Both the position numbers and the translations under genes were made by a program. The notes under the pieces were generated by a model. That model worked only from the letters and a program-made list of their open reading frames with translations. It did no database searches and was not told the DNA's origin. This document shows positions 1 through 64,000 of a stretch of 64,000 bases of DNA, piece after piece. The stretch lies in contig OZ024740.1 of the NCBI GenBank assembly GCA_964016885.1, positions 397,172,001 through 397,236,000 on the forward strand. Reading direction: 5' to 3'. The stretch is from Eledone cirrhosa. Its lineage: Eukaryota. Positions within the stretch are counted from its first letter, which is position 1. Each line of letters begins with the position of its first letter.

Positions 1-355
1 GATCTCACTCTCATGCCCCAGAATTCCCCGTCTCCCATCGCAGCCCCCAGGTCCTGTCTACTGATTCCCGTATCCCTAGAGATAACGTCAGGGAATGACA
101 GCTTCCTACTCCTAGTCAGGCTGGAGTCAGGGTTCCAGAGCAAGAGAGCGGATATGATTTCATTGCTGGCACAGTGACAGTGGCCAGCAAATTGAGCTCT
201 CCGGGATTTTAGAAGGGCAGAGGCTCAAAGGAGTTTGCCATAGATTTTAGACAAGGTGGGATGTCGTTTCCAGGATAGGTTTTGCACTCTCATTAAGAGG
301 CGGGTATATGTGCCATCCAATCTCCTCTCAAGTTGTGATGTTAGTGTCCAAGTTT
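1..355 (-). mobile_element. Decayed RTE-like LINE 3' coding fragment
   Basis: Manual minus-strand translation gives ..[41 protein letters not shown].., a post-RT region typical of RTE-group LINEs, with an internal stop. It is truncated into (TA)n. Confidence 0.7.
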
Positions 356-365
356 ACATACATAT

Positions 366-442
<77 letters not shown>

Positions 443-473
443 TATATGTATATACATACATATATACATATAT

Positions 474-620
474 ATGAGGTGTGTCAGAAAAGTTCCAGGA
501 CTGATGTCACATAAGATTAATTTCAAACCCAAACTTCACACTAAGAGTTTTCTCCTTCAAAGTAATCGCCTTGGAGTATGTAACTGTAATCTTAGCTCTC
601 TACAGCGATCAAACTTTTTT
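474..620. mobile_element. Tc1/mariner terminal fragment
   Basis: Begins at TA with TGAGGTGTGTCAGAAAAGTTCC, resembling mariner TIR starts, followed by CTTCAAAGTAATCGCCTT. No partner TIR or transposase is seen. Confidence 0.5.
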
Positions 621-651
621 CTTTATAATTTTATATACATGTCCTCTGTTT

Positions 652-1328
652 CGCTTTGTTCGTTTGTAAACAAACTGAACAGCCTGAATTTTTTATGCCG
701 TACGGTGTTAAGGCAACCACGTCACCTTTTTGTTCAACACTGACACAGGAACGATGTACTAGTTTCAAGCTTGTTAGCTATCATCAGCTGTTCAGTTTGT
801 TTACAAACGAACAAAGCGGCATTATAATAAGCGTCCGCTAAACTGATACGTGCATATATGTATGTGTACCTGTATGTATATATATATATGTATGCTACTG
901 TACGTCTGTATACATATATGTATGTACGTATACACACATACTTACATTTAAGTAAGTGCCGTACTAAGAGTGAGAAATGAAATTTCGTTTTCATTTTATT
1001 TCAACTTATCGTTTTCGGTATGCCTGACCGACTTAGCTCACTCGATATGCAAATTAGGCTGCTCAGCCGTTAATTTTCATAAGGAAAGTATATACTTTCG
1101 AACGTTCAACTATCTGGCAGATGGGTATACGGTGCTGATGATAGCTAACAAGCTTGAAACTAGTACATTGTTCCTGTGTCAGTGTTGAACAAAAAGGTGA
1201 CGTGGTTGCCTTAACACCGTACGGCATAAAAAATTCAGGCTGTTCAGTTTGTTTACAAACGAACAAAGCGGCGTTATAATAAGCGTCCGCTAAACTGATA
1301 CGTGCATATATGTATGTGTACCTGTATG

Positions 1329-1361
<33 letters not shown>

Positions 1362-1420
1362 GCATACTACTGTACGTCTGTATACATATATGTATGTACG
1401 TATACACACATACTTACATA
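652..1420 (+). mobile_element. Non-autonomous PLE/retrozyme-like unit: 452-bp period direct repeat with inverted 5' segment
   Basis: 787-~948 is repeated at 1239-~1418. 652-788 is the reverse complement of ~1134-1270. Contains a hammerhead motif and ends in TA-rich sequence. Confidence 0.7.
1129..1171 (+). ncRNA. Minimal type I hammerhead ribozyme
   Basis: Stem I ACGGTG/CATTGT (2 GU); CTGATGA; stem II T-AGCT-AACA-AGCT-T; GAAA; palindromic CTAG loop; predicted GUA cleavage after 1165. An inverted copy at 751-788 lacks the 5' strand of stem I. Confidence 0.8.
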
Positions 1421-1452
1421 TATATTTACATATACATATATATTTACATATA

Positions 1453-2122
1453 CATCATCATCATCATCATCATCATCAACGTTTAACGTCCGTGTTCCAC
1501 GCTTGCATGGGTTTGGACGGGGGTAGTCCCACTTGAGGCAAGAGTGATTGTCTTGCTCGCATAGGACTGTCTGGCAGGTTTTCTACAGTTGGATGCCCTT
1601 CCTAACACCAACCACATTTACAGTGTGGGTCTGGGAGGTTTTTACCGTGTTGCCTACACGGCCACATTACAGCGTGGACTGTGTGTTTTTTTGTCGTGAC
1701 ACCTACACGATCTCATTTGTTTCGGCCTCGATGGCGCGGCACCAACATAACTTTACATAGAACGGGGTGGTGTGGATCGGGTGGGGGTGGTGGTGGTGGG
1801 ACGGGGTGTATTTTGTTAGAGATGCCTACTGGCTGGAGTAGGTTTTACTATATATTTAGGTAAGGCGGGTCTTCTCTGTTACTGAGTACCGCCAAAGGTC
1901 TCGGTCCAGTGACATTGTCTTGGAGAGGTGTAAGTGTGTGATGTCGGAGTTTATCAGCTCGTCCCAGGTTTTTCTAGGTCTGCCTATTCCGTGACTACCG
2001 TCTATCTTTATTGCCCTGCACTTTGTTATACAGCTATCGACTTTCATGCGCATCACGTGTCCATACCAACGTAGCCTTCTCTCGAGTAAACAACGTCTGA
2101 TCCCTCTTATCTCTAATTTTTC
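1453..2122 (-). mobile_element. RTE LINE family A, 5'-truncated 3' end
   Basis: (GAT)n tail and ORF end ..[20 protein letters not shown]..; near-identical to 45124-45785. Confidence 0.9.
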
Positions 2123-2232
2123 ATATATATATATATACATATACATATATATATACATATACATATACACATATATATACATATATATATATACACATAT
2201 ATATATACATATATATATATATATACATATAT

Positions 2233-4330
2233 AGAATCCCTAGAAATAGAAAAACGCTCATCAGGAAAATTAAGAGAACTAACAAAAAAATCAACAAGCT
2301 GAAATACTGTCAGCAGCAACACTGACTGCCATTTCATCACTAGAGATTAAAAAACATAACCTCTAAAACAATATGATGTCTATCATCAACAATCAGAGAA
2401 GAGCTGAAGAGGCCTGGGCCATTGAGAAGATCAAACTCAATCCCAAAGTGTTCTTTTCATTTGCAAAAAAACACAAAATCACTGGCTCTACTGTTGGCCC
2501 TCTAATTGATGAAAATGGCACTCTTCAAGACAATGCTAAAACCATGGGTGAGATACTGCAGAAACAATACTGCTCTGTTTTCAGCAATCCTGATATGGCC
2601 GATCTGGGCTGTATCGGCGATGTTACTCCCCATTACACCTTATCAGACATAACGTTTGGCGCCCCTGATGTCTTAGCGGCAATAAAGGAAATCAAGCATA
2701 ATTCAGCAGTAGGTCCCGATAGGTTCCCTGCTTGTGTCTTGAAGGCGTGTCAACACCAACTTGCATCTCCTCTTGCCAATCTGTGGCGGAACTCACTGGA
2801 TGCTGGATATGTGCCAGAAAACCTTCTATCCCAGTCTGTTTTCCCAGTTTTCAAAAAAGGAAACAAATCCCTTGCCGTGAATTACCGTCCAATCTCACTC
2901 ACCTCTCATATCATTAAGGTATTTGAGAGAGTGGTGAGATCGCGAATGACTCACTTCCTTGAGAGTAACAATATGCTGAACTCCAACCAGCATGGATTCC
3001 GTAATGGAAGGGATTGCCTGACGCAGCTACTGCATGACTTTGATGACATTTTGAGAGCCTTGGGAGAGGGTTCCAACACTGATGTTATCTACCTTGATTT
3101 CAGCAAGGCCTTTGACAGGGTTGATCACAACATTCTAAATGAGAAAGCTGTCCAATATTGGTGTCACTGGAAAGCTGCTGCAGTGGATCAAGAGCTTCCT
3201 GTCAAACAGAACCCAACATGTTGTAGTCAAAGGAGTCAAATCCAGCCCAGCCAAAGTCAGTAGTGGGGTTCCACAAGGCACTGTGTTGGGCCCACTTCTC
3301 TTCATCATCTATAATAATGACATCACTGACATCATCAAACACAGCAACATTAGAATTTTCGCTGATGATTCCAAGCTCCAAAAGGTCATCAATGGCATGG
3401 ATGACCGGATAAGCCTTCAGTCAGACCTACTGGCTGTTACCCAATGGGCGGTAAAGAACAACATGTTACTGAACGAAGACAAATTCGAACTGATCCACTT
3501 TGGAAAAGAGGATGCTCTGAAATTCCCGTACTCCCTTCCCTCTGGTGAAACTCTCGTGGCATCTAACAACATCAGAGACTTGGGAGTAACCGTGGACAGC
3601 AACATAAGCTGGGCCACGCATATAAGCAGCAAAGTTGACATGGCCCGCAGAATGTGTTCCTGGATCCTCAGAACCTTCCAGTCGAGAGATTCCCACACCA
3701 TTATCCTTCTCTTCTCCACTTTTTCCCGACCACATCTTGAATACTGTTGTCCACTGTGGTCTCCCCACACGAAACAAAGTATCATGAAACTTGAAGCTCC
3801 CCAAAGGGCAATCACGAAAAAGATAGATGGAGTCAGACCTTGACTACTGGGGTCGACTAGAAAAGCTGAAACTTTACTCACTCCAACGTCGCCGTGAGCG
3901 TTATATTATCTGCATAATGTGGAAAATGTTTCATCAGCACTGCCCAAATGATGTTGGCATCACCTTCAAAATACACCCAAGGCTTGGGCCCCGTGCTATC
4001 CGTCCCACACAAAAATCTAAATCGCAACTCATAACAGCAATACAGCACAATTATTTCACCTCAATTGGCCATGCTCTCTTCAACATCACACCAGGACACG
4101 TCAAAACAGAAACTGACCACACAAAATTCAAGAAGTCTTTGGACAAATTCCTCCAAGTAATCCCGGACAAACCACCCACACCCGGATATGTCTCCGCAAA
4201 CAATAATTCCCTTCTCGAATGGGCCATGGTGCCCAAATCCTGAATTGAAAGACTTCGCCAGGTGGTGCTATTAAGTTAGACATGGCCTGGGCCAATACTG
4301 GCTGAAACATTTCAAAGTTATTCAAAGTTA
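2233..4330 (+). mobile_element. CR1/L2/Jockey-group LINE, 5'-truncated RT ORF with two frameshifts
   Basis: RT motifs NYRPISLTS, QHGFR, YLDFSKAFD, GVPQGTVLGP and FADD lie across ORFs 2373-3263, 3139-3843 and 3827-4243. Tail is TTCAAAGTTA x2; (TA)n on both sides. Confidence 0.9.
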
Positions 4331-4429
4331 TATATACATATATATATACATATATATATATACATATATATATATACACATATATACACACATATATACA
4401 CACATATATATATACACATATATATACAC

Positions 4430-4484
<55 letters not shown>

Positions 4485-4505
4485 CATATATATACATATA
4501 TATAC

Positions 4506-4552
<47 letters not shown>

Positions 4553-4710
4553 CATATATATACATATATATATATGCATATATATATATATATATACACA
4601 TATATATATACACATATATATATACACATATATATATACATATATATACATATATATATACATATATATATGTACGTATATATGTATATATATATGTATA
4701 TATATATATA

Positions 4711-5041
4711 CCTGATGGTCTCCAATGATGTTGACTTGTTCTTCTTTTTGGTAAATATCATCTTGGCTAAGAGAGTGGGACTGGCTTTGTGCAGTGCCTT
4801 TGCTCACTATAAAAGCTTCACAGCACAGGCATTGCTTTATATCTGGAGATCTCTCTGCACTTGTCACATGGTACCATGGGCCCAGCACTATGTGTCAATA
4901 ATTGTCACAAGTGTAGTGTTTGTACCAGAGTTTTCAAGGCCCTGGCTGGACTAAAAAGTCACACTTGTTCAGCGCATCGGTAGGGTTCTCCTACTTGGAT
5001 ATAAAGTAGAGGCCATACTCGAAAACGAGTTGGCAGCCACC
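4711..5041 (+). mobile_element. Family X non-coding element, copy 1 (most truncated)
   Basis: Reverse complement of 16130-~16465; ends GAGTTGGCAGCCACC followed by (TA)n. Confidence 0.75.
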
Positions 5042-5157
5042 ATATATATATGTATATATGTATATATATATGTATATATGTATATATATATGTATATATG
5101 TATATATATATGTATATATGCATATATACATACATATATGCATATATACGTACATAT

Positions 5158-5441
5158 ATCATCATCATCATTTTACTGATTCTGGCTTGATTTCTACAGC
5201 TGTATGCCCTTCCTAACACCAACCTCATTTACAGTGAGTGCTGGGTGCTTTTTTGCCGTGGCACCTCCACGACCACTTTGCAGTGGAATGATAGGGACCC
5301 CAGTCCCTATCATCTCATTTCTACAGCTGAGTAAACTGGAGCAATGTGAAATAAAGTGTCTTGCTCAAGGAAACAACACATCACCCGGTCTGAGAATTGA
5401 ACTCACAACCTTGCAAGCCCAATGCTCTAACCACTAAGCCA
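5158..5441 (-). mobile_element. tRNA-derived SINE with RTE-derived tail
   Basis: Minus strand has GGCTTAGTGGTTAGAGC (A box) and GAGTTCAATTC (B box), TTCCTTGAGCAAGACACTT, then GGTGTTAGGAAGGGCAT shared with the RTE 3' UTR, and (GAT)n. Confidence 0.8.
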
Positions 5442-8259
5442 TGTTAAGTGTTCACGTAGGTGTTATGACAAAAGGTACCCAGCCCACACTGGAAAGTGTT
5501 CATGTAGGTGTTGACAAAAAGTATCCAGCACACACTGTAAAGTGTTCATGTAGGTGTTATGACAGAAAGTACCCATCCCACACTGTAAAGTGGTTATGTA
5601 GGTGTTATGACAAAAAGTACCCAGCCCACACTGTAAAGTGGTTATGTAGGTGTTATGACAAAAAGTACCCAGCCTACACTGTAAAGTGGTTATGTAGGTG
5701 TTATGACAAAAGGTACCCAGCCCACACTGTAAAGTGTTCATGTAGGTGTTGACAAAAAGTACCCAGCCCACACTGTAAAGTGGTTATGTAGGTGTTATGA
5801 CAGAAAGTACCCAGCCCACACTGTAAAGTGGTTATGTAGGTGTTATGACAAAAAGTACCCAGCCCACACTGTAAAGTGGTTATGTAGCTGTTATGACAAA
5901 AAGTACCCAGCACACACTGTAAAGTGGTTGTGTAGGTGTTATGACAAAAAGTACCCAGCCCACACTGTAAAGTGGTTATGTAGGTGTTATGACAAAAGGT
6001 ACCCAGCCCACACTGTAAAGTGTTCATGTAGGTGTTGACAAAAAGTACCCAGCCCACACTGTAAAGTGGTTATGTAGGTGTTATGACAGAAAGTACCCAG
6101 CCCACACTGTAAAGTGGTTATGTAGGTGTTATGACAAAAAGTACCCAGCTCACACTATAAAGTGGTTATGTAGGTGTTATGACAAAAAGTACCCAGCCCA
6201 CACTGTAAAGTGGTTATGTAGGTGTTATGACAGAACGTACCCAGCCCACACTGTAAAGTGGTTATGTAGGTGTTATGACAAAAAGTACCCAGCCCACACT
6301 GTAAAGTGGTTATGTAGGTGTTATGACAAAAAGTACCCAGCCCACACTGTAAAGTGGTTATGTAGGTGTTATGACAAAAAGTACCCAGCCCACACTGTAA
6401 AGTGGTTATGTAGGTGTTATGACAAAAAGTACCCAGCTCACACTATAAAGTGGTTATGTAGGTGTTATGACAAAAAGTACCCAGCCCACACTGTAAAGTG
6501 GTTATGTAGGTGTTATGACAAAAGGTACCCAGCCCACACTGGAAAGTGTTCGTGTAGGTGTTGACAAAATGTACCCAGCCCACACTGTAAAGTGGTTATG
6601 TAGGTGTTATGACAGAAAGTACCCAGCCCACACTGTAAAGTGGTTATGTAGGTGTTATGACAGAAAGTACCCAGCCCACACTGTAAAGTGGTTATGTAGG
6701 TGTTATGACAGAAAGTACCCAGCCCACACTGTAAAGTGGTTATGTAGGTGTTATGACAAAAAGTACCCAGCCCACACTGTAAAGTGGTTATGTAGGTGTT
6801 ATGACAAAAAGTAGCCAGCCCACACTGTAAAGTGGTTATGTAGGTGTTATGACAAAAAGTACCCAGCACACACTGTAAAGTGGTTATGTAGGTGTTATGA
6901 CAAAAAGTACCCAGCCCACACTGTAAAGTGGTTATGTAGGTGTTATGACAAAAGGTACCCAGCCCACACTGTAAAGTGTTCATGTAGGTGTTGACAAAAA
7001 GTACCCAGCCCACACTGTAAAGTGTTCATGTAGGTGTTGACAAAAAGTACCCAGCCCACACTGGAAAGTGTTCATGTAGGTGTTGACAAAAAGTACCCAG
7101 CCCACACTGTAAAGTGGTTATGTAGGTGTTATGACAGAAAGTACCCAGCCCACACTGTAAAGTGGTTATGTAGGTGTTATGACAAAAAGTACCCAGCCCA
7201 CACTGTAAAGTGGTTATGTAGGTGTTATGACAAAAAGTACCCAGCCCACACTGTAAAGTGGTTATGTAGGTGTTATGACAAAAAGTACCCAGCCCACACT
7301 GTAAAGTGGTCATGTAGGTGTTGTGACAAAAGTATCCAGCACACACTGTAAAGTGGTTATGTAGGTGTTATGACAAAAAGTACCCAGCCCACACTGGAAA
7401 GTGTTCATGTAGGTGTTGTGACAAAAGTATCCAGCACACACTGTAAAGTGGTTATGTAGGTGTTATGACAAAAAGTACCCAGCCCACACTGTAAAGTGGT
7501 TATGTAGGTGTTATGACAAAAAGTACCCAGCCCACACTGTAAAGTGGTCATGTAGGTGTTGTGACAAAAGTATCCAGCACACACTGTAAAGTGGTTATGT
7601 AGGTGTTATGACAAAAAGTACCCAGCCCACACTGGAAAGTGTTCATGTAGGTGTTGTGACAAAAAGTACCCAGCACACACTGTAAAGTGGTTATGTAGGT
7701 GTTATGACAAAAAGTACCCAGCACACACTGTAAAGTGGTTATGTAGGTGTTATGACAAAAAGTACCCAGCCCACACTGTAAAGTGGTTATGTAGGTGTTA
7801 TGACAAAAAGTACCCAGCCCACACTGTAAAGTGGTCATGTAGGTGTTGTGACAAAAGTATCCAGCACACACTGTAAAGTGGTTATGTAGGTGTTATGACA
7901 AAAAGTACCCAGCCCACACTGTAAAGTGTTCATGTAGGTGTTGTGACAAAAGTATCCAGCACACACTGTAAAGTGGTTATGTAGGTGTTGTGACAAAAGG
8001 TACCCAGCCCACACTGTAAAGTGGTTATGTAGCTGTTATGACAAAAAGTACCCAGCCCACACTGTAAAGTGGTTATGTAGGTGTTATGACAAAAAGTACC
8101 CAGCCCACACTGTAAAGTGGTTATGTAGGTGTTATGACAAAAAGTACCCAGCCCACACTGTAAAGTGGTTATGTAGGTGTTGTGACAAAAGTATCCAGCC
8201 CACACTGTAAAGTGTTCATGTAGGTGTTATGACAAAAAGTACCCAACACACACTGTAAA
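5442..8259 (+). repeat. 48-bp minisatellite (~58 copies)
   Basis: Unit GTACCCAGCCCACACTGTAAAGTGGTTATGTAGGTGTTATGACAAAAA (16-aa periodicity in the ORF track), with 46-47-bp variants. It runs directly into an RTE-type tail (8260-8415) ending GATGATGAT. Confidence 0.95.
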
Positions 8260-8569
8260 TGTGATTGGCATTAGGAAGGGCATCAAGCCATAGAAACCTA
8301 GCCAGAAACAGTTCTATATGAATAAGACATGGTCACCTGACCCAACTTGCCTCAAATGAGACAACCCGTCTAACCGATGCTAGCGTGAAAAATGGACGTC
8401 AAACGATGATGATTATTACATATATATATCTATATATATATATTAAATGGTTTATACATTATACATATCAATAAGATTGATATTCAGTTCAAATTGCTGA
8501 AATCTGACTCTTGCATGAAAGACATGCAAAAGAAAAAAAATCTAGAGTAGTTTCATTTTAGGGAGGAAG

Positions 8570-9020
8570 GACTGGACATAGTAGTCAGTGCAGGTCAAGG
8601 GAGTATTGGATATAATATGGGGAGTGAGAGGAAGGGTGACAAGTGAGGCAGGAGTGCTTGAGTGATGGTGGCTTGAGGTCAGTCAGCTCTGAGGAGTAGT
8701 TGCCATTGTAGTAGTGGTAGAAATGTAGGCCAGAGGCTGGAGCATATCTGTAACTGAATTTATATTGATTAGACGAATGGCACCTTTCTGATTGTGGTTT
8801 AGGATGTATGTATGAGTTGCAGCAGTGCCATCCCAGATGTGGGACGTCCACACTATTGTAGATGCAGTTCTAGCAATGTTTAGGTTTAGGATGTACATTT
8901 GCCATGAGGGATCTTTTGTAATAATGAGGCCTAGTTGTTGGAGTGAACATGAGACATCTAATTGCATGTTATTCATGTTTATAGGTGGTGAGGTGTGGCA
9001 ATGTTTTAGTTCCATACATA
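8570..9020 (-). mobile_element. Old Jockey/CR1-group LINE RT C-terminal remnant
   Basis: Pieces such as LGLIITKDPSW, HIWDG, QKGAIRLI, LQPL and FYHYYNG..SSEL occur in shifting frames. Confidence 0.6.
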
Positions 9021-9458
9021 CAATCAGTAAGGCAAATGAAGAAAAACAATAAAAAGAAATCAAATCTTTCTCTGATTTGGTTTCAGTTACTTGATTAGTC
9101 TGCTGCCGTACAGGGGCAACGTCTTAAATAGTTTCAGTGATTATATTATGCCAGTATTTATTTCAATCTATTACTTATTATTGATCTCTGTTTGCTGTAC
9201 TATTATGTTATGGGACACATTGAATAATTGTTTAGAACTGCAATTATATTTTGCCCAGAAATTGTCCAATGACTGGGTCATCTTTTTCCTAAGCAATGTT
9301 GAGTATTATTGCTAGATTCTTAGTTTAAAACACCTACATCTACTTATCCACAACATTGTAAATTGTGATTTGGATGTATGTATGTTACTAAATACCATCA
9401 ATTCATCACATCATGAATGATGAAGGATTTAGATTTTGTATGAGCATACCAATATGGT

Positions 9459-9512
9459 TACCGTATATACTCAAATATAAGCCAATCTGAATAAAAGCAG
9501 ACCCCCTATTTT
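9459..9512. mobile_element. Possible pogo/Tc2-like TIR remnant
   Basis: TA-CCGTATATACTCAAATATAAGCC resembles pogo/Tc2-type termini; no partner is seen. Confidence 0.35.
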
Positions 9513-10669
9513 ATGTCTGAGAAATAGGTAAAAATCCAAACTTTAGAAATTCTCAGTAGAGAATATATTTATGAAGTTTTAATATTTTTATAGTTAAAAT
9601 ATTTTAAGCAATTATTTTTCACCAATTTCCATATTCATTTAAAACAAAAAATAATAGGAAATATGAATTCCACTTTCAAAGTGTAATATTATTTGCAGTT
9701 TGATTCAGCATTATACAAAATGTGACAATTATACATATCTGAGTTACATGTACAGTCCATCTGATAGTCTTCCATTGATTCTGTTTACCAAATCTCACTC
9801 AGAATTTTTTGGTTGGCCTGAGGCTATAGTAAAACACATTTGACCAAGAGGACCTCTTTATTGTGAACCTATCTTCTCAGCCATTTGGCGACACCTGCAT
9901 CCCCACATTTCTCAAAACCCATAGATATACATGCACACACACACACACACACATAGACAAACAGACATTTTTTCACAAGGACATACAGATATTTTTTCAC
10001 AAGGACATACAGATATTTATACATATACATACAGTGCTAAATTCAGGCCATGTGATGCTCTAAGCACAGTCCAATAATGGTGACCTTTCTACTATTCAAT
10101 TCTATAAGTGACAAAATATTGAGATATAATAAATTGTGCATGTGAAAGATTAAAATTCAGTTCTTTTTAAGTCATCCTCCAGGCCAAAGCCCATAATTCT
10201 ATCAAATATAATTCACTTCTTTTTACAAGAAAACTGTCATGAAAATTCACAGTACTACAATAAATACTTGAAGTTTTAATGTGATTCAGCTATAGTGCTG
10301 TATTGTACTTTTCAAGAATGTCTTGTTAATGTAGTTACATGCAATACAGGACATTGCAAGTTATATTATATTCATGAAATACTAAATGATATTCAGCAAC
10401 ATAAGTTTGTTTCATTTTAATGATGACAATAAGATATAGTTTTCAATGATTTTAAAACCATTTTTTATGAAAAGTTGTAATTTTCATTTTCAAAAACTCT
10501 GTGCTGCTCTCTTTCCATTGATGCCCTAAGCACAGATTTATAATCTGTTGTGAAACTAATATTAATATTTTGTACTGCCTCTTCACTTCCTTGTTGTTTT
10601 TTTTTTGTTTACTGTTTCAACTATAATATATATATATATATATTATAGTGGGTTATATATATATATATA

Positions 10670-10671
<2 letters not shown>

Positions 10672-10727
<56 letters not shown>
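10672..10727. repeat. (AG)n microsatellite
   Basis: Direct reading. Confidence 0.95.
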
Positions 10728-10729
<2 letters not shown>

Positions 10730-10972
10730 TGTGCGTTAGAACTCATGCCATAACAAAATGCACCTAGTCCAACCTGTAAGGTGCTGGTGCTGGACAATAT
10801 TTCCAGTACATGATGTAAAGTGGTTGAACATAGAAAGAACATCCAGCCATAGAAACTAAGCCAAAAACAGAACTTATAAACCCCAGAAAGTGAGAACCAG
10901 TTTAACCATTGCAAGCATGGAACATAGACTTTAAATGGTGATGATGATAAGTATATAAACATACACACACAC

Positions 10973-11080
<108 letters not shown>

Positions 11081-11104
11081 TATGCATACAGACACACACA
11101 CATG

Positions 11105-11478
11105 ACTTAGTGGTTAGAGCATTGGCCTTGCAATCGAAAGGTTGTGAGTTCAATTCTCAGACCGGGTGATGTGTTGTTTCCTTGAGCAAGACCCTTTATT
11201 TCACATTGCTCCAGTTCACTCAGCTGTAGAAATGAGATCATAGGACTGGTGTCCCTATCATTCCACTGCAAAGTGGTCATGGAGGTGCCATGGCAAAAAA
11301 CACCCAGCTCACACAGTAAAGTGGACGTGTAGGCGCCATGGAAAAAAAGCACCCACCACTCACTGTAAATGAGGTTGGTGTTAGGAAGGGCATCCAGCTG
11401 TAGAAATCAAGCCAGAATCATTTCCCGTCCCACCATTGCAAGCAGGGAAAAGTGGACATAAAATGAACTGATGATGAT
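11105..11478 (+). mobile_element. tRNA-derived SINE with RTE-derived tail (same family as 5158-5441)
   Basis: A box TTAGTGGTTAG and B box GAGTTCAATTC; the tail matches RTE family B 3' UTR (43020-43150) and ends GATGATGAT. Confidence 0.85.
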
Positions 11479-11509
11479 ATATATATATATCATATATATA
11501 TGTGCATGT

Positions 11510-11757
11510 AGTTAGAATATCTCTGGGAAAAAAATCACTGGACAGATTTCATGGGCAAAACCAACCAGTAGGAGACCCAGAGGCTGACCCCAAGCAAGAT
11601 GGTTGAATAACATCCATACATTGGCTGGTCTCGCTTGGGGATCCAGCTGGATCAGTTGAAGACAGTTGCTTCTGAAAGAAACTGCTGGAAGGAATGTTTG
11701 AAGACACTGCTCCCACCACCCTCTCAGGAATAAGTGGCCGAAGAAGAATAGAAGAAA
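11510..11757 (+). mobile_element. Old RTE-like 3' end (related copy at ~26400-26610)
   Basis: Decayed RP..RW..NI motif and GAA-type tail; shares TTGGCTGGTCTCGCTTGG-like sequence with 26505-26530. Confidence 0.5.
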
Positions 11758-11807
11758 ATATAAATAAGATATATATATATGAGTGTTAAGCTTTCTACAT
11801 GTATGTA

Positions 11808-11839
<32 letters not shown>

Positions 11840-11956
11840 CACATACAAATCTTAACACACACATACATATATATATATATACACATATACATGTATGTAC
11901 ATATATATTTAAATATATATAATGTATAAATATAATGTGTGTTAAGCATCCTACAA

Positions 11957-11997
<41 letters not shown>

Positions 11998-12130
11998 TAT
12001 ATATATATATACACATATATATATATACACATATATATATATATACACATATATATATATATATACACACATATATATATATATATATACACACATATAT
12101 ATATATATATACACATATATATATATATAT

Positions 12131-12165
<35 letters not shown>

Positions 12166-12168
<3 letters not shown>

Positions 12169-12743
12169 CATCATCATCATCATCATCACCGTTTTACGTC
12201 CGTTCTTCCACGCTAGCATGGGTTAGACGGGTTGTCCTGTTGTGGGCAGTGTCTGGTCGGCTGACCATGCCTTGCTCATACAGGAACTGATCTGGCTTGA
12301 TTTCTACAGCTGGATGCCCTTCCTAACACCAACCTCATTTACAGTGAGTGCTGGGTGCTTTTTCGTGGCGCCTACATGTCCACTTTACAGTGTGGGCTGG
12401 GTGCTTTTTTGCCTTGGCACCTCCACGACCACCTTGCGGTGGGGGGGGGGGGGCATATTGTTTATATGCTTCAGCATGTACCCATGGGAGGTCGGGTACC
12501 CTGTATTACTGCGTGACGCCAGAAGTCACGGTCGTGTGTCATTGACTTTGAGAGGTGTAGTTGGGTAAGGTCGGCTTTTATCACCTCATCCCAAGTCATC
12601 TTGGGTCTCCCCACTCCGCGGTTTCCATCAACTTCTAGTGCTCTGCACCTTTTTATGCAGCTGTCATCCTTCATACGCATCACATGTCCATACCAGCGTA
12701 ACCGCCTCTCCTGCACGCAGCATTTGATTCCTCTTATGCTCAG

Positions 12744-12753
<10 letters not shown>
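12166..12753 (-). mobile_element. RTE LINE family B, 5'-truncated 3' end
   Basis: Near-identical reverse complement of 42684-43267; (GAT)n tail. Confidence 0.9.
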
Positions 12754-12788
<35 letters not shown>

Positions 12789-12893
12789 TATATATATATA
12801 TATACACACACATATATATATATATATATACACACACATATATATATATATACACACATATATCTATATATATACACATATATATATATATAT

Positions 12894-12934
<41 letters not shown>

Positions 12935-12967
12935 TATATATATATATACACATATATATATATATAT

Positions 12968-13006
<39 letters not shown>

Positions 13007-13039
13007 TATATATATATATACACATATATATATATATAT

Positions 13040-13146
<107 letters not shown>

Positions 13147-13251
13147 TATATATAAATATATATACACATATATATATATATATATATATAAATATATATA
13201 CACATATATATATATATACACATATATATATATATATACACATATATATAT

Positions 13252-15440
13252 ATCATCATCATCATCATCAACGTTTAACGTCCGTGTTCCACGCTTGCAT
13301 GGGTTTGGACGGGGGGTTTTCCCACTTGAGGCAAGAGTGATTGTCTTGCTCGCATAGGACTGTCTGGCAGGTTTTCTACAGTTGGATGCCCTTCCTAACA
13401 CCAACCACATTTACAGTGTGGGTCTGGGAGGTTTTTACCGTGTTGCCTACACGGCCACATTACAGCATGGACTGTGTGTTTTTTTGTCGTGACACCTACA
13501 CGATCTCATTTGTTTCGGCCTGGATGGTGTGGCACCAACACAACTTTACATAGAAGGGGGTGGTGTGGATGGGGTGGGGGTGGTGGGACGGGGGTGTATT
13601 TTGTTAGACTATGCCTACTGACTGTAGTAGGTTTTACTATGTATTTAGATAAGGCGGGTCTTCTCTGTTACTGAGTACCGCCAAAGGTCTCGGTCCAGTG
13701 ACATTGTCTTGGAGAGGTGTAAGTGTGTGAGGTCGGAGTTTATCAGCTCGTCCCAGGTTTTTTTAGGTCTGCCTATTCCGTGGCTACCGTCTATCTGTAT
13801 TGCCATACCAACGTAGCCTTCTCTAGAGTAAACAACATGTGATCCCTCTTATTTCTAATTTTTTCCTTAGTTCGTTTATGCTTTGCCGTTCACGTATATT
13901 ACTATTACACATCCAGCGGAGCATGCAAGCTTCGTTCCTCTCTAGTCTGCGTATATCCTCTGCACACAATGCCCAGGTCTCACTGCCATGCAAAATTGCT
14001 GTTCGTATGCAGGCATCATACAACCTGCCTTTCATTTTTAGGGAGAACCCTTTAGCGGCTAATAGTGGTATAAGCTCTCTGAACTTTTTCCATCCAGTTC
14101 TGACTCTAGCTACTGTACTTTCAGAGCACCCTCCCCCACTGCTGATTTTGTCACCCAGCTAACGGAAGCTGTCCACTATTTCTATAGAGCCCTCTGCGCA
14201 GTTGAAAGAGCTAGTATTTTGTGGGCACTTGCTGCTACTTATTGCACCAGAGCACCGGCCACATGTGAAATCTATGTTCTTAGTTAGCTTACCTGTGATC
14301 CCACTACATCTTTTATGCACCCATACTTTGCATTTCTGACACAAAATGGAGTTTCTACCTACGCCTTTCCTACACACTGAGCATGGCTGCTTCCCGGAAG
14401 GGACCGCCGCCTTATTTTCTTTCCTACAAACTAGAACTTTGGTCTTAGCCAGATTAATTTTAAGGCCTTTTGATTCTAGGCCGTGCTTCCATGTTTGAAA
14501 TTTCTTCTCTAGCTCGGCCATTGATTCAGCTATGAGTGTTAGGTCGTCTGCGTATAGGAGTTCCCGTGGGCAGCCGGTCTTGAACTCCTCTGTTATAGCC
14601 TGAAGGGCAATAATAAATAGTAGGGGGCTGAGAACAGAGCCCTGATGGACGCCAACTTTTACGCTAAACTCTTCACTATATTCCTTGTTAATTCTAACCT
14701 TGCTGACTGTTTCTTTATACATGGCTTGTATAGCTCTCACAAGCCATTCGTCGACACCTAGTTTTCTAAGAGCCCACCAGATAATGGAACGGGGGACTCT
14801 GTCGAAGGCTTTCTCCAAGTCGACAAAAGCTAAGTAGAGGGGTTTACTTTTAGCTAGGTACTTCTCCTGTAGTTGTCGTACAATGAAAAGAGCGTCTGTG
14901 GTACTTTTGCCTGACACAATCCCGAACTGCATTTCATCTAGATCAATTCTCTCTCTGATTAGTTGCGCTATTACTTTTTGCGTGACCTTCATGACCTGGT
15001 CGATTAATTTAATGCCTCTATAGTTACTCCTATCTTGGGCATCTCCTTTACCCTTATAACAGTTAACGATGATGCTGCTACGCCAGTCCTTCGGAACAAC
15101 CCCATTCTGTACGACTTGGTTAACTATCCGGGTGACCATGGTGTGTCCCACCATGCCATATGCCTTCAGCATCTCAGCAACTATTTCCAAAGGCCCAGCT
15201 GCCTTACCCGTCTTCATATCCTTGATTGCCTTACTTATTATACTACCCTCGACTAACACTGCTGGTCCCTCTATTGGGTCGATGTGGGGGAGTCTGTCTT
15301 TCTCCCATTTATTCTCCTCATTTAGTAGCCTTTCATAGTGACACTTACAAGCTACCTTCTTATCAGCGTCGGTGATGGCAAGTACGCCGTCATCATTAAG
15401 TACACACTTCTCCCCGACAATATCACGGTTTTCCTTGACA
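13252..15440 (-). mobile_element. RTE LINE family A, 5'-truncated, with small internal deletion
   Basis: RT motifs [26 protein letters not shown] and YADD are in ORF 14159-~15440; (GAT)n tail; frameshift near 14159 and a deletion near 13805. Confidence 0.92.
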
Positions 15441-15457
15441 CATATACACATATATCT

Positions 15458-15516
<59 letters not shown>

Positions 15517-15643
15517 TATATATATATATACACATATATATATATATATATACATACATACACACACATATATATATATACATACACATATATATATATA
15601 TACACATATATATATATATATATACACATATATATATATATAT

Positions 15644-15678
<35 letters not shown>

Positions 15679-15699
15679 CACATATATATATATATACAT

Positions 15700-15734
<35 letters not shown>

Positions 15735-15791
15735 CACATATATATATATATACATACACATATATATATATATACACATATATATATATAT

Positions 15792-15832
<41 letters not shown>

Positions 15833-16037
15833 CACATATATATATATATACACATATATATATATATATATATACATACATACACACATATATATATACA
15901 CACATATATATATATATATATATACATACATACACACATATATATATATACACACATACACACATATATATATATATACACACATATATATATATATATA
16001 TATACATACATACATACACACATATATATATATACAT

Positions 16038-16106
<69 letters not shown>

Positions 16107-16129
16107 TATATCTATATACATATATATAT

Positions 16130-16737
16130 GGTGGCTGCCAACTCGTTTTCGAGTACGGCCACTACTTTATATCCATGTAGGAGAACCCCTACCGATGCGC
16201 TGAACAAGTGTGACTTTTTAGTCCAGCCAGCGACTTGAAAACTCTGGTACAAACACTACACTTGTGACAATTACTGACACATAGTGCTGGGCCCATGGTA
16301 CCATGTGACGACAAGTGCAGAGAGATCTCCAGATATAAAGCAATGCCTGTGCCGTGAAGCTTTTATAGTGAGCAAAGGCACTGCACAAAGCCAGTCCCAC
16401 TCTCTTAACCAAGATGATATTTACCAAAAAGAAGAACAAGTCAACATCATTGGATACCATCAGGGTTGCAGGTGTTATATCAGAGTTTTCCTTCTCCTAG
16501 AATTCTGCCTTGACAAAGGCTAAGGGGTCATCTCTCCCGGTGATTTTGGATGGCCATTGACTCTTAAGAGCTCCTTTGCCCTTTGACAGGTTTTGTTTTT
16601 AGTCCTGCAGGATGTCCAAAGTCACCCTCCTCACCAAGAAACCTTGGTGGGGTTGCCAGTTTAGTCGCCAACGACCCGACCATGGGACAGGTTGTACTGG
16701 GATACATGTTACCAGTAGCACCAACTGGTGACCTGAC
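16130..16737 (-). mobile_element. Family X non-coding element, copy 2 (longest, 608 bp)
   Basis: Flanked by (TA)n; fixed end shared with 4711-5041 and 29203-29750. Carries CTAGGAGAAGGAAAACTCTGA (minus strand), a motif recalled from RTE-type 5' UTRs. Confidence 0.75.
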
Positions 16738-16770
<33 letters not shown>

Positions 16771-16779
16771 TATATATAT

Positions 16780-16820
<41 letters not shown>

Positions 16821-16924
16821 TATATATATATACACATATATATATATATACACACATATATATATACACACATATATATATATATACACACATATATATA
16901 TATATACATACACAACACATACAT

Positions 16925-16963
<39 letters not shown>

Positions 16964-16982
16964 CACATACATACACACATAT

Positions 16983-17268
16983 ATCATCATCATCATCATC
17001 ATCGACGTTTAACGTCCGTGTTCCATGCTTGCATGGGTTTGGACGGGGGTAGTCCCACTTGAGGCAAGAGTGATTGTCTTGCTCGCATAGGACTGTCTGG
17101 CAGGTTTTCTACAGTTGGATGCCCTTCCTAACACCAACCACATTTACAGTGTGGGTCTGGGAGGTTCTTTACCGTGTTGCCTACACGGCCACATTACAGC
17201 GTGGACTGTGTGTTTTTTTGTCGTGACACCTACACGATCTCATTTGTTTCGGCCTCGATGGCGCGGCA
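16983..17268 (-). mobile_element. RTE family A 3' UTR fragment
   Basis: Matches 1453-1741; (GAT)n tail. Confidence 0.9.
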
Positions 17269-17308
17269 ATATATATATATATATATATACATACACATAC
17301 ATACACAC

Positions 17309-17341
<33 letters not shown>

Positions 17342-17384
17342 TATACACATATATATACACACACACATATATATATATATATAT

Positions 17385-17467
<83 letters not shown>

Positions 17468-17633
17468 TATATACACACACACATATATATATATATATAC
17501 ATATATATATACACACACACATATATATATATATACATATATATATACACACACATATATATATATATATATACATATATATATACACACACATATATAT
17601 ATATATATATACATATATATATACACACACATA

Positions 17634-17687
<54 letters not shown>

Positions 17688-17690
<3 letters not shown>

Positions 17691-18287
17691 CTTTAAGTCT
17701 TTTGGAAGCCTCGACAATGCAAATGGGTAAATCTCCGGGTAACAAGGTCCGGTGGTGGAGAGAGAGATGTAAGTGGGTGTACGTTGAGATGCGTGGTGTG
17801 TATAAGATGTGTGAGATGTGTAGAATGAAGGGAAGAGTATAAAGGATAAAATTAAAATAACGACACAAGAGAGAGTTACCTTGGAAGAGATCTAATAGTC
17901 CTTCGCTGTTTGTTGTTTTCAAAACAACAAACAGCGAAGGACGCGTTCCGGACTTGTCCGACAGACAACCTTTTCCCCCCACCCCGGAAAAAAACCCGTT
18001 GATGGATGTGAATCCGTAATATATAGGGACTATTAAATCTCTCGCAAGGTAACTCTCTCTTGTGTTGTTATTTTTATTTTATCCTTTATACTCTTCCCTT
18101 CATTCTACACATCTCACACATCTTATACACACCACGCATCTCAACGTACACCCACTTACATCTCTCTCTCCACCACCGGACCTTGTTACCCGGAGATTTA
18201 CCCATTTGCATTGTCGAGGCTTCCAAACGACTTAAAGATATTTACTTATTGTTCCACAATGCTTCAAGCCAACTTCAATACTCCCAT
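17688..18287. repeat. Fold-back element between (TA)n tracts
   Basis: 17688-17900 is an imperfect reverse complement of 18026-18241; a perfect inner hairpin GTCCTTCGCTGTTTGTTGTTTT-C-AAAACAACAAACAGCGAAGGAC lies at ~17898-17942. Confidence 0.85.
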
Positions 18288-20760
<2,473 letters not shown>

Positions 20761-21215
20761 AAACATAAGTATATGTATATATACACACACATACACATAT
20801 ACAGAAGTATATATTGGCAGCATGGGCCTTCTAATATATATACACACACACAGAGTAGGCTGGTTCTATGGAAAATGCCCCCAGTTAAGTACATTCTAGA
20901 AGGTGACTAACATTAGGAAGGGGATGCCACTGTAGAAACCATGCCAAATAATCTTTCTAGTATCGGTGAACTACACAATAAATGCACCCTGTATACAATG
21001 TGGTTGGTGACAGGAAGGGCATCCAGCCAACGCCATGATAAAATGCCCTCAGTAGAATGTGGGACTATGTAAACAAGATATAGGCCTCCAAGCTATCTGA
21101 GAGGTCAGTATCCTCGCTCGAATACTTACTTTGTGAAGACCTATCCAAACATCTTGGTATCAGGGAAGATGGATGATATATCTATACCACACAACCTTGT
21201 CCCTTTCCATTCATG

Positions 21216-21252
<37 letters not shown>

Positions 21253-21334
21253 GTTATTCCGGGTTGAATCGGAGGTAACCACAGTAAGTAAGGTACTCAA
21301 TACATAGCAGAGTATAACAGTTTTAATATAGATG

Positions 21335-21385
21335 AGATTCTACAGGACTAGAACTGTTTCATTCATTAGAAATCATCAGGAATCT
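21335..21385 (-). ncRNA. Type I hammerhead ribozyme (mirror copy)
   Basis: Exact reverse complement of 21414-21464. Confidence 0.85.
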
Positions 21386-21413
21386 GGGTATCAAAAAATA
21401 TTTTTTGATACCC

Positions 21414-21464
21414 AGATTCCTGATGATTTCTAATGAATGAAACAGTTCTAGTCCTGTAGAATCT
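21414..21464 (+). ncRNA. Type I hammerhead ribozyme
   Basis: Stem I AGATTC/GAATCT; CTGATGA; stem II T-TTC-TAAT-GAA-T; GAAA; stem III ACAG/CTGT with loop TTCTAGTC; predicted GUA cleavage after 21458. Confidence 0.85.
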
Positions 21465-21940
21465 CATCTATATTAAAACTATATATATATATATATATGT
21501 GTGTGTTATAGGGTGTTTCCGAATTGGTACCTGGTACTGTGATTGTATTGTTCCAATCAGCAAAAGTAAAGTATAATAAGGAAAAAGAAAATGTTGATGT
21601 CCTAGTATATATATATACAAATACGTACATATTTATATATATATACACTCACACACATATATATAGATACATACATATGTACATAATATATATATCAAGC
21701 AGAAAGTTATTTGACATTAGTAAAACTAAACTGTTTATATATATATATATATATATATATTCATATACTTGCATACACACACATATTATACATATTATTT
21801 ACATACATATATACATGTAAATATAGATGAAGTTGCAGCTCCTGCATGGCCTGAGCTGTCATATCTAAAACAAAGTAATGAATTGAAGGGCACTATTTTT
21901 AAAATACAAAAAGAATATATATGTATACTATATTATTTAC

Positions 21941-22040
21941 CTTTGGCAAGAAGTGGGCATTCCTGGTTACAAACGTGAAACTCATTCAGAGAAATACATT
22001 CGTCGGAATCTTGATCACAAGGACCCAAATCAGTGTACAT
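21941..22040 (-). CDS. Candidate first coding exon of an unidentified host gene
   Basis: The ATG opens MYTDLGPCDQDSDECISLNEFHVCNQECPLLAK and ends at AAG|GTAAAT (phase-1 donor). The sequence is unique and non-repetitive, downstream of a promoter-like region. No homolog recognised. Confidence 0.4.
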
Positions 22041-22879
22041 CTCCAACTGTGGCCATGCTATTCCAGGAGGAATTCGGCCTCGGTTTCTCCCTTTCGTCTA
22101 ACAGAAGTTCTTAGTGGAATTTAAAATCTCTTTTTTCTTGTTATTGTATTTTGTTTTCCTTGTTGTAGTCTTGTAATAGAACAAATTTGAACAACTCTTG
22201 AACTAACTTATAATTCTATACAAGTAATATATTATATATTGTATATACAGAAAATACCATTATTAAATATTTATACAAGTTGCCGTTTCTATTGACTGTT
22301 GTTATTTTTTTTGTTTCTTTCCTTAATTCCTCGGAAAGAATGTATATTTTGGAATTTTACATACCCTCATTTTTACGTGAATATTTTTTTTTTCTTTAAT
22401 GAATACAGTCAATTTTCGAAATTAAATTGAAAAAAAAAAAAAATAATAATAACTAATACAAAAACGTACCCGCTTTCTAATGCGGAGCTACCAAGTTAAT
22501 CTGTTAAGTTTGTTCATTGTTGTTGCTTGGTTTTTCTGTTCTCAAATTTTAATTCTAATTATATTTACTGCTTGAAAAACATGTCATAAACAGACATTCC
22601 TCAATGGAATGAATATTTTTTTAAAAACATTAAGTTAGAAAAAACAAAACCAGTTCATTCAGGTAATAAACAATATATATATATATATATTCTTTTTTTT
22701 TTGTATTTTGTTAAGTATTAGAAATATTTTTCGTGTTTCATGTCTTCAGTGAAATTTACTGTCAACTTTTTTCCCATTCTTTATCTTGTTCTTCCCTTAA
22801 ATTTATGCCGACCTTAGCTTTGTTTTCCATTGAGTTAGAGTTATGAATCTGAAATCTTTCGCCTGATTTCTCAAATCAA

Positions 22880-23030
22880 TACTGAAGGGCCAGTGGAAAT
22901 TGGCAACGATAAGCATCATTCCTCTACTGTATGTAGCAACTGTCGTCTGCAACAGTACGGTGAAGGGCGGAGCTGAACACAGAACAGAACTGAACTGAAC
23001 AGAACGGTATGACTGACAAGAGGCAAAAGA
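22880..23030. promoter_or_regulatory. Possible promoter/5' region
   Basis: GC box GGGCGGAGC at ~22965, local GC/CpG enrichment, and a TE-free neighbourhood beside a long purine tract. Confidence 0.25.
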
Positions 23031-24090
23031 TCCAGTGAGACGGAGAGAGAGAGGGGAAGGGGGTGAAGAGAATAAGAAGAGATAGAAGAGAAAATGGGAA
23101 ATAAAGCAGGAGAGGAAGGAGGAGACAGTAAGACAGGACGTAGTGTTGCGGAGTGATAGGGAAGAGATGTGAGAGGAATAATAAAAATAAATAAATAATA
23201 GTAGTAAGCGTGAAAGTGAGGAGAGAGAAGGAGAGCTAGAAGATATGGTGAAAAGAGAGAGGAGTAAAGGAGAAATCAGTTGGAATAGGAGAGAAAGAAA
23301 TTACAGACATAAAATGAATGAAGAAAGATGGAATGTGAAAGAAATGTGTGGGTGAAAATGAAACAAAAACGTGAATGAAATGAGAGAAAGAAAGAGGAAA
23401 GAATTGGATCAAGGGAAGAAATTGTGAAGTGATCAATGGTTTTGGACTGAATGAAAGAGCAAGAAGCGATATATGAGAGAGGTTGAGATTAAAAGAAAGA
23501 GGAGGAGAGGTGAAAGGTGACAAAAGTGGTGGGAGAGTTAGAATATATAATAAGAGAGTGGGATGGCTGAGTAACGACAAAAGAAGAAAAAGAAGAAAAA
23601 TAAAAGTAATTGAGTATAAAGAAAAAAGAAGAAAGAAGGATTCAAAATAATGGTTTATTTATTTAATAATGGAATATTAAAACAAAGGGGGAAAAAAGGA
23701 TCAGAAACAATTTAAAGTTCAAGAAAAATGAAAAAAAAAGACTCCTAGATGTGATTGGAATTATGATCGAAGTGGGAGACAGAGAGGTTGTATAGGACGG
23801 AGAGAAAGATGAAGATAACACATGGAAGAGTGAGATGAACGCTATTGGGAGGAGGGAAACGGGAAAAGAGCGGGAAAATAAATGGGGAGGGGGAGAAAGG
23901 AATTAGAGATATAAATCGAAATAAAAAGAAAACAAAGAGAAAGAAGGAATTAATGAAAGAATGAAAGAGACTAAGGAAGTGAAATGACAAAACAACAACA
24001 ACAAAACGTAAATTAGACGGAAAAGACTGAAGAAAAAAAAGAAGAAATGGGTGAAGAGTAACAAAAGTAAGCAGAAAGAGAAGTAACAGC
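23030..24090 (+). repeat. ~1-kb purine-rich (GA) low-complexity tract
   Basis: Strong A/G skew on the + strand. Confidence 0.8.
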
Positions 24091-27000
24091 AGCAGCAGCG
24101 ACAGTTGCAGCGTTTGTTACTGTAAGACAAGTACAGCCTCTGCAATAGCTGCAAAATATTCAAAAGTTGACCAGCAGTAAAGAAAAACATTTTAGAAAAA
24201 TAAAACGCTGAAAACTGACTATGTATATTGACATTCTACGGTTGTGAGTATTATTATGCTCCAAGGTTTTACCTTCACTATATATCTGAGACTTACTTTT
24301 ACCCTCTACATAATGGTTGAAACACTTGATAACACACACTTGCAACATCTTCATATTTAGACATAGAAAAATATATATTTTGTTTTTACCCTAGAAGACC
24401 CAACTTCAATGAAAAGAGGATCAAGAAAGAGATTAATAAGCTGTAGGGCACGGAATTTGGCACAGACAAAGCCAGAGATATCACCATTATCATTTAATGT
24501 CCACTTTCCATGCTTGCATGGGTTAGATAGGCTGTCACATTCTGAGGAGTGATATGTCAAGTGACCACCTCTTATTCATACATTCTGATTTTGGTTTGGT
24601 TTTGTACGGTTGGATGCTTTTCCTAATGCCAACCACTTTATATGTACTGGGAGCTTTTGTCATGTCACCAGCATGATCACTATACAGGGTAAACTGAGTG
24701 CTTTTTCATCATGGCACCAGCATGATATAGTATTTGTTACTGTAATAGTGCTAATTTTTTTTCAAAATCTGCCTAACTCTGCTTCAATATCTGCTACCCA
24801 GTACTAGTACCAGCTATCCGTAATGGGAATAATGTGGTTTGAATTTAAAAGCTCTCAAACGAACCAGCGAAGTGACAGAAGCCATTTAGAACAAGGTGAT
24901 AGAGTAAATCGGAACTGCAGTAAAAATCATTGGTTTTAATTCCTTAAAAGTCGATAAAATCGGTATGGTTAATACAAATAGTTGATTCAGTTCTCTATAC
25001 ATCATTCCTGAGAAAAATCGGTTTTGTGACAAACGGAAAAAAAATCATTAATCTACTATAATAGCCAACGTTGTGCTTCAGTTTCTATTCTCAATGAAGT
25101 CCTTTCATGTTCACATATGTCATTAATAGTAAGACTCAAACCTCACAACATCTCAATTCCTTTACCTTAAAAACAAAGTTTCTTGTGAGTAATCATATTG
25201 ATAAATTGAAAATATCCACTAAACAGCTAGGCAAAGAATGTAAAAATATAGGGTGTCAAAATAATGGTGCAAAGTGTCAGATCCTATCATTATCTAGCAA
25301 AAAAATGATAACGCTGGATGGTTTTAAAGTAGAATGATTCATGTTTCTTGGTAGCATAGTAGCAAATAAGGTAGAAAATTGGCAGAGTCATTAGAACATT
25401 GAGGTATTTGTTCCAGTTCTCTGTGTTTTAAATCCAAATCCTGCAGCCAAATCAACTTTGACTTACTTTTATCCAAGGTCAGTAAATGAAGTACAAGTCT
25501 AGTACTGGGGTCGATTATTCCAGTAAACCTCTTTCTTACTTCTCTGTTGCCTTCCCTGGAAGAAATCTATCACATTCTGACATGGAGAAGGATGGCTTTT
25601 GCTGAGTTTTAAATGCCATAAGTCATGATGGGGCCCCTATAATTCCATCAGGGTTAAGTGTCCATAGTACGAAATAGATAAAAACATGGGTTATAAAAAA
25701 AATCACATTTCAGTCACATCTACAGCATTTGAAAGTGTAAGAAAGAAATATGATCTAGAAGTGGCAGGATATGAACCAGCAACTCAACTTTAGGCTGCTT
25801 ATTATTCCAATCACCTTGAAGGTACGTGCAGACTAAAGGGTTTTGAAATCTGGTCTACAATAAGGATGTCATTGTTAAACAGGCATAGAAATACTTACAT
25901 ATGAAAGTCTTCACATGATATACATCATTTTCAAAGTAATAAGAAGAAAGAAGCTAAAATAGTTCACTTGTGTAATAAGAAAGTCACTCAGTAATTATGT
26001 AGCCGTGACATTCCACCAATACTTCTCAAAGCCCAGACAATGTAGATCGCCTAAGGGGTGGGCTATCAGATTCATGAAGATATAAGGTTACCACTCAGAC
26101 AAGCACAGGTCAGAGCATCTGTGGGTGGGTGGCAATGATGTAGTTGGCAGGAGAATGAGAGGGTTAAAAAGAACTGAGAGAATAAAATGAAGACAAAAAA
26201 TTATTATTACTCACTGTAAACACTACTTTGTCTTGTAATTTATCCTTGTATTGAGGCCCTTGTGATCAACAAAAGCAATTATTGGTAGAATTAGCAGAGT
26301 AGCATTGATAGAGTGTGTAACAGATCACAGATTTGCTCTAGGTAGAGTCACTATTTCTCTGAATTGAGAGATCACAGCTTTGAGATTATGAACATGTGGT
26401 TAGAATGTCTCAGGAAAGAATAGTTGGAGAGATTTTACCTGTAAAATCAACAGGCAAGAGACCCAGCAGAAGACTGAGCATGATGGTTGGGTAACATCCA
26501 TGAACTCGGTTGGTCTCGCTTGGAGATCCAGGCAGATCAACTGGCGTCAGTTGTTTCTGACAGGACCCAGCCCACATGACCCTCTCAAGAAGAAGAAGAA
26601 GAAGAAGAAGTAGTAGTAGTAGTAGAGTGTTTCTTTGGTTCAATCTGACTATCAGCATTTTCCCTTAATTTTACATATATTTTTAAAATGTTTTCTTTGT
26701 ATAACAACCATGACACATGCCTCCATTTTTGTATAATGTTCTTTCACCACCCACCTAAACGATTTGGGAACACTTCTAGATTTAAGAGTTTTGTGAAATA
26801 GTATATACATATCTTCAATGACTAAAATAAAGAATGGGTTGTTATTATTGTCAGTGATGTTACTGTTGCTGCTGCTGCTGTCATTGTTGTGTTTAGTTTT
26901 AGTTAGTTTTAAACATCTTGAGTTTAAATCCCACTGGTGTCTGGTTTGCTTTTTATTCTCCAGAATGAATAAAATAAATACCAGTATGTACTTCAGTCAT

Positions 27001-27310
27001 CTCACTCAAATTCAGCCCACCCTAACAAATTTGAAGCTCCATGATAAAGTCATTGTGTTCAAACCCCACCAGTATCAATTTTGCTTTTCATCACTCCAAT
27101 GTCAATTATATAAGTAACAGTAATATACTGTTTCGATTTAATCAACTATACTACTTCCTTATAGATTGTGTCTTTATGCAGTGTTAGAGGTAACATTGGT
27201 GATAGACTCTGTAGAACATTGTGATTTCTTTGTATTTTGAGGTTGACTTTGTCTTTTATATTTCCAATGATGATAAAAATAAGTACCATTCAAGTACTGA
27301 CATTGATTAA

Positions 27311-27518
27311 CCCTTTAGCATTTACATTACTCTATATTTACTATTATATTTTCATGGTAAAGGCTTTACCTCACATAATATCAAATCTATGACATTTTGA
27401 TATTATTTATTTTGAGAACAATACCGTAACATCAGTATGAGTGGCCAGTTATGGCTAGTTTGAACAGAAAGTGGTGAGATAATTCTGGCTGGATACGGCC
27501 AGTTTAAATGCTAAAGGG
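27311..27518. mobile_element. piggyBac-type MITE
   Basis: TTAA on both sides (27307-27310, 27519-27522) and 14-bp TIRs CCCTTTAGCATTTA / TAAATGCTAAAGGG; inserted in a decayed SINE. Confidence 0.85.
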
Positions 27519-27589
27519 TTAAATTAGTTAACCACCCCAACCCCAACAAAATTTGTGACCTTGAACCTATATTCACATTTCTTGTAATA

Positions 27590-27800
27590 ATAGTTTTTGA
27601 TTTAGGCATAAGGCCAATAATTCGGGAGTGGGAGGAAAATCAATTAAATTGACTCTAGTGCATTACTGGTATTTTATTTTATTGACACCGTAAAGATGAA
27701 AAGCAAAGCTAACCTCAACAGGATTTGAAATCAGAAGGTAAAGGGTTGTAACTCTATGTCACGAAGCATGGTGTTTGACACTCTATTAATACTACCAATC
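27590..27800 (-). mobile_element. SINE family 2, diverged copy
   Basis: Similar to the reverse complement of 31795-31973. Confidence 0.65.
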
Positions 27801-28723
27801 CCTCCCCTTACACACACATTTCTTGTAAGAATGTCTGAACAAATCATTTCCAGAAACCTTCTTTTATTATTATGGAAAAATTAATGTCAAAGCTTTTTTC
27901 CAAGGAGATGAATGTGAGAGGAAAGCCAATCATAGATTCAGCTCTCTTATATACCAGCTACTGGTATAATAATTGCTAAGGCACAAGAAAGTATTGGACC
28001 ACTAGGTTTTACAGGTTTGAAAATGAAATTGTGTAGCCTTTATGCCTTTCCAAAGTTTCTTTTTGACAAACTTTAAGGGCATGCAAATACAGACCATCAC
28101 TAGTTTCCTCAAAGTTTTACTATATTTTAAGGTCAGAAACAAGATTTGTGACGTTCATACATTTCCCAAGAGTGATGTTAATAATTACAACTGAAGATTG
28201 GAACTATGTCCCCCCATTGCCTCATACGAACATTTACTTCACAACACTGTCTTTCTAAATTTAACAAAACACGTAAATAAGATAATGAATGTTGAATTAG
28301 TTATATAATGAGAGCAAGGGAGTAATTATACTATGAAGATAAACTGCCAAATTTCTGCATCACTATTGAATGTATCAAAGACTGAGAAGATATCCTCTGC
28401 CAAAGCTTTCTTTTACAGACTAATTAAATGGAAACCTCATTACAATTGGCTTGCCTTTAGGAGGTCTTCAAATGTATTATTCTTTAAGTTGGAAATCAGA
28501 ACGTGACAGTGGCACCTGTTGAAGATTTTATACATCAGTATAATAAGTGTCTCTCCAGGTCATAAATCCTCAAATCATCTATCTTCAGCAGGTTAGAATC
28601 AGGTTAGGGAATCTCTACTAACCTGCAAATACACTAACTAAACACATGAGAAGCCTTTACACAGTAAGTACTCTATATATTATTTGTATGTATATATCCA
28701 TTCTGTAAGAATTGTAAAAGCAA

Positions 28724-28905
28724 TAATTGTTTCTACTTTTGGCACAAGGCCAGCAATTACCCAGTACATTACTGGTACTTTATTTTATCGACCCCGTAAG
28801 GATGAAAGGCAAAGTTAACCTTGGCGGAATTTGAACTCAGACTGTAAAGGGACGTAACTATGCTGGAAAGCATGACGTCCGACCTTCTACTGATACTGCC
28901 AATCC
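28724..28905 (-). mobile_element. SINE family 2
   Basis: Reverse complement of 31795-31973, including B-box-like GAGTTCAAATTCC. Confidence 0.85.
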
Positions 28906-29202
28906 CCCAGGTGAATTAAATATAATTGTATGACGTGGTCAGTGTATAAAGATAGTTGTACATTGAAGCATGTTATTATTTGAGGAGTTATTGAGTGTGT
29001 CCTTGTGTATGCATGCTTATGGTTATGTGTGTGTGTATGTGCAGGTGTTTATGTACTCTGACAGATGGTCAATATGTGAATTTGATAGGTGTGTGATTTG
29101 ATGTGTATGTATAGACGTATAGATGTGTGTGTATATGCACACAAACACACATGTAAGCTCCCTCAACACTATATGTGTGTGTGTATATATATATATATAT
29201 AT

Positions 29203-29750
29203 GGTGGCTGCCAACTCGTTTTCGAGTACGGCCACTACTTTATATCCATGTAGGAGAACCCCTACCAATGCGCTGAACGAGTGTGACTTTTTAGTCCAGC
29301 CAGCGACTTGAAAACGCTGGTACAAACACTACACTTGTGACAATTATTGACACATAGTGCTGGGCCCATGGTACCATGTGACGACAAGTGCAGAGAGATC
29401 TCCAGATATAAAGCAATGCCTGTGCCGTGAAGCTTTTATAGTGAGCAAAGGCACTGCACAAAGCCAGTCCCACTCTCTTAACCAAGATGATATTTACCAA
29501 AAAGAAGAACAAGTCAACATCATTGGATACCATCAGGGTTGCAGGTGTTATATCAGAGTTTTCCTTCTCCTAGAATTCTGCCTTGACAAAGACTAAGGGG
29601 TCATCTCTCCCGGTGATTTTGGATGGCCATTGACTCTTAAGAGTTGCTCTTTGACAGGTTTTGTTTTTAGTCCTGCAGGATGTCCAAAGTCACCCTCCTC
29701 ACCAAGAAACCTTGGTGGGGTTGCCAGTTTAGTCGCCAACGACCCGACCA
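29203..29750 (-). mobile_element. Family X non-coding element, copy 3
   Basis: Near-identical to 16130-16682; (TA)n flanks. Confidence 0.75.
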
Positions 29751-30559
29751 TATATATATATATACATATATGTACACACATACATACATATACATATGTA
29801 ATGGCCCTCTTCTTTCATGTTAAGGAGGTGAAATCAGAATGTAAGAGGTCATATTACTCTAAGAGATATTGCAAGGCACCACATATGATGCTACAACAGT
29901 CACAGCAGTGCCACTCCATTGTAACCTTGAATGCAAGCAACACACACACACAAGTAAAACATATAAATATATACAGTATAAAAATAAATATGGTATACAT
30001 ATATTAATTTATATATAATAAAGAGCAACACAGATAAGGAAAACATTCTGTAAATGCGAGTACAGGAAGGAGAGATGTGGTCATTAAAATAGCAGAATGT
30101 TCCACTCTCTGTACTCAGATTTATGGACATTTCCTTGACACTGATTCTTTAATCTTCCGACGAGATACAAACCTATTTAAATACATACTAGGTGTAGAAT
30201 ATAAGTATTCTTCCTTATGTTTGTATTATTATTATCATAATCATTATTATTTATTACACTTGTCTATCCTAGTTAAGTGTTTAATGAAATTTGTGTTGAA
30301 ACAATTGTAAAGAATTAAATGATTTGAGAAGTTTTATCTGTTATCTTAATTTGTTTTATATGTTCTGTGTTAAAATTGCCACTTTTCTTTTACTCTTAAG
30401 ATTCTCTTCCCAATATTTCTATCCGAAAGAGCATAAACACTTAAATATGTGTGCTGTGTAATGTGAGTGAAGGGTGCATATGTGTTAGATGATATGAAAG
30501 GATGTTATATGGGTTAATATGTGTGTGGGTGAAGGGATCATGGAATGTATACTATTATG

Positions 30560-31180
30560 GTGTAGGTGCATGTGTAAGAGTTTGGTACATTCAGTCAAAA
30601 TACCAGTTCCTCAGTCCGGAATTGAGAGGCTGGTAGATCAGTGTGTAAGACAAAACTGAAAACAGAGAGATGTTGTGCAAAGTGAGTGGGGGGGAAAGAA
30701 TTGTTTGAAATTTAGATTATCATTGCCAAGTTGAATGTCCTTCAGGGGCTCTGTGAATTTGTCTATCAGGCAGCAGCCTGTTTGTCCAATGTAAATTGAT
30801 CTGCAGAGTGAATACCAAAGAGCATAGATGACTTTAAGGAAGGTACAAGTAAAATGATTGATGTAGAAGGAATGATGATTCAAGCTAGTGTGGGTGTTAA
30901 TGTTGGCAAATAACGAACAGTTATGGCAATGGGATCAGGAAATAGAGCCAAGGTAATCCTAGGAGAGGGGGTCGAAGAATTATGGACATAGAGATAATGA
31001 GAGTGCTTAAAGGTGAAAGAAAAGGCTAGAGAAAAGGTAGGAAGTGCCAAAATCAGAAAGCAGGAGTCAGAAGCATTAAAAGATGTTGTAGGTGGAGAGG
31101 TGGTAGGAGGAAAGGGAAGGTTGTTGGTAGGGATGATCGCAGAGTGAGAGGGCTTAGGTGCAGTTGGCTTCACAAGGTGG
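30560..31180 (-). mobile_element. Decayed Penelope-like (Neptune-type) 3' remnant
   Basis: FTCTFLKVIYALWYSLCRSIYIGQTGCCLIDKFTEPLKDI is a degenerate GIY-YIG (VIY..YIGxT..R..F.EH); a degenerate CTGAGGA hammerhead-like core lies near 30610. Confidence 0.65.
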
Positions 31181-31261
31181 CTTGGATCAAGGTTGGGGGT
31201 GCATCCACATTCCCTATAATTAAATACTTTTCAAACTTTAATTCTTTTATCATTATTAAAT

Positions 31262-31400
31262 TAATTGTTTCTACTTTAGGCACAAGGCCAGCAATTACCC
31301 AGTGTATTACTGGTACTTTATTTTATCGACCCCGTAAGGATGAAAGGCAAAGTCAACCTCGGCGGGATTTGAACTCAGATCGTAAAGGGACGTAACTATG
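31262..31400 (-). mobile_element. SINE family 2, 5'-truncated
   Basis: Near-exact reverse complement of 31835-31972. Confidence 0.85.
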
Positions 31401-31794
31401 CGATCTATCGTTATTAAATTAATGTTAGAAAATGAATTTAACTTTGTAAATATACACTTGCTTAACAATGATATAATAAAATAATCATTTAAAATTTTAA
31501 TTAAATTTTGATGAATATAATTAGGTAAAAATCTTCCTTTGGAGAACTCTTTGATATTTTTGTTATCATTTTGGTCCTATATAGATAATAGTATTTTTGT
31601 TTTCATTTTAGGATGTTGTTATAATATTCTATACAACTAATTTTCTATAATTAAACATTTTTCAAACTTAGTTCCTTTATTCTTCATAAATATATATTAA
31701 ATAGTACATTTAAATTGCAAGTTAAAATGATGTTATTTCATTGACGTAGTATAGATATTTATACAATAATAATTTTGCTTCATTATTATCTTCT

Positions 31795-31973
31795 GGCAGT
31801 ATCGGTGGAGGGTCGGACGCCATGCTTTCCAGCATAGTTACGTCCCTTTACGATCTGAGTTCAAATCCCGCCGAGGTTGACTTTGCCTTTCATCCTTACG
31901 CGGTCGATAAAATAAAGTACCAGTAATGCACTGGGTAATTGCTGGCCTTGTGCCTAAAGTAGAAACAATTATT
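31795..31973 (+). mobile_element. SINE family 2 (tRNA-like head, ATT tail)
   Basis: GAGTTCAAATCCC B box, then GAGGTTGACTTTGCCTTTCATCC..GTCGATAAAATAAAGTACCAG. Further decayed copies at ~25370-25520, 26910-27310 and 34105-34295. Confidence 0.85.
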
Positions 31974-32219
31974 ATCTTCTTTAAACTGTTTCATTATTAA
32001 CTTTCCTTATACTCAAATAAATTTTAATAATGTAAATTCTATTTCTCGTATTTTTTATAAACACTATTAAGTTATACTTTCTATGTACTTGATATGTTTT
32101 TACCAAAAGGTTTATCATATATATCTTTTATTGAATTTTTAATATCTTATTAGATAAATGTGTAGAGATTATTTGATTATAAATTCTATCTCTTCATCAT
32201 ATCTTTTATTTTTCATTTT

Positions 32220-33160
32220 CTCTCACATTGATATTGATGGTACAAGAATGTTTGAGCAGTGGGTGGAACCATATTGCCATTTAAGCATAGTCAGAAATGT
32301 AAAAAGATGTTACACATCTGAAATTCTGTATTTTTTGTTTAATGACAGAAAGAACATTTTGTCTTGTGGTTTTTAAACAAATTCTTCTTCAAGCACAAAG
32401 TATTAACAAAATGTCTGAGGCTCAAATATAAGATCTGATTAAATTATTCAGTGATCTACAATGTATTATAGATTCCCTTAGGCCAATTATTCTTATACCA
32501 GGAAAACATTTAAGCAAGATGGGTGTCTTCTGGATTTTGTAGGGCCAAAACCTGCCCAAGTTTTCAATTTGTAAATAAACTTTCCCAATGTAAATTTCAT
32601 CTACAAAAGAAAATTAACTGTGAAAGATGCATTAAATTTGTTGTTGAGTAAATTAAGAAGTTACTACCGGGCAATTTTAAAGTTTTAGAATCCATGAAAT
32701 ATTTTTGTATGCTTGAGTACCTCAATCCTATCAAACCTCAAATTTTAGGCCTTGCAAAATTATGAACACGACATGACCATGCCTAAAGTATATTTTCAAT
32801 AGTAGCAGCTACAGAATATACCCTGGATTGAAGTTTCAAATACGATTTCATTTTAGACCAATGTGTCTTTGTATAGAGATTCTGCTGAAGAAAATCTATA
32901 AAAAGAGCCTTTTGATTTAGCATACACAATACTTATTTTCCATCTACCAAATTTAGATGTGGAAAAAAATGTTAGTATCATAAATATTGTTTATTTATTC
33001 ATTATGCAATCATGTGAATTTAAAGACTTTGAAAGGAAGTTTATCTATAAATTATGGTCTAACACATAATGATAAATGTGACTTCAGTTACAAATTACTG
33101 AAAGATATCTTGCAGAAAATAGGAACAACAGAAACTTATATCCTGATTCCAGAAGGGAGC
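32220..33160 (+). pseudogene. hAT transposase remnant
   Basis: Manual translation gives RMFEQW..CYTSEILY..FND, KKLLPGNFKVLESM, and YRDSAEENL*KEPFDLAYTILIFHLPNLDVEKNVSIINIV (decayed hAT dimerisation motif LP.SNA.VER.FS), then NLKTL..YGL. Several stops and frameshifts. Confidence 0.7.
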
Positions 33161-33531
33161 TTCAATATAAGTCAAATGAGTTATGTTCTTTTAAAATCTA
33201 TTTCAAATGTTTTAGCAACAATGTTTACTAGATAATCAATTCCTGCCCTTATTTGTACACTTTTTATCTTAGCATGTTATTTTATAGCCTTCCAACAAAA
33301 TATTGTGCACCTTTAACCCTAATTTAGCATGTCTGCTCTTGAATAAATGGGCAACATTGTTCTCAACTACTCTGTCAATACAAAAATAATATATATTTTA
33401 CAGATGCTATTCATTGAAGCATTATGTTTATTGTTATAAAAGTAATGAAAGGTAAGTTCATACATATGAGGTATGTATGTGTGCATGTTTGTATACTCAC
33501 ACATATTTACACATTGATTGACACACACGCA

Positions 33532-33800
33532 CATCATCATTTAACGTCCATTTTCCACACTAGCATGGGTTAGACGGGTTGACCCATTAGAGGTTCTGGC
33601 TAGGTTTCTATGGCTGGATGCTATTCCTAATACCAAACACATTTACAGTGTGTGCCTTTTGATGTGACTCCTACAGTGTGGGCAAGATGCTTTTTTGTTG
33701 TGATACCAACATAACTTTACAATGTAAGTGTGGTGTGGGGAAGGAAGTATAGTGGTTAAGACATGCTGCCTGCTAGATGTATGTTTGAGTCCATGGGTGT
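33532..33800 (-). mobile_element. Old RTE-type 3' tail
   Basis: CATCATCATTTAACGTCCATTTTCCACACTAGCATGGGTTAGACGG resembles family A/B termini. Similar old tails lie at ~10740-10950 and ~24485-24720. Confidence 0.65.
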
Positions 33801-34889
33801 AGGGGAGTAAGGAATGTTATATGACAAAACAAGGCGCCCTTGTTATGTAAAAGTGAAAGTAAACATTTATTTATTCTTTATGAGATCAGTCATAGTTTCA
33901 CGTGGACTCCACCAGTGAACCACACTATTGATAAAAATACATTATCAGCAAAGAACAGCATATAAATCACAAAATCATCAGTTGCCCATGACTCTGACAA
34001 TCAAAATCAATTACGATTGTCCTTTTGAAACAGTTAATAAAGAAGTGTGAAATTAGAAAGTGTGTTTATATATCACAAAACTGAAATCAAATATAATATA
34101 TATACCTTAAGCACAGGGCCAGCAATTTGAAAGGAAGGGGAAAGTCGGTTAAATCGACCCCAGTGCTTACTGGTACTTTATTTTATCGCCCCCATAAGGA
34201 TGGAAGGCAAAGCTAACCTCGGCAGGATTCAAACTCAGAACGTAAATGGCCATAACTCTATGCAGCAAAGCATGGTGTCTGATGCTCTACCAATAGCTTT
34301 AGTTTACTTAAATCTATTTGTTAGAATGAATCCTAATTCTCAATACTTTGTTTTGTTTGAGTTTAAAATTGTTCTACTTTGTTTGAATTAAAACATTTTT
34401 TAAATGTTTTTTCTTTTAATTTTAATGTTGGTCAATTTCTAGTAATTAGAAAATATTGTGACTTATTGATAACATTTTGTGTATCTACCTACAACTTTGA
34501 TTATTCAGGGTGAAGATGGATTTTTAGGTATTTATATCAATTAAATTAGTGACTTCAAAACATAAAAATATTCTTATTAAAATAACAATATCACTACTGG
34601 TGTTGCAAAATCATCTGCATCATATATCAGTATGGAAATCTGGTATCTCAACTCTACTAATAAGTATGAGTGTGTGTAAGCACAAAATAACTTCTGACAC
34701 AAAAGATGAATAGCAGGACCTGAGATATACACTCCCACAATCGGAAGTCCTGGAGACATGTATATGTCTGTGTGTGTGTGTGCACAGACACGTGTGCACA
34801 CACACACACACTCACACATACCCCCCACACACACATGCCCACACACACATCTCTAGATTTAGGTTTAACCATGAAGTGAACCATTGCTA

Positions 34890-35790
34890 ATATTGAATAT
34901 GATGCTCAGTGCAGCAGAATACAAGAAGCATAGCCTTAAAAATCAAGGGAATGTTATTATGTTATATCTTGAACAATATAGTTTTTCATCAAAATTACCT
35001 GCATCAGAAATTAGTGTATTCCAAATGATCAGTGTATCATGAGAAGAATTTTGAGTACTTCAAGAATCAAAAGTATATTTCAAACACCTCAGTAAAGTAG
35101 AAAAGAACCTTGAAGGTTATATTATTATACATATATTTCCCTCTGTACAGAATGAAAATTCTCAGCTGATGGCTTCTGCAATTTGCCAGAAAATGCTACA
35201 CAGCATTTAGAACGAGAGGAAATAGCAGAAACAGGAACAATTCCTTATGCTGATATTGATTTTGAGGAGAAAACGATTTTCATAAGAGTCATTTCTTGGA
35301 GTTATCCAGTTAAAATGAAAACTATGCTGAAAAAAACAGTGGCAGTCATTTTGGAACAACTTTTAAAAGACAAAATGCCCTTTGAAGTTTGTTAATTTGA
35401 ACATTATGATGAGGTTTTACTTATAGCTGGTTTTAAATGTGATGTTCAACAGAGGGTTAATGAAAACTTTTGCAAAGCTATTTTTATAAACTCCGATAAT
35501 TATTTTCAGATTTTGGTTGAAGTGCATGCTGTTAACCTTAATGTATTGATGGTAGCTTTTTTTGTTGTAGTTTAGTAACTTTATTGATTTTTTTCTTGCT
35601 TAGATAATGCCTTTTGGCAAAAGATGAAAGGTGTTTTACCAATACGTGTCAAATTTGAATCTGAAACTCTATGTAGTTACAGAACAGAAACTATGAAGCC
35701 AGTTAGTAAATACTTTGATATCATAGTGGAACTTTGGCAAAGCATGCTTGATGATCAAAAACAAACTACTGATACAAAATGCAGGTGCAG
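34890..35790 (+). pseudogene. Unidentified decayed protein-coding-like sequence
   Basis: Long protein-like frames broken by isolated stops (..LPENATQHLERE..KMPFEVC*FEHYDEVLLIAGFKCDVQ..; ttag|DNAFWQKMKGVLPIRVKFESE..TKCR|gtgcag). No family recognised. Confidence 0.3.
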
Positions 35791-37002
35791 TATAAAATTT
35801 TGACTTTTAATTCTTTTTTTTTTTTGCAGGGAGGGGAGGGGGGGGGTTAAAGTTAAAGTTTTTAAAAAATTATTCTGATTGATCAGCTTAAAAAATGACT
35901 CCAAAACCATGTCATGTACTTTCATGGTATAAATTATAATTTTAAAAACTCTTCAAGTTTCTTTTTTAAAGAAAATGAAAATCATTAACCAGTGAGTCAC
36001 TTGAAGCTGGAAGGACACTGTACTGAATGGGTTATTTAAATAGAAAGGCAACATAGTAAGAAAAAACAGATGTCTGATGTGGAAAAAATATGTTGGATCT
36101 GCAAAAGAATAAATAGTATTGAGCAACTCCATAATGAAATGGAAAGAAAAAATGTCCATCTCCAAAGTTTCAATGTGTTTTAGATGCTAAAGAATTACTG
36201 TCTGACTCAAATGAAAACATCAGTATTGATAATGTAAGAAAAGTTATTTCAACATTGGACTGTTTTATAGCACTGATATAGACGAATTTAAGCTTATGTT
36301 ATTATTTGTAATATAAAATGTATAATTGGATGTTGTAGCAATGACGTCATATGAATGTTTTTGAGTGCCACAAGTGTGCAAGTGAATAATGGCAGAGAAG
36401 CAAACAGAAAAAGAATTTAATATGCATGTTTTTAACCAAGGTGGAAATAGACATTTAGCTGAACACATCTTATTATTTAAGACAGCTGAAAATATAAAAA
36501 GATGAAAGCTAATTCTATTCTGTATGCTGCTTTTACTAATGCCCATTGGGAAGAGAAAGAGATAGTTGTTCAAACTGCCAAGTGGATGAGCTACTAGAGC
36601 AGGGTTTTCCAGCCTGAGGGATTTCAACTATTAGGTGGGTAATCAGCAACTGAATAGAAAATGTTTTTTTTTTAATAATTTGGATAAAAATCAGATAAGG
36701 GAAGACCAAGAACAACTTTGCTAGTAAAATTAGAAGTGATTTCCCGATAAACTCTCCAATGCTGTCAACACCAAGAGATCACACATAAAAATTGACACAG
36801 ATGATCACCTCAAAGAACTCTGACGACATGTAGACAGGGACGCAGGGATGACAATGCTATACAAAATATGAGAATCCCCAGAGAAGAACTGTCCACAGTT
36901 AAATGCACATGCTCATGTAAACATATCTGTTTGAACACATGTTTGAACACATTTTCAGATAAGAAATCTTGCAAAAGAAATACAAAAACGAAGTCTCTCT
37001 CT

Positions 37003-37054
<52 letters not shown>

Positions 37055-37082
37055 AATATATATATACATATATGTATGTATA

Positions 37083-39990
37083 ATCATCATCATCATCACC
37101 GTTTTACATCTGTTCTTCCACGCTAGCATGGGTTAGACGTGTTGTCCTGTTGTGGGCAGTGTCTGGTCGGCTGACCATGTCTTGCTCATACAGGAACTGA
37201 TTCTGGCTTGATTTCTACAGCTGGATGCCCTTCCTAACACCAACCTCATTTACAGTGAGTGGTGGGTGCTTTTTTTCCGTGGCGCCTACACGTCCACTTT
37301 ACAGTGTGGGCTAGGTGCTTTTTTGTTGTGGCACCTCCACAACCACTTTGCAGTGAGAGGGTGTGGGGGATATTATCTATATGCTTCAGCTTCGGCTTGT
37401 ACCCATGGGAGGTCGGGTCTTCTGTATTACTGTGTGACGCCAGAGGCCACAGTCATGTGTCATCACCTTTGAGAGGTGTAATTGGGTAAGGTCGGCTTTT
37501 ATCACCTCATCCCAGGTCTTCTTGGGTCTCCCCACTCCGCGGCTTCCATCGACTTCTAGTGCTCTGCACCTTTTTATGCAGCTGTCATCCTTCATACACT
37601 TCACATGTCCATACCAATGCAACCTCCTCTCCTGCACACAGCATTTGATTCCTCTTATGCTCAGTCTCTCTCTCAATTCGATTATGCTTTGCCGGTCGCA
37701 TATATTACTATTACACATCCATCGGAACATGCAGACTTCGTTTCTTTCTAATCTATGCAAGTCTTCTACAGACAGCGCCCAGGTCTCACTTCCATGTAAC
37801 ATTGCTGTTCGTATACACGCATCATACAGTCTGCCTTTCATTTTGAGGGAAAACCTTTTGCAGTTAGCAGTGGCAGTAGCTCACTGAACTTCTTCCATTC
37901 CATTCTTACCCTAGTTATTGTACTTTCCGAACACCCACCGCCGCTGCTAATTCGGTCACCTAGGTAGCAGAAGCTGCCTACTGTTTCTACAGAGCCCTCC
38001 CAGAGTTTGGTGGTGCTTGCTTCCTGTGGCCATTTGCTGCTTGCTATCCCAGCACAGCTGCTACATGTGAAGCCTACATTCTTAGTTAAGCTTCCTGAGA
38101 TCCCACTACATCGCTTGTGTACTCATTGTTTGCATTTGGGAAGAAGATGGAGTTCCTACCTACACCTTTCCTACATACTGAGCAAGGCCATTTCCCTGAG
38201 GGGATCTGGGTTCTGTTTTCTCGTCTACTGACAAGGACCTTAGTCTTTGCCAGGTTGACTTTGAGACCCTTTCTTTATAATCCCTGCTTCCATGTTTGGA
38301 ATTTCTTCTCTAGTTCTACCATAGATTCAGCTATAAGTGCGAGGTCATCTGTATACAGGAGTTCCCATGGGCATCCGGTCTTAAACTCCTCCGTTATTGC
38401 CTGCAAAACTATGATGAACAGGAGAGGGCTAAGAACAGAGCTTTGGTGGACACCGACCTGTATGCTAAATTCCTTGCTATAGTCATTGCTAATCCTAACT
38501 TTGCTGACTGCTCCCCTATACATGGCTTGTACAGTTTTCCCAAGCCATTCATCTACTCTTAGTTTTGTAAGAGCCCACCAGATTATAGCACGTGGAACTC
38601 TGTCAAAGGCTTTCTCCAGATCGACGAATGCCAGGTAGAGCGGCTTACTTTTAGCTAGGTACTTTTCCTGTAACTGCCTCACAAGGAAGAGGGCATCAGT
38701 AGTGCCTTTTCCTGGCACAAACCCAAATTGTATCTCATCTAGTTTCACCCGGTCCCTAATCAACTGTGCTATAACTCCTTCTGTTACTTTCATTACCTGG
38801 TCCATCAGCTTTATACCTCTATAGTTTCCTCTATCTAGTGCATCACCTTTACCATTGTAGCAGTTGACAATGATGCTGCTGCACCAATCCTTTGGTATGA
38901 CACCTAGTATTACCTGGTTAACAATACGTGTGGTTATGGTGTAACCTCCTCCTGCCTGTGGTCTTATTCCAACCACAGATCTCATCCGTCGCCTTTAGTA
39001 AGTTATCTTTTAGGAACTCCCAGTGCTCTTCTACATTGAATGTCTCTATCTGTTCTTCTTTACTGTCATAGGCGTCGAGTAAAATATCTTTAAATCTATT
39101 ACTGGCTGAGGGGTATTTCTTCTCCAGGTTGCCTTCTGTTTCCAAGTTTGTCTAGTTCTGACCGTGAGGTTGCTGACAACTAAGCTATGTTGGGAGGTCC
39201 ATCTGTCACGTCCTCTGATGAGGATAAAATCTATCTGACTAGAATGCTCCCCTGATCTATAGGTTATCAGGTGGTTGTCGGGTTTTTTGAAGTTTGTGTT
39301 ACATATCGACATGTCATTGGCGTCGCATAATTCTAGAAGCCTGAAGCCTTCTTCATTTCTTGTGCCAAACCCCTGTCCTCCATGGACTCTATAGAAGCCG
39401 ACACAGTGTTTACCTACGTGTCCATTAAAATCTCCTGCAATGATTAGGAAGTCATAGTCATTTGTTAGAGCAGAAGTGTGTATTAGGGACTCATAAAACC
39501 TATGCTTAAGTTAGTCTGGCAACCCCGATCGGGGTGCGTGAGCTGATATTATTGTGGTAATTGTTTTATTCAGGACTAGTCTGAGTTTAATGATTCTTGC
39601 ATTCACTCTGTTCATTGAGATTACCTTATCTACTCCTTTGTCAGCTAGTAGGATACCTACCCCTCCCATCCCGTTGTCATTCCCCACCAAGAAAAATTTG
39701 TAGCACTGACTTTTGCTTACAAGCACTTTAGTGGACTCCCTCTCTCCATTTAGTCTCTTGCACACAGCATACATCAATTTCCTTTCGCTCTAGCATCTCT
39801 ACAATTTCTCCTGCTCTTCCTTTCATTGTGCTTACATTGATGGTTCCAACTCGGAGTTTTGGGCATTTGCCAACATTTGTGGGAAAGGGTAAATTTTTGC
39901 AGGGGTGTGTGTATGCTTCCTGTCTCTGAATTAAAAACTTTGCCTGGGTGCTTGGTAACTCGCGGATTCATATTCATTTCTTAATTCGGG
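37083..39990 (-). mobile_element. RTE family B-related near-full-length decayed copy
   Basis: APE remnants (GVGILLA, IISAHAP, GDFNGHVG, SQIDFIL), RT (YTDD) and (GAT)n tail; several frameshifts and a ~0.5-kb deletion at ~38945. Confidence 0.9.
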
Positions 39991-40608
39991 GTTGCTCCAT
40001 TTATCCTCAACTCATCCATACATAACAGTAAGAAAATTCAGGGCTAGAAGAACAGTGGTGGTGGTAATGGCAAGGTTTGTTGGGGCTGGTAAGGGTGAGA
40101 AGAAAGGTAGTAGTAGTAGTAGTAATGGCAGTTTATTTGAGTTGGTAATGGGGGTGGGGGGGACATGTTGCTGAGGTTTGATTGGTTGAGTAGGCTATGG
40201 TGGTGTGAGGGGGAGGGCAATTGTGAGATAGGTAGCCATCATGGCTTATAGCATCTCAGGAGATTTGGGTGAAATAATCCGATACAAGTACGTGTATTAG
40301 ACAAGGCGAATATGTTAGGATTTCGAAGAAGTTCATCGTAAACCTCAAATAGAGAGAGGAAGGGAGGTAAGGGAATAGATGACTTCGTAGAGACAGTCAT
40401 AATAGTCAATGTGGGAAAAACAAGAGTAAAGAATAAATATGCGTTATATTTATGATATATATATATATATGCATATAATATATATATATATATGCATATA
40501 ATATATATATATGCATATAATATATATATATATATATATGCATATAATATATATGAGTATAATATATATATATATATATATATGCATATAATATATATAT
40601 ATGAGTAT

Positions 40609-43267
40609 ATGTGAGGAATGTACATCCCAACATAGCTTAGTTGTCAGCGACCTCATGGTCAGAACTAGACGAGCCCTGAAACAGAGGCCAACCTGGAGAA
40701 GAAAGATCTGGAAGCTGAAAGTCCCCTCAACCAGTAACAGATTTAAAGATATTTTACTCAACGCCTACGACAGTAAAGAAGAACAGATAGAGACATTTAA
40801 CGTAGAAGAGAACTGGGAGTTCCTAAAAAATAACTTACTAGAGGCGACGGATGAGGTTTGTGGCTGGAGTAAGACCTCAAGCAGGAGGAGAGTGACTTGG
40901 TGGTGGAACAATAAGGTAGATGAAGCAGTCAAGGCCAAGAGACAGGCATGGAAAGAATGGAAGAACGGGGGGAGCAGGGTACATTACATAGAGACCAAGA
41001 GGGAAGCTAGGCGACAAGTATACTTAGCTAGGAGGGAAGCAGAGGATAGAAAATTCAAGCATGTTTTACAACGTGAGGACCAGAAACAGGAGGTATTCAA
41101 GATTGCGAGGCAGTGTGTCAGAGATAGTTGTGATGTCATTGGAGAGAAGTGTATCCGGAATGATAAAGGTGAGCTTGCCCTCACAAGTGCTGAGAAGAAA
41201 GATGCATGGAAGAGTCATTATGATAGATTACTAAATGAGGAGAATGCATGGGAAGAAGAGAGCCTACCCCATGTAGACCCTATAGAGGGACCAGCAGTAC
41301 AAGTCAGCGGCAGCGTAGTAAGTAAGGCAATCAGAGATATGAAGATGGGGAAGGCAACCGGTCCATCGGGTATAGCTGCCGAGATGCTGAAGGCATCTGG
41401 GTCTGTAGGTCACACTATGACCACACGTATCGTTAACCAGGTAATACTAGAAGGGGCCATACCAAAAGATTGGTGCAGTAGCATCATTGTCAACTGCTAC
41501 AAAGGTAAAGGCGATGCACTAGATAGAGTAAACTATAGAGGTATAAAGTTGATGGACCAGGTCATGAAAGTAACAGAAAGAGTTATAGCACAGCTGATTA
41601 GGGACCCGGTGAATATAGACGAGATGCAATTTGGGTTTGTACCAGGGAGAGGCACCACTGATGCCCTCTTCCTTGTGAGGAAATTACAGGAAAAGTACCT
41701 AGCTAAAAGTAAGCCACTCTACTTGGCATTTGTCGACCTTGAGAAAGCCTTTGACAGAGTTCCACGTGCTGTAATCTGGTGGGCTCTTAGAAAACTAGGA
41801 GTAGATGAATGGCTTGTGAAAGCGGTACAAGCCATGTATAGGGGAGCAGTCAGCAAAGTTAGGATTAGCAATGAGTATAGCGAGGAATTTAGCGTACAGG
41901 TTGGGGTCCACCAGGGCTCTGTTCTTAGCCCTCTCCTGTTCATCATAGTCCTGCAGGCAATAACGGAGGAGTTTAAGACCGGATGCCCATGGGAACTCCT
42001 GTATGCTGATGACCTCGCACTCATAGCTGAATCTATGGTAGAACTAGAGAATAAATTCCAAACCTGGAAGCAGGGACTAGAGAGAAAGGGCCTCAAAGTC
42101 AACATGACAAAGACTAAGGTCCTTGTAAGTAGACGAGAAAACAGAACCCAGATCCCCTCAGGGAAATGGCCTTGCTCAGTATGTAGGAAAGGTGTAGGTA
42201 GGAACTCCATTCTCTGCCCCAAATGCAAACAATGGGTACACAAGAGATGTAGTGGGATCTCAGGAAGCTTAATTAAGAATGTAGGATTCACATGCAGCAG
42301 CTGTGCTGAAACAGCAAGCAAACAGCCACAGGAAACAAGTACCACCAATCTCTGGGAGGGCCCTGTAGAAACAGTAGACAGCTTCTGCTACCTAGGTGAC
42401 CGAATTAGCAACGGAGGTGGGTGCTCAGAAAGTACAATAACTAGGGTAAGAATGGGATGGAAGAAGTTTAGGGAACTACTACCACTGCTAGCTGCAAAAG
42501 GCTTCTCCCTCAGAATGAAAGGCAGACTGTATGATGCGTGTATCCAAACAGCGATGTTGCATGGTAGTGAGACCTGGGCGCTGAAGGTGGAAGACTTACG
42601 TAGATTAGAGAGAAACGAAGCCTGCATGCTCCGATGGATGTGTAACAGTAATATACGTGAACGACAAAGCATAAAGGAATTAAGAGAGAGACTGAGCATA
42701 AGAGGAATCAAATGCTGCGTGCAGGAGAGGCGGTTACGCTGGTATGGACATGTGATGCGTATGAAGGATGACAGCTGCATAGAAAGGTGCAGAGCACTAG
42801 AAGTTGATGGAAACCGCGGAGTGGGGAGACCCAAGATGACTTGGGATGAGGTGATAAAAGCCGACCTTACCCAACTACACCTCTCAAAGACAATGACACA
42901 CGACTGTGACTTCTGGCGTCACGCAGTAATACAGGGTACCCGACCTCCCATGGGTACATGCTGAAGCATATAAACAATATGCCCCCACTCCCCCCACCGC
43001 AAGGTGGTCGTGGAGGTACCACAGCAAAAAAAGCACCCAGCCCACACTGTAAAGTGGACGTGTAGGCGCCACGAAAAAGCACCCAGCACTCACTGTAAAT
43101 GAGGTTGGTGTTAGGAAGGGCATCCAGCTGTAGAAATCAAGCCAGATCAGTTCCTGTATGAGCAAGGCATGGTCAGCCGACCAGACACTGCCCACAACAG
43201 GACAACCCGTCAAACCCATGCTAGCGTGGAAGAACGGACGTAAAACGGTGATGATGATGATGATGAT
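40609..43267 (+). mobile_element. RTE family B, young 5'-truncated copy with uninterrupted ORF (to 42964)
   Basis: ~785 open codons from the end of APE (EECTSQH) through RT ([27 protein letters not shown]) to [12 protein letters not shown]; 3' UTR and (GAT)n tail. Confidence 0.95.
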
Positions 43268-44275
43268 ATATGCATATAATATATATATATATATATGCAT
43301 ATAATATATATATATATGAGTATTGTTTTTCGTTATTTCATAGGTCGAAATACGATTCTCGATAATTTATATTTGTATTAATCTCCAGAGTCTAGCTATT
43401 GACCAGTTAATTTTCTTGATTTTTTTAGTTGATTCTATTGACTGATGAATAGCTTATGTTAATTTTAACCATTTGTTTGAAAACTCTATTCGATTTGTGA
43501 TGTTTTGCATTCTTGCAATAATATACACAACTGAATTCATTCGCCTAAAATAAGGGTTGCCTCCCTTGCCGAACCCCACGTGGGGCCAGTAACAGTCATT
43601 CCTTAAATTAGCATTGAACTAAAACCTGTTGAAAAAGTGGCTTCCTTGTTCAATCATCTTACCAGAAGCCTAACATTATTTATGTAAGTGGACAGTACTT
43701 GATTTAGGAGTCGCAGAAACCCAAATGCTGGATTTTACCAACCATCCAGGGGTCCGGGTAAATTTTCAATCACATATATTTCTATTTGTTTGACCCGAAT
43801 TACCAACCCAAAAAAAGCCTTCGTGAGCCTCCTTTTTTCAAGTAAAAAGAAATTCAAACACTCATATATGAAAAAACAACCTGTGACAACCCCCCCCCCC
43901 TCTCTTATTTGAAGAACTATTGTAACGCGAACTGGCGCGAAATTTATTATAATTATTGACAAACCAATCAAATTACTTCTCGAAAAACCTGGAATTTCGA
44001 GCCACTTTTTCCATATAAAAAAAGTAACATTCAGAGACCAACCAGATGTGAGAAAAACCACAGACCCTCCATCTCAACTCACCTTTTGAAAAGCAGAAGA
44101 ACTGCCAAACCGGTAAAGGAACCAAATAAATATATATATTTTAAAAAAAAATAAGACTTCAGTTGCATTTTCGATTTCATCTCTTTTTATTTATATATAT
44201 ATATATATAGTATATATATATATATAGATAGTGTATATATATATATATATATATATATAGTATATATAAATATAT

Positions 44276-45104
44276 ATCATCATCATCATCATCATCATCG
44301 TTTAACGTCCGTGTTCCATGCTTGCATGGGTTTGGACGGGGGTTTTCCCACTTGAGGCAAGAGTGGTTGTCTTGCTCGCATAGGACTGTCTGGCGGGTTT
44401 TCTACAGTTGGATGCCCTTCCTAACACCAACCACATTTACAGTGTGGGGCTGGGAGGTTTTTACCGTGTTGCCTACACGGCCACATTACAGCGTGGACTG
44501 TCTGGCAGGTTTTCTACAGCTGGATGCCCTTCCTAACACCAACCACATTTACAGTGTGGGACTGGGACGTTTTTACCGTGTTGCCTACACGGTCACATTA
44601 CAGCGTGGACTGTGTGTTTTTTTTTTCGTGACACCTACACGATCTCATTTGTTTCGGCCTTGAAAGGGGCGGTGTGGATGGGGTGGGGGTGGTGGGACGG
44701 GGGGTGTATTTTGTTAGAGATGCCTACTGACTGTAGTAGATTTTACTTTGTATTTAGGTAACGCGGGTCTTCTCTGTTACTGAGTACCGCCAAAGGTCTC
44801 GGTCCAGTGACATTGTCTTGGATAGGTGTAAGTGTGTGAGGTCGGAATTTATCAGCTCGTCCCAGGTTTTTCTGGGTCTGCCTACTCCGTGGCTACCATC
44901 TATCTTTATTGCCCGGCACTTTGTTATACAGCTGTCGTCTTTCATGCGCATCACGTGACCATACCAACGTAGCCTTCTCTCGAGTAAACAACATCTGATC
45001 CCTCTTATTTCTAATTTTTTCCTTAGTTCGTTTATGCTTTGCCGTTCGCGTATATTACTATTACACATCCAGCGGAGCATGCAAGCTTCGTTCCTCTCTA
45101 GTCT
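44276..45104 (-). mobile_element. RTE family A 3' end with tandem duplication in the 3' UTR
   Basis: A ~111-bp unit starting GGACTGTCTGGC occurs at ~44383 and again at ~44495. Confidence 0.9.
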
Positions 45105-45123
45105 ATATAGTATATATAAATAT

Positions 45124-48100
45124 ATCATCATCATCATCATCAACGTTTAACGTCCGTGTTCCACGCTTGCATGGGTTTGGACGGGGGTAGTCCCACTTGA
45201 GGCAAGAGTGATTGTCTTGCTCGCATAGGACTGTCTGGCAGGTTTTCTACAGTTGGATGCCCTTCCTAACACCAACCACATTTACAGTGTGGGTCTGGAA
45301 GGTTTTTACCGTGTTGCCTACACAGCCACATTACAGCGTGGACTGTGTGTTTTTTTGTCGTGACACCTACACGATCTCATTTGTTTCGGCCTGGATGGCG
45401 CGGCACCAACATAACTTTACATAGAACGGGGTGGTGTGGATGGGGTGGGGGTGGTGGTGGTGGGACGGGGTGTATTTTGTTAGAGATGCCTACTGGCTGT
45501 AGTAGGTTTTACTATGTATTTAGGTAAGGCGGGTCTTCTCTGTTACTGAGTACCGCCAAAGGTCTCGGTCCAGTGACATTGTCTTGGAGAGGTGTAAGTG
45601 TGTGAGGTCGGAGTTTATCAGCTCGTCCCAGGTTTTTCTAGGTCTGCCTATTCCGTGGCTACCGTCTAGCTTTATTGCCCTGCACTTTGTTATACAGCTA
45701 TCGACTTTCATGCGCATCACGTGTCCATACCAACGTAGCCTTCTCTCGAGTAAACAACATCTGATCCCTCTTATTTCTAATTTTTTCCTTAGTTCGTTTA
45801 TGCTTTGCCGTTCACGTATATTACTGTTACACATCCAGCGGAGCATGCAAGCTTCGTTCCTCTCTAGTCTGCGTATATCCTCTGCACACAATGCCCAGGT
45901 CTCACTGCCATGCGACATTGCTGTTCGTATGCAGGCATCGTACAACCTGCCTTTCATTTTTAGGGAGAACCCTTTAGCAGCTAATAGTGGTATAAGCTCT
46001 CTGAACTTTTTCCAACCAGTTCTGACTCTAGCTACTGTACTTTCAGAGCACCCTCCCCCACTGCTGATTTTATCGCCCAGGTAACGGAAGCTGTCCACTA
46101 TTTCTATAGAACCCTCTGCGCAATTGAAAGAGCTAGTATTTTGTGGGCACTTGCTGCTACTTATTGCACCAGAGCACCGGCCACATGTAAAATCTATGTT
46201 CTTAGTTAGCTTACCTGTGATCCCACTACATCTTTTATGCACCCATACTTTGCATTTAGGACATAAAATGGAGTTTCTACCTATGCCTTTCCTACACACC
46301 GAGCACGACCATTTCCCAGAAGGGACCGCCGCCTTATTTTCTTTCCTACAAACTAGAACTTTAGTCTTAGCCAGGTTAATTTTAAGTGCTTTTGATTCTA
46401 GGCCGTGCTTCCATGTTTGGAATTTCTTCTCTAGCTCGGCCATTGATTCCGCTATGAGTGTCAGGTCGTCTGCGTATAGGAGTTCCCATGGGCAGCCGGT
46501 CTTGAACTCCTCTGTTATAGCCTGAAGGGCAATAATAAATAGTAGGGGGCTGAGAACAGAGCCCTGATGGACGCCAACTTTTACGCTAAACTCTTCACTA
46601 TATTCGTTGTTAATTCTAACCTTGCTGACTATTTCTTTATACATGGCTTGTATAGCACTCACAAGCCATTCAGCCATTCGTCAACGCCTAGTTTTCTAAG
46701 AGCCCACCAGATAATGGAGCGGGGGACTCTGTCGAAGGCTTTCTCCAAGTCGACAAAAGCTAAGTAGAGGGGTTTACCTTTAGCTAGGTACTTCTCCTGT
46801 AGTTGTCGTACAATGAAAAGAGCGTCTGTGGTACTTTTGCCTGACACAAACCCGAACTGCATTTCATCTAGGTCAATTCTCTCTCTGATTAGTTGCGCTA
46901 TTACTTTTTGCGTGACCTTCATGACCTGGTCGATTAATTTAATGCCTCTATAGTTACTCCTATCTAGGGCGTCTCCTTTACCCTTATAACAGTTAACGAT
47001 GATGATGCTATGCCAGTCCTTCGGAACAACCCCATTCTGTACGACTTGGTTAACTATGCGGGTGACCATGGTGTGTCCCACCGTGCCAGATGCCTTCAGC
47101 ATCTCGGCAACTATTTCCGAAGGTCCAGCCGCCTTACCCGTCTTCATATCCTTGATTGCCTTACTTATTATACTCCCCTCGACTAACACTGCTGGTCCCT
47201 CTATTGGGTCGATATGGGGGAGACTGTCTTTCTCCCATTTATTCTCCTCATTTAGTAGCCTTTCATAGTGACACTTCCAAGCTACCTTCATACCAGTGTC
47301 GGTGATGGCAAGTATGCCATCATCGTTAAGGACACACTTCTCCCCGACAATATCACGGTTTTCCTTGACGCATTGCCTAGCAATCCTGAACACCTCACGT
47401 TTTTGGTCCACGCGTTGTAGAATATGCTTGAACTTTCTTTCCTCTGCTTCCCTTCTTGCTAAGTACACTTGTCTCCTAGCTTCCCTCCTGGCCACTTGAT
47501 AGTCTTCTCTACTTCCCCCATCCCGCCATACTTTCCAAGCCTTTTTTTTGGCCTAATTGACCCCTCCACCTTACTGTTCCACCACCATGTTACTCTCCTC
47601 CTGCCTACAGGCCTGCTCCAGCCACAGACTTCGTCTGTTGCCATCGGCAGGTTTGCTTTCAGAAATTCCCACTGTCCCTCTATATTGTCTGACTCTAAAT
47701 GTTCTTCCTTACTGTCGAAAGCATCGAGTAATAGGCTTTGAAATTTATTTCTGGCTGTGGGGTCCTTTAGCTTCCATATTTTTCTCCTGAGGATAGTCCT
47801 CTTCTGCTGTCGAGTACGTCTCGTCCTGACTATGAGGTCGCTAATTATCAGTCTATGTTGGGAGGTGCATTCTTCATGGGGAAGGGATTTAGTGTTTACA
47901 ACAGACACTCTGTCACGTCTTCTGGTAAGGATATAATCTACCTGGCTTGTGTGTTCCCCGGATCTATAGGTGATCAGGTGATTGTCACGTTTTTTGAAGT
48001 TAGTGTTACAGATAGTTAGGTTATTTGCATCACAGAATTCCAGGATTCTGGAGCCTTCCTCATTTCTAGTACCAAACCCATAGCCTCCATGGATTTCGTC

Positions 48101-48797
48101 GTAGCCGTCACAATGTTGTCCAACGTGACCATTTAGGTCACCTGCAATAATTATATAGTCACTGTCGGATATTTGGGAGGTAGTTAGCATCAGTGTCTCA
48201 TAGAATCTGTCTTTTATAGTGCCGGGCAGTCCGGATTGGGGTGCGTACGCAGATATTACTGTCACCGTAGTTCTATTGAGGACAAGTCGTATTTTAATTA
48301 TTCTGTCGTTCACTCTATTTACGTCTATTATCTTATCTGCCCACTTTTCTGCTACCATGATTCCTGCTCCACCCAGCCCATCGTCGTTTCCCACCCAGAA
48401 AAGCTTATAACATCGTTTTTTACCCTCAATGAATCTAGCAGACCCACCCCTCCACCTGGTCTCTTGAATACAACAAACATCGACCTCCTTACGTTCAAGC
48501 ATTTCTACAACCTCGTTAGCGCGACCCTTTAGGCGGCCTACATTTATGGTACCAACTCTGAAGTTTTGGATTGCATTTGGAGGGTGGGGGGAGATGGGGT
48601 TATGTTAGCCGCCCGCGGTCGAAACAAAGAGGAGTGCTCGCATTCTCGTCCACGAGGTGAATTTGTCTTTAACTTTGGCATTTTCGCTGAGCGTCCAGAT
48701 TTTTCTCTCTCTTCCACTCTCCAGGATTCCGCAGTCCATCCATCCATCCATCATATATCGAAAGGCAACCGGGCAAGCGATAGTATAGGCCTCTGGA
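45124..48797 (-). mobile_element. RTE family A near-full-length copy (APE + RT), frameshifted
   Basis: APE (CIQETRW, SAYAPQ, GDLNGH, QVDYIL, SQH) at 47459-48502; RT at 45520-47495. Frameshifts at an 8-bp duplication AGCCATTC (46664-46679), near 47545 and near 48545. Confidence 0.95.
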
Positions 48798-51077
<2,280 letters not shown>

Positions 51078-51277
51078 NNNNNNNNNNNNNNNNNNNNNNN
51101 NNNNNNNNNNNNNNNNNNNNNNNNNNNNNNNNNNNNNNNNNNNNNNNNNNNNNNNNNNNNNNNNNNNNNNNNNNNNNNNNNNNNNNNNNNNNNNNNNNNN
51201 NNNNNNNNNNNNNNNNNNNNNNNNNNNNNNNNNNNNNNNNNNNNNNNNNNNNNNNNNNNNNNNNNNNNNNNNNNNNN
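51078..51277. other. Assembly gap (200 N)
   Basis: Run of N. Confidence 1.
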
Positions 51278-51369
51278 TTACTCTTATATATACACATAGT
51301 ATATATACATACACAACCTCACTTATACACATATACACATAAGTTATATTACAATAATAATAAAGAATA

Positions 51370-51404
<35 letters not shown>

Positions 51405-51525
51405 TATATACATATATATATATATACACATACATACATACACACACATACATACACATAAATATATACATACATAAATACACACATACGAATAAAGACA
51501 TATATTCACACATAGACACCTATAT

Positions 51526-51611
<86 letters not shown>

Positions 51612-53692
51612 CACACACACACAACCACACAGACACACATACACACTCACATATATATATATATATATATGTGTATGTGAGTGTGCGCAAATACACATAT
51701 ATATACACATACACATACAAACACACACAAACACATACATATGCATACGTGCACACACACACACATATAACACATAGATACGAAGATAAACATATAAATA
51801 GAGAGACATACAAATATATACAGAACCCATATACACATACATACAAACACGCATATACATATACATATATATATACACATATATATATTCCTATATACAA
51901 GCATACACATACATACACATATATACATATACATACACATATACATACCACACATTCACATACACATACATATATAATACATATATATACATATATATAC
52001 ATACATATGTATGTACAATCATATATACACACTCAATCTTACATTCATATTTACATGCTCATATATGTATTTTTATATTTAGAAATAAATACCAAAACCT
52101 ATATAGACACCCACCTACACATATATTCATACATATACGCTTACAAAAACAGATGATAATAGTATGGGGGAAAGGGGGGGTTTGGAGAAGGGGATCAAAG
52201 TAAATATATGTTTCAAGAAACATATAATATTTTCCGTATCTTAATTCAATGTATGTTCTTACATATTTTCAGTGCTAGGAAATACGAAATCTATGCATCT
52301 CAAAATAAAAAAGTATACCATTAATCATATGTTAACTAAACCAAAGATAGTCAACATATTGATTTCTAAGGTGTAAATTAGTTAGGTTTATAATATTTGA
52401 AGCAGAATTATGAAGTCAAACAGTAGTAGATTATTAATTACATTATAACTAAATTAAAGTTAATAACGTTATGGTATCAATATTAGGAGATGAATTTAGT
52501 AATAGGGAAAAGAAACCCAAATAAAAATAAAATAAAGTATTACATCGGTAGTAGCATATAAATTATATGTTAACTAAATTAAAAATTATATATTTATTTC
52601 AATAGTATACGTTAATTAGTATATGTTAATTAGGTATACAATACATAAAGCAGATATTGTATTTCATCAATAGCATAATATAATTATATGCAAATAAAAA
52701 TCAAAATTAATACGCATACATATACATATACATACACATACACATACATATACATATACACACATATATATATATATATATACATATATATACACATATA
52801 TACATATATAGTCACATAAATATACATACAGATACACATACAACACACACATATACATATACATATAGATATACATATCTTTTTCAAAAAATTGCACAGA
52901 ATATATTAACTAGGTATATATCCAAAACACATCCCATTCTATGATTACATGACATTCTGCAATTCGTCTGTACAAGGATACTAATTTTAAGCAAATTAAA
53001 ATTAAAGTTTTATGTTGATTAAAACTAAAACCAAATAATAAATATATTTCCAAAATGTATATTAATTAGGTCTATAATACTAAAAATTCTTTCTCCGTCA
53101 TAGGATACAAGATATTATTTTGTTATATTTTATCTGTAAAAGAATTATAATAAAAAAAAATTATAATAAAAGGTTAAAATAAATTAAAATTAATCTATAA
53201 ATTAAATTACTGAGTATATATTAGTAATATTTAAAGGTTTTTCAAAATTTATGATTACATAATATTTTCTCATCTGTAATAAAATATTAATTAAATTAAA
53301 TTTATAGGTTAACTAACATTTAAATTAAATTAAATTCTAGAATAATGTTATTAATTAGGTTTATAATATTTAAATGTTTTTTTTAGTTTATGATTACACG
53401 ATATAATTAATTCCTGTCTTTCATTTAATAAGATATCACTAGACTTCATTATTTCAAATAGTTCTTGGGAACATAATCTACATTCCTTTCTATTATTTTG
53501 ATAAGGGGTGGCTCTTTTGAGCACACTCCAGGTCAAATCATATTTTATATTTTTATTTTTATAACTATTGATTTTTTCTGCTAGAGATGTTGTATTAGCC
53601 AGTGCGGCATTTTTAAAGCTATGTTTGTGGGTATTATACCTTGTCTTAAAATTGTTAGAGGTAGCTCCTATATATGAGCAAATAGAATCTTT
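51278..53692 (-). repeat. Inverted copy of the PLE pseudo-LTR (left arm of giant palindrome)
   Basis: Reverse complement of 53693-56097; mirror ORFs 53351-53815(-) and 53568-54032(+); cut by the gap. Confidence 0.92.
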
Positions 53693-55768
53693 AGATTCTA
53701 TTTGCTCATATATAGGAGCTACCTCTAACAATTTTAAGACAAGGTATAATACCCACAAACATAGCTTTAAAAATGCCGCACTGGCTAATACAACATCTCT
53801 AGCAGAAAAAATCAATAGTTATAAAAATAAAAATATAAAATATGATTTGACCTGGAGTGTGCTCAAAAGAGCCACCCCTTATCAAAATAATAGAAAGGAA
53901 TGTAGATTATGTTCCCAAGAACTATTTGAAATAATGAAGTCTAGTGATATCTTATTAAATGAAAGACAGGAATTAATTATATCGTGTAATCATAAACTAA
54001 AAAAAACATTTAAATATTATAAACCTAATTAATAACATTATTCTAGAATTTAATTTAATTTAAATGTTAGTTAACCTATAAATTTAATTTAATTAATATT
54101 TTATTACAGATGAGAAAATATTATGTAATCATAAATTTTGAAAAACCTTTAAATATTACTAATATATACTCAGTAATTTAATTTATAGATTAATTTTAAT
54201 TTATTTTAACCTTTTATTATAATTTTTTTTATTATAATTCTTTTACAGATAAAATATAACAAAATAATATCATGTATCCTATGACGGAGAAAGAATTTTT
54301 AGTATTATAGACCTAATTAATATACATTTTGGAAATATATTTATTATTTGGTTTTAGTTTTAATCAACATAAAACTTTAATTTTAATTTGCTTAAAATTA
54401 GTATCCTTGTACAGACGAATTGCAGAATGTCATGTAATCATAGAATGGGATGTGTTTTGGATATATACCTAGTTAATATATTCTGTGCAATTTTTTGAAA
54501 AAGATATGTATATCTATATGTATATGTATATATGTGTGTTGTATGTGTATCTGTATGTATATTTATGTGACTATATATGTATATATGTGTATATATATGT
54601 ATATATATATATATATATGTGTGTATATGTATATGTATGTGTATGTGTATGTATATGTATATGTATGCGTATTAATTTTGATTTTTATTTGCATATAATT
54701 ATATTATGCTATTGATGAAATACAATATCTGCTTTATGTATTGTATACCTAATTAACATATACTAATTAACGTATACTATTGAAATAAATATATAATTTT
54801 TAATTTAGTTAACATATAATTTATATGCTACTACCGATGTAATACTTTATTTTATTTTTATTTGGGTTTCTTTTCCCTATTACTAAATTCATCTCCTAAT
54901 ATTGATACCATAACGTTATTAACTTTAATTTAGTTATAATGTAATTAATAATCTACTACTGTTTGACTTCATAATTCTGCTTCAAATATTATAAACCTAA
55001 CTAATTTACACCTTAGAAATCAATATGTTGACTATCTTTGGTTTAGTTAACATATGATTAATGGTATACTTTTTTATTTTGAGATGCATAGATTTCGTAT
55101 TTCCTAGCACTGAAAATATGTAAGAACATACATTGAATTAAGATACGGAAAATATTATATGTTTCTTGAAACATATATTTACTTTGATCCCCTTCTCCAA
55201 ACCCCCCCTTTCCCCCATACTATTATCATCTGTTTTTGTAAGCGTATATGTATGAATATATGTGTAGGTGGGTGTCTATATAGGTTTTGGTATTTATTTC
55301 TAAATATAAAAATACATATATGAGCATGTAAATATGAATGTAAGATTGAGTGTGTATATATGATTGTACATACATATGTATGTATATATATGTATATATA
55401 TGTATTATATATGTATGTGTATGTGAATGTGTGGTATGTATATGTGTATGTATATGTATATATGTGTATGTATGTGTATGCTTGTATATAGGAATATATA
55501 TATGTGTATATATGTATGTATATGTATATGCGTGTTTGTATGTATGTGTATATGGGTTCTGTATATATTTGTATGTCTCTCTATTTATATGTTTATCTTC
55601 GTATCTATGTGTTATATGTGTGTGTGTGTGCACGTATGCATATGTATGTGTTTGTGTGTGTTTGTATGTGTATGTGTATATATATGTGTATTTGCGCACA
55701 CTCACATACACATATATATATATATATATGTGAGTGTGTATGTGTGTCTGTGTGGTTGTGTGTGTGTG

Positions 55769-55818
<50 letters not shown>

Positions 55819-55968
55819 GATATATATATATATATATATATATGTGTATATAGGTGTCTATGTGTGAATATATGTCTTTATTCGTATGTGTGTATTTATG
55901 TATGTATATATTTATGTGTATGTATGTGTGTGTATGTATGTATGTGTATATATATATATATGTATATA

Positions 55969-56009
<41 letters not shown>

Positions 56010-56300
56010 CTTTATTATTATTGTAATATAACTTATGTGTATGTGTGTATAAGTGAGGTTGTGTATGTATATATACTATGTGTATATATAAGAGTAATGA
56101 AATATATATATATATATATATATGTGCATGTCTGTTTTTTATGTGTGTGTATATATATATATGTATGTGTATATGTGTATATATATATATATGTGTACGT
56201 GTGTGTATGTGGATATATATATATATATATATATATACATGTGGGTGTTTGTATGTGTATTTATGGTGGTATGAGTGTGTGGATATATATGTTTGTGTAT

Positions 56301-56332
<32 letters not shown>

Positions 56333-56353
56333 GAGTCTATGTGTGTGTGTATA

Positions 56354-56392
<39 letters not shown>

Positions 56393-57504
56393 GTGTGTAC
56401 GTGTTGCGCGTGAGTGTGTGTGTATTTATATCTTTTTATATGTGTATGTGTATGTTCGTGTAAATGTATGTGTGTGTATGACTGTATAGGTATGTGTGTA
56501 TGTATGTATGTGTAGATATCTCTATGTGCGCGTACATGTATGTATGTGTATGTATATCTGTATGTGTATGTACATTATATTATATTTATTATATTTTATT
56601 GTTTTTATTTTTTTATTTTTCTTAATTTATAGATACATTTATATTAGGCAGTCTGGTCTGACAATCTAATACTGACCCCTCCACCCCCCTCCCACCTAAT
56701 TTCTGTATCTTGATCTTGAAATGTGTGTACCAGTGTTTTTATGTGAGTGACTTAATTTCTATTTGCTTATGATTTTATATCCACATATATAAATGTGAGT
56801 GGGGGAGTGTGTGTGTTTGTATGTTCGTGGTTATGTGTATATTTATGCATATACGCACATGTATGTGTGATTATACTGATATGTGTGAGTATGAAAAAAA
56901 TATATTTATATGCTTGACTCCATAAGTATCATTGCGTATCTTATCAGCGCATTAAGCTTACAGAGATATTAACCTTGAAATTTTGTGTTTGCATCCATCT
57001 TTTTACTATGCACATACAAATTATACACACATTATTGTAAAATATGTGTAAGGTTTTTACATGTATATACACACACCAAACTGCTTTTAACCCTTTGTGT
57101 TTTCATTGGTCAATTTTGAACTGATATTTTGAATTGTTGTTATTATCAATAAATATACTTCATTATTTCTGAAGACGGCGTATATATGAGTTAGGTATGT
57201 ATATTTAATCTTGATAATTTGTATAATTTTGTATAATTTTGTACATAGATCTGTTAAATATGCATACCAATTATAACACATATATACCCTAGAAACGATC
57301 GTTAAATAGTGAACTTTTTTTGTTTAATATAAGGAATTGTTTGTTCATTATTTGTTTAATATTTTATCTTGACTCTGTATACCGTTTATCTTTCACCGAA
57401 AGTGGATTTTCATTACATCTCTTCTTTCCATGATATCCGGAATACATTGAGTTCTTCATACGGATTGGACACTACCGTAAACTCTTGGTAGATTTATCTA
57501 CATA
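53693..57504 (+). repeat. 5' pseudo-LTR of the PLE (~3.8 kb)
   Basis: Direct repeat of 59759-63574; starts inside the GIY-YIG coding region (DSICSYIGAT). Confidence 0.92.
57159..57313 (+). ncRNA. Type I hammerhead ribozyme with long stem II (5' pLTR)
   Basis: Stem I TTCATTATTT/AAATAGTGAA; CTGAAGA at 57169-57175; stem II 57176-57291; GAAA at 57292-57295; stem III AC-GATC-GT; predicted GUU cleavage after 57303. Confidence 0.78.
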
Positions 57505-57656
57505 ATTTTGCTCCTATTTTCACGGAAATATTCGTATTTTTGTACTGTATGTGTGTATTAATTTTATATTTATGTATAAACATATATATATGTATGATTT
57601 TGTAAACCCATATACATTTAGTTGAGCTCTTTCAATTGTCCATCATCCATATCACA

Positions 57657-60098
57657 ATGGAAAAACAATATTTAGGAACCTCCTTAAAAAACATACCAAT
57701 ACCTTCTAAGGACGACTTCTTACTCCTTATGATTCAGAAAACTAATAATTTTATCAGAAGGGTTAGATGGAGAGCCTACCACTTCGATAGAAAATCTATA
57801 CAAGCAGATCGGAAATATATGTATGATTTCAACACTTACAAGAATCCACCACACAACTTTTTACTTGAAGACTTCGAGAAAGACCTTTTTAATTTAATTA
57901 AACACCTCAAATTTAAAAAGTATAAATCCGTCTTTCAAAAGGACCTTGATTCTACCCTATTGGACCTAAAAAAGTCTAAAAAAATCCATGTCCACTCGGA
58001 CAAAACTGGTAACTTGTATCATATGGATATTGAACATTATAATGAGTTCATATATAAAGAACTCAGAAAAAATTATAAAAAATCTAATAATGTGTCACTC
58101 ACCAACATCAACAACAAAACACACAACATAGTAAAAAAACTAAATATTGAAGATAGAACTGAACCTTTGGCATTGAAAAGACCACACTTCAACCTGAAAG
58201 ATCACAAATCTAACTTTAACTCTAATCCTTCTATTAGACTTATATGTCCCTCCAAATCAGATATTGGAATAATTAGCAAAAAAATTTTAGATAGAGTCAT
58301 CCCACAAATAAGAAAATACGTTATTTTACCACTCTGGGAAAACACCTCCCAGGTAATTAATTGGTTTAAAAATATTAGGTGTAAATCTTCTGCTTCTTTC
58401 CTACAATTTGATATAGATAATTACTATTCTTCTATATCACCCATACTCCTGAACAAAGCATTAATATTTGCTAAAAATAGATCTAATTTAACTTCGGATG
58501 ACATTAACATTATTACACATGCTAGACAAACACTTATTGAATTTCAGAATGAATACTGGACCAGAAACACATACAGTAATCTTTTTGATATTACTATGGG
58601 TTCAAGCGATTCCGCCCAAATTACTGATCTTGTGGGCCTCTTTCTCCTTTTCAACATAAATGCCTCTTTTCCCCACCTCAAAGGTGGTTTATATCGTGAT
58701 GACTGTCTTCTTCTTTCTAACAACCTTAGCCTTTCAGAAATCGAAAAAAACAAAAAGCATATTAGAACTTTCCTTAAAGACTATTATAATCTTAATATTA
58801 CTTTTGAAAAAACAAGTAAAGTAGTAAATTTCCTAGATATAACTTTAGATTTAGCTACGGGTATATACCAACCTTACCATAAACCTAACCAAAACTTACA
58901 TTACATACACTCACAATCTAATCACCCTAAATCTATCCTTAAAAACCTTGCATATAATATATCACTTAGAATTTCTAACCTTTCTTCTAACCAAGATGTA
59001 TTTGATAAAAATGCGACCTTTTATAATGAAGCTCTAGATAGAAGTGGCCACAAAAATAGATTAGAGTATATACCTTCTACTAAAAATACTGAAAGCATAC
59101 AGCATAATATTACCAACAAACACCAAATGAAAAGTACACACCTAAATGCCACCCACAGTATACCCCAAAATACTAAATCTTCTAATATAAAGTATAGTAA
59201 CCCTCAAAAAACTACTCATCATACAACTATAATAAATATTAATAATAAAACTCCTAATAAAATAGATAAAACACCTAAATCTACAAATATAACTAAAAAT
59301 AGTTGTGGTGAGATCATTAACATTAATCCTCCTAGTAAAAATCATGATACAACATATAAAAATAATAAAAATAATAAACAACATAGAAACCGTAATAGAC
59401 GAGTTACTTGGTATAATGCTCCTTTTAATTTACAAGTTAAGGATAATATTGCTAAAAAATTTTTTTATATCCTTGAGAAAAACTTCCCGCCAAACCACAA
59501 ATACCATCAAATCTTAAATAGGTCTACAGTTAAATTCTCATACTCTACAACAAATAACATAAAACAAAATATAAGTGCATATAATGCATATAAATGTAAG
59601 AAAACCATAAGTATACCACCAGTACATCAAATTAACAATAATATCTCCTCAAATACAGAATTAACGAAAGGATGTAACTGTAGAAACAAAACAAACTGCC
59701 CATTAAAAGGGAATTGTCTTGTTAACAACATAGTCTATAAATGTAATGTTAAAACTAAAGATTCTATTTGCTCATATATAGGAGCTACCTCTAACAATTT
59801 TAAGACAAGGTATAATACCCACAAACATAGCTTTAAAAATGCCGCACTGGCTAATACAACATCTCTAGCAGAAAAAATCAATAGTTATAAAAATAAAAAT
59901 ATAAAATATGATTTGACCTGGAGTGTGCTCAAAAGAGCCACCCCTTATCAAAATAATAGAAAGGAATGTAGATTATGTTCCCAAGAACTATTTGAAATAA
60001 TGAAGTCTAGTGATATCTTATTAAATGAAAGACAGGAATTAATTATATCGTGTAATCATAAACTAAAAAAAACATTTAAATATTATAAACCTAATTAA
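57657..60098 (+). CDS. PLE polyprotein: reverse transcriptase + C-terminal GIY-YIG endonuclease (813 aa from first ATG)
   Basis: SLKNIP N-terminus; FDIDNYYSSI; FDITMGS; YRDD; VNFLDITL; YHKP; CNCRNKTNC (CxCx5C); IVY..YIGAT..FKTRYNTH; CRLC..E. No stops. Confidence 0.93.
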   Translation: MEKQYLGTSLKNIPIPSKDDFLLLMIQKTNNFIRRVRWRAYHFDRKSIQADRKYMYDFNTYKNPPHNFLLEDFEKDLFNLIKHLKFKKYKSVFQKDLDSTLLDLKKSKKIHVHSDKTGNLYHMDIEHYNEFIYKELRKNYKKSNNVSLTNINNKTHNIVKKLNIEDRTEPLALKRPHFNLKDHKSNFNSNPSIRLICPSKSDIGIISKKILDRVIPQIRKYVILPLWENTSQVINWFKNIRCKSSASFLQFDIDNYYSSISPILLNKALIFAKNRSNLTSDDINIITHARQTLIEFQNEYWTRNTYSNLFDITMGSSDSAQITDLVGLFLLFNINASFPHLKGGLYRDDCLLLSNNLSLSEIEKNKKHIRTFLKDYYNLNITFEKTSKVVNFLDITLDLATGIYQPYHKPNQNLHYIHSQSNHPKSILKNLAYNISLRISNLSSNQDVFDKNATFYNEALDRSGHKNRLEYIPSTKNTESIQHNITNKHQMKSTHLNATHSIPQNTKSSNIKYSNPQKTTHHTTIININNKTPNKIDKTPKSTNITKNSCGEIININPPSKNHDTTYKNNKNNKQHRNRNRRVTWYNAPFNLQVKDNIAKKFFYILEKNFPPNHKYHQILNRSTVKFSYSTTNNIKQNISAYNAYKCKKTISIPPVHQINNNISSNTELTKGCNCRNKTNCPLKGNCLVNNIVYKCNVKTKDSICSYIGATSNNFKTRYNTHKHSFKNAALANTTSLAEKINSYKNKNIKYDLTWSVLKRATPYQNNRKECRLCSQELFEIMKSSDILLNERQELIISCNHKLKKTFKYYKPN

Positions 60099-61834
60099 TA
60101 ACATTATTCTAGAATTTAATTTAATTTAAATGTTAGTTAACCTATAAATTTAATTTAATTAATATTTTATTACAGATGAGAAAATATTATGTAATCATAA
60201 ATTTTGAAAAACCTTTAAATATTACTAATATATACTCAGTAATTTAATTTATAGATTAATTTTAATTTATTTTAACCTTTTATTATAATTTTTTTTATTA
60301 TAATTCTTTTACAGATAAAATATAACAAAATAATATCATGTATCCTATGACGGAGAAAGAATTTTTAGTATTATAGACCTAATTAATATACATTTTGGAA
60401 ATATATTTATTATTTGGTTTTAGTTTTAATCAACATAAAACTTTAATTTTAATTTGCTTAAAATTAGTATCCTTGTACAGACGAATTGCAGAATGTCATG
60501 TAATCATAGAATGGGATGTGTTTTGGATATATACCTAGTTAATATATTCTGTGCAATTTTTTGAAAAAGATATGTATATCTATATGTATATGTATATGTG
60601 TGTGTTGTATGTGTATCTGTATGTATATTTATGTGACTATATATGTATATATGTGTATATATATGTATATATATATATATATATGTGTGTATATGTATAT
60701 GTATGTGTATGTGTATGTATATGTATATGTATGCGTATTAATTTTGATTTTTATTTGCATATAATTATATTATGCTATTGATGAAATACAATATCTGCTT
60801 TATGTATTATATACCTAATTAACATATACTAATTAACGTATACTATTGAAATAAATATATAATTTTTAATTTAGTTAACATATAATTTATATGCTACTAC
60901 CGATGTAATACTTTATTTTATTTTTATTTGGGTTTCTTTTCCCTATTACTAAATTCATCTCCTAATATTGATACCATAACGTTATTAACTTTAATTTAGT
61001 TATAATGTAATTAATAATCTACTACTGTTTGACTTCATAATTCTGCTTCGAATATTATAAACCTAACTAATTTACACCTTAGAAATCAATATGTTGACTA
61101 TCTTTGGTTTAGTTAACATATGATTAATGGTATACTTTTTTATTTTGAGATGCATAGATTTCGTATTTCCTAGCACTGAAAATATGTAAGAACATACATT
61201 GAATTAAGATACGGAAAATATTATATGTTTCTTGAAACATATATTTACTTTGATCCCCTTCTCCAAACCCCCCCTTTCCCCCATACTATTATCATCTGTT
61301 TTTGTAAGCGTATATGTATGAATATATGTGTAGGTGGGTGTCTATATAGGTTTTGGTATTTATTTCTAAATATAAAAATACATATATGAGCATGTAAATA
61401 TGAATGTAAGATTGAGTGTGTATATATGATTGTACATACATATGTATGTATATATATGTATATATATGTATTATATATGTATGTGTATGTGAATGTGTGG
61501 TATGTATATGTGTATGTATATGTATATATGTGTATGTATGTGTATGCTTGTATATAGGAATATATATATGTGTATATATGTATGTATATGTATATGCGTG
61601 TTTGTATGTATGTGTATATGGGTTCTGTATATATTTGTATGTCTCTCTATTTATATGTTTATCTTCGTATCTATGTGTTATATGTGTGTGTGTGTGCACG
61701 TATGCATATGTATGTGTTTGTGTGTGTTTGTATGTGTATGTGTATATATATGTGTATTTGCGCACACTCACATACACATATATATATATATATATGTGAG
61801 TGTGTATGTGTGTCTGTGTGGTTGTGTGTGTGTG

Positions 61835-61884
<50 letters not shown>

Positions 61885-62036
61885 GATATATATATATATA
61901 TATATATATATGTGTATATAGGTGTCTATGTGTGAATATATGTCTTTATTCGTATGTGTGTATTTATGTATGTATATATTTATGTGTATGTATGTGTGTG
62001 TATGTATGTATGTGTATATATATATATATGTATATA

Positions 62037-62077
<41 letters not shown>

Positions 62078-62370
62078 CTTTATTATTATTGTAATATAAC
62101 TTATGTGTATGTGTGTATAAGTGAGGTTGTGTATGTATATATACTATGTGTATATATAAGAGTAATGAAATATATATATATATATATATATGTGCATGTC
62201 TGTTTTTTATGTGTGTGTATATATATATATGTATGTGTATATGTGTATATATATATATATGTGTACGTGTGTGTATGTGGATATATATATATATATATAT
62301 ATATATACATGTGGGTGTTTGTATGTGTATTTATGGTGGTATGAGTGTGTGGATATATATGTTTGTGTAT

Positions 62371-62402
<32 letters not shown>

Positions 62403-62423
62403 GAGTCTATGTGTGTGTGTATA

Positions 62424-62462
<39 letters not shown>

Positions 62463-63574
62463 GTGTGTACGTGTTGCGCGTGAGTGTGTGTGTATTTATA
62501 TCTTTTTATATGTGTATGTGTATGTTCGTGTAAATGTATGTGTGTGTATGACTGTATAGGTATGTGTGTATGTATGTATGTGTAGATATCTCTATGTGCG
62601 CGTACATGTATGTATGTGTATGTATATCTGTATGTGTATGTACATTATATTATATTTATTATATTTTATTGTTTTTATTTTTTTATTTTTCTTAATTTAT
62701 AGATACATTTATATTAGGCAGTCTGGTCTGACAATCTAATACTGACCCCTCCACCCCCCTCCCACCTAATTTCTGTATCTTGATCTTGAAATGTGTGTAC
62801 CAGTGTTTTTATGTGAGTGACTTAATTTCTATTTGCTTATGATTTTATATCCACATATATAAATGTGAGTGGGGGAGTGTGTGTGTTTGTATGTTCGTGG
62901 TTATGTGTATATTTATGCATATACGCACATGTATGTGTGATTATACTGATATGTGTGAGTATGAAAAAAATATATTTATATGCTTGACTCCATAAGTATC
63001 ATTGCGTATCTTATCAGCGCATTAAGCTTACAGAGATATTAACCTTGAAATTTTGTGTTTGCATCCATCTTTTTACTATGCACATACAAATTATACACAC
63101 ATTATTGTAAAATATGTGTAAGGTTTTTACATGTATATACACACACCAAACTGCTTTTAACCCTTTGTGTTTTCATTGGTCAATTTTGAACTGATATTTT
63201 GAATTGTTGTTATTATCAATAAATATACTTCATTATTTCTGAAGACGGCGTATATATGAGTTAGGTATGTATATTTAATCTTGATAATTTGTATAATTTT
63301 GTATAATTTTGTACATAGATCTGTTAAATATGCATACCAATTATAACACATATATACCCTAGAAACGATCGTTAAATAGTGAACTTTTTTTGTTTAATAT
63401 AAGGAATTGTTTGTTCATTATTTGTTTAATATTTTATCTTGACTCTGTATACCGTTTATCTTTCACCGAAAGTGGATTTTCATTACATCTCTTCTTTCCA
63501 TGATATCCGGAATACATTGAGTTCTTCATACGGATTGGACACTACCGTAAACTCTTGGTAGATTTATCTACATA
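59759..63574 (+). repeat. 3' pseudo-LTR of the PLE (~3.8 kb)
   Basis: Direct repeat of 53693-57504 with few differences; ends GATTTATCTAC followed by (TA)n. Confidence 0.92.
63229..63383 (+). ncRNA. Type I hammerhead ribozyme with long stem II (3' pLTR)
   Basis: Copy of 57159-57313 at +6070. Confidence 0.78.
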
Positions 63575-63576
63575 TA

Positions 63577-63644
<68 letters not shown>

Positions 63645-63645
63645 C

Positions 63646-63694
<49 letters not shown>

Positions 63695-63817
63695 CATATA
63701 TATATATACATATATATATATACATATATATATATACATATATATATATATAGATATATATACATATATATATATATACATATATATATATACATATATA
63801 TATACATACATATATAT

Positions 63818-64000
63818 ATCATCATCATCATCATTTTACGTCCGCTTTTCCCTGCTTGCAAGGGTGGAACGGGTCTTATTCAGCACAGCATCTCTCCACT
63901 CGTCACGGTCCCTCGTCATCTCCACCGTGAGCTTCAATGATCTGAGGTCTGTTCTCACCACCTCCGCCCATGTTTTTCGTGGTCTACCTCTACCACGTCT
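63818..64000 (-). mobile_element. RTE LINE 3' end, third family
   Basis: (GAT)n tail; minus translation [25 protein letters not shown]; runs off the window. Confidence 0.85.

What the first reader, a model, noticed from the sequence alone, without database searches (positions are those of the whole stretch)
53693..63574. Intact Hydra-clade-like PLE with unusually long, microsatellite-laden pseudo-LTRs
Seen: an uninterrupted 813-aa ORF, near-identical 3.8-kb pLTRs, a 6.07-kb unit, and ~3.4 kb of 3' non-coding sequence of which ~1.3 kb is (TA/TG)n carried as cargo. Known (from recall): CxCx5C linker, C-terminal CxxC, no CCHH finger and (TA)n insertion characterise the Hydra clade, whose members are usually under ~3 kb. 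Inference: a recently active, oversized member that spreads copies of its own target-like sequence.
Basis: partly seen in the sequence, partly recalled or inferred. Interest (0 to 1): 0.7.

Follow-up and report, generated by a model that had tools for sequence, protein, structure and literature searches.

The report
Oversized, young Hydra-clade Penelope retrotransposon
This is an intact copy of a very young jumping-gene family of a known kind (Hydra-clade Penelope) that is twice the usual length because of a repeat-stuffed non-coding end, and whose copies land as back-to-back pairs ending at two different fixed points, which likely means both cut DNA ends are used to start copying.

Summary
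Confirmed: intact 813-aa RT/GIY-YIG ORF, 99.8%-identical 3.8-kb repeats, 6,070-bp unit, 3.48-kb 3' UTR with 1.37 kb of TA/TG repeat. Every published Hydra-clade motif is met, plus a long-stem hammerhead. It is not a local duplication: at least 90 RT copies are 99-100% identical, and all 38 fetched ORF copies carry the long UTR (17 a 0.6-kb longer form). Corrections: pLTR length is copy-specific (45 bp to 5.6 kb); an inverted arm (51278-53694) was missed; the internal repeats are G-skewed rather than pure target, and no 3' end falls in them. The UTR grew partly from ~140-bp duplications of the ORF end. Most useful result: 3' ends sit at two fixed points 137 nt apart, and 36 of 36 two-armed insertions use one of each, which suggests priming from both cut ends. 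The scan noted this two-end rule before on other DNA of this genome; long, repeat-padded PLEs are known in other clades. A new oversized variant of a known clade, and a good test system for how Penelope elements insert.

The parts
51278..53694 (-). Inverted, 5'-truncated arm (unit positions 2251-4661); its outer end is hidden in the N gap 51078-51277
   Evidence: 99.3% identical to the direct copies
53693..57504 (+). 5'-truncated upstream tandem copy (5' pLTR, unit 2255-6070)
   Evidence: 99.82% to 59759-63574
57159..57313 (+). Upstream copy of the hammerhead motif
   Evidence: no difference from 63229-63383
57505..63574 (+). One full 6,070-bp unit
   Evidence: the same head-to-tail junction precedes all 38 fetched ORF copies
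57657..60098 (+). 813-aa ORF: RT (RWR, DKT, FD..YY, YRDD), thumb, CxCx5C linker, C-terminal GIY-YIG endonuclease with R/H/E/N, CxxC and CxH
59082..59366 (+). About 90-95-aa N/K/T-rich insert between thumb and linker, absent from most homologues; holds a degenerate ~131-nt duplication
   Evidence: alignment occupancy near 0; z=6.0 against 300 shuffles
60045..61144 (+). Degenerate ~140-165-bp tandem relics of the ORF end (three clear, up to three more faint)
   Evidence: first unit against second z=5.5, third z=7.3, a later one z=3.3; three further segments not significant (a fourth, short one z=2.4)
60570..60733 (+). Internal TA/TG tract 1
61440..62641 (+). Internal degenerate TA/TG tract 2; 1.2 kb here, 1.73-1.81 kb in the long variant
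63229..63383 (+). Hammerhead motif, canonical CUGAAGA/GAAA core, 10-bp stem I, very long stem II; predicted cut after 63373
   Evidence: fold; 5' core in 38 of 38 copies; not reported by Rfam
63438..63574 (+). 137-nt tail between the short fixed end (63437, unit 5933) and the long fixed end (63574, unit 6070)
63575..63819 (.). (TA)n host tract on the right; (TA)n also at 48797-51066 on the left

Best explanation
An intact, very young Hydra-clade Penelope-like retrotransposon whose 6.1-6.7-kb unit owes its size to a 3.5-4.1-kb 3' UTR, likely passive cargo built by internal duplication and repeat slippage, and which likely inserts by priming both cut ends of a (TA)n tract at two fixed sites of its RNA. 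Shown: intact ORF, many near-identical dispersed copies, inherited UTR, two fixed 3' ends, reciprocal use of them, (TA)n flanks. Inferred: the endonuclease cuts both strands of the self-complementary TA tract; one end primes at unit 6070 and the other at 5933, helped by 2-3 nt of TA microhomology; the two cDNAs run on a longer-than-unit (multimeric or circular) RNA, stop at variable points and are joined head to head, which gives the variable pLTR and the inverted arm. The UTR can swell because the signals the enzyme would need (hammerhead, tail, two start sites) lie in the last 350 nt.
For: At least 90 RT copies at 99-100%. 190 exact matches to a 29-nt ORF-start word and 240 to a mid-UTR word. 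Mean pairwise divergence 0.76%, and 36 of 38 frames open from codon 33 to the stop. Reciprocal ends in 27 of 27 insertions with both ends in view (p=1.5e-8), 2 more completed, and 7 of 7 UTR-selected pairs: 36 of 36. Two older ~90% stubs follow the same rule. Genome-wide, 4,363 long ends against 3,618 short ends with a relaxed pattern. The tail is on the ORF-bearing arm in 11 and on the other arm in 16 of the 27, so the tailed arm is often the short one. In 14 of 19 long inverted arms the best match is their own direct unit. In vitro, a Poseidon protein cuts and extends both strands and starts at two sites that bracket the tail (PMC11167929). UTR duplications; length polymorphism.
Against: Nothing biochemical was tested. 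3 of 35 ORF-selected insertions have only one arm, and 3 two-armed ones could not be resolved. In this window the two arms end within 4 nt of each other, as a fold-back would give (within 100 nt in 5 of 33 junctions, read by hand). The strict short-end pattern gave only 499 matches; balance needs the relaxed pattern, which I chose after seeing older copies. The tree has no named Hydra reference. A function for the UTR (promoter, intron) is not excluded. Only about a third of the UTR is explained by detectable duplications.
Confidence: 0.68

Rival explanations
1. One priming event followed by fold-back or self-priming and endonuclease trimming: the inverted arm is a copy of the first cDNA, and the tail is removed on one side during resolution.
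For: Published suggestions (PMC8557442 section 6; PMC3846280 passages). The window's own arms meet in a near-perfect palindrome. Arms usually share a source.
Against: Inner ends of the two arms differ by more than 100 nt in 28 of 33 junctions, and either arm can be the tailed or the longer one. A short tailed cDNA cannot template a longer untailed arm without returning to RNA.
Confidence: 0.2
2. The internal TA/TG tracts are functional target mimics: priming aids, or landing sites that let the family seed its own niche.
For: Every fetched ORF copy carries 1.4-2.0 kb of such repeat. One TA-resident 593-bp element sits in one copy's tract and is absent from that insertion's other arm.
Against: No outer end lies inside a tract: 27 of 29 UTR-selected arms reach a fixed end and 2 stop at N gaps. 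No self-nesting was seen in the fetched copies. Tracts are G-skewed, with pure runs of 13 units or fewer. A 0.6-kb loss marks 21 of 38 copies, which kept spreading.
Confidence: 0.1
3. The long UTR is functional: it holds the promoter or a retained intron for the downstream tandem unit.
For: 5'-UTR introns and pLTR promoters are known in PLEs. Mid-UTR sequence is present at 96-100% in contigs of three other coded organisms.
Against: ORF-bearing copies often have under 500 bp upstream; the UTR tolerates indels; a sister family has only 1.0 kb.
Confidence: 0.15
4. Local tandem duplication or assembly artefact.
For: The insertion adjoins an N gap and a long palindrome.
Against: The same unit occurs on many contigs with distinct flanks; the inverted arm has its own variants.
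Confidence: 0.01

Closest known systems
Hydra clade of C-terminal EN+ PLEs (Craig et al. 2021, PMC8557442), e.g. Hydra-1_Obim, Hydra-1_Crog
   Same: Single ORF, RW(K/R), DKT, CxCx5C, CxxC and CxH, no CCHH, hammerhead near the 3' end, (TA)n insertion; N-terminus collinear by eye with the published proteins shown.
   Different: Unit 6.07-6.7 kb against 1.08-3.05 kb for the 27 listed families; ~95-aa linker insert; hammerhead spanning 155 nt, with a very long stem II, against 80-100 nt listed with flanks; hammerhead sequence differs from Hydra-1_Obim.
Poseidon PAc of Anolis (Frangieh et al. 2024, PMC11167929)
   Same: Two fixed ends that bracket a tail; AT-rich target; tandem units.
   Different: Other clade; the published tail is 30-40 bp against 137 nt here; the parts read do not report strict one-of-each use in two-armed insertions.
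Chlamys PLEs (3.3-8.2 kb, some lengthened by tandem repeats) and Adineta vaga Pen1 (0.9-1.5-kb spacer before the 3' pLTR; Asn-rich ORF inserts in Pen2a/3/4)
   Same: Precedents for long, repeat-padded PLEs and N-rich inserts.
   Different: Other clades; Pen1 spacers differ between copies (host DNA capture), whereas this UTR is inherited family-wide.
Sister Hydra family in the same genome (713-aa frame, L137-L166)
   Same: Same motifs, TA targeting, TG-rich UTR with an internal duplication seen by eye.
   Different: 48% RT identity; UTR about 1.0 kb; no linker insert.

Membership tests
Hydra-clade PLE | Single ORF, RT with C-terminal GIY-YIG EN, R/H/E/N residues | tested here: met
   (conserved columns against 81 homologues); Pfam gave no RT or GIY-YIG hit
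Hydra-clade PLE | RWK motif; GxKF/Y not conserved | tested here: met
   RWR variant, also seen in published Hydra-1_Crog; no GxK[FY] in the query
Hydra-clade PLE | DKT in place of DKG | tested here: met
Hydra-clade PLE | CxCx5C linker; no CCHH; CxxC and CxH around E and N | tested here: met
Hydra-clade PLE | Canonical hammerhead near the 3' end | tested here: met
   core and stems by inspection and fold; Rfam listed no hammerhead among the 150 of 170 matches shown; cleavage untested
Hydra-clade PLE | Insertion into (TA)n | tested here: met
   all terminal ends printed run into TA repeats
Hydra-clade PLE | Generally short (<3 kb); descriptive, not diagnostic | tested here: not met
   6.07-6.7 kb
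Hydra-clade PLE | RT phylogeny with named Hydra references | tested here: inconclusive
   query plus 23 Hydra-motif rows split 100/99 from 6 canonical PLE rows of this genome; the homologues were chosen by likeness to the query and named references were not in the tree
Neptune / Nematis / Penelope-Poseidon | CCHH finger, DKG, GxKF (and Cx2-5CxxC in Neptune and Nematis) | tested here: not met
   best identity 24-28% over the RT core to such elements of this genome
Naiad / Chlamys | N-terminal EN | tested here: not met
   the EN is C-terminal

The most novel reading that the evidence does not exclude
A currently active Hydra-clade family in which every two-armed insertion is written from both ends of a cut (TA)n tract by one RT-EN dimer, using two RNA start sites 137 nt apart, one per end. 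This would explain the tail, the inverted arm and the pLTR of Penelope elements with one mechanism, and show that everything between stop codon and hammerhead is free cargo space of up to 4 kb.
Probability: 0.55. Interest if true: 0.65.

Novelty: new variant of a known kind. Interest (0 to 1): 0.45.

Why it matters
How Penelope-like elements make their tandem and inverted structures is an open question in the papers read (PMC8557442 section 15; PMC11167929). This family supplies intact ORFs, hundreds of near-identical insertions, a defined target and two base-precise ends, so twin priming can be tested in vitro. It doubles the known size range of the Hydra clade and shows that kilobases of low-complexity UTR are copied faithfully, which bears on repeat annotation: such elements are likely to be broken up as simple repeats.

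Tried and rejected
ADAR editing as the source of the TG bias: rejected. Singleton A>G 34 against T>C 26 in non-repeat sequence (p=0.52); arm-to-arm changes in the tracts were G>A 12, A>G 7. Internal priming at the tracts: no case; three apparent cases were indels and reached the short end. 5' truncation at the tracts: 2 of 34 after hand correction (one search printed 3), no enrichment. Pfam, PDB and Rfam gave nothing useful (the Rfam hits are hairpin and microsatellite artefacts below cut-off). The Atlas could not read the query; a homologue returned HTH_animal/GIY-YIG/RVT clusters, a lead only. No RNA holder was listed. Low-share runs that I did not lay were not used. Contigs laid do not bridge ORF and mid-UTR, and the organisms are coded, so horizontal transfer was not assessed. 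The repeat finder was swamped by TA repeats. Look-ups of earlier findings by sequence were blank. Paper searches. None listed a paper on this family or on twin priming in PLEs (2 papers, listing only); subscription journals, Repbase and Dfam were not searched.

Full report
Unit coordinates are window position minus 57504.

Observation. The ORF 57657-60098 is open for 813 aa. The two direct repeats match at 99.82%, the unit is 6,070 bp, and the 3' UTR is 3,476 nt with 1,366 nt of degenerate TA/TG repeat. An inverted arm, 51278-53694, abuts the 5' repeat and runs into a 200-N gap. The insertion therefore has the inverted arm + partial tandem + full unit layout described for PLEs (PMC8557442 section 6), inside (TA)n.

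Clade. I read sections 3, 6, 9, 11, 12, 15 and 20 of Craig et al. 2021 and parts of its supplement. The protein has RWR, DKT, CxCx5C, CxxC before E, CxH after N, and no CCHH or GxKF. Of 81 homologues of 650-830 aa, 81 have DK[TS], 78 the CxxC, 58 RW[KR] and 44 the strict CxCx5C. A 30-row RT tree (22 of 118 homologues, picked by me) separates the query group from six canonical PLE rows of this genome at 100/99; named references were absent, so this is support, not proof. By eye the N-terminus is collinear with published Hydra proteins. A hammerhead with canonical core and very long stem II lies at 63229-63383. The 27 published Hydra families are 1,080-3,045 bp, so this unit is at least twice as long. 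The protein also has a ~90-95-aa N/K/T-rich insert, which recalls rotifer Penelope inserts (PMC3846280 passages).

Family and age. All 90 scored RT matches are 99-100% identical. Exact words give 190 ORF starts and 240 mid-UTR copies, and 4,363 long 3' ends including older subfamilies. I fetched both sides of 38 of the 40 full-length DNA hits. In an alignment of 37 of them plus the window copy, mean divergence is 0.76% and 36 of 38 frames are open. All carry the long UTR. Seventeen have a further ~0.6 kb of complex TA/TG sequence; these include the deepest branch, so the window's form is probably a deletion (inference; unrooted tree). Tandem arrays of three units occur elsewhere. The upstream pLTR ranges from 45 bp to about 5.6 kb in 34 insertions, so 3.8 kb is a property of this copy. 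Contigs of other coded organisms cover the ORF, both UTR ends and the UTR middle, without bridging them. Earlier scan notes call the host an octopus; I did not check this. Recently active PLE families are reported in Octopus vulgaris (PMC13282606 passages).

The UTR. Its first 1.1 kb holds degenerate ~140-165-bp copies of the ORF end: z=5.5, 7.3 and 3.3 against shuffles, one short segment at 2.4, three not significant; one of the control pairs reached z=3.6, so only the first two are firm. The linker insert holds a similar duplication (z=6.0). Small duplications and deletions segregate among copies. The main tract is 249 G to 44 C on the sense strand, with pure TA runs of at most 13 units, unlike the near-pure TA flanks. 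No end lies in it, and no family copy was nested in it; one foreign 593-bp element was, on one arm only. ADAR editing does not explain the skew. A sister family has a 1.0-kb TG-rich UTR. I read the UTR as cargo grown by duplication and slippage; the origin of the TG skew is unexplained.

Ends and mechanism. The 38 hits are 35 insertions: 3 one-armed and 32 two-armed. All 27 with both ends in view have one end at 6070 and one at 5933, allowing for a few nucleotides or a substitution in five. Two more were completed, three stay open, and 7 of 7 UTR-selected pairs agree. A strict short-end pattern found 499 matches against 631 read-throughs; a relaxed one found 3,618 against 4,363 long ends. Both ends finish in 2-3 nt that could pair with TA. 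The tailed arm may be the longer or the shorter one, which a simple fold-back does not explain. Frangieh et al. (parts 1-2 of 4 read) showed two start sites and extension of both strands for a Poseidon element. I infer twin priming on a longer-than-unit RNA, since every ORF copy is preceded by the unit's own 3' end. This reading was offered by earlier scan notes and is tested here on a further family. Against it, the window's own arms meet within 4 nt, as do 5 of 33 junctions within 100 nt.

Verdict. A real, new oversized variant of a known clade. Length and repeat padding have precedents in Chlamys and rotifer PLEs; five paper searches listed no description of this family or of the strict reciprocal rule. 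Only 4 look-ups were made in the Craig supplement, and supplements of the other papers were not seen; they may bear on novelty. Interest 0.45.

Noticed in passing
window 16130-16722, 29203-29751, 4711-5041; L031 4764-5356: A 593-bp repeat with fixed ends and a C2H2-finger-like coding remnant; complete copies are 97% alike, sit in TA tracts, and the L031 copy has an 8-bp flanking duplication.
   Followed up: partly
alignment of 38 copies, non-repeat columns: Sense-strand A>T singletons outnumber T>A 37 to 7 (p=1.2e-5): a strand-biased signature, possibly RT misincorporation opposite A or a modified A.
   Followed up: partly
L137-L166: Second abundant Hydra family (713-aa frame, 48% RT identity, 76 scored matches) with a 1.0-kb UTR and no CUGAnGA core found in it.
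   Followed up: partly
L227-L243: Canonical CCHH-bearing PLE families (Neptune-like, and one Penelope/Poseidon- or Nematis-like) with long open frames, up to 1,096 aa.
   Followed up: partly
L062/L100 (C1:336346): Copy with the long UTR variant that falls among short-variant copies in the tree: possible template-switch recombinant.
   Followed up: no
L067 (C1:273664300); L073: Internal jumps (unit 5851 to 270; 5429 to 5602) in tandem copies, consistent with template switching.
   Followed up: no
window 5442-8259: 48-bp satellite, 59 copies, 93% matches, with related units at 11264 and 37241.
   Followed up: no
window 2367-3843, 14159-15400, 38275-38994, 40592-42964, 45520-48604: Non-LTR RT frames (CR1-like and RTE-like by recall), one open for 790 aa.
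   Followed up: no
runs X4, X6, X8: Pieces 96-100% identical to this element in three other coded organisms; close relatives or transfer, not resolved.
   Followed up: partly
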